The notes under the pieces were generated by a model. That model had not been told where the DNA came from and ran no database searches. It was given only the letters and a program-made list of their open reading frames with translations. A DNA stretch of 64,000 nt from Hemiscyllium ocellatum (lineage: Eukaryota): NCBI RefSeq assembly GCF_020745735.1, contig NW_026869307.1, positions 1 through 64,000 of the forward strand. The letters are read 5' to 3'. The translations under genes were made by a program, and so were the position numbers. Position 1 is the first letter of the stretch; every line of letters begins with the position of its first letter. Shown one piece after another: positions 1 through 64,000 of the stretch.

Positions 1-2350
1 TTAAAATGACCCATAATATTGTACCTGATCGACATATCACAACCTCAACTTCTTTTCATACCAAGATGCTGCGTGATAGCACACCAATGTAAATATTGGC
101 CAGACTATATATCTTGTTTATAAAGGAAAGTCGACAATATTTTTGGCCAAAAAAATTCTTCAACAAATTTGTTGACTAGCTCTCCCTAAAGTTGTCTAAA
201 CTTTGTAGGAGTTTGAACCTAGGCATGTGACTTGCTCCTGCAGTCTGTTGACTACTTGCTGTTCCCAATCGTTCCTTCGGCTGGAAATAACTTGATTTAC
301 AATGCTGGAACTTTCGGTGTATCTTTGCATTATGTTCTGTTCAACAATAGCACCTCTCAGAAGAAACCTATGCCTACATCTTGCTGGACACAGGGAAATG
401 GCACATATTACAGCGTTGCAATGAAAACTGCACAACCCTGAATGGCAGCCAGATGGGCCTCAGCCAGAGTTCATGTTGATAGTATTGGGCTTTGGGATTG
501 GTTCTAACTGGACATTTCTTTGAGTGGCAAGAACTAAATTATTCTTATGTTTCAGTAGGTTCTTTCTGTCCGTTTTCTCCAACTAAACTCACCACCCGTA
601 ATATAGGTTTGGTTAAAACACATTCCTTGGCGCTCATATTTAGTTTTTATTTTGCTTTTGAATAGAATATGGTATTATCTTTTATTTACAGTGGAATAAT
701 GGCTCAGCCTCAGTTGCATTTTAGCAATGCTTTCGCCATAAAGTGTAGAACTTAGTTGTATCTGTGTGCCTGTTATGTTTGACTGTTGCTGTGTATTGAA
801 AACGACAGGCATTAAACGCGAATGACGTAAAAATAACAGTTTTGGGACATGCTGCGCACTTGTGGATTCAATGGAATTCCTCCTGCTTACCTATCCAATG
901 TCTGAGAAGGTCGTATAGGAGATCATGTTTAGTGAATGGTTGTTTTTCGCTTAGCAGTAACAAGTTCCCTAACGGAGCTTAAATTATATTTTTGAAACAA
1001 ACTGCGTGCAAAGTAAATGTTAATATAGAAGCTCACTAACAAGTGCATGTTTCAAAATTAGAAAACTTGTCCTGAACTTAGTTTTCAACCTGCGACAAGT
1101 TGGAAATGGTTTTGTATACTTTGCTCTGGGCTTTGAAAGCTCCCGTTGTTAGACTGGCTTTGCAATGGACTGGTCAGCAATTCTTCGATGTAGCATTTCC
1201 TAGTAGATACAGATATTTCAAATAGTTGGTTCTTAATGATTGTCAATGATGATTGCAGCACGTTTTATGATATAAAACCAAATACTACATAGTGCACCCA
1301 GTAGTATCATCCATTTTCCCAATATATTTAAATTCTTGCTTTCTTTGCCACCTTTATGCCCCCATATAATGTAGAATTGTCTTGCAGTTTGGGTGTTGAT
1401 GCTTTCTTGGAACCAGGTATTTGCAGGGTGGCATACATCAGATTGTTATCTTCGCTTCCTTTCTTGGTCTGTGAAAGTAAAATTTAATATCACGCATTAT
1501 CCCACCATTGACTCTTTGATAAATGCAGTCATTTTTTTTAAAATAAAAAGACTTCAGGGGAATTTCCTTTCATCATTTGCCAACTTCAGGTTGTAACAGA
1601 GTTTATAATTATTTTTAACTGAGTTCTCTCCACTCTGTAGCTCTGCAGTAAAAGTTCCTGTTATTCTGATTTGAACTTCTCATAAAATAAGCTAGAATAT
1701 CAACATTGCCCATTAAAGAAAGCACGTTATTACTTCAATTAAAATAGCAAACGAATGAAATGCCGGTGTATTAAATGTGTTTGGAATGCTGATATTGCAA
1801 AACATCATTTTCGACACCCAATTTCTGAGCCATGACAGCCAATGTGATGTGCTTACCGATTGGATAGGCCTCAAGTTGCAATTTACTACCAGCTTTACCC
1901 CCCATTGTTGCTGATTTACCGAACCCTGGGACCCAGGCGAATATGGTGAGCCTTGGCCGAGATGGTCGGGCCCAGTACAGTATGGGTTAAACCTCTGACC
2001 TTTCGATTCCTACAGTTTAGCTTAGGGTCAAACGTCATTGAACGTCTTTTAAAAATGTTAAAGTTTCACTTGATCATATACGGTAATCTTCTTTGTTTGT
2101 CTGGGATTCTTATTTGTCTTGGTGCTGGATTCGACAGGGTAGGCATAAGGAAGTTTGTTCTGAGTTCCGTACTTTGTCTGTAAAATCGCTATTTGCCACT
2201 CTTACCAGTTCAGTTGCTATCATTATTACTGCTAGTTCATAAAAGGAAACAAGGATAATTTTCATTGTATTCTCACGCAAAACTCACAGTAAGACCTAGC
2301 TGTCCATTTGATATCTCCCCTGATTTCCATTTCCGACAAAATCGGCAAAA
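1..2350 (-). mobile_element. Highly degenerate L2-clade LINE RT fragment (duplication block 1)
   Basis: Colinear with 27722-28930 + 34896-35641 + 38560-38960, whose minus translation resembles L2 RT (CPMVWKI..., FATLVEVLTGSLKS). Confidence 0.55.
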
Positions 2351-2399
2351 CAGACGTCGACATCAGTTTAATTTTGTCTTTTTTGTCATAGCATAGCAT

Positions 2400-4520
2400 G
2401 CAAACAAGGAATAAGAGCAAGGCACTAGGCCCTTCAATCCAGCTCTATCATTCAACAATGTCATGGCCCACTCTGTCAACGTTCCATTCAGATTCCCCTC
2501 GATAATCTTTCATCCGCTCTATCACCGACAATTTATGTACCCCGCCGTAACACATTTAACGTTTCTGCATTTAGTGCCATTTGAAGAAGGGGTTTTCAAA
2601 GACTTACAAACCTACGACTGAAACAAAAAATCCTCACCTCTGTCTTAAATAGACAATCATTTACTTTTAAACTTGGCCTTCTACATTTAGATTCTCCCAC
2701 AAAAGGAAAGATCCTTTCAGCATCCACCTTGCCAAATTTGTCAGGATCTTATATATTTCAATTAAGTCACCCCTAACTCTTCTAAACTCCAGAGGTATAG
2801 GCCTACCCAATGGTATATAGCTTTTGAAAAGGAAGAGAGAAATCAAAATTAACATAGGCCCCGAAGAGAAGGAGGTGGGGAAAAAAATCATGGGGAACCA
2901 GGAAATGGTAGAATACACTAGCAGCTTTCTAAGTTATTAAGTATCCAAGGGCAAAAGGAGGAGTGGAATTAAAGAAAATAACTGTCACTGGAGAGGATGC
3001 GTCAGGGAAACTAATGGGGCATAAGACTAATATGTCCCTTGGACCTGATGCAGTACATTACACAATATCAACGGAAGAAGATACAGTAGTGGATGCGCCA
3101 ATAGTAATCTCCCAGAAATCCTTAGATTCTGAAAGAAAAACTGCCAGAGGAGTAAAACTTTTCAAAACCAACATCTTTATTTAAAAAGCAAGAAGACAAG
3201 AAATAGTTATAAACAGGCTAGTTAGCGAACGCTTAAGTCAATTATAAATGATGCAGAGTATTTCAAAATACATAATATCATCAGAGTCAGCTTGCCTTCA
3301 TGAAGGGGTAAGCATGCCTGACGAATTGACTAATTTTTTTTATTGAGGTCAGAAGGAGGGCAGATGAAGCTGAGGCAATAGATGCAATATTTTTGGATTT
3401 TCAGGCACCTTTGCTAAAGTACCACAAACTAGGTTACTTTATCAGATTAAAAGCCCATGGTGTTGCGGGCAGTACATTAACATAGATAGAGGATTGGCGA
3501 AGTAATATAAGACTGAGAGTTGGGATAGGGTGGTAGAGCATTTTCAGAATGGAAACCTGGAACTTCTGGTGTGACGCAGGGATTAGTGTTGGGGTCACAA
3601 GGTTTCCAATTATATATATTTATATATATTACATTTGGATGTAGCAAATGCATGTACAATGGCCGAGTTTATGGTTAACATTAAAGTAGGCTGGATGATG
3701 AGAAGTACACAAAAATCTTTAGAAGGATTTAGCCCGATTATGTGAATGGGCAAAGATTTGGCAGAAGGGATATAATGTGGGAAAATGTGAGATTTATATA
3801 CTTTGGCAGAAATTCGTGAATCACAAAAAGCTAGCACCCACTTACAACAGGCAATAGAGAAGGCAAATGGAATGCTGACCTTTATTTCAGTGAGAATAGA
3901 ATATAAAAACCAGGGATATTTGCCAAAGCTGTACGAGGCACGAGCTAGATCATAGCTGAAATACTGTGAACAGTTTTCTTACCCTTATCTCAAAAAAAGT
4001 ATTGGCGTTGCAGGCAGTCCAGAGAAAGTTCACTGAGCTGGTATCAGATCAGAAGGAAGTCTCATGAGACAGGTTAAGATGGCTTGGTCTGTACTCATTG
4101 GAATTTAGAGGAATGAGAGGTGACTTGACTGAGACACATAATATTCTTAGGACAATTAACGAGGTGGATGTGAAGAGTTTGTTTCCCCATGTGAGAATCT
4201 AGGACCAGAGGGAATATTCTCAGAATAAGTGATTGCACCTTTAAAATAGAAGAAGGAATTTCTTCTGTCAGAGTTTAGGGAATCTGTGAAAGTATTTATA
4301 ACAAATGTTTGGATTATTAAAGTTTGGTTATTAAAAACATTCAAACTATTCATTTACTGACTAAAACTATATTTTAGGCTTGAATGTAGATTTTTAGTCT
4401 GTAAAGAAATAAAATGTGAAAAGGAAAAGGCAGGGTTATGGAATAGAGGTTTGTAAGATCAATTTTCAATTCCTTGGATGGTGGAGCAGACTGGATGATC
4501 TAAATGGCTTAGCTCTCTTT
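2400..4520. mobile_element. Back-to-back CR1 fragments: minus 3' end (about 2400-2820) plus forward RT/3' end (about 2830-4520)
   Basis: Minus ORF with RRVRGDLIEIYKIL; plus-strand decayed RT and 3' end; same junction recurs at 39240-40600. Confidence 0.8.
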
Positions 4521-5085
4521 TGTTATTTCATTCATAATTAGTGGACATCACTGGGTAGGCCAGCATTCATTCTCCACCCCTAACTGTGCCAGAGGGAAGT
4601 TGAGAGTCAACTACATTGATGTGACTCTGGATTGACAAGTAAGGCAAATCAGGTCAAGATGGCAGATTTCCTTCCCTGAAGATCGTGTCTTATGGTCATG
4701 AGATCACATAAGGGAATCTGCTCATTTCCGGTATTAGTCTAGTAAACCTTGCCTGAACTACTTTCAATGTCCTTCCACCAAAAGGGTGACCATTATTGTA
4801 CGCAGTGATACAGAATTGCTCTTATCAATCCCTTGCATTCATGAAATAGGGAGCTGTTCTTCTGATAAGAAGTCACGACAGTTTGCATGATCAACGTTTA
4901 CTGAAATTAGCTTTGCATTCCAGTTTTTTCGATTGAATTAATTTCCATTAGCTGCCCTAGTGAGATTTAAACCGATGTCTCCCATACTATTAACCTTGGA
5001 AACTGGATATCTGCCGGTTGTTCTGTTTTATCAAGTCAAAAATACAGCACCCCCTTCCCTTACTTTTTTTAAACGACTCCATTAT

Positions 5086-5559
5086 CGCAATGACGAAGTG
5101 AAAGTGAGGACTGTTGATGCAGGAGGTTGATGGGCGGCACGGTGGCACAGTGGTTAGCACTGCTGCCTCACAGCGCCAGAGACCTGGATTCAATTGCCGC
5201 CTCAGGTGACTGACTGTGTGGAGTTTGCACGTTCTCCCCGTGTCTGCGTGGGTTTACTCCGGGAGCTCCGGTTTCCTCCCACAGACCAAAGATGTGCGGG
5301 TCAGATGAATTGGCTATGCTAAATTGCTCCTAGTGTTATGTAAGGGTATGGGTGGGTTGCGCTTCGGCTGGTCGGTGTGGATTTGTTGGGCCGAAGGGCC
5401 TGTTTCCACACTGTAAGTAATCTAATCAAAAACTGTGGCGGTGAAAAAGCACAGCAGGTCAACCAGCATTGGAGGCTCAGGAGTGAAGATGTTTGCCGAA
5501 ACGTCGACTCTCCTGCTCCTGCTGCGTGACATGCTGTGTTTTTTCAGAACCAAACTTTT
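5086..5559. mobile_element. Foldback Penelope-type mini-element with nested HE1 SINE; 12-bp TSD cgactccattat
   Basis: TSD at 5074-5085 and 5560-5571; tail aaagtgaggactg...; degenerate inverted arms 5435-5559 with ccgaaacgtcga. Confidence 0.7.
5132..5427 (+). mobile_element. HE1-type tRNA-derived SINE (V-SINE), full length
   Basis: Head gggcggcacggtggcacagtggttagcactgctgcctcacagcgcc, core gtgtggagtttgcacgttctccccgtgtctgcgtggg, CR1-like tail ending gtaagtaatctaatc. Confidence 0.9.
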
Positions 5560-5734
5560 CGACTCCATTATGACAATGTTGATGTTGTATGGGAGTGACG
5601 TGGATATTTTTTTCTTGACAATTCTTGGAATAGACAGTATTTTCTTCCGCGCGTCTGTGTTTGGAGAATCCTTTGTTGGCTTTCAATTTTACTGCAGCAG
5701 AGGCGGCATTTTCTTCAAATGGTGCTTTTCTAAG
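5477..5734 (-). CDS. Candidate terminal cytoplasmic exon of the receptor (phase 0)
   Basis: Strong acceptor ctcatatcttattttctag then an open frame LRKAPFEENAASAAVKLKANKGFSKHRRAEENTVYSKNCQ...; linkage to the TM exon not established. Confidence 0.35.
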   Translation of the reverse strand, partial: LRKAPFEENAASAAVKLKANKGFSKHRRAEENTVYSKNCQEKNIHVTPIQHQHCHNGVEKFGSEKTQHVTQQEQESRRFGKHLHS

Positions 5735-6860
5735 CTAGAAAATAAGATATGAGATATAGATAGAAGCGCATTTGATTTTACAGCCAGCCATCGCCAACTG
5801 GAACTGAACAATAGAATATTAACGTGCACAAAGTAGTTAATCAAACAAGCTAGAAATTGCATTCTGTCAACTCTCAATGATTTGCATCGAATATCTCACC
5901 AATGTGGTGGGGAGGAATGTTCTAAATATGAAACCCAGAGCATTTAAGGCATTTACCTACAATTTTACATACAGCTGATAAAAATAGACATTCATTAATT
6001 CCTTGTTTATCTCTAGCTCGCTTCAACCTTGTTGTGGCTTCGGCAGTTTCCTTATTCCATAATTAAGCCAATCAATTAGAAGATCAGATAGTGAAGCCTT
6101 TGGCTGTTCTCCTAATACTTCTGGAATCTTGCATCCTCTGACTGGCAACCAACAATTAGATTTCTGGCAAAAATTCTCCCCAAACACGTCTACAGCCATT
6201 ATTTCCTCTCCCTCAGAAAGTACGAAACAGCCTGCTAACTGCTAACAAAGGAATATAATGCAGAAAGACCTGAGATTTTATGTACCACACTACTTTAGGA
6301 AGATGTCGTGGTTTGGAGAGGATATAATAGAGATTTACTAGAAGGGTCCTAGCGTTCAGGGATTTCAATGATGTTTAGAAGCTTGGACATGATGTTTTAC
6401 TTAGATTAGTTACGTTTAAGGGGAGATTTAACTTAAATGTCTAACATGTTGAGAAATTGTGATGGAATAAATTAGGATAAACTATTTTCATTGGCCGGAT
6501 GTTTGAGATTTAGGGGACAAGATTCGTTTTCATTGGTAAATAATCTGGGGAGTATGTTTGTTCTGCAGCCCAGTGAGCGCCCGCAAACTGACAGAGTGAC
6601 AGGAAAAATTCGATAGGAACTTTCAAAAAGGGAACTGGATTGACACGAAAAATGTAATAAGCAGGAAAATAGCACGAGACCGGAACAAATTGATTAATTG
6701 CCTCATAGATGCAGTAGAGTTGTTAACTCTTCATCCTGGGCAATGTTATTCTCTGTTCTGTGAAATCTAAGTAATTTCGACTGAATGCAAAACTCATTGC
6801 TCTCCTTTCCACGCACCCACCTCCTATTTGTTTGGAATGTAATGAATATTATCTCCTTAC

Positions 6861-6904
6861 CGGTTAGCCATTTTGATTTTCTTCCACCGAATGTCTCCCT
6901 CTGC
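6861..6904 (-). other. Candidate small cytoplasmic exon
   Basis: Acceptor tactttgctttctattag and donor ACCG|GTAAGG; phase-1 joining gives GRGRHSVEENQNG*; other phases possible. Confidence 0.3.
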
Positions 6905-7506
6905 CTAATAGAAAGCAAAGTAATATACCATGAGTGACAGAATCACTCATTCAATGTCATGTTTTCGCTGCTAGAAACGTTTAATTTCTATATATAGTTC
7001 AGAAATCTAGTTTGACAACGTTCAGCAGCATCAAGCTCATTATGCTGTGTTTTACCTGCTCACTGCTCTCATCGCGCTTCCCCCAATGACGCAGAGTCAG
7101 TCACTGTGTGACAGTACAAGTGCAAGTCAGCGTCTTATTTAATTTACAAAATTAGAATGGAAATAAAATCTGTGGATGTGCATATCTGGTTGTGAGTTCG
7201 AAAACGCCCACTTAACCTTAATGCCAAATGCCAAAATCCACTTCGAAAAATGTTTCCCTCTCAGGAACTGGACCTCCACTGAACTATAATAGAGAGCACT
7301 TAAAATTTTGATTGCGTGGAGCATGGAGGTGAATAAACCGAGTGTATAGTTCGAATAAGAAGGTGAAATATTTGCTTTTCAAATCCGGTTAGATCCTCAT
7401 ATCCACAATTTAAAGCCAGGCCTTTGATTTCTCACCTGCTCTCTATGCTTTTTACACTGGGTCTAAGGAAATAAAAAGTATACAGTGAAATAAGAAAGAT
7501 TCTTAC

Positions 7507-7611
7507 CAGCTGATACTTTCAATTTGAGTGTCAAGAAAATGCTTATGATTAGTACCATCGCCAATGCCCCTCCTGCACCTCCAATAATCATCAGACGATT
7601 GAAACCTTCAC
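7507..7611 (-). CDS. Exon 4: transmembrane segment, uncharged, with GxxxG
   Basis: Acceptor attctgtag, donor GCTG|GTAAGA; LMIIGGAGGALAMVLIISIFLTL followed by KLK stop-transfer; 105 nt. Confidence 0.85.
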
Positions 7612-10600
7612 CTACAGAATCAATACGTGATGGAAGTGAACATGTGTGGAACACAGGAGTGACATACGCAGAGCATAATGCACAGGATGATAAATTGCAA
7701 AGGTGTTTCCCAGGATAACCCAACTGTTAACCAAATTGGACCGTTTTAATTTTGTTGGGAAAACCTGTACAAGGTCCTTAATTTGCATCAGACCCAATGA
7801 GTTGCAGCTCAGCTATGTATTTTATGGAGAAAACACATATAATGACTTAACGGTGTGAGAAACTTCATCTGCATAGGAACACTGTTTGCTATGAGTAAAG
7901 GAAGTTGTACTTGCTCATTCATAGAATCCTAGAAGAATCTTAGAATCCCTATAGTGTGGAAACAGGTCATTTGGCCCAACAAGCCCACACCGATCCTCCG
8001 AAAAGTATTGCAGCCAGACCCTAATTGCTCTCCATTTCTCCTGAATGATGCACGAAATCTACACATCCCTTAACGCTATGGGCAATTTAGCTTGGCCAAT
8101 TCAACCAACTTGCACATCTTTGGAGTGGGGGAAGAAACCGAAGCACCCGGAGGAAACCTGCACAGACTCGGGAGAATGTGCAAACTCCATAGTCGCTGGA
8201 GGCTGGAAGTGAAGCCAGTTTTTTTTTGGTGAATCAAAAGTGCGAATCACTGAGCCACCATGCTGCCATTTCGGATCTTCCCCACACCACACACCCCACT
8301 CCCTATTAGATATATTTTCAATCTTACCTCGATTAAAGGTGTAGCTGACGCTGGTGGGCACCTTAAGACAAGCATGAGATACCAGACAGGTATAAACTAC
8401 ACCACTCTGCACAGGCTGAGCATCTTCCAATGAACTAGTAACCTCATAAAGCCCGTCCACGGTCTTGTTTTTCACAGTCTCTATTCCGGTAAGAATTTTC
8501 AAACCATTTCTTAACCAAGAGATTCCTAATTCCTCTGGGAAAAATGCAGTCGTTTTGCATTCGAATTTCAAATAGTTCTCTGAAATCCCTCCTACGGGAA
8601 CGATTTTCTGGAGTTTTGGAGGAACTATAACAGAAAATCAAACCTTTTAACATATTAACTTTCATTCTCTTTTTTTCACCTTTCACACTCGACCCGGTTC
8701 GACACCCCATGTAATGCTGTTCCAGTACTAACGTGACAACAGCTTTCCTTGTTATTTTGTTTGAAACTTGGTATTCGCACTTATTTTTAAAAATGCTTGG
8801 CAAAATGTTTGGATCATTTGCAAACGATGCACAACGAGCATAAACATGGGTAGAAAAACTTTAATGAAATTCAGCTATTATAATCTTCGAGGTTTAGCTT
8901 TATGTAAGTGAATTCGGTTTTTTGAACCTTTTTTGGAAGACATTCTACCTGGAGGTAAAACACGGACTAGGAGCTGAAGTAGGACAGTCAATGGGTATCT
9001 CTCCATCCTGGAGGCTCCCTGCCTCCATTCCTGATGAAGGGCTTTTGCCCTCTCTAATTTAAACTTTGGTTTCCACCATCTGCAGTCCTCACTTTTGCCC
9101 AGCCAATGGGTAGTCAATTCAGCTATTTGAGCCTGATCCAACAGTTTTTATGATCTTGCCTGAGTACTTTCTGTTCCTGATTGGCATTCCCGGTTTGGTC
9201 TGAAACCCTTTTTTGAAGTATCAATTCTACATTACTCAAGTGTACTTGTGTCCTCTTCATCTACAAGCGGTGCTTAGCTGCGAGCTGATCTCCTGTCATA
9301 ACGTACGCAGAGCATAATGCACAGGATGATAAATTGCAAAGGTGTTTCCCAGGATAACCCAACTGTTAACCAAATTGGACCGTTTTAATTTTGTTGGGAA
9401 AACCTGTACAAGGTCCTTAATTTGCATCAGACCCAATGAGTTGCAGCGAAAGAATAAGTTATGAACACGAGCGCAAGCGGTTTTCGGCATGTTTGCTGCT
9501 GCCCTTCCTTCATTTTGCCTGCTATGCCTACATCAGAGAGTGTCCATTTGGCAAGCTGCAGAAAAGGCCAAACAGAGGCAATGGGCAACTTCACTGCCTT
9601 ACACGCTTTAGGATTGTGGATAGAATCCAGCATTGAGGGCAACATCAACACTTGCTGTCTCACTGAATCATGTGATTCATTTGTTAAAACAAGCATTGGC
9701 ATTTCAAGCATGTTAAAGTGGGAAAATGCACACCCGAAACACTAAGCAATTCCACTCTTGAACTTACTCTGCCATTCACTTAGGTTATGGTTGAACTGTA
9801 ACTCAACTCCATTTGTCCGGTTTTATTCTATTTCCTTTATCCCCAGGATTAAGTTTATTTGATGTCGATCTCCAAGTTTGAAGGATTTGCGACAGAATAG
9901 TTTGATCGGCAATTTGTGGTCAAAACATTATCTTGTCTCTGTTGAATATTAATGGCTGTGGGTATGTTATCATTCACCTTAATTTGACATGAATGCATAT
10001 TGTCGATGCTGATTTGATGGTCTTTATGATCTTGTATCAAAGCAAGAGCTGTTGGAGCTGTTAAAATTATTCTTCTGAAAGATTACGACCTGAAATGTTA
10101 ATTGTGTTTTTGATCAACAAGGAAGTACAAAAGTATCAGAGCGGACAGGAAAATGCAATTGAGACCATAATCAGATCAGCCATTATGTTGATGAGTGGCT
10201 GAGTAAACACAAGGAATGAATGGTCTACACTTGCTTCTAATTCTTATGGTCGTATTACCTATGTAGATGTTCAGACATGTTTCAAGTCATTTCTGTTCAT
10301 ATTCCAACTTTTCAAAATCTGTAGTACATTGTTTTGTTTTCTTTTTGATTCTATTGTCACAGTTTAGTACCGTTATTTTGGTTAGAAGTAAACTGTGCGT
10401 TTTGCCTCATGATACAAAAGACAGAAATTGCTAGATAAACTGAGTAGGTCTGGCATCATAAGAACATAATAAATAGTTGCAGGGGTAGGCCATCTGACCC
10501 TCTGAGCCTGCTCTGCCATTCAATAAGCTTTTCGCTTTCTTGGACTCAGCTCCACTTCCCCGCCCTCTCACCTTTATTTCCTTTAGTTCAGAAATCAGAG

Positions 10601-11836
10601 TATCCTCGCTTTAAAAACATTCCTCGAGGTAGGTAGCTCCAGTGCTTCACTGGAAAGGGAATTCCTCAGATTCACAGCCCTTTGAGTGAAGAAGTTGGAC
10701 CTCAACTCAGTCCTAAATCTGCTTCCCCTAATTTTGAGGCTATGTGTGAAGTGAAAGGAGAGTTAACGTTTTCAGGTCCAGCGACCTTTCTTCAGAAGCG
10801 TTCTGAAGAAGGATAGTTGGATGCTAAACGTTAGCGCACACAGATGCTGCCAGACCTGCTGAGTTTTTCCAGCAATTTCTAGTTTTGTTTCAGATTTCCA
10901 GAATGCACATTTTTTTTGTTTTATCTTATTGCATGAATTTATTTCATCGTAAAATTTGAACAGTTATCCCATTTCACTATCTTGACGCAAAATCAACTGC
11001 TTCTGCCCCAAAAAGGCGCTCATTGAATTAATAACACTGTGCAATGTCATGATCACAATGAGCAGTGGAATTGACATTGAGAAATGGCGCAAGACGTACG
11101 AAAGCTAATTAACAGCCATTGTATAGCGAGGTCATTGGGGAAGAGATCTCCTATAATGTGAAGCAAAAACGCTGTAACCGAGTTTTCTCTAATTATTAAA
11201 GCTCAGATCACATGAATTGCATAAAACAGCTGAATAGTTGTTTGTCCTGGGTGCAGTGCCACTTACCGCACACTGTCAGCAATGAGCCGCTTTCCGCTCC
11301 ATGGGTGGCTTGCTGATGCTTTATTTTACAATGATACATTCCAGAGTCTGCAAAAGTGACGTTGAGAATGTGAAGCGAGCCTCTTCCTTTCTGGACATGG
11401 AAACGCTTACTGTTGTCTGGTTCCAGAAACGATTCCTCGTTGTGTCTCCACCAAAATATTTCAGGAACATGTTCAAATATTGGAAATGTGCAGAACATGG
11501 AAACATTGTCACCTCTCGCCGCCTCTAAGAGTTTGGGAAACTGATGTACTTTGCTCGAAGTTACTTTAGTGACTACTGAAATAAAAGTAAAACCATGATA
11601 CTAGCTGTAGACAGCTGACCTGAAATAACATCGGGAGGAGTAAAATATTGAGAACAATTGAGAACAATCGCACGCATCAAATTGGAGAAGCAAAACATCA
11701 AACTTTGCAATTCACGGAAGCTGTAAATATGAAATAAAATCTAGGTTACTCTAAAAGGGCAATTCTAACATATAGGAGTACCTGGCCAAGCCATACGCAG
11801 AAGAGCCATGAACAGAACCGCTGCTCTCACCAACAT
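7507..11836 (-). CDS. Non-rearranging IgSF type I receptor, leader-V(J-like)-C1-TM; join(11782..11836,11267..11575,8328..8624,7507..7611); 3' cytoplasmic exons unresolved (SIRP/NCR3LG1/VJ-C1-like architecture)
   Basis: Four exons splice in frame, all phase 1 with GT-AG introns, giving 255 codons: MLVRAAVLFMALLRMAWP|VVTKVTSSKVHQFPKLLEAARGDNVSMFCTF...DSGMYHC...ESGSLLTVC|VPPKLQ...CKTTAFFPEELGISWLRNG...YTCLVSH...FNR|GEGFNRLMIIGGAGGALAMVLIISIFLTLKLKVSA. Confidence 0.9.
7665..7808 (+). repeat. 144-bp direct repeat, copy 1 (intron between C1 and TM exons)
   Basis: Identical to 9304-9447 by direct comparison; the ORF track shows the same peptide at 7612..7797 and 9296..9490. Confidence 0.95.
7921..8268 (-). 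mobile_element. HE1-type SINE, diverged
   Basis: Reverse complement of the SINE core (gcacccggaggaaacc..., gggagaatgtgcaaactcca). Confidence 0.75.
8328..8624 (-). CDS. Exon 3: C1-set Ig domain
   Basis: Acceptor ttttctgttatag, donor CGAG|GTAAGA; C1 motifs CxxxxFFPxxLxISWLRNG, DGLYEVTSSL, YTCLVSH; 297 nt. Confidence 0.92.
9304..9447 (+). repeat. 144-bp direct repeat, copy 2 (intron between V and C1 exons)
   Basis: Identical to 7665-7808. Confidence 0.95.
10755..10910. mobile_element. Foldback Penelope-type mini-element, family 2 (CTGAAGA core)
   Basis: Inverted arms around cttcagaagcgttctgaag; minus strand CTGAAGA-a-AGGTC gctg GACCT-GAAAACGTT. Confidence 0.65.
11267..11575 (-). CDS. Exon 2: V-type Ig domain with J-like G strand
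   Basis: Acceptor ttacttttatttcag, donor TGCG|GTAAGT; B-strand Cys (VSMFC), Trp (IFWWR), SLHI, DSGMYHC, GSLLTV; 309 nt. Confidence 0.92.
11782..11836 (-). CDS. Exon 1: signal peptide
   Basis: ATG at 11836, MLVRAAVLFMALLRMAWP, donor CCAG|GTACTC, 55 nt, phase 1. Confidence 0.8.
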
Positions 11837-12699
11837 TTTGCAAATGGAATATAAGAGTGGCCTCCTTGATGTAAACACGGGCCGTATTTTGAGTGGCTGG
11901 TGTGGAGAGACAAATGGGTTTCATAGGTAAAATGTTAAACATGACATGAAATATCACATGACTAATGTGGCTTATTCAATATGGTTGTACTTCTCTGTGG
12001 GAGTTTGTTAGGTCGGAGGTCCGCTCCTAACTCCCTTCTGAAACGTTTCCATATGAAGTGATCATAGTATCACTGCGTTCCAAAATCCTCCTTCGTCAGC
12101 ACTCACATTTTATCGTTAGTTTAATTCTGAAAATATCGCTTCAGCTCGCAGTACTGCAACTCGTCATCTAAGCGATCCATTTCATGTAGCAACTGTTTAT
12201 CCTGGGAGCTCTGAGTTTTATGCAATTTTCATCTTTAACAACCTTCGAAAACTTGAGTTTTCAGGAGGAAGCACTGGATTGGTAATTTTATTCATCTCTA
12301 TTTCTCCACTCCAGAGCTGATGTGGACAGTTTGAGGTTTGCTTTGGCTGAAGATGAGGGATGTCAAGTCTGGGGAGCACATTTTTAAGGTGAGGGACAGC
12401 GATTTTTAAAAAAGACATGTGGGACAAACGTTTTTACACGTGCGTAATGATGTTCCTGACGACGTGATGGATCTGGATACAAATACAACATTTAAAAGCA
12501 ACATTTTACTTTGACAAGTAAACGAATAGGAAAAGTTTGGAGGGATACAGGCCAGGAGTGGGCAAGTGGGACTACATTAGATTAGGATTACATTCAGCAT
12601 GGACTGGTTGCACCGAAAAATCTGTTTCTGGGCTGTGTGACTCTCTGACTATGACTTTATCGAAGAGAATAGCATCACATCCTCCATCCTACTGAAGTT

Positions 12700-13560
12700 C
12701 CTCAGCCCGCATTTCATTCCATATAAGTATCTTCCAACATCTTTACGGCCTTGACATCCCTCAGGATTGAACATAAGACTCCAGGTTGAGGCTAATTCAT
12801 GTTCAAATTAGGGGTCTTATGCTTTATGTCCACTTGTCCACCCGCCTTCAAAATATTATAAACACACCCAGAACTTTACTATCAATTACATTGTCCTTCT
12901 CTAGACAATCACTAAAACGTGAATAATTCCTTCTGCTTGCTTTTTAAAAATATTCCATTATGAGCAAGGCAGATTTGTCCATCCCTAGTTACCCATGAGG
13001 GAAGACTCATTGCTCATTTTTATGCGTAGTAGGAAAGCTGTCAGGTCTTGCTGTTTTCTCATCAACTTGCTTAGAGACGTGGTGATATAGTATTGGACCC
13101 TTTGTTTTTTATACTGGGATCTGTCGGCTCAGAAGTGGGGACAATAATACTGCACCACAAGAACCCCTGAGCTGACAGTGCTGTTAGGAAACGCATGGGA
13201 CAGAGTTTTGAAAGCTATAAGATTAAATGGTCCAGTGCAAACACTAACCATTGCTATGAAATCTTTAAGATTGGTATTGACAACTGGAATTGTTGAAGAA
13301 TGATTTTTCAGGTCAATTGTTTTCCCTCATGAAATCCCAGCAATTGCTGAGTTTTCACATGTTGTGTGGATGTACAATAAAGGACTTCTGAAGGAATTAA
13401 AGATAGATACCACTCGAGCAGTGATGAATCTCCATAGACAGGTGAAAATGACTGTCGCGATTGTTTGTTGTGCTTCCCACAATTGCAACAGAAATTCCGA
13501 GGTGAAAAACAAAGCCGCACGGCAATTTTCATCAGGTAATTGTTACTAAGGAAGAAAGGG
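12700..13560 (-). mobile_element. Very old LINE-like fragment; paralogous to 44060-44950
   Basis: Colinear similarity, e.g. caatcactaaaacgtgaataattccttctgcttgcttt vs caatcactaaaatgtgaatcattccttctgcttgcttt. Confidence 0.5.
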
Positions 13561-14149
13561 CGTAATGGCAGTTCAGATATTAAATACATTGCATGCAAAG
13601 ATACATTTGGATTGATGGAATTAAGATGCCGAGTATGGAGGCATGATGATAAATATTAAATATTTGAAATACATTCATGATCTTTCAGTATGTGTAGAAA
13701 AGGCTTATGAGTCACATGGAGGTAATGATTGGAGATTTAATTTTGCTTCGCAATACAGAAACACAACTTCCTTATTTAACACTCCCAGCATTTCTTCCAC
13801 TCAATCAAGTTATAGCAGATTTGGAATTTTACAAGTTGCACTTGAGATTTGATACAGTGGTATTTCCCTATTGATTGCAATCTCCCAGAGTTGGAAATGC
13901 GAACCCGGTCAGGCGGCACAGGTGGAAGAAGAATCTGGCTTTCGAAGGACTGTGATCGTTCACTCGAACTTTGCTACGTTCAAAAGTGTAACACTTTGAG
14001 ATGGAGAGTCAGAAATAGCGAAAAGGGAGGATTATTATAGGGAGAACAGAGCAGAGATGAAAAGATTGGAGAGTTCTGGTACGGAGCCAACGAGAGTGGT
14101 GATGGGTGGAAAGAAACAATGTACCAGAACTGTAATCGGGAAGTGGAGT

Positions 14150-15260
14150 GAGAGTGACAGCCCTTGACACCAAGGCCATATTTGACTGACTGTGGCATCA
14201 AGGAATTCTAGAAAGCCTGGAAACAATGGGCATCAACAGGCAAACTCTTTGCTGGTTGGAGTAATACCTGACACATATGAAGATGGTTGCAGTTGTTGGA
14301 GGTCAGTTATCTCAGCGCCAAAGCATCTCTGCAGGAGTTGTTAAACATATTGTCTAAATCCAACCATCTTCTGCTGCTTCATCAATTACCTTCCTCTGAT
14401 GTCTAAAGTGATGATATTCGCTAATACTTGCATAAGATTCTGCAACATTTATGACTCTTCAGTCGCTGGAACAGTCCACGTTCAAATGCAACAAGATCTG
14501 AACAGTATTTAGGCTTGGACTAATAAATGGCAGGTAACATTCGCACCATACAAAGGCCAAACAATGGTATGACTGAAATCTCATTATTAACACCCTGGGG
14601 TTATCATTGATCAGATACTCAACTGGACTCGCCACAAAAAATACATAATGACTACAAAAGCTGATCAATGGCAAGGAATACTATCGTTGATAACTCACCT
14701 CCCAACTCCCCAAAACCAGCTCACAATCTACCAGGCACAAGTCAAGAATGTGATGGAATACACCTCATTTTGTCCGGATGGCTGTAGCTCAAACAACTCT
14801 GAAGAAGCTTGATATAATCTATGCCAAAGTCGCCCACTTGACTGGTAACACATCCACAAGCATCTACTCCCTAAGTTGCATCAACACTGAGGAGCATCAG
14901 TGTGTACCATCGAGAAAATGCGTTGTAGAAATGCATCAAAGATCGTTAGACAGCACGTTCCAAACACTGAACCACTTCTATCTAGAAGGACAAAGACAGT
15001 AGCTACATGGGACTAGGTGCAAGTTGCCCCCAATCCACTCACCATCCTGACATAGAAATATATCTCCATTCCTTCACTGTCACTTGGTCAAAGTGCTGGA
15101 ATTCCCTTCTAAAGGGCATTGTGGATCACCGTAGGGCACGTGAACTGCAGCAATTCAAAAAGGCAGCTCACGACGATCTTCTCAAGTGCAGTTATCGAAT
15201 GGCAATAAATGCTGACCAGCCAGCGATGCCCATGTCCCACATCCCACGAGTTAATGAAAA
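14150..15260 (+). mobile_element. L2-clade LINE RT C-terminal fragment
   Basis: Decayed DIKAAFDRVWHQG-like and CCFINYLP motifs; matches the reverse complement of 24900-26220. Confidence 0.75.
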
Positions 15261-18200
15261 AAGGTCTCATATTCACAAACATCATTTCTCTGATTGTTCA
15301 CATGCCACGAAGAGCTCTTCTGGTGTTTTGACCAACATAGTTCAGAAACGACATTTACAGATTATCTAACCATTGTGCGTGTAACTCATCAGGGTGCTCG
15401 CTGTAGTTCATATTTCTTCACACTACATTTGTCAAAACCTCACAAGTGCTTCATGGTTTCCAAGACTTTGGAGAGCATTGCATGTGCACATAAATCATTT
15501 TTTTTTTAATCTCCTGCTGGCAATAAAATTTGCGATGAACAAGTATGTCTCCAGTTTTGCCTTTGTCACAAACAGCGAGTTAATGAAATACTAAAAGAAT
15601 AAAATATACTTATTTCATCAAGGTTGTATACACTAACAAATGCAAAATTGGTTGGAATTTAACATTTCCTGAGGCCTCTTGCAAGTTAAAGAACTCAACG
15701 CACGTGAAATTCAGTATTATGACGCGGTAGTGGCAAAGCATTAAGGTTTTCTTTTTCCTATTGTCTCCATTTCCCAAGATAAACCTAGAACCAGGCTTTT
15801 AGTGGAATTCAGATGATTGAGTGAGCGTTCCGCATCTGATTCTTCATACTCTGGCGAACTAACACCGCAACGTTTTACACAGCAGCCCCACGTCTTTGGC
15901 AACAGTCAGAATGCTTGGGTAGATTAATAACGATTGACTGTCTATTTCCCTTTGCAGAAAATAACTGTGCAAATGAAGGTCAGAGGCAAAATCTGAATAA
16001 CACAACTCTATATCATGTTACTCGCGTGTTGCTCAGGAGTCAGGTAGTGATGTACTTACAGATGATGTACTGTACCAATGTCGTCATGTGAAATTCAAAA
16101 AACAACACGCATAAAAAGTCTTTAACGCAATTACTCATTGTATTGATTATTCCCTGACTAATATTCACGCCTTAATGAACTGCATTGAAGTGTATGATAT
16201 GCTCCTTACAATGTTTCCGTTTGTAGGGCTTTTTTTCTTTGATCGTGACTGCTATGTTTCCAACATGACACTGACAACATGACAAATGCAGATGTGTCAA
16301 AAATGTCAAGTTTGCGAAAAAAGCACTTTGGTAGCTCAAGTATAATGCACAAAATCAGTGGGCGAATTATATTATGCTATAGTCTAGTGTAACATGACCA
16401 TTCCATTGCATATGCAATCTAAAATATTCGACAGTTCAGCACTGAGAAATGTTTGAACTGCACGGTTATTCGCTGTTATGACTGCATACAATTGTCACTT
16501 TTTCTAAATATTTCCTGGCGTGATATAACTTAATTAAGAGAGATTCAGTTGCATGGAGTCAATTGTGCAATGATTGCTTTGAAAGAAAAACATAAATGAC
16601 TCTCTATGAGATGCTCCAACAGCAAAAGAATCTCCGAAGTGAATTGTATTTATCATTGACAATAGCTAATTCATCTGGTTAGCTCAATTAATGGGATCAC
16701 TAGTTCGTATTTGAACTCATTATCAATTATGGGGCTTTAATTTCCATTCAGTCTGAAGCAGATTTGCAACTTGACTCTGTCCCATTAAATGGAAATGTAA
16801 GGCAATATGAAACCCCACTGACAAGCCCCGCCAGGAAACGGCGCAGAATGAAGCAGCAAAGGATGGTGAACTAAGGATGCGCTCAGAATGTCAACGTTGA
16901 TTGAGCTAATATCAGAATAATGTCTTCAAATATTGCTTTCATAATCAGCACGCTGAAGAATCGCTAAACATAGACATTGCAGAGCTATCGTTTGTTTGAC
17001 AGATGTGAAAATACAAATAAACTTCTTAAATTATACTTCTGAATGTCCAACAATGTCTCATGAGCGTGATGTTGACTCGCACATCTTGAGATGGGCGCAA
17101 TGTCTAACCGCAAGTGTTTCCATTATGCTGATAATTGCGATGATGTTCTGTTTTCCAAGCGGTTGCAATGATTAGCTAAATGAAGCAAAAATGAGCGAGG
17201 TATTTTGATCTATTTTAATCGATAAGTTGCAAGAATTCCTACTTGAGTGGCAACCATCGTGTGATAGAAATACAGGATGGCGAAAATGGATTCATCTACG
17301 GCTAATACTTTTAATCTGAATAAATGACAAATGAGAAGAATTTAAAGGGAAAAGAACGAATTAAGGCAAGAAAATCATAACCAATGAAAGGCAAGTATGC
17401 GCACGCATACATGTAACAATAAAGCAATTATATGGCGTATGTATAAAGTATCCTGAGGCGCTTCATAGGGAACTGTGGAGCTCAGGGCATATCCACTAAC
17501 GATGAAAATTAGAAATGGACAAGAGATCAGAATTGGAACAAAAGGACGGTGCAAGAGGGATTTGAGAACAATGGTGAGAGTATTAAAATAAAGGGATTGT
17601 GAGATCAGGAGTCAATGTAGATAAACCAACAAGGTGATGATGTCAGAATAGGAATTACAGAAGTTACTGGCACGCCTACACAGACGTACATAAGTATATA
17701 TAGACACATAGGCAGTTATACATACATTCACATGCAGTTATAAATACGCATATATTCAAATACACAGTCAAAAATACCTACATATGCAAAGCAGACCAAC
17801 ACAGCAAATTGATAGCAGAATGAAAGATGAAAATAATACTGTCAAAGGGAGTATAAGAATTGGATGACTGTTGTCATAAAATAGAGTTGAAAAGTCTTCT
17901 ACAACCTTTAATTAGTAAACAGATGGCAAAACGTTTTGTGTCAGCTATTGATGAAAAACAGTGAATTGTGATCTGAGGCATAATGCAAAAGTGGATAATG
18001 TAATGAATATTTTGACTGATATTTACTAAAGAAGATGATTCAAACCAAGCATACAACGAAATGGAGAGGGTAGGTGGAATAAATTGTGTAAAAAGTCTGG
18101 CCAGGATATACTGGAAATGCTGTTTTTCCTAAGAGGCCATAGGTTGTTTGGTTTAGAAGGCTTACTTCGTGGGGTGCAAATGAAAGTGAGAATGGACATA

Positions 18201-19269
18201 ACAGGAGGGATTGCCAAATTTTTAAATCGTCCCCATATGCAGCAGTGGTGCTAGATAATTGGACAATAATAATGCTCAGCCCCTCTGACCTCATCCCACA
18301 ATGCACACCCACTGCCATGTGCTGCCACATGCACACTCTATACTTGTCTCTCCATCAGCACTACCTCCCATCCATCGCAATCTCCAGTTCCATTTTATTC
18401 TTTATTTCATGCACAAATTTAACAATAATCAATTCTTTTTCCTTTCAGTTGTTAAGGATATGGGTTCCCTTCTGGATTCGTCCTCCCTTCTTCTGCCCTT
18501 TGAATTAATCACTTCTTCTAATTCCACAACTTGCACTGTATTCACGGTAGCCTCTGCATATTCATCACATCAACTAGCATCAGTTACCCTGAATGACTGC
18601 TTAGCAATGCAGAGTGATGCCAAAATGTTGGGCTTCATTCCTGCACTTAAGTCACCGTGAAGGAGTTTCCTTCTGACCCTCTGCCCTTGGCTCAAAAGTA
18701 GTGACCCTCAGATTGAAACGACCATCAGTCATCTCTCCTTAATGAGAGAGCAGCCCGATAGTCTGGTAAGACTATGGTGACTTTAAGGTTTGCACTTTTA
18801 GACCTTCCTGCCAGATGCTGAAGAATTAACGCTCAGCAAAAAAAATTACACTTTATGACCTCACTTCAATGAATTGCAGGCTGTACCTAATGTCGAACTC
18901 TGGGGCAGGAGTTCCCATGTTTCTCCATGTTACATTCATGCGCCTACTCCTTTTGGACATCTGGTTTGGCCTTTTAGTTCAATGGTTTCATTGAGAATTT
19001 TCAACTTGACATCAACTGCCTTATTTTCTCTGCTCTCATTCTATACTCTAATCTGTGTCCCCCTGAATTTGCTGCACTACATTCTCCAAATTCTAACTAT
19101 GAATTTTTAGAATCGTATTTGCTATTAAGAAGAGTGCTGTTGTTGTCTATGTTATAAAGGCTGTGCACTAACTTTCCGAAACACCCTCTGATCTAACTCT
19201 GGATCATGGTCCCACAGAACATCACGCAGTTATTTTTGGGATGGTTATTAACCTCATCTGCTCTTGAGA

Positions 19270-20130
19270 TTTCTTTCTACAGTTCAGGATGGAAACGTGT
19301 AAATATTGGAGCGTGATGGGGCTCAGTGTTGTGACCACAATTGTTCACAATATATATATTAATGACTTAAAGGAGCAGAGTGAACGTCCTACAGCTAGGA
19401 TTGCAGATTGCCCAAAAATAGTTGGGCCGTGAAATGATTAGGATAATACAGTTTGCTGAAGAATATAATAAACAGGTTGCATGAGTGGACAATAATTTGA
19501 AAAATGTGTGATTGTACACTTTGCCAGGAAGAATAGAGAAGCCGAAGATTGTTTTTGTGGAGAAAGACCGAAATAAATGATGGAGCAGAAAAACTTTTGA
19601 GTCCTTTTCCATCGATCACAAAAAGCTAGAATCTGAGTTCAGCAATTATTATGGAAGGTAAGTAGAATGTTGCCCTGTATTTCAAAGTGAGTGGACTATG
19701 CATTTAGGAGATCCAATTAAAACTATGCAAGGCACTATTCAAACCATAGCTGGAATGCTGTGAACAGTTTTATTCCCGTTATCTAAGGAAATTTATGGAA
19801 GGACTGTCTTACAAAGACAGGCTGTGTAGTTTGAGCCTTTAATCATTATAAATTTAAAGTGAGAGGTAATCTGAATGCAAGACAGAAGGTTCTTATGGGA
19901 CCTGACAGATTAGAGGGTGAAAGGTTGTTTCCCTTTGTGGGAAAGTCTAGGACAAACTCTCAGAGTCAGGGGTTGCACATTTAAGACAGAAATATGAAAG
20001 AATTTCTGCTCTTAGAGAGTAGTGAATCTATGGAATTACTTCCAAAGGGGAGTTGTAAAGAATGAGTCTTTAATGATATTCAAGGCTGAGATAGACAGGT
20101 GTTTAAAAAGGTAAGGGTGAAAGGCAGCAA
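19270..20130 (+). mobile_element. Degenerate CR1 LINE 3' fragment
   Basis: RT C-terminal and 3' UTR similarity to the other CR1 copies (e.g. caaggctgagatagacagg). Confidence 0.7.
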
Positions 20131-20479
20131 AGTATAGTTTCCCTCTCCACACATGCTGCCAGATGTGCTGTGTTTGTTTCCTGATTTGACAAATGTTGAT
20201 CAGGTCATCACTCAGCCCTCACTTTTCCTGTTTTTTTTCTGTTAACAGATTATCAACATGACAGTCACACTGAGCAAACACAGCTTATGTTCTGTCTGGT
20301 AGGGTTTCACTCTGAGATCTCCTTTGTTCTGTATTACAATCAGCTGGGATAATAACAAAATGTGGATCATCCGAGGTAGACATCTGTTGAATTTGAAATC
20401 GATCTCTGAATCTTTAAAGAAATGACTACATAGAATTACTGGACCTGGAAAGAGGAGTTTTGAATTTTATTGCACAGAT

Positions 20480-23400
20480 TAGAATTTGGAAATAATTTTG
20501 ACTTTTGTTAAAAGCTTTCTCGGAGTAGAAAAATGCGACTGAAGTTTATTTGAAATCTTCGACTAAGACGACACTGTGGGAATGAACAAATAAATTAGAA
20601 GTAGAAAACAAAAGTGTAACCTTGCAAAGTTGAGATTCTTAAATATTTTACCCAACATTTGGAACTAAATGGAGAGAAAACTGAAACTGTCATGTCATCA
20701 CTGAATTAAAATTCAGCAAGAATAAAAAAAGGGAAAAGAAATGAAAGGAGCAATGGAAAAAATGAGAATGAAGAAGAAGAAAGGAAAGGTAAAAAGCGAT
20801 GACTAAGAACATTTGAATGAGATGGAGCAAAGGAAAAATGCAAATAGAAATGGACTTTAAAAATATGATCAGTAAAGAGACAGCAGAACTAGAAAGTAGG
20901 TCTAAACTACAGAAAAGCTTACCATAATTGTGGAAAGAATATGTACAAACTCAAAAGAGGATTCTTATTCCATTGATAATTGTGATTTAACTGGACATGT
21001 GCATTAGTTGCTAAATTTCCAGAGCTTGGAGTGGAAATATGTTTCAGTTCAATTGAAAAGATAGCCCGGAAGATGAAGTAAACACAAAAAATAGAATATA
21101 GATCTTACAGCACAGTACAGGCCCTTGGCCCACGACGTTGTGCCAAGCATTTATCTTAATCTAAGATCATCCTAATCTACAAACCCTTCAATTTACTGCC
21201 AACCATGTGCTTGTCCAACAGTCGTTTAAATGTCCCTAATGTCTCTGACTCTACTACCATCGCTGCCAGTGCAATCCATGCACCCACCACTCTCTGTGTA
21301 AAGAATCTATCTCTGACATCCCCACTATACTTTCCTCCAATTACATTAGAATTATGATCCCTCGTGACAGTCATCCTTCCCTGGGAAAATTGTCTGGCCA
21401 TCTACTCTATCAATGGCTCTTATTACCTTGTATACCTCTATCAAGTCAGCTCTCTTCCATCTTCTCTTCAGAATGAAAAGCCCTAGTTCAATCGTTCTCT
21501 CTTCATAAGACAAGCTCTCCAATTCAGGCAGCATCCTGGTAAATCTCCTCTGCACCCTTCCTATAATGAGGCTACCAAACTGGACACAACGTTCCAAGGG
21601 TGGTCTAACCAGGATTTTATACAGCAGCAAAACATTGCGGCTCTTAAACTCAGTCCCTCTGTTAATGAAAGCCAAAACTCTGTATATCTTCTTAACATTC
21701 ATATCAATCGGGGTGACTACTTTGAAGGATTTATGTACATGGACCAGAAGATCCCGCTGCTCTGCCACACTGCCAAGAATCCTGTGTTTAACCCTCTATT
21801 CAGCATTCAAAATCGACCTTCCAAAATGATTCACTTAGCAAGTGTTGAAAGATATATGGGCCTGAATGTTACAGAATATTTTGAACAGTATCATTAAAAA
21901 TTTGATGAATCAGTTTGTCAGAAGAACAATTTGCAGGGCACAAAACTGGACAAGCAAAACAAATGTATGTGAGTTTGAAACTATTAATTTATATGTCAGA
22001 TGATTAGAAACTAACATAATCAGTAATTTGAAGGAAAAGAAATTCATTTCGATTGGTACCGTCTCTCACTGAAGTTGGAGAAAGAGTTTGAGAACTTGAA
22101 GGAAGTAATGACTATACTATTCAAAATTGTATATTAGCAATTACGTCTATAAGCTTCAGTAAGCTTCAAATGTCAAAGATCTCGGAATAGTACTTCTGAC
22201 AGGTTCCTATGATTTTGTAGACAGACCATTACTTATAGGGCATTTTTCATGTGGAAATAAACAAAGAAATTGAAAGAAAATATTCATTTTGGTTTTAAAA
22301 GGTACTGGTTTTAGGAAATAAACAGAAGGATTCCAAACAATATAGGAGAAAGGCTGGAACCCAAATATGATAGAAAGACAATAATATACTGCCGTTATGA
22401 TGAGACAGTATATTAAAGCTGAAATGAGAGATTAATTACAAAAAATAGAAGCCCATGGAATCCTTCGAAGAGACAAGCATCAGGAAAGGAAATGAACATT
22501 AAAACTGGAGCAAAAGTACAAATGGAGCATGTTGCATTGCATTCTACTAGGAATGAATAGATAACTCAGATTTTTAAGACATCTTTTGCTTAATAGTGCA
22601 ATTCAAAATCAGACCATTCAGTGTTCTAGATAGTCTTTTAAACGGGAAAGGTATTTTCTTGGTCTTCTAATAAAGGAGACAACCAATAAAGATATTGAGA
22701 CACAATGGATGGGTTAATGATGGGAAGAAATAATTGGCATTAAACACAGAGAGCGCAATGTCATCCTTTTATCTTGCATTGACTTAAAATATGAAAAAAA
22801 AGCGAGTTTACTAATCCAAATTGAAGGATCTGATTTCATCCGAGGCAATGATATGACTATTTTGAGAGACCACACCGTTTCCTTATTTGGTTACATATAA
22901 GGAAGTTGACTGCAATACAACTGAAATACTAGGAGAAGTTTTCAACTTAAAAGTTAAGAATGGGAGTAAACGCTCTTATAGAATTCCCGATTCATAAAAC
23001 TGAAGAGAACTCATGAGATTTTTGTGAATGCATGATTTCAATGAACATTTGTGCCTAATATCAGCACAATAATTGTAGCTTTGACAAAATTGTTACAAAA
23101 ACAAGGAAAATGATATGGTCAGTGGCGTGATAATCATTATTTGAGAAGCTGAAGGCAATGTTAATAAGTGAATTAGCAATTCCTCCGATTTTAGAAAGCG
23201 TTTTACGCTGGAAACTAATGTTTCTAACGTTGCAATCTTATGAAACGGTAATGAATTTATCAAAAGAGAAGGCAGTGGGACGCTTTTCTAAAAAAAACCG
23301 TCAGAAGAATTACTTAACATCGATAAAGGAAACTTTGCAATTATCATTATCTTTAATATTTTGAAGTTAATTTCCAACATGATTGCAACGAAACACCAAT
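20480..23400 (+). mobile_element. Highly degenerate Gypsy (Gmr1-like) gag/pol remnant interrupted by CR1
   Basis: Similar to the reverse complement of the gag at 33.4-34.1 kb (ttcaattgaaaagatagcccggaagatgaag); boundaries approximate. Confidence 0.45.
21100..21840 (-). mobile_element. CR1 LINE 3'-terminal fragment
   Basis: ORFs 21352..21768 and 21177..21401 with RADLIEVYK and RFFTQRVVGAW. Confidence 0.85.
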
Positions 23401-24899
23401 ATATACTGATCATACTCTGTTAGGTTTTGTAAAGAAATTTATAACTTGAAATTCAATATCATTCTGATGGAGCTTATCGATTCAATTATAACTACAATAT
23501 ATTGCTGGAGAAGAAAGTATAACAGCAAACACGTTATCAATAACGTTTTTGTGCCGTAATAGCTTAAGTAAATGAAAACACGTTGCTTAAATCCTGTGTG
23601 AGGAATCAGTGCGGGTGAGTTTTATATATTTAAATAAGCTCTTGCTGACCATCTTTTTGAATAGGTCTGTTTGAATAGATTGTTTCTCAAATGATATCGA
23701 ACTCTGATCCCGTGTTGTTTGACACCTTAGCTCATGCCTGTTCACTCAAACACTAATGCTTTGTTTTAGGCATCTCGGTGGTTGGCTAATTATGACTGAG
23801 GTAAAGAATGATACCTTAACTCACTTCTTGAACGACGAGGGTTGTGGCAGCTCACTCATTGAGAATGCTCCCGACAGTAATTTGTTGTCCTCTTGATGCT
23901 AATATCTCGAAGGATATGGACATAGTGAGGCAATGTGGTAGTGAGGTAGATGTCAGCCATAAAATAAATGAATGATAAATCGGGCTTCCCAGGCTGAATG
24001 GGCAACTCCTGTTCTATTTTACGAATGTTCATTTCAACTTTAGTCATTCAGAAATACAGAACTTAAAATTGCTAAAAGGAGATAAAATTCAAGCTTTATG
24101 GATTATCTGGATAATAATGCAAGAAAGAAACTTGTGAAAGGGCCAAAAAATCAGACAGAATGACGGTGCAGAGCTCGTTATCTCTCGAGCTCGTTGATGC
24201 CACACATAATGAAATAATGCCTTGATGTCAAGACGGTCATTCTCATCTCAAAGGTTGATTTGTCCTTGTTGGGTCTGAAACTATAATGAGATCTGGACTT
24301 AAGTGGTCATGGCAGATCATAAATCGACCATGAATAAATTGACTAATGTAAAACAAAGAACTATGGATGTCAGAAATTTGAAATCTGGTAGCATCTGTGG
24401 AGAGAAAAAAAAGGTTGATGTTTCAAGTCCAGCGACCCTTCTTCCGAATGGATGAGTAGACTATTGCTAAGTGAACGATGTTTAATGTCAGTGTCAAATA
24501 CATATTACATATTTTCTAAACTGCCCAGAGTAGATTGATTAATTGAGCAGCTTTAATTTATCCCGCCTTCTTTGGACAAATTTTCATCCACAGCTTTTCC
24601 ACATAACTAAAATCTTGGTCTTGAAAGGTAATGAATCATATGCAGGTATAGGATTTCTGATGAATAGGTTATGATCGAAACATTGATTCTCCTGCTCCTC
24701 CGATACTGCCTGACTGTGTTTTCTATCACAACAATCTTCGACTCTGATCTCCAGTACCTGCAGTCCTCACTTTCTCCTTGCAGGTCTAGGATTGTCTGTT
24801 TTTCCAACTGACGATGAAAACATACTTAGTCGATATTAACTTGATACAAATTCATAAGTTTGGAAAATAACTGCAGCCAATCTTGACTAGGGGCGTTTG

Positions 24900-26225
24900 A
24901 TGTATTTTTTTATTCATCTGTGGAACTTTGGTGTCGCTGACTGGTCAGCATTAATAGCCCATCCCTATTTGCCATTGAGAAGGTGGTGGTGAGCTGCCTT
25001 CCTTGAATCACTGCAGTCCACTTGCTGTGGGTTGACTCACAATGCTGGTAGGGAGGGAATTCCAGAATTTTGACCCAGTAACTGGAAGGAATGGCGGTAT
25101 ATTTCCAAGTCAGCGTGATGAGTGGCTTGGAGGGAAACTTGCAGGTGGTGGTGTTCCCAAATACCTGCTGCCTTTGTCCTTCTAAATGGCAGTGGTCGTG
25201 AGTTGGAAAGTGCTATCTAAGGATCTTTGGTGAATTTCAGCAGTACATGTTGTAGATAGTACGCACTGCTGCTACTGAGCACTGGTGGTGGAGCGACTGA
25301 ATGTTTGTAGATGTGGTGCCAATCAAGTGGCTCGCTTTGCCCTGGATAGTGTCAAGATTCTTGAGTGCTGTTGGAGCTGCACCATCCAGGCAAGTGTGGA
25401 GTATTCCATTACACTCCTGACTTGTGCCTTGTAGATAATGGACAGGCTTTGAGGAGTCAGGAGATGAGTTACTGTCCGCAGTATTCTTAGCCTCTGAACT
25501 GCTCTTGTAGCCACTGTGTGTTTCTGATGAATCCTGTTGAGATTCTGGTCAATGGTAACCCAAAGGATGTTGACAGTGGGGACTTTTGAGCGGCACGGTG
25601 GCACAGTGGTTAGCACTGCTGCCTCACAGCGCCGGAGACCCGGGTTCAATTCCCGACTCAGGCGACTGACTGTGTGGAGTTTGCACGTTCTCCCCGTGTC
25701 TGCGTGGCTTTCCTCTGGTTTCCTCCCACAGTCACAAAAGATGTGCAAGTTAGGTGAATTGGCCAGGGTAAATTGCCCGTAGTGTTAGGTAAAGGGGTAA
25801 ATGTAGGGGTATGGGTGGGTTGCGCTTCGGCGGGTCAGTGTGGACATGTTGGGCCGAAGGGCCTATTTCCACACTGTAAGTAATCTAATCTAATCTAATT
25901 CAGTGATGGTAATAATGTTTAATGTCAAGGGACGGTGGTTAAAATCTCTCTTATTGGTGATGCTCATTGTCTGGCATTTGTGTCGTACTTGCCACTTGTC
26001 AGCCCAAGCTGTACAGATCTCGTTGTATTTAAGCAGATTGCTTCGGTTTCTGAGGAGTCGTGAGTGGTGCTAACATTGTGCAATCATTGGCGAACATCCT
26101 CACTTCTGACTTTATGATAGAGGGAAGTTTGTTGATGAAGTAGCCTAGGACACGACCCTTAGGGACTCCTGCAGAGATGTCCTGGAGCTATGACTGACCC
26201 TCCACAGCCACAACCATTTCGAATG
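24900..26225 (-). mobile_element. L2-clade LINE 3' fragment interrupted by an HE1 SINE
   Basis: ORF 25323..25748 ends in RAVQRLRILRTVTHLLTPQSLSIIYKAQVRSVMEYSTLAW. Confidence 0.8.
25588..25898 (+). mobile_element. HE1-type SINE, full length
   Basis: Same head, core and tail as 5132-5427; (taatc)n tail. Confidence 0.9.
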
Positions 26226-26774
26226 TGGTACTATTGGAACCATCACAGACTGAATGAATTCTAGGAAGATACCTGTGGTAATGATCTTGCAAAGATAATT
26301 TCCCCATTCACTTCATTTCCCAAAATGGATTTTAAAATAAAGCTTTTGCTCCATTCTTTTCACTTGGAGAATGAGCTATCTGGTATGCCTTGAATGCTGT
26401 ATACCACAGTAGTTTTGAACTTATTTGGTACTTTGGGGTGCAGTAGAATATTATATCTGGCATACACGGGGTGCCAGCCAGAAATTTAGAATCTGGGTAG
26501 TCTTCAGCAGAACAGATGACCGGATCATGTTAAATCTGTGTTCTCCCCACAGATGCTGACAGACCCGCTGGGGTTGACAGCAATTTCTGTTTTTGTTACA
26601 AATCACCAAGTTCTTTATTTTATTTAATTAACTCGAACTGCTGTAAATATGTATTATTTTTACAAACCTGTATTGAAAGTGATGCATGCAATTACATCGT
26701 AATGCATATTGTCTGTTACAAATTCTTGAGGTCAAGGGAGATCTGTATGTAGATCTTGAGTACCAATGTTAAAA

Positions 26775-27400
26775 AATGACTCAACACCAGGTTATAGTCC
26801 AACAGGTTTATTTGGAAGCACTAGCTTTTGAGACACTACCTCTTCATCAGGTGATTGTGGAACATAACCTTCCAGAACAGAATTTATAGCAAAAGGCTCA
26901 CAGTGTCATGGAGTTGTAATGATATATTAAACAACTTCAGTTAAAATTCACACAACAACAGGTTATAATTCTAAGCAAATTTCGATTAAGCTTTTCATCT
27001 TTTAGAATGGGATATGGTGGTTTAGGTTCTTGAATAGGTAAATACCAGAATTATGTTCTCAAGGTGGCATCTTCTTATCTGATAATAGGTGTCATCTCAG
27101 CTCAGACAATGCATTAAATGTGTGAAAGTAAAGTCTATACCAATGTTGAGACTTTTCTATTTCTAACATGGGGCTTACAGAATCTTACATGGATTTATGC
27201 AGTTTTTGAGCAAAATAACGTCATTTTGGAAATACAAATTCACCCCATAAACTTGTGCGCGCCTGCAGCAGAGACAGCGTGGGTGTATGGATGTGCAAGA
27301 GTGTGCGTATGTGTGTGTGCAAGCTTGGTCAACATAGTGCTTACAAATAAACCTGTTGGACTATAACCTGGCGTTGTGTAATTTTTAACTTTGTCCACCC
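26775..27400. mobile_element. Penelope-type element with inverted termini, family 3
   Basis: acaccaggttatagtccaacaggtttattt (left) inverted to aaataaacctgttggactataacctgg (right); minus-strand CAC-CTGATGA...AAAAGCTA-GTG. Confidence 0.65.
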
Positions 27401-28930
27401 CAAATCTTGAGTAGCAAAGTTATAAAGGATCTGCTAATATTGGGAATGATGGAAAATGGAATTTGCTTTGCATATGCAGTGAAAAACCTGGATTGGTTCG
27501 ATCTTGTGTAATGCAGCGACACATTAAAGGTCACTGATTGTAACTTTGACACACCACAAGAAGTGATAGATGGCGCCTTCCACACTCTTATTCCTCTTAT
27601 TGCTGTTGCCCACCCCTCACCCTTGCAAATCACCCACCCTGCTAGCCAAACAAGTTTACCAGCTTTGAAGCAGCAAATTGATGGGTGAAGAAATTTCAAA
27701 ATCAGTTGTCCCATCACTATCAAAATGTCCTATAATATTGTGCCTGAACGACTTGTTACAGTCCAACACATTATTGGTGCAGATATACTGCTAGATAAAA
27801 GTCAATATAGACATTGGTCAGACTTATATCTTGTTTATAACGGAAATCCAACGGTCCTCTGGTCAAACAAATTCTTGAACACAATGAAAGATTTTTAGCT
27901 AGCTCTTTTCAAATGCCTCTCAGTTTTGTGAGGGATTGAACGTGGGCACGTACGATTTTCCTGAAGTCTTTTGAACATTTTCTGTTCCCAAAATGTCTAT
28001 TAGGCTCCAAATAAATTGATTTACAATGCTGGAACCATGCACGTGTCTTTATATTATGCTCTGATTGGCACATGTTACAACATCACAATGAAAGCTGCTC
28101 AACTCTGGGTGACAGTCAGACTGGCATCAGCCAGTGCTCCTGTTGATAGAATTGGGTCTCTGGGATTGGACTCTCACTGGGCCAATCTTTGAGCATCAAG
28201 AACGAAATTGTTCCTGTCTTTCAGTAGGTTCATTCTATCCTGTTCTGCCCAACTCATTCAGCCTACTGCAGTATAGTTTGATTAAATAAAAGGCCTTGCA
28301 GCCCAAATGCTATTTTCTACTTTGTTTTTGAATACAATGATACTATATCTTGTTTACATTGGTGTAGTAGCTCCATCTCTGGAACATTCAAGTAATGTTT
28401 TCGCCTTCAACGTAGAGGCTAATTACATCTCTGTGCTTGTTAGGTTTGGCTGTTCTTTTATTGAAAACGGCAGGCATTAAACTCAAATAACTAAAGCAAA
28501 ATTGGTTTCGGGACAAGTTGTGGAGTTTTGGATGCCGTGGCCTTCCTTCTGCCTACCGATCCCATGACATAGAAAACTATATATGTTTATATGTAGAAGA
28601 CCATGTTTATTGAATGGTGACTTTCATTTCAAATCGTATCAGGTCTCCAAATGGTATTTAAAGATATTTATGAAACTCAGCAAACTAACTCCAAAGTCAA
28701 TGTCAATTTCGAAATGCACAAACAAGTGTATGTTTACGAACCAGAACACTTGGGTTGAACTTAGTTTTCAACTTGTGACAAGTTGAAAATGGTTTTGGAA
28801 ACTTTGCCCTCGGTGAGGACAGCTCCTGACATTACGTGGGTTTTTTTTAATGTATTGGCCAGCAATTCTTCCATGTAGCATTTCCCAATAGACACAGATA
28901 TTCCAGATATTTAGTTCTTAGCCTAACTGT

Positions 28931-29559
28931 TGTTATGGACTCAGCCAGAAAACTCAAAACATCCTTAAATAGGCAGCCCAGACCATAAATTTGCAACTTG
29001 TTTCGGTAAGTGTACAGTGAAAATTACTCACAGTAAGTAAGCTAGGTTGACGACTAAATTTTAAAACAGACACAACTTTATTCACAAAATTACACAATGG
29101 AACACAAAGAACTGAATAAAGAACCCCTACAGAACTCAGCCTATCTAACTAGACTTAATTATGCTTTTCTGAATATTTACAACAGTCTCAATAAGTAAAC
29201 TCTCTTTAAAACCAGTATAATTCTAACACATGCTTACAAATTGAAGTTGTAGGACAGAAAAGAGAGAGAGAGAGTTTCCACACAGCTTCCTGTTGAACTT
29301 CCAACTAGTTCAAGGCTGAACTAAAACTGCTCAGCTCAGTTAGCTAAAGAGCTGACACACCTCTTTCTTTACACAGGTCACTTCTCATTTGTTTACATAG
29401 AAGTAAAAGGCCTCTCAAAATCCTTTTCATCTCTGTACCAAACCAGACTGATTGGAGCCCGGCCTGGTTTATTGATACTTTGAAAAGAAAATCAAGGACA
29501 CAGTCTCCTTTAGCCAGGGAGCAGCTTTTAGGGAAAAAAAAGGGACTAGCTTTGTGACA
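28931..29559 (-). repeat. 3' LTR (TG...CA); PPT (cctcccccgtttaaaaa on plus) directly adjacent at 29560
   Basis: tgttatgg...tgtgaca; roughly 80% similar by eye to 34262-34895. Confidence 0.88.
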
Positions 29560-30274
29560 CCTCCCCCGTTTAAAAAAAAGAACCATCAATCCCAAAGTTT
29601 GGCTTCATTTTTAACCCTTCAAAACTCAGTTCATACACTAAACACACATCTACACAATATTAACGATAAACATGCAAACATGCACAACCACATGCAAATT
29701 CAGGCTGCGGCGCACCAACCACTGAATGCCTCCATATCTCATTCGAATCTGGTAACGCATCAGCAATAATATTTTTGCAACTTCCCGCATGCACAATTAT
29801 CAAATTGAATGGCTGCAACACCAAGCTCCATCTGAACAGTCTGGCAATTTTGTCCTTAAATCTTTCCACAAATGCCAATGGGTTGTGATCCGTGTGTACG
29901 ATTATCACAGATGCATTGCTGGTAATATAAACACTGAAAATGCCAACACCAAGCTTAAAGTCTCTTTCTCCACTATTGAATATTTCTGCTGATGAACATT
30001 CAACTTTCTGGAAAAATACCCGATGGGTCTTTCTATCCCTTCATCATCCTCCTGCAGGAGCAACACACCAGCACCCACATCTCTGGCATTGAAAGGTTTC
30101 ATGTAATCTGGTGTAGCTAATACTGGGGCAGTGGTTAACACAGTTTTTAGGCTGTCAAGTGCCTTTTGACAGTCCACTGTCCAATTCAACTTCTTGCCTT
30201 TTTTTAAACAATTCAGTGAGTGGAACAGCTACACTGCTAAAGTTTAATGCAAATCCCCTCAACTCCAGGAATTG

Positions 30275-30469
30275 GAGCTGCAAATGTGTTGCTGGTCAAA
30301 GCACAGCAGGCCAGGCAGCATCTCAGGAATAGAGAATTCGACGTTTCGAGCATAAGCTTATGCTCGAAACGTCGAATTCTCTATTCCTGAGATGCTGCCT
30401 GGCCTGCTGTGCTTTGACCAGCAACACATTTGCAGCTGTGATCTCCAGCATCTGCAGACCTCATTTTTT
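30275..30469. mobile_element. Foldback Penelope-type mini-element containing a perfect 162-bp palindrome; 13-bp TSD actccaggaattg
   Basis: Arms 30276-30356 and 30357-30437 are exact reverse complements; TSD at 30262-30274 and 30470-30482. Confidence 0.9.
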
Positions 30470-33400
30470 ACTCCAGGAATTGTAATACTGCTTTTTTGTC
30501 GACGGTGTGGGAAATCCCTTAATTACTTTCATTTTTGCATCTCGTAGTACCGTTTGTCCATGTTCAATAACATGGCCCAGAAAAGTGACTTGGGCGTTCG
30601 CAAATTCACTTTTAGCTAGGTTCACCACCAATGCCTTCCGAGGTCATTTGAATAAGTCTGATACATGCTGCACATGTTCCTTCCATAAGTAACTAACATG
30701 ACTGTCGGCGAGGTCCAGTCACTGCAAATCACTTCGATTATGCCATCTTGGAACATGCAATCTATCTCCTTCTGAACGTGTGCCAACTTTAGAGGATTAT
30801 GCCCATAAGGATGTTGCTTAATCGGTACAACATCTTCTATATCTACATCATGCACAATTAGGTTAGTACTTCCCGGTTTATTTCTGTATATATCTCTCTA
30901 CGTGATAGTAATAACTTTTTCAGGTCATTTTGATTTTCTTGTGGAAGGTAACTTAATGATTTATCCAATTTTTGAAAACTTCCTCATTGTTCAATATGGT
31001 TTGAGGAATGTCCAATTCAGAATCCTCTGAACTTGGTTCGTCCTTCTGTGATGTGACCATTAACACCTTCTCCTCTTGCTATCCTTCCCTTCAAAACACC
31101 TTTGGGGGATACTCACATGACACTCTGTGAGATTTCTTCCTGTCTGGAGTTCTTATCAAGTCGTTCACCATACTCAATTTCTTCTCAATTTGATATGGTC
31201 CACTTAAGCTTACTTTTGAAGACTCAGCTAAAACTGGGAGTAACACCAATACCATAAGCCCAATTGCAAAATAGTGAATTTGTGATTTACTTTTCGATTC
31301 CTTTTTTTTTGTATGCTGTGATACTTTCAAATGCTGTCTAGCCAACTCTCCAGCTCGACTTAATGTTTCTCTAAAATTTGACACATAGTCCAAATGGGTA
31401 GTCTCTGAATTCTGACTTATTAATTTCTCCTTAGTCAATATTAATAGTCCTCTTACTTCATGCCCCAAAATTAATTCAAATGGACTGAATTTGGTTAAGG
31501 AATTCAGTGCACCTCTGATCACAAAAAGTACAAATGGAACTCCCTTATCCTAATCATCGGATAATCCTGACCATAAACCCTCAACATGGTCTTTAGTGTT
31601 TGATGCCATTTCTCTAGTGCACCTGTGATTTGGATGATATGCAATAGATTTGAATTGCTTTATTCCCAAGTTGTCCATAACATGTTGAATCGTTTGGATG
31701 TGACGTTTGATCCTTGATCTGACTGGATCTCTATTGGTAGTCTGTATCTAGTAGTAAAAAAAATCTTCTGGAAACCTTTTAGCTGTGATGTTGCATAATG
31801 GGATTGCCTCTGGAAATTTAGTCGATACATCCAATATTGTTATTAAGTGCTTATTCCTACATTTTGTTCGAGATAGGGGCCTTCGCAATTAATTATGACT
31901 CTTGTGAAAGGTTCCTCAAATGCTGGAATATTTATTAAAGGTGCAGGTTTTATTACTGCCTGTAGTTTTCCAATTAGCTGACATGTATGACATGTCTGTC
32001 AAAATTCAACTACATCCGGGCTAGTAAAAATGTCTTTGTATTTTAGCCTGTGTTTTCCTCACCCCTCAATGACATCCAAGTGGAAGTTCATGCGCCACTG
32101 GCAGCACCTCCTTTGTATATCCTACTGGCAAAACAATTTTATAAATCCCTGCCCATCTCTTATCTGCTTGGATGTGTATTGGTCTCCATTCCCTCAATAA
32201 GAACATCATTTGTTAAGTAATAACACACTGGGATGCATTCACTTTCTTTCTCAAAAAATGTCTTTCAATATAACTGTTTTACCTCCTCATCTTTCTGCTG
32301 CAATTCAGTAAGCTGAGCAGATGCTTGCATATCTACTTATTTGCTCCTCCTCTGTTCCACTTATTTGATCAGAAAAAAAGATTTGGATAATGCTATGTCA
32401 GTATCCTTGTCTATGCCTTTTGCTTCAACTTGTGCCTCTGCAATCTTGTGATCAAACAATTCGGGCAAAAAAAAATTGGATAAACCTTCTCCATATCTTC
32501 AGTTGCCTGCATGTCTACTGGCTTTTAACCGAGAGTAGGCAGCATGCCTAGCGGTGAATTAACCATATCATTTGCAAGGAGAAATTGTATTCCTGGAGCT
32601 GAGAGTTTGTCCAGTACAACTACCACAAATTCCCCACTCTTCTCTGGACTCTCTAGCTTCACTTTACATAATTGAGCACTTTTTGTCTCACCATGAATTT
32701 CTGTTATGAGTACCTTTTCTGGCAATAGTTCCTCAGGAATGCATATTTCTGCATCCTTTAGCATTACAGACTGAAAGGATCCAATGCCCATTAATACTAC
32801 TCCTGGCCTATGTGAATAAACTTTATGCTTGCTGGTGTATTTTTAAGCAGATCTGGCATTCCTCTGCAATCAAGCTCTGATCATCTTGGACACTCTGAAG
32901 TTGTATAACTTCCCGTGTGCTTTTTGTTACCAGTGCAACAATACTTTCAGCTTGTCTGGTTTTCCTACATCTGGTTTTCTCTTAGCCCACCAACACTTTA
33001 TTACAATGAAAACACTGGAGCCTTTTAGCTTCTTTGTCCTCCTCAAGAGTTTCTTTTTAACCCTGTAGTAAGTTATCCCTATGATCTTTACTGAGATCTA
33101 CCTTTCCCTTTCCATGTGAAGATTTCTCTTTGCCTCAATTTCTATCCCTCATGGACTGAAATTGATTCTGGTTGTCAAACTGAGTTTTGTGGACCAGCTC
33201 GGAATCATGAGCCACTTCAGCTGCCAACCTTGCTGTTTTAAACCTCTGCTCTTCCACATGAGTTCACACTACTTCAGGCAGTAAAATTTTGAATTCTAAA
33301 CTAACTAACTCTCTAAGGGCATCATAGGTTTGCTCGATTTTTAAAGCTTTTACCTATCTTTCGAAATTACTCTGTTTGATCCTTTCAAACTCAATATGGA

Positions 33401-34261
33401 TTTGACTAGGGTCACTCCTTAGATTCCTGAAACGTTGTCTATACGCTTCTGGTACAGACTCATATGCACTTATAATTTTTCCACCTCCTTGTACTCCCCA
33501 GATACCTCCTGTGATAGAGATGCGAATACCTCACTAGCCCTACCTACAAGTTTCGTTTGGATCAACAAAACTCACATTGCCACTGGCCATTGCATTTGTT
33601 AAGCCACCTTTTCAAATGAGATAAGAAAAAGAGCCTTTTCATCAACTTTAGGAAATGCTTGAACATACTTAAACAGTTTCTCACCAGGCTTCTGACTACC
33701 AGGGACTTGCTCATCCTCACTCTCTTCCTCACGAAGTCTACCCTCAGCCTTTATCTCCAGCCTTTTAAGTTGTGTTTCCTTTTGAAGTGTCAATTTTTCA
33801 AGTTGAAAAGCTTTATTTTTCTTCCTCTGCTCTCTCTTTTTCCCTCTCTTTTGCTTCTAATCACAAGTCAACCTGTTTCATTTTAGAAGCCCTTTCCTGA
33901 GCTCTTGCCTCTAACTCAAGCTGCTTCATTTGCATTTGAATTCCTGCCATCTCTATAGATTCTGATGGTTTCTGTAGGAAGTTTAAATGCTGAGATACTG
34001 CTGTAATTACCTCTCCTTTCCTCACAGAAGCAGGCAGTTTCGTTTTCAGCATCTCTGCTAATTCCTGCTGCTGGTCTCATTTACTTTTGCAAAACATCTA
34101 CAGTCACCACATCCATTTCCAGAAAACTTTTGGGGACTGAAAGAGCCATTACTTTGACTGAAAGAGACTTTAGCTTTGTCTACCCAACCAAACCAACACC
34201 CAAAATGTAGATAATAGCACCTCCCACTCACTGTTTAAAGTCCTGCAAAGAGCCCACCATC

Positions 34262-34895
34262 TATTAAAAACTAGGTCAGGCCATTCAAGACATTCTTAAG
34301 CAGGCAGCCCCAGACCATAAATTTGCAATTTGTTCTGGTAAGCCTACTTTCAAAATTGCCTGGAGTAAGTTAGCTTGGTTGACTACTAGATTTTAAAACA
34401 GAGAAAAAGTAATTCACAAAATTACACAATGAAACACAAAGAACAGAGAAAAGGACTCATACAGAACTCAACCTATACAACTAGACTAAATTATGCTCTT
34501 CCAAATATACACAATTATCCCTTAAAAACCAGTATAAATGGAACACATGCTTACAGGTTGAGATCGTAGGGCAGAAAAGGGAGCGAAAGTTTCCACACAG
34601 CTCCCTGTAGAACTTCCAACTAGTTCAAGACTGAACTAAAACTTCTCAGGTCAGCTAGAGTGCTGACCAACCCCCCTTTCTTTATACAGGTCATTTCTAC
34701 AACGTGACCACTTTGGCCTGAAGTCTCATCTGTTTACATGTAAGCAAAAGGCCTCTCAAAATCCTTTTAATATCTGCACCGAACCAAACTGATCAGAGCC
34801 CAGCCCAGTTTATTGCCCCTCTGAAAAATATCAAAGTCAGAGTCTCCTTGAGCCAAAGAACGACTTTTGTGGAAACATTAACTAGCTTCGTGACA
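34262..34895 (-). repeat. 5' LTR, followed on the minus strand by a decayed PBS tggtgggctc
   Basis: Homologous to 28931-29559; ends ...cgtgaca on plus. Confidence 0.85.
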
Positions 34896-35868
34896 TTGTA
34901 ATGCATGTTAATAGCAATTGGAGCATGTTTTCTAATGCATAACGAAATACAATGCACCAGCATCCATTACTATCTTCCATCTTCCCAATATATCTAGAGT
35001 CTCAGCTGCTCCGATTTCTTCATCACGTTTATTTCTGCACATTGTTCTGTTGTTTGGGTTTTGATGCTTTCTTGGAATCAGTTATTTGCAGAGCAACATT
35101 AACCAGCTTTTTATCTTCTCTTCCTTCATTGTTCTGTGAAAGTAAAATTAAATATCGCCCGGTAGTCCATCGGTGACTCATCCACAGAGACAGTCGAGGT
35201 TTTAGTAAAAAGGCTTCAGTGGAATTTCGACTCATCAGTTACCAACTTGAGGTTGTAAGTGGGTTTAGTATTACTTTCTATCTGCCTTATCTCTTCATGA
35301 TATAGCCCTGCCATAAATAATCTTGTTATTCTGGTTTCAATGTCTTGCAAAATGAGTTAGGATTTAAGGGAACCGGTTAGTACTTCAACTAAAGTTGCAA
35401 AGACATTAAACGCTGGTGTGCTAAAAGTATTTGCAATGCTCACATTGCAATACATTCCTTTCAAGTTCCATTTGCTGAGCTGTGACGGCCAATAAAATCT
35501 ATTCATCCAATGGAGAGGACTCAAGTCACACTTTGCAAATCCCTTTACTACACCGCTTCTGATTTTCCAGACCATGGGACACATGGTGAATATGGCGTAC
35601 TTTGGCTAAAATGTTCGGACCCAGTACAGCGAAGATGTTAAACATAGAACATAGAACATAGAAAGATATAGCGCAGTACAGGCCATTTGGCCCTCGATGT
35701 TGCGCCGACCAAAGCCCACCGAACCTACATTAGCCCACTATCCTCCATTTGCCTGTCCAATGCACGTTTAAATGCCCATAAAGAGTGAGAGTCGACCACT
35801 GCTACTGGCAGGGCATTCCATGAACTCACGACTCGCTGAGTAAAGAATCTACCCCTAACATCTGTCCT

Positions 35869-36915
35869 CTACCTACCTCCCCTTAATTTAAAGCTATGCC
35901 CCCTCGTAATAGCTGACTCCATATGTGGAAAAAGGTTCTCATTGTCAACCCTATCTAAACCCCTAATCATCTTGTACACCTCTATCAAGTCACCCCTAAA
36001 CCTTCTTTCCTCCAATGAAAACAGCCCCAAGTGCCTCAGCCTTTCCTCATACGATCTTCCTACCATACCAGACAACATCCTGGTAAACCTGCTCTGCACC
36101 CGATTCAGTACCTCCACATCCTTCCTATGGTATGGCGACCAAAACTGCACACAATACTCCAGATGCGGCCTCACCAGAGTCTTATACAACTGCAACATGA
36201 CCTCAGGACTCCGGAACTCAATTCCTCTACCAATAAAAGCCAGTATGCCATATTCCTTCTTCACAGCACTATTTGTCAGGGTGGCAACTTTCAGAGGTCT
36301 GTGTACATGGACACCAAGATCCCTCTGCTCATCCAGACTACCAAGTATCCGACCATTAGCCCAGTACTCCATCTTCTTGTTACTCTTACCAAAGTGAATC
36401 ACTTCACACTTCCCTACATTGAACTCCATTTGCCACCTTTCTGCCCAGCTCTGCAGCTTATCTATATCCCGCTGTAACCTGCCACATCCTTCCTCACTGT
36501 CAACAACTCCACTGACTTTCGTAACATCCGCAAACCTGCTCACCCAACCTTCTAGCCCCTCCTCCAGGTCATTTATAAAAATGACAAACAGCAATGGTCC
36601 CAAGACAGATCCTTGCGGAACACTGCTAGTAACTGCATTCCAAGATGAACCTTTACCATTAACTACTACCCTCTGTCTTCTTCCAGCCAGCCAATTCCTA
36701 ATCCAAACCTCTAAAGCATCCTCAATGCCATACCTCCATATTTTCTGCAGTAGCCTATCATGGGGAACCTTATCAAACACCTCACTACAATCCATATACA
36801 CCACATCTACCGCTTTACCCTCGTGCACCTCCTTAGTCACCTTCTTAAAGAATTCAATAGGGTTTGTGAGGCACGACCTGCCCTTCACAAAACCATGCTG
36901 ACTATCCTTGATCAC
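35869..36915 (-). pseudogene. CR1 ORF2 reverse transcriptase fragment
   Basis: QHGFVKGRSCLTN, SSVPQGSVLGPLLFVIFINDL; the expected FADD reads FADV; neighbouring frames are broken. Confidence 0.9.
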
Positions 36916-37982
36916 ATTATTCCTATCCAGATGTTCATAAATCCTATCCTTACAATTCTCTCTAAGACTTTGCCCACAACAGAAGTGAGACTCACTGACC
37001 TATAGTTACTAGGGTTATCCTTACTCCCCTTCTTGAACAAGGGAACCACATTTGCTATTCTCCATTCTTCTGGCACTATTCCTATAGACAACGAGGACAT
37101 AAAAAATCAAGGCCAATGGCTCTGCAATTTCCTCCCTTGCTTCCCAGACAATCCTAGGATAAATGCCATCAGGCCCAGGGGACTAATCTATATTCACCCT
37201 TTCCAGAATTTTCGACACCTCTTCCCTACATACCTCAAAGCCATCCATTCTAATTAATTGTGACTCAATATTCACATCGACAACAATGTCCTGTTCCTGA
37301 GTGAATACCGACAAGAAGAATTCAGTCAGTGTCTCTCCAATCTCTTCAGCCTCCACGCACAACTTTCCACTACTATCCTTGACTGGACCTATTCCTACCC
37401 TAGTCATTCTTTTATTCCTGACATACGTATAGAAAGCCTTTGTATTTTCCCTAATCCTACCAACCAAGGACTTTTCATGTCCCCTCCTTGCTGCTCTTAG
37501 CTCTCTCCTTAGATCCTTCCTGGCTACCTTATAACTCTCAATCGCCCCAATTGAACCTTCACGCCTCATCTTTACATAGGGCACTCTCTTCCCTTTAACA
37601 AGGGATTCCAATTCCTTATTAAATCATGGTTCCCTCACACGACCCTTTCATCCCTGCCTGACAGGTACACACTTATCAATGACACGCAATAGCTGCTCCT
37701 TGAATAAGCTCCATATATCGATTGTGCCCTTCCCTTGAAGCCTATTTTTCCAAGCCACACATCCTAAGTCATGCCTCACCGCATCATAATTTCCCTGCCC
37801 CCACCTATAACTCTTACCCTGCAGTGCACACTTATCCCTCTCCATCACTAGAGTAAAAGTCACTGCATTGTGGTCACTGTCCCCAGAGTACTCACCTACC
37901 TCCAATTCTAACATCTGGCTGGTTCGTTGCCCAGAACCAAATCCGTATGGCCTCACCTCTTGTTGGCCTGTCTACATATTGT

Positions 37983-38191
37983 AGAGTAAAAAGTGAGGTC
38001 TGCAGATGCTGGAGATCAGAGCTGAAAATGTGCTGCTAGTTAAAGCACAGCAGGTTAGGCAGCATCCAAGGAACAGGAAATTCGACCTTTCGGGCCAGAG
38101 CCCTTCATCAGGCTCTGGCCCGAAACGTCGAATTCCCTGTTCCTTGGATGCTGCCTAACCTGCTGTGCTTTAACCAGCAATACATTTTCAG
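37983..38191. mobile_element. Foldback Penelope-type mini-element, family 1; 15-bp TSD ctgtctacatattgt
   Basis: TSD at 37968-37982 and 38192-38206; inverted arms; hammerhead-like core on minus 38080-38111. Confidence 0.9.
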
Positions 38192-39239
38192 CTGTCTACA
38201 TATTGTGTCAGGAAACCCTCCTGCACATATTGGACAAACACCGACCCATCTAACGTACTCGAGCTATAGCTTTCCCAGTCAATATCGGGAAAGTTAAAGC
38301 CCCCATAACAACCACCCTATTACTCTCACTCTTCTCCTGAATCATCCTAGTAATCCTTTCTTCCACGTCTCTAGGACAATTAGGAGACCTCTCCTGCGCG
38401 CCTTTACTGGGAAAACCTACCCAGGGAAGCTTGCGCTACACCAGCTTCCGGTCCGCTCCGCGCTTTAAAAAAAACCTTTTAAATTTAAACCGAAAAACTT
38501 AACCGCGACTACAAAGAGATACCGCCAAACAGCCCTCACCTGCTCCGCCGAGAGAGTGACCTGGACCGTCAGATCTCTACAGTTTAGTGTAGGACCAAAT
38601 GTCATTGAAGTTATTACAGTAAGTGATAAAGTTGTATGTGATCATAGACAGTACCCTCTTTTGCCTGCCCGGATTTCTTATTTTTGCTGGTGCTGGATTC
38701 GACAGGGCAGGCATAAAACAGATTGATCTCAGATTGGCTATAAAATCGATACTTACCACTTTCACCAGGTGAATTTCTTTTGTTATTGTTCAGGACCATG
38801 ATTATTGCTGCTAATTCAGAAAAGGAAACATTGATAATTTTGATTGTATTCCAGCCTGAAACTGATGTTAAAAGTCTATGCTTGTTTGATATTTGCCTTG
38901 ATTTCTATTTCCGACGAAATCGGCAGGAGAGATGTCAATTCCCAAACGCTGCCTTTATTTTGACTATTTTTGCCATGGCAAAAGGATGCTTGTGACAATT
39001 TCATGTTTTGCTGCCCAATGCTAATTAGGTTAAACTGATTGTCTTTCCAGGCCATTTCAAAGACTCGTTAAATATCAACCCTATGACTGAGAGTTATGTC
39101 GGCTAGGGAAGTAAGAAACGTCAATTTCTGCAGCTCCCGATGCTGCGTGGCTTGCTATGTTCTTCCAGCCTGCTGCCTATCTATTAAGTACATAAAAAAC
39201 AACCGCAGATTTCCTTCCCGAAATGACATTACCAACATG

Positions 39240-40605
39240 CAAGCAAGGAATAAGAGTAAGCCACTCGGCCTTTCAAGCCTGCGCCATCATTCGATGAGGT
39301 CATTGACTGATCTGGCCGGTGAATCAACTCTACATTCCTGCATAAACCCGATCATCTTTCATCCGCTTGGTAGTTGAGAATTGACTACCCCTGCCTTAAA
39401 AATATTCAATGCTTGTGCATCTACTGCCTTTTTAAGAAGCGAAATCCAAAGACTCATAATCCTATGACAGAAACAAAAATACTCACCTCTGTTTTAAATA
39501 GGCGATCCCTTATTTTCAAACTATGACCTCTAGTTTTAGATTATAGCACAAAGAGAAAGAATCTTTCAACATCCATCTGGTCAAATCTGTTAGGATCTTA
39601 CATGTTTCAACTGAGTCACCCCGACTCTTGTAAACACTAAAGGATACCTATGCTATAAACTATCAAGATGAAGAGAGAAACGAAAAATTAGGTGAAGCAA
39701 AAGAATAATGGGGAACCAGAAAATCGTGGAGGAGTTGAATGAATATTTTGCATCAGTCTTCACGGTAGAAGACACTAATTGCATTCCGAATTACAAAATA
39801 TTCAAGGGGAAAAGGAGGAGATGAAAGAAGTATAATAAATATCACTGGAGAAAAAATGTCGGGGAAACAAATGGGACTGAAGCCAAATAGGTGGAAAGAT
39901 AAAGGAGAAGCAGTGCATGTAATATATTTGGAATTTCAGAAAGCATTTTCTAAGGTACCACACACTAGATTACTTTATCAGATAAAAACCCATGGTGTTG
40001 GGATAGTACCTGAACATGGATAGAGGATTGTCTAAGTAATAGAAGTTTGAGAGTTGGGATGGAGGGAGGGCATTTTCAGAACAGAAACCTGGAACTCATG
40101 GAATTCCGCAGTGATTACTATTAGGGCCACAACCTTTCCAAATATATATATACATAATTAAAGACTTGTATGCAGAAAATAAATGCACAATGGCCAGATT
40201 TGTGGATTACATTTCTGGGATGCTGAGTGATGTGGATGACACAAAAAGTTTGCAGAGGGACATAGCCAGGTTGTGTGAATGCACCAAAATTTGGCAGATG
40301 GAGAATAATATCGGAGAATGTGATGTGATGGATTTTGGCAGGAATAATAGACGAGCTGACTATTATTTAAGCACAGAAAGACTGCAGAAAGCTGCGGAGT
40401 GGAGGGACTTGGGAGTCTTCATGCATGAATCATAAAAGGTTAGCACAGAATTTAAGCAGATAATAGAGATGGCATATGGCCTCTTGGCCTTTATTTCAAA
40501 GAGAGTGGAATATAAAAGTCCGGCTGTTTGGCCAATACTATACCGGCACTAATTGGACCATAGTTGAAATACTGTGACCACGATTCTTACCCCTATTTCA
40601 AATAA
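39240..40605. mobile_element. Back-to-back CR1 fragments, paralogous to 2400-4000
   Basis: Same orientation switch and junction (gaagagagaaa...aaaatt) as at about 2830. Confidence 0.8.
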
Positions 40606-40789
40606 GATAAAATAGACGGTTATTTGCTGTTAACGAGGGCAGTATTTGGAATGGTTGCCAGGTTGGAACAAAACTATTAAACGCGGGACTAATACATGAG
40701 ATATCACGTGACTAATGCGGCGTATTGTATGTGGTTGTATTTCCCTGTGTGATTGTGTTAGTCTGACGTCCCCTCTGGTGACGTCCCAC

Positions 40790-40950
40790 AATCCAAAAAT
40801 GTGCAAATTAGGTGAATTGGAAATGCAAAATTGCCCGTACTGTTAGGTGAAGGGGTAAATATAGGGGATGGGTGTGGGTGGATTGCGCTTCAGCGGGTCG
40901 GTGTGGACTTGTTGGGCCGAAGAGTCTGTTTCCACACTGTAAGCAATCTA
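40790..40950 (+). mobile_element. HE1 SINE 3' half
   Basis: aaattgcccgta...gggccgaag...tttccacactgtaag. Confidence 0.8.
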
Positions 40951-41029
40951 AGGTTCCCTGCTGAAACGTTTCCATCTGAATATGAATGTAGAACATTCAC
41001 AGTGCAGGTTCTCGATGTTGTGCTGGTCT

Positions 41030-43620
41030 TTTACCCTCCTCTAAGATTAGACTAGCCTACATACCCTTCATTGTACTATCTCCTGTGTGCCTAGCCAAGA
41101 GTCACTTAAATGTCCCTAATGTATCTGACTGCAGGCAGTGCTTTTCATGCACTCTCTGACATCTCCCCAAACCTTCCTTCAATGCCCTTTAAACTATGCC
41201 ATCGGGAAACAAGTCTCTGGCTATCCACTCTAACTATGCCTCTCAATGTCTTGTACACCTCTATCAAGTCCCCTCTCATTATTTTTCACTCCAATGAGAA
41301 AAGCTTGAGCTCCCTCAAACTTTCTTCATAAGACACACCATCCAATCCAAGCAACATCTTGATAAATCTCCTATGCACCCACTCTAAAGCTTCGACATCT
41401 TTCCTATAATGAGCGACCAGAACGGAACACAAAATTCCAAGTGTGGTCTAACCAGGGCTCTATAGAGCTACTCTTAAACTCAATCAGCCGTTCATCAAAG
41501 CCAACACACTATACACTCTTCTTAACAACCTTATCAATTTTGGTGGGAACTTGGAGGGATCTATGAACATGGACTTCAAGATCCCTCTCTTCCTTCACAC
41601 TGTCCAGAATCCTTTAACCCTGTCTTCTGCATTCAAATTCGACTTCCCCAAGTGAATTATTTCACACTTTTCCAGATAGAAGTTCATCAACCACTTATCA
41701 GCCCAGTCTGCATTCTGTCACTATCCCATTGCAGATTCCAACAGCCCTCCACACTACCCACCTTTGTGTCATCGGCCAATTTACAAACCAACTCTTCCAC
41801 TTCCACATCATCTATAAGCATCACGAAGACCAGATATCCTAGAACCAATCGCTGAAGAACACCACTGATCACTGAGCTCCATGTTGAATACTTTCCATCT
41901 ACTACCAGTCTCTGCCTTCTATTGGCCATCCAATTCTGCATCCAGACAGCCAAATCTCCACGTATGCCACGCCTCCTTACTTTCTGAATGAATCTACCAT
42001 GGAAATCCTTACCAGATACCTTGCTAAAATCCATGTAAACCACATCCATTGTTCTTCCTTCATCAACGTGTTTTGTCACTTCCTCAAAGAATTCAATAAT
42101 GTTTGTGAGGCATGATATGTCCCTTCACAAAACCATGCTGACTATCTCTAATCAAACTGTGGTTTTCCAAGTATTCATAAATGCCATCTCTCAGAATCCT
42201 CTCCAATACTTTGCCCACCACTGATATGACTGACTGGTCAGTATTTCTCAGGAATGTCCTATTCCCTTTATTGAACAAGGGAATAACATTTGACACCGTC
42301 CAATGATTTGGCAGTACTCCAGTGGAGACTGAGGACGCAAAGATCCTCACCAAATGTGCAGCAATCTCTTTGTTTGCTTCCTGTAGTAACCTAAGGTATA
42401 TCCCATCTGCCCCCGGTGATTTGTCTATCATTATTTTTTTACAATATTCAGCATGGCTTCCTTCCTAACACAAATCTATTCCAGCATAACAGTCTGTTTC
42501 ACACCATCCTTAGAAACGTCAAGATTCATTTCAGTAGTGAACACTGAAACAAAGTATTCATTAAGGACCTCCCCTACTTCCTCTGACTCCATATAAAAGT
42601 TCCCTCCACTATCTTGATCAGCTTTACACTCATTCTGGCCATCTTCTTGTTCCTCATATAAGTGTGGAACACCTTAGGATTTTCCTTACTGTTATCCACC
42701 AATGCTTTTTCAAGCCCCTTTCTAGCTCTCCTAAGTCCATTCTTCAATTCCTTTCTGGCTACGTTGTCGTCCTCTAAAGCCCTGTCCGATCGTTGCCTGC
42801 TCAACCGTAAGCAAGCTTCCTTCTTCTTCTTGACCAGATGTTCCACATCCCTTGTCACCCAGGGTTCTTTAATCCTACCATCCCTTCCTTGTGGCAAACC
42901 TGTCCACCACTATCAGTAGTTGTTTCATGACCAACCTTCAGATTCCTGTTGTGCATTTCCCTGAGAACATCTTTTCACGGTTTAGGCCTCTTGGATCCCA
43001 TCTAATTGCATTGTTTCCCCCTTCCACCAATTAAATACTTTCCCATGCCGTCTACTCCTTGCCCTCTCCATGAGTACAGTAAAGATCAGGGAGTTGTGAT
43101 TACTATCACTGAAATGTTCTTGCACCCAGAGAGCTGTCACCTGGCATGGTTCAGTTCCAAGCATCAAATCAAAAAATGGCTTCCACTCTTGTTGACCAAT
43201 CTACACATTGCATCAGGAAACCTGCCTGTATGCACCTGACAAAAACTGCTCCATCCAAAGTAGTTGAATAAAGTAGGTTCCAAACCTTATTAGGGAAGTC
43301 AAAGCCACTCATGAAAACAACCCTTCTCCTTCTGCACTTTTCCAAAATCTGCCTCCCAATCTGTTCCTCCATTTCTCTGTTGCTACTGGGGGGCCTGTAG
43401 AAATCTCCCAATACATTGACTGCTCCTTTCCTGTTTCTGACTGCCACCCATAATGACTCTGTAGACTAACCCTCCTCGATGATGTCACTTTCTGCAGCTG
43501 TGATTATATCCCCCACCTCTTTTGTCTCCCCCAATTTCTTTTGAAATCTCTAAGCCCTGGAACATCCAACAGCTATTTCTTCTCCAGATTCATCCAAGTT
43601 TTCATAATGGCCACAACATT
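41030..43620 (-). mobile_element. CR1 LINE ORF2 (endonuclease plus RT), frameshifted
   Basis: ORFs 43169..43447 (GDFYRPP), 42093..42431, 41687..42079 (LADDTKV). Confidence 0.9.
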
Positions 43621-45659
43621 ATATTTCAAAGTACTGATCCAGCGAGGAAAAAGAAACTTGGGCAATGCTATTTAATTAATTGAAAGGAGAAAGGAAGGTT
43701 TTGTGAAAGAAAGATCAGGTTTTATCGACTTTCAGTTTGTTGCAGGTGGCGGTTTGCTGAATGGAATTATTTGACCTGAATTAGTAGATGAAACGCATTC
43801 AGGAATCTGTCGTCAGTGGAGTTGCATGGACATTTGTTCGTCTGCTGGAAGGGCTGGGCTGGAATTCATTACTACTGTAAAATTCAAAAGCCTCTTAGTG
43901 TTTTAACAATCTGTTCAGTGACCGAATCTTCTGACAGAAAATAGTTTATCTTAAGTATTTTATGAAATCAAAACGTCTATGGTAGCTTATGCCATCAAAA
44001 CTTTTCATCATCTTGAAAATCGCTAACCTACTCGATGAAGGAGAACAATACCACTTGTTGTACATCACTGACGTTTCTCAGCTCTAACAACATTCCAATA
44101 AATGTTTTGGCATCTTTCAGGGTTGGACATAATACTCCAGGCTGAGGCTAGTTCATGTTTAGTATAACTCACTTGCCTTATTTTTTATGTCCCAATTGTC
44201 CTCTCACCTTGTAAATATTGTGAACACATCACAGACCTTTACTTTCAATTAAATGACTCTTCTCTTGGCAATCACTAAAATGTGAATCATTCCTTCTGCT
44301 TGCTTTGCAAAAACAGCATTATGGGCATTAGGGGCAAGGCAGGATTGTTGTCCATCCCTAATTATCTTTGAGAGAATCCTCATTATTGATGTTTATGTGG
44401 ATTAGGAAGGTCTAGCAGTCTTGTGATTTTTCTAATCAACGTATTTAGAGATGTTATAATATATGCCTGGAGCCTGTGTGATTTGGACTCGGGTCTGTTG
44501 GCTCAGACGTAGGGACACATTCATCGCACGACAGGAACCCTTGAAATGGCAGGTGATGGCTGGAAATTCATGGCTACCCAACATTTTAACTAATTTGGGG
44601 CAGAGGTCTGGAAATTATACTGAGAATTGGTCCTTTATAAACACTAACCAAAGCTGCGAGGTATTTAGTATTGCAATAGAGGTAAAATTCCTCTTGCCTT
44701 CAACTTGATCTTTTCCTCTGATGTTCAATTGGCAATTTGGTTGTTGAATAATTGTTTCCCGTCATTAAAACCCATTAACTGACCGATTTTCACACTTAAT
44801 CATGACACTGTTATCCCTGTGTGGCGTTGCAGTAAAGATATGTTGAAGAAGTTACAGACAGGTACCACTGGAGCAGAGATCAATCTTTGCACACAGGCGT
44901 AAATGAGTGTGCCAATTGTTTGTTGCGCTTCCCGCAATTACATCAAACTATTATACATTAATGCTTTCCAGAGATTTCAGATTCGACAGTTTTTTTTCTA
45001 TGCTAAATACTGTTTCCAAATGGAAGAACTGAGGACTGAAACGTTTTTAATATCATTATTAAGTTTTATTGGTATCATTGTATGACTGATCAGATCAGAA
45101 ATTAGCTCATTGAATAGTGGATTAGACTTGAGCGGCTGAATGGCTTCGTCTTATCTTGTCAGTCGAATGGAAACAGCATAGAAAGAGAGTAGGCCGTTCA
45201 TTAAATGTTGTGGGCTCTCCAGCTGCACAGCCAGCTACTCACGCTTATGTTTTTATCTCTACCCTGAAATAATTATAAAATTCCCATTGGAATGCCGCAA
45301 ATGCAACTGTCTCCAATGCACTCTCAGACAGTGTACTCCAGATCCTAACCAAACGTAAGATGCCACTGATTGGATACATCACTCTAGTGTTTCTGTCTAT
45401 TAAAATTTATTTGTAATGCCCATGATCCTTTAGGCCATTCAACAATTGACTCAACGGACAGTGCATCTTTAATGATTTTGCGTATGATTACGCCCCTTTT
45501 AGAATTCTGTACTTTCTTTACTTTTTCATTGTATTGGTTTTTTTTTCAAGCCAAAATACATTGCTTGACATTTATCTACGTAAGGGAATACAGTAGCGAT
45601 TGATATTGTCACTGCATTCTTAACCCAGAGAACTGGATTAATATCAAATATAGAAAATT

Positions 45660-47410
45660 CCAAGTATGACTTTTGCGGAGCCATTTAGACAGCCAAGGAC
45701 CAATACCGATCCAAACTAGAGACCAAGACAGGCATCCGGCGACTTTGGCAAGGACTGAATGACATCACAGGTTCTAAAAAGAGACAGTGCAAGATATCAG
45801 ACTATGACACATTCCTTCTAGGTCGTCTCAACGCCTTCTATGCTCGCTTTCAACAGAATTTTGGTGGAGAGGTAACACGTATTCCGACAGGTCCTGACGA
45901 ACCTATCCCAACAGTCACTGCATCAGGGGGCAGATCAGTTTGCCTTCATGTTAATCCAAGGAAAGCGATGGGACCAGACGGAGTATCAGGCCGTGCGCTC
46001 AGAGCATGCATAGATCTTCTAGGACATCTTCAACCTCTGCCTGTTTCAAGAGGGCCAATATCATCTCTGTGTCTAAGAAGGCTCATGCAGCATATCTCAG
46101 TGACTATCGTCCAGTGGCCCTAACTTCGGTGGTCATGAAGTGCTTTGAAAGGCCGGTCATGTCATTAATCAACTCCAGCCTCCCCACTATCCGTGACCCA
46201 CTCCAATTGACGAACAGATTCACTTCAGATGCAATATCATTTGCTCTTCACTCTTCCCTAGAACATATTGACACCAAGAACAGCTGCGTAATAATCCTAA
46301 TCATTGACTACAGTTCAGCCTTCAACACTATTATCCCTTGAAGACTGTTTATTAAGCTAAGTAATCTCGGAAGAAGCCCCACTCTCTGCAAAAGGATCCT
46401 CAGGTTCCTTACCCAGAGGCCACAATCAGTGAAGATTGGGGACAATATTTCATCCTCACTAATACTCAACACTGGAGCTCCTCAGTGGTGGTACTCACCC
46501 CCCTACTGTATTCACTGTGTACCCATGACTGCATCGCCAAGTACCCGGCTAATACCATTTACAAGTTCACTGATGACATCACAATAGTCAGTCGAATCTC
46601 AGATGGCGACGAAGCACACGGGAGGTGGAAGTCCTGGAGAAATGGTGTACTGAGAACAACCTAGCTCTCAATGCCTGCAAAACCGAGGAACTCATTATTG
46701 ACTTTCAGCGGGATGTTGCTCATGCCCTCTACACATTAACAGCACAGAGGTGGAATGAGTTGAGAGTGTCAAGCTTCTGACAGTGGTTATCCACAACAAG
46801 CTTTCATCGACTCTTCATTTGGGCACTGGTTACAGAGGCCCAACAACGTATTTTCTTCCTCAGGCAGCTGTGGAAATTTGGCATGATGGCGAATACCCTG
46901 ACAGCAGTTTTATTGGTGCGTTATTGAGAGCATCCTTTCTGGATAAATCACCACCTGGTATGGCAACTGTACCATTCAAGATCGGAGACGGTTACAGAGA
47001 GTGGTGAATTCATCCCGGACAATCACAAAAGCCAACCTCCCATCCATAGAATCCATCTACCAGGCCCGCTGTCAAAGAAAGGCTGCCAGCATTCTCAAAG
47101 ACCCATTCCACCCTGGCAATGTTTTTCGACAACTTCTACCATCGAGAAGGTACAGTCATCTGAACACGCACCAGCTGGTTTTGTACCAGTTTCTACGCTA
47201 CAGTTGTTAGAATACTGAATGGACTCACAAACTCTTAACACTCGCTTGTACCTGTGTTTTTGTTTTTGCCGCTGTTTATCTATTATTTACTATCTGCGTT
47301 GCTTAACTATGTGATCTGCCTGTATTGCTCGCGAGACAAAACTTTTCACTGTGCTTTGGTACACGTGATAATAGATTCAATTCAATTCAATTCAATTCAA
47401 TTCAATTCAA
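45660..47410 (+). mobile_element. Rex1/Babar-clade non-LTR retrotransposon, 5' truncated, (ATTCA)n tail at 47375-47410
   Basis: DYRPVALTSVVMKCFER, DPLQ, IDYSSAFNTIIP are Rex/Babar-type RT motifs. Confidence 0.85.
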
Positions 47411-48999
47411 TACTTTCACACAGTAGCTTGAACTCTTGAGTGAGAGCGCATTCAATTTAACTTCAATCTGGAATTAAAAACAGGTCAAATGGATCCATGT
47501 CAAGTTGTTCTAAACACGCATCTGCGTCACTATTCCCTTTTGGAAAGGAAAGTCTCCCACCCGTGCCTGGCTTCCAATAATATTGTTGATTCTTAAATAC
47601 CTTGTATCCGTTTTTGAAATGGCTTTGCGATTCGCTCTCTTTTATCTCCACTACAAACTCCGACAAAAGGAAATAAATAGATGGACCAACCTGCATCAAC
47701 CTAGCTACTAAAACAACAAGACAATGACAACCTCAGCACTGTGCACCCACTACTATCTCCTCCTTAGATCGTATTTGAAGCAAAATTAGGAGATCTTGCC
47801 TACTTATTAGCCAAGCAACGCCCTGAAATACTCAGTCACATGGAATCATATTTTATGGTGTTCCAGACAGCACCATATCCTATTTCTGTATCAGGCTTGC
47901 CTATGCAGAGATGTTGGCACAATAATACACATTTGGGAGGCAGTCCTCAGGATTGACACTGCACACCATGAAGATTCGTACTATCAGGTCACACGTAGAT
48001 AACGAAACATTTAGATGATTTCGAACTTGCACCCGACACTCCCGTCTGCAGTTAAATCAGTTGTTCTCCATTTTACATGCTATAAAGTGTGTGCACTGAG
48101 GCTGGCAGCGGCATAATCTACACTCTGCATAAAGGATTTTAATTTCTATCATCAATAGTGCCTGCTAACTGAGCCGATGAAACCCTAAAGGTAAAGTTGC
48201 AATCGACTTACCAGGCCACATGGTTGCCTTGTCAGTGCAGATGGATGACTGGTGGTGGTTTAACTTGACAGTCTACACACCTCAGGTGAGGAGGGAGATT
48301 GGGAAGGTAACTCTTCTATGGTAACCTCAGTTTATGTAGCAATTGAACCCCCATGCTGTTGGCATTACTACATCGCAAACTAAATAATGTTTGTTGGTTT
48401 GTTATTGTAAGTGAGGGCGGTGTTCTAATCGCTTGGTTGGAAAACTTTTATGAAGCATATAACCATGACCTGAGATACCAGATGAAGAGTATTGTGTCCC
48501 AAAAGTCTGGGAAATAGGAGATTCCCTGCTCACTGTTGGTTGAGCAGTTTCCATCTGAAAACAATGTGTTTCTGACATAACTGTCATATTGCTTTCCAAT
48601 AAATTCTCATCAAGTTGCGACCCTTATCTCGGTCTGAAAATAACGATTTAGGTCAGAGGCATAGCCATTTCTCTCTTATTGTGCGTAAAGTATTCACATA
48701 CGTGCAGACATTGAAAATATTTAGGTCTGGGAGCTTCAAGTCCACCACGACTTCTAGATCATTGAAAATCACTGAAACAGCAGTTAGAATTAATAATCCT
48801 GCTAATTCCCTTTCCTTCGGTCCAGGGCTATGCTGATAATATCATTTTTACTCACGTAAGATGTGAAATACCAGACCATTATTCACATCGTTCACAGTTC
48901 CAGCTATTAAAATAACATTTAAAGAAAAGGTAGTATGGGACGTGTAAAAAAAGACATTACTTGCTCGAGGAACTCAAACTGTGGCGACATCTGAAGGAA

Positions 49000-49800
49000 T
49001 AAAGTAGATTTAACAGTTCGATTCCAGTGAATCTTCATCAGAACTCAACAAATAGGAATGGGAGTTTTGTTATTCATAGAATTCAGCTTCTTGTAGTTTC
49101 CAAATCTTCTGTGAGTTCTATTGATTTTGTTCCAAACCTGTAAACGAATTTAATTCAGGATTTGGTTATTTACCACCGTCCATTTGAACCATGCACATTC
49201 TGATATGGCAACAAAAGCGCAGGACTGGTTTGTATCTCCGTTCTTTTCAGTAGCCTCTAGATCTTCTGTCAATTGCCTTTAGTCTTTGTTATTTGGCTTC
49301 TGACCCTTCTGTAGCTGGGAACAGTTTTCTTTAATTTGCATTATACATCTGCTGCGAATTCTGAACTCCAGCATCAATTTGCCTCAACCTTTTCAATTGT
49401 GACGAGAAAACCTTTACCTACTTCAGTCTCACAACATAGCTGAATCCTTTAATCTCGTTTTCATTCTGGCAAATGTCTTCGGCGATATTCCGTGTTTGTG
49501 ATACACTCCCTGAACTATTGTGGCAGATTTGAACATCATGCTCCAGCTGAAACATAAGTAGTCTTAACAAATGTTTAGTGCAACTTCCTTGTTTCATCCA
49601 TTATCTCTCCATTAATAATCTCGAGAATCCACGGTACCTTTTAACCTTTTACTTTGCCCACCCAACCTCAAGAAATGTACTTATACGCCATGAATTTACT
49701 TCTCTTGAAATTTCATACCTTGTTGCAGTAGTAAAATTCGAGTAATTCCATTTCTTCACAGTTTCGTCTTCAGGAATGTTAGTTCAGATTGCATTTCTTT
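49000..49800 (-). mobile_element. Very degenerate CR1 3' fragment
   Basis: Minus translation KGFSYVVRLK*VKVFS resembles CR1 GLSYEERL. Confidence 0.5.
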
Positions 49801-49899
49801 AGGAGCATAAATATAGAAGCCCTGATATCTGACCTAATTAACGACGCAGTGCTGATTGTCATAGAATTAAACTACGACCAGGGCTGTTCTTAGATAACA

Positions 49900-51300
49900 A
49901 CATTAATGCATGTTCATGCTTTTTCGAGGTGTCTGATCATGGAATGAAATTGCGATTATTCTTTTCTGAGCAAGTGACTTTGCAGTGACAATTTGATCAT
50001 GAAGAATTATTATGTATCTCAAAAAGACTCGCCGCATTCCTTAATGACCCACAGCAAATAGCCAGCAATGCGCCCTACACACCTATCGAAGCAGGCGAAT
50101 GAGATTTAGCCCTGGAACAGAGCTTCTTCGTCAAAATGCAGAGCTGTGATGCTGTTTGAGGGCACCCAGCCACAGCTGCTGCAAAGATTATGGTACTCGG
50201 GCCTGGCACCTCCTTATAATAACACGGAAGATATGTGTTCCAGAACGTGGTTGGATACGAGCCAAGCTGTTTCAGCGCACAGACAACAGTGGCGTGTACC
50301 CCACAATTTGTAAGGTAGCCTGCTGAAATGCCCGGTTTGCAAACCGTGCAAGCGAAATTAAATCTGGACAATCAACGTTCCATCAGTCTACTTTTTATCT
50401 TCAGCGGAGAGCTGAAAGATCTCATCGACATTGCTATCAGGCGAAGCTTGTACAGCAATAATTTGCTCCAAAAGGTTTGATTTGAGTTTCATCAAATTTA
50501 CTCGACCTTGGAGCACATGACAGTGTTGAGTCAAGCATGGCCAAAGGGCCAGAATTGAGATAAGAATGACTTCCCTTGAAACGAAGGCAGCCATGGACTC
50601 AACAAAACCACGAAAATATTGTCAATGGGAATCAGACACGAGGGAGTGGGAGTTGAGGTATAAAACATTCACCAATGATTGGAGTTATATCTGGCGCAGG
50701 GAAGATTATTTTATTTTTGGATGTCAATCATTTCAGAGTCCAGAGCATTACTGCAGGATAAAAGGAGGGCGGTGTTCTGGGCCATTCGTCTCACCTGCTT
50801 CTTAGTGATTTTCCCGGCAGCACAATGTTGAAAGTGTAAGTGTTTACTCACGATTCCACAATCTTCATTACTAGTCGCAGCTCCTCAGAAATTGAATTGC
50901 ACATGTTGAAGTGCGGAATACCCATTTGGTATTGGGTCGGTGGCAAGTTACCTCGCCTGCACATCCACGGAGTTCATCTTCTAACCAAGACAAAACAGAG
51001 TATAGACCTCGGCCTTTTTAGGTAGAGTTCTGTCACGTTGAGATCTCCCAGTGTTTGACCAACATTTTTCGAGGACAAATCACCTACACATTTTCGGGAC
51101 TTATGCCTCATTGTTAATTGAGTGTGCTTTGTTTCAGTTCCACTTCTGCGACTTGTGATCACATTGATCTGACATCACTATACGCAAATTGCAGGGCCGT
51201 GGAAGCCCGTCATGATGCACAGGGATATTGATAGTTACAGTTGCCTGCTTCCTTTTGTCTGAAGTACCTTCGTGAAGAAACAGAAGGGATGGGTTACTCG
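49900..51300 (+). mobile_element. Old L2-clade LINE RT remnant
   Basis: AKLFQRTDNSGVYPTICK, LETKAAMD, MFTHDSTIF and WQVT align in order with L2 RT motifs. Confidence 0.7.
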
Positions 51301-51539
51301 TGGAATGTTCCAGTAACAAATTGTTGTTGATCTGGTCATCTTTGAGTTCATCTTTCAACCGACTTCATGAAGAAAAATGCCAATTACATAGCAGTGTCAA
51401 AAAATGCTGGAACATCTCGGCAGATCTGGCAGCATGTGAGGAAAGAAAGCAGAGCTGACGCTCTGAAAAAGACCTGCCCAGCGTTTCCAGCCATTTCTGT
51501 TTTTGTTTCTCATTTCTACCATCCGTATGTTAGAAAGCT

Positions 51540-53635
51540 TTCAAAAGCTGATTGCGTGGAGATGTTCACAGGTAAAGGGATGGCTGGAAAATGGGAAGCC
51601 TTCAGAAATGAGTTAATGTGGTCAGAGAAAGAATATTCCTATTAGGGAGAAAGGAAAGGCTGGTAGGTACAAGGTATGCTGGATGATGAAATAAATTGAG
51701 GGATAGGTTAAGGACAAAAGGAAGCACATGTCAGGTATACAGGATAGATTGAGTCAGTCCTGAGAAGAGTATAAAGGCAGTGGGAATATACTTAAGAGAG
51801 CACAAAAAGGGGACATGAGGTAGCATTGGGAAATAGAGTTAAGGAGTATCCAAAGGGTTTTTACAAATACACTAAACACAAAAGGGTAACGAGGAAGACA
51901 ATAGGGCCCCTCAAAGATCAGAAAGGCGGCCTTTCTGTGGAACTGCAGGAGATGGGACAGATAATAAACGAATATTTTGCATCAGTATTTACTGTGAAAA
52001 GGACATGGAAGGTATAGAATGTAGTGAAATAGATGGCGACACCTTGCAGAATGTCCATATTACAGGGGAGGACATACTCGATGTCTTGAAATGCATAAAA
52101 GTATATAAATACCCAGGACGTGATCAGGTGCAACCTCGAACTCTGTGGTAAGCTAGCAAAATGATTGCTGGCCCCCTTGCTGAGTTACTTGTATCATCGA
52201 TAGTCACAGGTGAGGTGCCAGAAGACTGGAGGTTGACTAATGTAGTGCCACTGTTTAAGAAAGGTGGTAAGGACAAGCCAGGGAACTATAGACCAGTGAG
52301 CCTGACATCGGTGGTGGGAAAGTTGTTGGAAGGAATCCTGAGGGACAGGATGCACATATATTTGGAAAGGCAAGGACAGATTAGGGATAGTCAACATGGC
52401 TTTATGCGTGGGAAATCATGTCTCACAAACTCGATAGAGTTTTTTGAGGAAATAACAAAGAGGATTGATGAGGGCATAGCAGTAGATGTGATCTATATGG
52501 ACTTCAGCAAGGCGTTCAGCAAGATTCCCGATGTCAGACTGGTTAGCAAGGTTAGATCTCATGGAATACAGGGAGAACTCACCATTTGGGTACAGAACTG
52601 GCTCAAAGGTAGAAGACAGAGGGTGGTGGTGGAGGGTTGCTTTTCAGACTGGAGGCCTGTGACCAGAGGAATGCCAAAAGGACCGGGGCTGGGTTCACTA
52701 CTTTCATTATATATATAAACGATTTGGAGAAGTGAGCATAAGTGATATAGTTAGTAAGTTTGCTGATGACACCAAAATTGGAGGGATAGTGGACAGCGAA
52801 AAAGGTTACCTCAGATTACAACGGGATCTTGATTAAATGGGCCAGTGGGCTGAGAAGTGGCAGATGGAGTTTAATTTAGATTAATGTGAGGTGCTGCATT
52901 TTGGGAAAGCAAATCTTAGCACGGCTTAAACACTTAATGCTAAGGTCCTAAGGAGTGTTGCTAAACAAAGAGGCCTTGGAGTGTAGGTTCATAGCTCCTT
53001 GAAAGTGGAGTCGCAGGTAGGTAGAATAGTGAAGAAGGCTTTTGGTATGCTTTTCTTTATTGGTCAGAGTGTTGAGTACAGGAGTTTGGAGGTCATGTTG
53101 TGGCTGTACAGGACATTGGCTATGGCACTTTTGAAATATTCTGTACAATTCTGGTCTCTTTCCTATCGGAAAGATGTTGTGAAACTTGAAAGGGTTCAGA
53201 AAATATTTACAAGGATGTTGCCAGGGTTGGAGGATTTGAGCTATAGGGAGAGGTTAAATAGGCTAGGGCTGTTTTCCCTGAAGTGTCTGAGGCTGTGGGG
53301 TGACCGTATAGAAGTTTATAAAATGATGAGGGGCATGGATAGGATAAACAGACAAAGTTTTTTCCCTGGGGTGGCGAAGTCCAGAACTAGAGTCCAGAAC
53401 TTTAGGGTGAGAGGGGAAAGATATAAAAGAGACCTAAGGGGCAACCTTTTTCACTGAAACAGTGTTACGTGTATGAAATTAGCTGCCAGAGGAGGTGGTG
53501 CAGGCTAATACAGTTGCAACATTTAAAAGACATTTGGATAGGTTTGGAGGGATATGGGCCAGGTGCGACTAGATTGGTTTGGGATATCTGATTGGCATGA
53601 ACGAATTGGACCGAAGGGTCTGTTTCCATGCTATA
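51540..53635 (+). mobile_element. CR1 LINE ORF2 and 3' end, frameshifted
   Basis: ORFs 52161..52718 (NYRPVSLTSVVGK) and 52999..53457. Confidence 0.92.
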
Positions 53636-54759
53636 CATCTCTACGATGCTATATTTACCCATGACTAATTCACCTGACCTGCACATCTTTGGATTGCGGG
53701 AGTAAATGGAGCACCCGGAGGAAACCCACGTAGGTGCACACTCCACACAGACAGTCGCCTAAGACAGGAATCGAACCCAGGCCCCGAGAAAATGGAAGTG
53801 TAGGTAAACTTGCACGCCGAGAAACGGGTTCAACCTCTAAGCACAAGTGTTCCCATTCTCTTCAACCAGAAAGCGCCTTTATTTACAAATAAATATTCTG
53901 CAATCGTTCAAATTTGAGCAACGGCAATCGCGCATCCGAAACATAAATTGAAAACCGATGCCTCGATGGTCAGAGGTCTCCATCAACGTAGAATGCGTTA
54001 CAAATAAAAGTAGCATTTATAAATGGAGCGAGTGAAAGCCGAGGCACTCATGCACATTAGCAAAACCACAGAGACACACGTGCACAACAAGTCACGTTTA
54101 TATAGCGCCTAGAACATAGTAAAATATTAAGGCATTTGGCAGCGAATATTACGGACTGGCAAAGAGATTTATTGGCGAAAGTAGCATTGGCAAAGAGACA
54201 TGTTGTAAAAGGAGAGACAAAAACTGGCTTAGTTTTGGATGAGCTTCCAGAGATTTGGGAGCGTGCAGTTCAAACATGGCCGCCTATGGCGAAATACGGA
54301 AAATTGGAGTTGGAGTTGAACAAAAGATCAGAATTGTAATCGAGATAATTTTCTTGGTTGGAGGGATTTAAATGATAGAAAACAATGTCAAAAGAAAGAT
54401 GTTGCAAAACAGAAGACAATGTGGCTCAGTGAATATGAAACAATGAATGAATTAGACTAAGGATGAGTGATACGCTACAGCATACACTAAAAGTCAAACA
54501 CATAAAAATGAGGATGCAGTCACAAAACCGGTGCGCGCACAAGTTTAGACACAACTACAAATTAAAAGACTTGTACTTATAACAATTGAAGTCAAGTTGT
54601 TCCAAAGCACTTTAAAGCAAATCGGGTAAAATTTACATTCTTACCAAGATCATCTGAGTTTTTGCCGTTCTGCTCCACGGGAGGTTTCTGTTCTCTGGAG
54701 CTCACCTTGATTTGAATGCCAGCAGTTGACCAGATGGTAGCATACTACTCTTGATTGTG

Positions 54760-55145
54760 GAGAGGTTTGGTGAAATCTACAAGACGAGAGCAGCACATAT
54801 CTAGGTTAATATTCCAGTGCTGGAATGGGCAAATTCAGCAAGTGTTACTGTCTAAAGCATTGTTTTACAGATGCAATGTTAAACCAACTTCCCAATCACC
54901 TTCTTGGGTAAATTCCTGGGAGAATTTGAAGGACCTGACGTCACTACTTTGAAGTACAGTTAAGAAGTTATCCCGAATATCTTTAATCTTTACCATTTAC
55001 TTAGCATCACATGAGCAAAAGTTTACCTGGTCATTATCACATTGTTAATTTGGGAACGTTTCCTACGTCACAACTGGAACTACATTGAGCTGTATTCATT
55101 TTGGGAAGTCGAGTGAGTCTGAAAAGTGTGATACGATTTTTTTTC
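54760..55145 (+). mobile_element. Probable Deu-domain SINE (SacSINE1/AmnSINE-like), degenerate
   Basis: ctggtcattatcacattg...gtttcctac resembles the DeuSINE core recalled from memory. Confidence 0.5.
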
Positions 55146-55776
55146 TGTAACGAAACATTAGTCCAAAGCCAAAGAGGTTGGCATTTCTCTGTCAATTAGT
55201 AAATTCGAAAATTGCCTTTGGTTGTCATGCCTTGTGAAATACCATGTTTGCTTCCTGAAAACAAGAAAAACCTTTAAATGATTTCATTGAATAGTAAAAC
55301 GGACTGTCCAGAAGAGGTCGCTATTTCCTTGTGAGATCGTGTTGGTCTGCGGATAGAACTGGCGCACATGTACGCGAACTTTTGCCTCATTGACCACTTC
55401 ATAATGAATGTCATTACTTTCAAGTTGTGAATCGTGTTTTGTCTGCTAAAGTAATTTCATTGATATATTGCAAAACAATGATGTATTGTGCTCATATTCG
55501 AGTGTCTAACCTTGAATAAATAAGCATTTTTAAAATATCTGTTAAAAGCCAGCAAATGAAGTTGACATTGAATCTGAAGAGAAACTTGTCACAATTGGCA
55601 GATGTATTTCTCTCCACTGCGTAATGATAAACGCTGGCAAACAGTTTCAAATTTTAATTTGCTTCCCGCACGCTGTTTAATAGAATCCCAGTTCCAGTTT
55701 CCGTGTTATCTTAACGCTGTCGAGGCACTTTGCCACCTTCCTGCATAGGAGATTTGGCGAAATGCGTGGACGGGAC

Positions 55777-55900
55777 ATTCCTGATGAAGGGCATTTGCCC
55801 GATTTTCCTGCTTCTCTGATGCTGCCTGACCTGCTGTGCTTTTCCCAGCACCACTCTAATCTAAACTCCAGCATCTGATCTGCAGTCCTCACTTTCGCCT
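55777..55900 (+). mobile_element. Penelope-type mini-element arm, family 1
   Basis: attc-CTGATGA-a-gggcatttgccc with the GAAACGTC octamer missing; tail ctgcagtcctcacttt. Confidence 0.75.
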
Positions 55901-57329
55901 TATTCATTCAATCAAGTCAATCCCCAGATAAATAGGTCAAAATATGAAGGAAACTAAGACAGACTTTATTTTGGAAAAAAACATCGCATACCTGGCAGCA
56001 TTTGTGGAGAAAAAATGAATTAACAAATCATGTCCAGTGATCCTTCTTCAGAACTGAAATTATTTTATGATTGATATGCTTGTAATTATAGAAAATTGAG
56101 TGAAAAGATATTTAACCTTATTTGTGAAGATACCTTGAAAAATAACGTAGCTGATTAATGTTAGATTTTAAATGTTTTGATATGTACAATAGTGGTGTGT
56201 ATACCATTTGCAAAACAAACATCTGCAGACTATGAAACTTCAAATGTAAAGCAATAGTAAATGTGTACAACTTTACCTTGATTTTATTGTGAAAATAAAG
56301 ACAACTAATCAGACATATATAGAATTTGCAAAGGTAAAGTGATTTTGATAATGGAAGTTACAGAAAAAGTCTGAGAACATGAGGGAAATCATAACTAAAC
56401 AAGAATTCCAAAACTGATTCCAGCACTTAAGACTGATTTGCAAGTGCATCAAGTATCACATGTCAATGCGCTTGCTGTTAATTTTCTCAGCAAAAGTGAT
56501 AGATGGAATTGGACAATGATTAGATGTGTGGAATCACATGTTTCACAGGTGATCAGTAAATTGAAGCGATACAGTGCCGACATAAAACGAGCATAAAAAT
56601 CAAAGTTTTTAGCAGCCTTTCATATGGGAAAGTGTGTTTCATTTGTATATTCTTGAAGCTTTTATGTGCCTCTGTCTGGTTTAGTCCATTGATCAGACGC
56701 TTACTGGAATAAGATGAGTTGATGTCTTAGAATAGTCCTCAAATGTGTGCATGTCGCTAGTACTTAAAAATCAAACAGGTGTTCACACAGGTGGTACTTA
56801 AAGACAAAAAGGAGACATCTGTTTGTCTGGGTGTACTATAGATCGTAATCAGTCAGGTAGAAGTAGAATGTCAGATATGCAGGCAAATCTCAGAGAATTG
56901 TCTAAATATTTTGAAAATAGCAGGAAGGGATTTCAATTTATCCAACTGGGTTAGATAAAATATAAAAGGCTTAGAGTATGTTGATTTCTTAAAATGTGTT
57001 CATGAGAGCTTTTCTAGTCAACATGTGGAGAATTGGCATGGGCAGCCTGTGGTGGCTTTTGGGAACAAAACTAGGCAGTGGAGCAGCATTTTAATGATTG
57101 CGACCATAATTCAGTAAGATTGAAATAAATTATCGATAAGGATGGGGATGGACTGGAAATAAATGTCCTGAATTGGGAAAAGGATAATTTTAATTACAAA
57201 GATATTCTTAAACAAAATAATTGTGAGAGGAAGAAGCCTTGAAAGCAGATAACCCCACAGGCTCAGATGCATCTAAAGATATTGTGGGAGATAAGGCGAG
57301 ACATTTCAGTGGCTCCGATATTAATATTC

Positions 57330-57700
57330 AAACAACAAAGAGAACAAAGAAAATTTACAGCCCAGGAACAGGTCCTTTGGCCCTCCAAGCCTGAGTCGGT
57401 ACAAATGTACTGTCTAAACCTGTCGGTCAATTCCTAAGTATTTGTATCCCTTTGCACCCCACTTACTCATGCATTTATCCAGACGTATCTGAAATGAATC
57501 TACCGTGCCTGTCGCTACCATCTCTGATGGCAACGCGTTCCAAACGCCCACCACCCTCTGTGTGAAGTACTTGCCGTGTGTATCCCCCTTAAACTTTCCA
57601 CCTCTCACCTTGAAAGCGTGACCTGTTGTTATTGAATCCTTCACCCTGGTAAAAAGCTTGTCTCCATCCACCCTATCTATACCCTTCATGAAATCCTCGC
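57330..57700 (-). mobile_element. CR1 3'-terminal fragment
   Basis: ORF 57414..57689 (KYFTQRVVGVWNALP). Confidence 0.85.
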
Positions 57701-58099
57701 TGCCAGCGCAAGCGTGTCAGTGGACTGCAGGATGGCTTTATTCAAGAAGAGCAATGGAATAAATCAGGAAACGTCAGGCCAGACTAACGTGTGTTCAGTA
57801 AAGTATTGGGAAATCTTCTAAATGACAGAATTAAACTCAAATTACAGAGGCGAAAATTATTTAAGGATAGCCAGCATGGCTTTGCTTGGAGGAGGCCACG
57901 GCTGGCAAATTTGATTCAGTTTTTCGAGGATGAGTCAGGTGTGTAAATGAGGATAATGCAGATGCTGTGGTTTACATGCAGTTTAGTAAGGTGTTTGACA
58001 GATCATACATGGAAGACTAGTTGAGAAAATAAGAGTCCATGCTTTTACAGGGCAGTTAACATGTGATAAGGATAATAACATAAAGCATGAATGATAATT

Positions 58100-58500
58100 A
58101 GAACAGATGTTTATTGAGGATGATGAAAGAAATAGATAGAAAAATACCAGAAAGATTGGAGAATGAATCAATGGATTTATTTTTGGCGAATCTGCTTAAT
58201 TTCAGGACTTAGTAACAACGTTTACAAGATTTTGGAGGAAAAGGAATAACCTTAAGTGGATAAAACAATGTTTGATTATGTTTGATAATGTAATGCCTGC
58301 ATTGATGACCACACGAGTTTTAGCTTCTCCTAGTTATGATAAGCCAATCAAACTGGTTATTCATACCAGTGAAATCACTGTCGATTCCATTTTATTTTCC
58401 TTTCATTTTATACATGGGCCGATGGTAGATGGTAGGAAAGAGACTGAACCTAGTTTTGGCTCTATTACATTTGGAAATTTTTATATCCAATTACACTGAT
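58100..58500 (+). mobile_element. Gypsy RNase H remnant
   Basis: VLASPSYDKPIKLVIHTSE resembles VLATPDYMKPF at 29905..30189. Confidence 0.5.
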
Positions 58501-60704
58501 TATTATTGGCATGAATTGTAAGTACTGGCTTTTTATAATTGTATTTTATAATACAGAAATCGATGGTCTCTTAGCAGTTTGAGTTCTAAGGAAGAGTAAT
58601 TTTCCTAGCAGAAAAGCAGTAATTTGGTTTTGTCTTTTTCAGTCCAAGCTGTCAGACCTGCAAATAAGTCTAAAAATGCTTTAAGTAGGCAGGACTTTTC
58701 TGTAAGTTCAGTCAGAAAACCAGCTTCTGTACATTTCATGCAGTGAATTAATGAGGAGAACCACAAAGAGAAATGTACTGGATTTCATCAGTTCGGTCAG
58801 AAACGTAGATATTAATATTAGAATGATAGTTTGCTGGCATTGAGTATATTGCTGGGAAGAGTGTTGAAACTTCCATTTTGCCATTTATATAAAGATCATT
58901 CTAAGTTGCGACACATATTTTGGGTTTGCGTTTTTCTATATTAAACATGTGCTTTTTTTTGTTAAAGGATCATTGGACATCTCATATGTTCAGTGGTGAA
59001 CACAATTATGAAACCTGAAATATAAAACTGAGGATCTATCAAGCCAAGTTTGATATTGAGATCTGAATTTTACAGTGTTACTGTCAGCTGTTATCATATC
59101 AGTAATCCAAACAAGTGCCCCAAGCCTAATGCTAGGTGTGAACCTAAACATGCGTAATTTAATTATGTTAACTTAATCCTTATTATAAGGCATCGTGCTA
59201 ACCCTGTATTTAAAACTAAAGCATATATCGTCATTGATGGCATACACAACAGGGTAAGTGTTAGGGGTCTTGGTATCCTCAAGGCATAAGTTGGACGGGG
59301 TCAATATTCATTCACAGAGGGCCAACCTTCTCTTTCAACTATTATTCATCATGATATTGATAAAATTTTGTGCAATTATAGCATGTTAGAATGTGGCATA
59401 TTATTACTTTCAGACATAATAATTGGCAAATGCATTGTCATTGAAAGAAACGAATGATCATGAATCTGTATTTGCAAGAGCTTCTTACCATTGTGGTCTC
59501 TCCCCTGCTACATGTGGGTCTGTTGTAGACTAAATACTTGATACTACTTTTCATGTCGTCTTGACAACACTATTATGATGCAACTTTAAGGGCATTGCGA
59601 GGGCGTTGAGTTGGACTTTAATATTTTTTTTTGCCAAGAAACCAGCAATTGATAGAAATACAGATAAAGCGGTATTTCACGAGCAGTCAGTCATACATTT
59701 GCATCTCATATTAATGAAGAATATCAAAGCGTCTTTTGAATGGTTACAGATAGAAATGAAAAAAATACATTTGATCTGGACTTAAGCCATTGAGTTGAAC
59801 TGACTTGTGAAAATCATGGATCGCCAAGATAATAACTACAAAGACTTCTCGTTTTTATTTTATCCATTCCATTAGTGTAGGATATGGTTCACTAGATTTT
59901 GCAGAATGCTGGAAAAGAGTTGAATTCCTTCTTAACAAGAGATATGGAAAAGAATTATTTTTGCTTTATGAATGGGGTATAGGTACCTATAGAACTCAGC
60001 ATTTGTTATCCATCACAAGTCACCATTGCAGATTGTTGTGGGCTGACTCTTGAATGTTTCAGCAACTCCCCTGTCCTCGTTCAGAGGAAGTTCAAGGATT
60101 TTGATCCAGGAACAAGTGAAAGATCTGTAATGCAGAATGGTGAGCAGCTGGTTTGAGAGGACATGAAGATAGCCTGAGAGTTACAGATCAGTAGGACACA
60201 ATGAAACAGCGATAAGTATGAATTTTATTGTATGTGATTGGATACCCTTGATTTCCATCCATAAATAATTCACAAATTCAGCGTCCTTTTCTGGGTTCAG
60301 CTTCTCTCTTTCCTTATCAGCTTTAAATCTTTACATATAGCGGATTCTTCTTGCTATATAATTTTTGATTTTTTATTTTGGAACTGGTACACTTCAAGCT
60401 GCGTCAGCCAGCTTGTAATCTCCATTGCTTTGATAAGTCTATGGAAGTAATGTTTAATATCACCTGTTAGTCCATTGTCACTTCCTGCTTAAGATAATCA
60501 AGGTTGTAAATAGAAGTTGTTATGAAATTTCTGCTCATTAGTTCCCAATTTGACAATATTTCCTAAAGTAATGATCTCTCTCAAACAGAAAGACTTGAGC
60601 AATGGATGACTTGTGATGTCACCATTTCTGTACTAATTTGAAATTATACCACTCTCCCTTCCTTGTTGCTGGTCAAAGTAATCAAACCCATTTCTCAATG
60701 GCAT

Positions 60705-61031
60705 TATCTTAGAATCCCTACTGTGTGGGAACAAGACCACACCAATTCTCCAAAGAGCATCCCACCCAGACTCAACCCACTACACTATCCCCATAACTCT
60801 GTATTGTCCATGGGTAATCCACCTAATTTACGAATCCCTGGATACTATGGGCAATTTAGCATGGCCAATCCACCTAACCTACAAATTTTTGGACTGTGGG
60901 AGGAAACGGGAGCACCATACAGACATGGGGAAATGAGCATGTTCCACGGTCTCAGTTGCCCAAGGCTTGGTTTGAACCCGGATCCCTGACACTATCAGGC
61001 AGCACTGCTAACCCATGAGCCACTATGCCAC
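60705..61031 (-). mobile_element. HE1-type SINE, diverged
   Basis: Reverse-complement SINE core and head (gcagcactgctaacc...gagccactatgcc). Confidence 0.75.
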
Positions 61032-61707
61032 TCCACATGCACCAACGCCACATGTACTGCAGTTGTTCAAGAAGGCAACTCGCCATCGCCTTCTGAAGAT
61101 CAATTGGGATGAGCAAGAAGTGTTGGCCTTGTCAGTGATACCCACATGCCATGGGAAATAACTTTAAACTGGCAAAATTTACAGATACTAAAGACAACAT
61201 ATATTCGATCAAATCTAAAGGCTTTTCTTGAGGTAACTCATCAGCCCCACTTCTTAATTTGAACACTGTAGCCCTGCTGATTTATTTTCAAGTGCCACTC
61301 AATTTCGTTTTGAAATAATTAATGGTGTCTGCTTTCACTGTCCTAATGAGTTATAAGTTCCAGGTCATTATCACTCACGTTAAACAGTGCTTCCTTGCAT
61401 TTCCTTTGCATTTCTGAGCCAAAACCTTAAATCTGTGTTCCCTAGACTTTGCGTTTATTAATGGGAAACGTTTCTCTTTGTCTATCCTCTCTAAACCAAC
61501 TATAATGTTGTATGCCTGTATTATGCCATACCCTCAATCTGCTTTTGTCAAGGTCAACACTCCCAGCATTCCAAGTATCATCGATTTACCATTTCCAAGC
61601 TGAAGAACAATCCTCTTATATTTCATGTGAAGTCACTCAAGAGCCCACTTTTCCTAAATGTTGATGACCACAACTGCATTCACTATTCAATTTGTTACCT
61701 CAGTCTA

Positions 61708-61900
61708 GATTAGAGTGTTGCTGGAAAGGCACAGCAGTTCAGGCAGCATATGAGGTGCAGTAAAATCGACGTTTCAGGCAAATCCCGAAATTGTGCCTGA
61801 AACATCGATTTTACTGCTCTTCAGATGCTGCCTCAACCGCTGTGCTTTTCCAGCACCACGCTAACCTAGACTCTGGTTTCCATCATCTGCAGCCATTGTT
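61708..61900. mobile_element. Foldback Penelope-type mini-element, family 1, diverged
   Basis: Inverted arms gtgttgctggaaaggcacagc...gctgtgcttttccagcacc around aaatcccgaaattg. Confidence 0.75.
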
Positions 61901-64000
61901 TTTACCAAGTTGATATCTAAGTAAATCCATCAGCCTTCAACATTACTTCCTTACTTTAGTACACAGTGCCTCTATTTATGAATTTCGAGAAAGCATATGG
62001 TGTGGCAACTTTACTTTTAGTTTTTGCCACATTAAATATTAATTCAGGAGCACCTTCAGCTCTCCTCCGTCTCGTACTTTCTTCAGAAAGTTACCAGTCA
62101 GACTATGCTGCTTCTCCTTACCCATACTCGAAAATTCATTATCTCCACTTTGCTAAATTACACATGCCACTAACTTGTCCATATCCTGTTACAATCCATT
62201 TTTCTATCATCGTGCTGCTGCTACTTGGACTTCATCAGCAAATTTTGAAATTTGATTCTGTAATCCAATATCTACGTCTTTAAATACAACAACAAAAATA
62301 TGTTATTGACTGATTTATTTCACTGGTTTGGTTCCGGTCAGTGTTTCGATCTTCTACCTCTTCATATTGTATTGTTGTTCTGTTTAAATGTTGACGTTAA
62401 AGGTATTTGTTTGTCATTGTAACCGATTAAAATAAGCAGGCTAATGCTTAAATGAAAATAGCAAGCAGAAAAATGCCATATAGCCGTTTAATTTATTTAT
62501 TTATCTGCAGTTAGTCTATTCTGCTTGCAGAATCGATCATTCTTGGTGGAATATGTCTTCGTTGAGATTTTAAATGTGTTGCACTGCTTTTCATAATCTT
62601 TTCATTTGAAATAACTTCCCAGTTCAACTTATCCAAACCTGTCTTTGCAATTTTGCAAGTGTCTTTTAGTTAAGTTTCAGACACAGGTTTTAGATAGAAG
62701 ATTTTCATTTTCAAACCAAATGTGAAAATTCTTTATGGTATGATCACTTTCTGAGGTGGTTCGTTTATTGCAACATTATCAAACAACTTTTCTCATTCAA
62801 TATGACGTGTACTAATTTAATCTGTTCCACAAAGTATTGTTCTTAGAAACTGTCATGAATACATCCCATGAACTGCTTCTGAATCAAGTAACCCCTCGTA
62901 CTTTGCAATTTCAGACAAGAAAAATTGATTTACTCAGCCTCTCATCAATGGACACCCACTTCACCTCAGGGACAATTTATGGTAGGCTCACCATGCAGTC
63001 TCCAATATGAATGCACCCTACATTAAACCAAAAGCAAATAAATGTAGAGTCTGGAAACCTGAAACAAAAAACCTGCATACTGACTTTCTGTGTTGCTTGT
63101 GTAACTATACCCACACGGGTCTGAGCATCAGATTTACACCTGCCAAATTAAGATATCCATTTAAATTCACAGCAAAATCACCAACAATTATTGCAGTACT
63201 TTTTGTCCTATTCATGGTTTTACTTGACTTCTATGAAATTAGCTGCTGATCGGTGGACTATGAACTATGTCCACTTGCAACTTCTTCTCCTTATTATTTC
63301 TTATCTCATTCTCACAATTATTGCATATTTATATTCTCATCAAAAGTAATGTATCATGGTTGTACTGATCAACAATTTTTAACAGAACCAATACATCGCC
63401 TTTCGCTTTGATTCTCATCCTATTGTAATGTCACACACTCTTTCACATTCGATATCCAGTCTTGGTTACCTTGTAAACATGTCTCTGCATTGACTATCAA
63501 ATCATAGCTGTTTTCTTGCATTCATGTGATCAATTCATCAAGCCCGTTACAAACTCTGTCTACATTCAACTGAGGAGCCTTTAATCTGACTGTATGTTTT
63601 CATCTCGCTTTGCATAATCAGAAAATTGAAATATACACTCTCTGTCTTGAATTATTTGAATAGGTTTGAAATACGTCACGTTTTTGCATGCAGTAATATC
63701 AGTCTTCCAAAGTTAAAAGGTTTGGGTTGAGCACACTGTTTGCTTCGTATCTGTTAAACAATTCTCTATCAATGTTAATGTAATATTCTGAACGCAAGTT
63801 CTTGGCTGTCACGTGACCTTTTGGAATTCCATTTGGAAATGCCGACACACGATAATTTGTGATTTCCCTGTCTTCTCCTTTGCAACACGAAACCTCCAGA
63901 CACTTTAAAATATTTGTCAAACATGGTATCTCTTTTGTCAAACTGTGCTGACTTATTCTCATCATACACCAAATTTCTAACTGATTTGTTTATACTTTAA

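Follow-up and report, generated by a model that had tools for sequence, protein, structure and literature searches.

Non-rearranging VJ–C1 genes of the immunoglobulin superfamily (IgSF) are material for reconstructing the origin of antibodies and T-cell receptors. One such gene lies in the 64,000 nucleotides of the cartilaginous fish Hemiscyllium ocellatum analysed here (contig NW_026869307.1, positions 1 to 64,000; hereafter the window), and a first reading, made from the sequence only, had described it as intact and as possibly belonging to a relic family that predates the rearranging antigen receptors. The locus raises the question of whether it encodes a complete receptor, to which family this receptor belongs, and how that family relates to the receptors already known.

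Gene structure of the ectodomain and transmembrane exons

The full locus comprises seven exons on the minus strand, from 11836 down to 1328. The sequence-only reading had recognised the first four, and its model of leader, V, C1 and transmembrane (TM) exons in phase 1 was confirmed. These minus-strand exons measure 55, 309, 297 and 105 nt, are joined through AG/GT splice sites throughout, every one in phase 1, and give a spliced product of 255 aa; all eight splice sites and the open reading frames are kept. The gene nevertheless runs past 7507, since the TM exon ends in a phase-1 GT donor and three further exons follow down to 1328. The features of the locus are as follows:

11782–11836, minus strand: exon 1, with the ATG at 11836, most of the signal peptide (MLVRAAVLFMALLRMAWP) and a phase-1 GT donor.
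11267–11575, minus strand: exon 2, a V-set domain and a J-like G strand (..HGAESGSLLTV), followed by one additional Cys; both exon ends are in phase 1.
8328–8624, minus strand: exon 3, a C1-set domain with the YTCLVSH hallmark and an extra Cys in the FG loop.
7662–7808, no strand assigned: a 147-nt segment lying shortly upstream of exon 4, with a second copy at 9301–9447, assigned to the same intron and 99.3% identical.
7507–7611, minus strand: exon 4, the stalk, an uncharged transmembrane helix and KLKVSA, with a phase-1 GT donor at its end.
6861–6904, minus strand: exon 5 (44 nt), the first cytoplasmic exon, reading GRGRHSVEENQNG and then TAA at 6864–6866.
5627–5734, minus strand: exon 6 remnant, LRKAPFEENAAS...NTVYS, its GT donor gone.
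1328–1468, minus strand: former last coding exon, with the ITIM LMYATL and the ITSM-like TLYGGI, then a stop.

The leader of exon 1 resembles by sequence match those of the family members P0006–P0008. In the spliced product, Pfam recognises a V-set domain (E=4e-12) and a C1-set domain (E=5e-9), the latter above the curated cutoff, and the matches of these domains to shark proteins are far beyond chance (E=2e-37), with identities of 65–73% in C1. The C1 domain directly adjoins V in the gene layout, shows the YxCxVxH hallmark as YTCLVSH, and matches the C1 domains of Ig CH, UrIg2 and B7-H6; no second C1 match occurs between the V and TM exons or elsewhere in the window. The TM segment, LMIIGGAGGALAMVLIISIFL, is without a charged residue.

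The J-like G strand forms part of the V exon itself, in which ..ESGSLLTVC stands directly before the donor GTAAGT. No recombination signal sequence (RSS) was found at this exon: 12 kb contain three RSS-type heptamers, about the three expected, none of them adjoining the exon, and the best nonamer beside them reaches 6/9 matches, none being good. The J-like strand inside the V exon, the uncharged TM and the absence of RSS thus hold as first described, and exon structure and lack of RSS together support a non-rearranging, germline-joined V(J)–C1–TM gene of a cartilaginous fish. With its VJ exon, its C1 and no RSS, the gene has the features of the non-rearranging VJ–C1 IgSF genes, a kind that includes SIRP, B7-H6, PRARP and UrIg.

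Loss of the cytoplasmic tail

In relatives of the gene, the counterparts of the three downstream exons encode an ITIM/ITSM tail. Two lesions in this part of the window gene were defined by comparison with the Chiloscyllium punctatum paralogue L001 and with P0005, the closest homologue. The first is the TAA of exon 5, at a codon that specifies Q in P0005 and E in L001, and the second is a 12-nt deletion, relative to L001, that removed the GT donor of exon 6. The ITIM of the former last coding exon is still recognisable, yet it lies behind a stop and is no longer translatable. The description of the gene as intact is consequently correct for the ectodomain and TM exons but fails for the tail-coding part.

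The predicted product has 268 aa and three N-X-S/T sites, and it ends in a 21-residue stub beyond the predicted membrane span that carries no signalling motif. In this respect the window copy matches the short-tail type of its family, here arising by truncation. An assembly error or a polymorphism could account for the TAA, and splicing that still includes the downstream exons could expose the transcript with its early stop to nonsense-mediated decay.

A multigene family of cartilaginous fishes

About 90 homologous family proteins were found, and all those that could be named (about 70) come from Chondrichthyes. The family has so far been seen in cartilaginous fishes only, where it ranges over sharks, rays and chimaeras; both word-indexed and exhaustive profile searches returned only chondrichthyan V–C1 proteins and giant multi-Ig proteins. 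Members with a known species name all lie, within each species, on one chromosome. Their automatic names clash (SIRP-alpha-like, NCR3LG1-like, tapasin-related-like and Ig-lambda-like), and a literature search found no paper describing the family. The earlier proposal of an uncharacterised cartilaginous-fish family is borne out by this distribution, by the conflicting names and by the literature, although not for a lone gene. Nor is the gene a single conserved relic, as the homologue survey, the tree and the tail census place it, one copy among many, in a large and clustered family that duplicates fast.

The family tree places the window gene, with 99% support, in a clade comprising 24 genes from sharks and rays. 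Its spliced protein is 94% identical to one C. plagiosum model and 45–61% identical to shark and ray members over V–C1. The paralogue L001 is collinear with it over the whole gene, all exons and introns included, at 66–77% nucleotide identity, and both have the same layout of leader, V, C1, TM and three cytoplasmic exons. Against the paralogue, the dN/dS of the ectodomain is 0.21 for V and 0.25 for C1 (dS about 0.53), values that are averages over all the time since duplication and uninformative on recent constraint. They indicate purifying selection on the ectodomain, measured against the paralogue and averaged since the duplication. The J motif of the family has the consensus G-x-G-S-x-L-T-V; in the window gene, Glu replaces the first Gly of the G-x-G, a residue that all 11 relatives compared have in common.

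Linkage was considered in the white shark, whose MHC is located on chromosome 19 (PMC10751288). The family member P0115 of this species sits on a 193.5-Mb record and is therefore probably not MHC-linked, judging solely from the size of the record. The family genes are absent from the supplementary material of the MHC paper. In the window, no flanking genes are seen.

Tail types and the proposed mode of action

A census of tails was performed on 84 members with near-full V–C1 coverage, sorted automatically: 30 were assigned to the ITIM type, of which at least two (P0003 and P0010) are in truth Arg-TM forms, 15 have a charged TM, 20 are short or other, and 19 are without a TM in the model. A cytoplasmic ITIM is thus present in about a third of the family members, in some together with an ITSM-like motif. 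Short-tailed members elsewhere in the family include P0004, P0013, P0015, P0018 and P0177. In Scyliorhinus canicula, P0003, with an Arg..Asp TM, and P0004, with an uncharged TM and a short tail, have ectodomains that are 92% identical.

The family members are type I membrane proteins in which a single V domain, with the J-like strand as part of it, is combined with a single C1 domain and a TM segment. Those with an ITIM would recruit SHP-type phosphatases and inhibit the cell. Sister genes with almost the same ectodomain have either an Arg-containing TM, through which they would couple to an ITAM adaptor, or a short tail. This variety of tails follows the paired-receptor logic of SIRP-alpha, -beta and -gamma. 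What emerges is a large VJ–C1 family, found across the sampled cartilaginous fishes, whose tails are like those of SIRPs in being inhibitory, probably activating or silent, and for which neither a name nor a paper could be found.

A truncated receptor or a young pseudogene

The reading that we favour, with some reserve, takes the locus for a non-rearranging IgSF receptor gene of seven exons that comes from an inhibitory family member and has had its tail cut off while V–C1–TM remains intact. The nonsense codon of exon 5 and the lost donor of exon 6 would have cut off the ITIM/ITSM exon. If expressed, the 268-aa glycoprotein would bind the putative ligand of the family without signalling, in the manner of a SIRP-gamma-like adhesion or decoy form.

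The principal alternative, less probable but a serious one, is that the window copy is a young unprocessed pseudogene, in which loss of the ITIM tail ended the function and the open ectodomain exons only await their lesions. The two independent lesions of the tail-coding part may indeed mark the onset of decay of the whole gene. However, the four ectodomain and TM exons retain their reading frames and all eight splice sites, and decay of downstream exons is expected after a stop whether the rest works or not. The Glu in place of the invariant J-motif Gly also speaks for a pseudogene, but the same change occurs in the C. plagiosum counterpart, whose model has an intact tail, so it is not private to the window copy. 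The gene is missing from the protein database as a product of its own genome, which also favours a pseudogene; against it, short-tailed members are annotated genes in other species.

Decayed family debris upstream on the same strand is in line with the pseudogene as well. It comprises two pieces:

27722–40345, minus strand: a decayed partial second copy of the 3' part of the gene, from mid-intron 6 to the 3' flank, 69–75% identical.
13311–13463, minus strand: a weak V-like fragment upstream of the gene.

The larger piece is interrupted by retroelement insertions, and the ITIM-exon remnant that it contains (35041–35145) has lost the tyrosine. When the window was searched by tblastn with the exons for V, C1 and TM, only debris came up and no second intact paralogue.

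Under either reading, a nonsense codon and the loss of a splice donor have deprived an inhibitory member of its tail or made it a pseudogene, which is the kind of event behind the birth-and-death diversification of receptor families. By itself, the window copy is an ordinary family member.

Comparison with known receptor families

Structure and sequence searches found no 1:1 orthologue of SIRP, B7-H6 or any other characterised gene, in keeping with the sequence-only reading. The family is about equally far from SIRP, B7-H6, TAPBPL, Ig and TCR, at some 18–25% identity. When the family ectodomain, as modelled by AlphaFold (pLDDT 85), served as the query, Foldseek matched TCR-beta, B7-H6, Ig light chains, SIRP-alpha, TAPBPL, CADM, CD276 and BTN, all at E values of about 1e-13 to 1e-12 that do not discriminate among them. 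The identities were 23–24% for SIRP-alpha, 23% for TAPBPL, 21–25% for CD276, 21–22% for B7-H6 and 18–22% for Ig/TCR. In predicted domain arrangement, the TM-score is about 0.4 on Ig/TCR chains and about 0.7–0.8 on SIRP and B7-type ectodomains. Ranking of PDB matches by single domains was swamped by multi-domain chains with additive scores.

It is improbable, but worth weighing, that the family represents the B7-H6 (NCR3LG1) of cartilaginous fishes, in which case its members would be NKp30 ligands rather than receptors and would already be known. A 2012 study by Flajnik is said to have reported B7-H6 genes in sharks. B7-H6 shares the V–C1–TM layout and phase-1 exons with the window gene, and many members are automatically named NCR3LG1-like. 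The window C1 matches human B7-H6 better than any other PDB chain that has one C1 domain (40.8 bits), and in Foldseek against Swiss-Prot B7-H6 takes ranks 2 and 6 (TM 0.76 and 0.72). However, its identity to the family does not exceed that of SIRP-alpha, TAPBPL or CD276, and it stays outside the top 60 PDB matches of the two-domain family profile, which include SIRP-alpha, SIRP-gamma, UrIg2 and lambda chains; SIRP and lambda chains thus rank above it. The nearest named clusters by language-model features are SIRP-alpha, and the pairing of ITIM and Arg-TM forms is a trait of receptors, not of B7 ligands such as B7-H6, which is without it.

A rearranging or formerly rearranging antigen-receptor gene, such as an IgL/TCR cluster with a germline-joined VJ, is hardly credible. 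In its favour, germline-joined Ig clusters occur in sharks, the V domains of TCR-beta, TCR-alpha and light chains align with the V profile over its full length and through the J strand (42–49 bits), the two-domain profile is contiguous with lambda chains, and some automatic names point that way. However, V and J share one exon that is spliced straight to that of C1, further exons add a TM and an ITIM-type tail, and the family members group together and not with Ig or TCR, so that exon structure and ITIM tail refute this identity in practice. The likeness to Ig lambda and TCR chains consists in a V domain with the J motif G-x-G-(S/T)-x-L-x-V and one C1, and Ig light chains have the best Foldseek E-values in the PDB; the family differs from them in having no RSS, no separate J segment, a TM with a signalling tail, and a low identity.

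Other germline-joined genes show partial likenesses. PRARP A/B reportedly were described by Fu et al. in 2019 from birds and other bony vertebrates; they are said to be a linked gene pair, unlike the large expanded family. UrIg and UrIg2 of elasmobranchs resemble the window gene in their single-exon VJ followed by C1 and in being non-rearranging (PMC12227049, PDB 9dmx). The secreted UrIg contains three C1 domains and UrIg2 at least nine, and both are single-copy genes linked to the MHC or to the antigen-receptor complex (PMC12227049). In contrast, a single C1, a TM and an ITIM-type tail characterise the window gene, whose family has many copies. Membership in UrIg/UrIg2 was considered and rejected: 9dmx is the top PDB match of the C1 domain, but three C domains contribute to its score and its architecture is not that of the window gene.

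Flajnik et al. (PMC12227049, Fig. 2) postulate a two-domain VJ–C1 gene at the start of the path that led to UrIg and to the rearranging receptors. The family might be a surviving membrane-bound form of that gene or, equally, the cartilaginous-fish root of the SIRP lineage, a proposal that we regard as speculative and rather unlikely. If it were true, shark genes would show the role of a pre-RAG receptor, namely paired inhibitory and activating innate recognition. The family bears both on the origin of antigen receptors and on that of SIRP.

Reports of SIRPs (SIRP-alpha, -beta and -gamma; SHPS-1) so far come from mammals, birds and lizards, and PMC9652883 states that their origin is unknown. 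They differ from the window gene in having V and two C1 domains, three Ig domains in all, instead of a single C1, and in an identity of only 23–24%. Like the shark family, they are non-rearranging, with a V domain that contains a J-like strand and is followed by a C1-set domain, and they form a clustered multigene family whose tails are of the ITIM, charged-TM and short, motif-free types. Across V–C1, the family profile matches SIRP-alpha (2wng) and SIRP-gamma (4i2x) without a break, and many family members bear the automatic name SIRP-alpha-like.

Structure of the V-C1-TM Gene

The minus-strand gene in the window is a further, tail-truncated copy of the V-C1 family, a large chondrichthyan multigene family of receptors with a V domain, a C1 domain and a transmembrane (TM) segment. 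Exons 1 to 4 were delimited by script, and tblastn with homologues revealed three further exons downstream of the TM exon.

Exons of the window gene
11782-11836, minus: exon 1, leader, 55 nt (ATG at 11836; script)
11267-11575, minus: exon 2, V, 309 nt (script)
8328-8624, minus: exon 3, C1, 297 nt (script)
7507-7611, minus: exon 4, TM, 105 nt (script)
6861-6904, minus: exon 5 (tblastn)
5627-5734, minus: exon 6 (tblastn)
1328-1468, minus: last coding exon (tblastn)

The sequence-only reading had described four phase-1 exons encoding 255 aa, and this structure was confirmed: exons 1 to 4 splice into 255 aa in phase 1 throughout, with AG before every internal exon and GT after every exon. The V exon matches the Pfam V-set (E=4e-12) and the C1 exon the C1-set (E=5e-9), both above the curated cutoffs. 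The C1 domain carries the YTCLVSH hallmark and is canonical, as had been stated, and the TM segment likewise lacks charged residues. The V exon ends in YHCKIKHQQATHGAESGSLLTVC, directly followed by its donor; since it reads through this stretch, the J-like G strand is germline-joined, in agreement with its earlier placement within the V exon. No RSS-type heptamer abuts the V exon in the 12 kb scanned, which hold three such heptamers (the chance expectation) and nonamers of 6/9 at best, so the V exon indeed lacks a flanking RSS.

The proposal of an intact gene at 7507-11836 holds for the ectodomain and TM segment, but three more exons extend the gene down to 1328 and its tail is cut off.

Lesions in the Cytoplasmic Tail

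The TM exon closes with a good phase-1 donor (CTG/GTAAGA). In relatives, the cytoplasmic tail encoded by exons 5, 6 and the last exon carries an ITIM, to which some add an ITSM-like motif. The last exon of the window gene still reads NNLMYATLQIPGSKKASTPKLQDNSTLYGGIKV, followed later by a stop. In exon 5, GRGRHSVEENQNG is followed by TAA (6864-6866), a codon that corresponds to Q in P0005, the closest relative (a Chiloscyllium plagiosum gene model), and to E in L001, a Chiloscyllium punctatum paralogue. Exon 6 ends as TCCCAG/GTAAGATGGAAGAATTGTC in L001, whereas the window gene has TCC followed by AAGAATTGTC, a 12-nt deletion that takes away the exon-6 donor. Judging from the sequence, these two lesions, the exon-5 TAA and the donor loss, are predicted to sever the ITIM-type tail. 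With the exon-6 donor lost, exon 5 may be spliced straight to the last exon; the stop would then be no more than a few bases from the final junction, and the mRNA would escape nonsense-mediated decay.

The predicted protein is 268 aa long and carries three N-X-S/T sites. Of its six cysteines, four form the two domain pairs. The extra ones are Cys121, where V meets C1 (LLTVC), and Cys207, within the FG loop of C1 (SHACL/SHDCL); both are common to the window gene, P0005 and L001 and absent from other family members. Speculatively, they might form an additional disulfide or a dimer link.

Distribution and Phylogeny of the Family

The C1 region of the window gene matches shark proteins with E=2e-37 to 4e-31, and searches with a full-length member from catshark and with a profile of 24 sequences added others. 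When 1.84 billion representatives were searched exhaustively by profile, the best 150 hits comprised about 70 more two-domain proteins, with giant multi-Ig proteins making up the remainder. All family proteins with a readable source (about 50 listed in search tables, 20 identified by cluster look-up) belong to cartilaginous fish: sharks (Scyliorhinus, Chiloscyllium, Hemiscyllium, Heterodontus, Heptranchias, Mustelus, Carcharodon, Rhincodon and Pristiophorus), batoids (Mobula, Hypanus, Hemitrygon, Narcine and Pristis) and a chimaera (Callorhinchus). The named members of each species share one large record, such as the 99.65-Mb record holding all those of Heterodontus. Their automatic names conflict, including SIRP-alpha-like, SIRP-beta-like, NCR3LG1-like, tapasin-related-like, Ig lambda-like and TCR-beta-like.

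In the maximum-likelihood tree of the family, the window gene adjoins P0005 (94% identity) within a 99%-supported clade of 24 genes from sharks and rays, in which all three tail types occur. The genes of chimaeras lie in other clades, indicating that the family is older than the elasmobranch-holocephalan split. The V exon and P0005 are 98% identical, which points to a hemiscylliid shark or a near relative as the source of the window.

The P0005 model treats the V-exon polypyrimidine tract as coding, contains a second C1 domain and leaves out the TM exon, and therefore looks mis-assembled from more than one gene. A short ORF, MDRLDDELQYCELKRYFQN (window 12109-12180, minus), serves as its first exon.

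Paralogue and Selection

L001 (BEZZ01000124.1) aligns collinearly with the entire window gene, through exons and introns alike, with 66-77% nucleotide identity, which identifies it as a paralogue arising by whole-gene duplication. Between the two ectodomains, dN/dS is 0.21 (V) and 0.25 (C1), with dS around 0.53; these low values indicate long-term purifying selection on the ectodomain.

In L001 (9480-13250), exons 5, 6 and the last exon are intact, with the ITIM LTYATL and a second motif, ALYAEV. Its leader donor (GT shifted) and TM-exon acceptor (TAG to TAT) are unlike those of the window gene; L001 must either splice at other sites within a few bases of these or be impaired.

Family Debris and Repeats in the Window

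Other features of the window
27722-40345, minus: decayed partial duplicate of the 3' part of the gene, 69-75% identical
13311-13463, minus: weak V-like fragment, 35-38% identity to family C''-to-G strands (E about 0.03-0.4)
35869-36915 (minus), 52161-53457 (plus), 41687-42897 (minus), 21352-21768 (minus): LINE-type reverse-transcriptase ORFs or fragments

The partial duplicate spans mid-intron 6, the last exon and the 3' flank, and is split by retroelement insertions of about 6 kb and 3 kb. Its ITIM-exon remnant (35041-35145) reads KLVNVAL, having lost the tyrosine, and no V, C1 or TM exon accompanies it. The V-like fragment, 1.5 kb upstream of the leader exon, has an insertion and is followed by a stop; it could be a dead V exon or match the family by chance. 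Just upstream of the TM exon, a 147-nt segment (7662-7808) is duplicated 1.6 kb away at 9301-9447 with 99.3% identity, both copies being assigned to the C1-TM intron; this intragenic duplication is very recent. Beyond the gene and its debris, the window consists mostly of LINE and retroelement ORFs.

Tail Types and Proposed Function

A simple script sorted the 84 members with near-full V-C1 coverage into 30 with a cytoplasmic ITIM, 15 with a charged TM, 20 with a short or other tail and 19 without a TM in the model, a rough division in which P0003 (catshark) and P0010 were placed among the ITIM forms and are really Arg-TM forms. The ITIMs read LTYAAL, LTYATL and similar, and the charged TM is typically R...D/E-H. 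Two catshark proteins are 92% identical in the ectodomain: P0003, whose TM contains Arg and Asp, and P0004, which has an uncharged TM and a short tail. Such near-identical ectodomains on different TM and tail types are the signature of paired receptors.

These motifs, and the parallel with SIRP, KIR and LILR, suggest that in this family V would bind a ligand while C1 serves as a stalk, that the ITIM and ITSM-like motifs would recruit SHP phosphatases, and that the Arg-TM partners would couple to ITAM adaptors. The window copy retains an intact ectodomain and TM but is predicted to lack a signalling tail. A SIRP-gamma-like non-signalling or decoy receptor is the slightly favoured reading of it; a young pseudogene is the less likely alternative.

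Relation to Known Families

Against the PDB, the family profile aligns contiguously across V and C1 with lambda light chains, UrIg2 (9dmx), SIRP-alpha (2wng) and SIRP-gamma (4i2x); the window C1 alone best matches human B7-H6 among single-C1 chains (40.8 bits), and V domains of TCRs and light chains are matched over the full length of the V profile. The AlphaFold model of the family ectodomain (pLDDT 85.4) matches light chains in the PDB, and Foldseek against Swiss-Prot gives near-equal values (E 1e-13 to 1e-12, 18-25% identity) for TCR-beta, B7-H6, Ig light chains, SIRP-alpha, TAPBPL, CADMs, CD276, PD-L1 and butyrophilins. By language-model features, the nearest named clusters are SIRP-alpha. 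No known family is clearly closest in these profile, Foldseek and language-model comparisons.

UrIg, secreted and built of VJ plus three C1, and UrIg2, with nine C1 after VJ, are ruled out by architecture. A two-domain VJ-C1 ancestor of UrIg and antigen receptors has been postulated (PMC12227049); it has exactly the ectodomain layout of the V-C1 family, a resemblance rather than evidence of descent. SIRPs have been found in mammals, birds and lizards, and their origin is stated as unknown (PMC9652883). The V-C1 family departs from their three-domain definition. In function, SIRP would be its best analogue.
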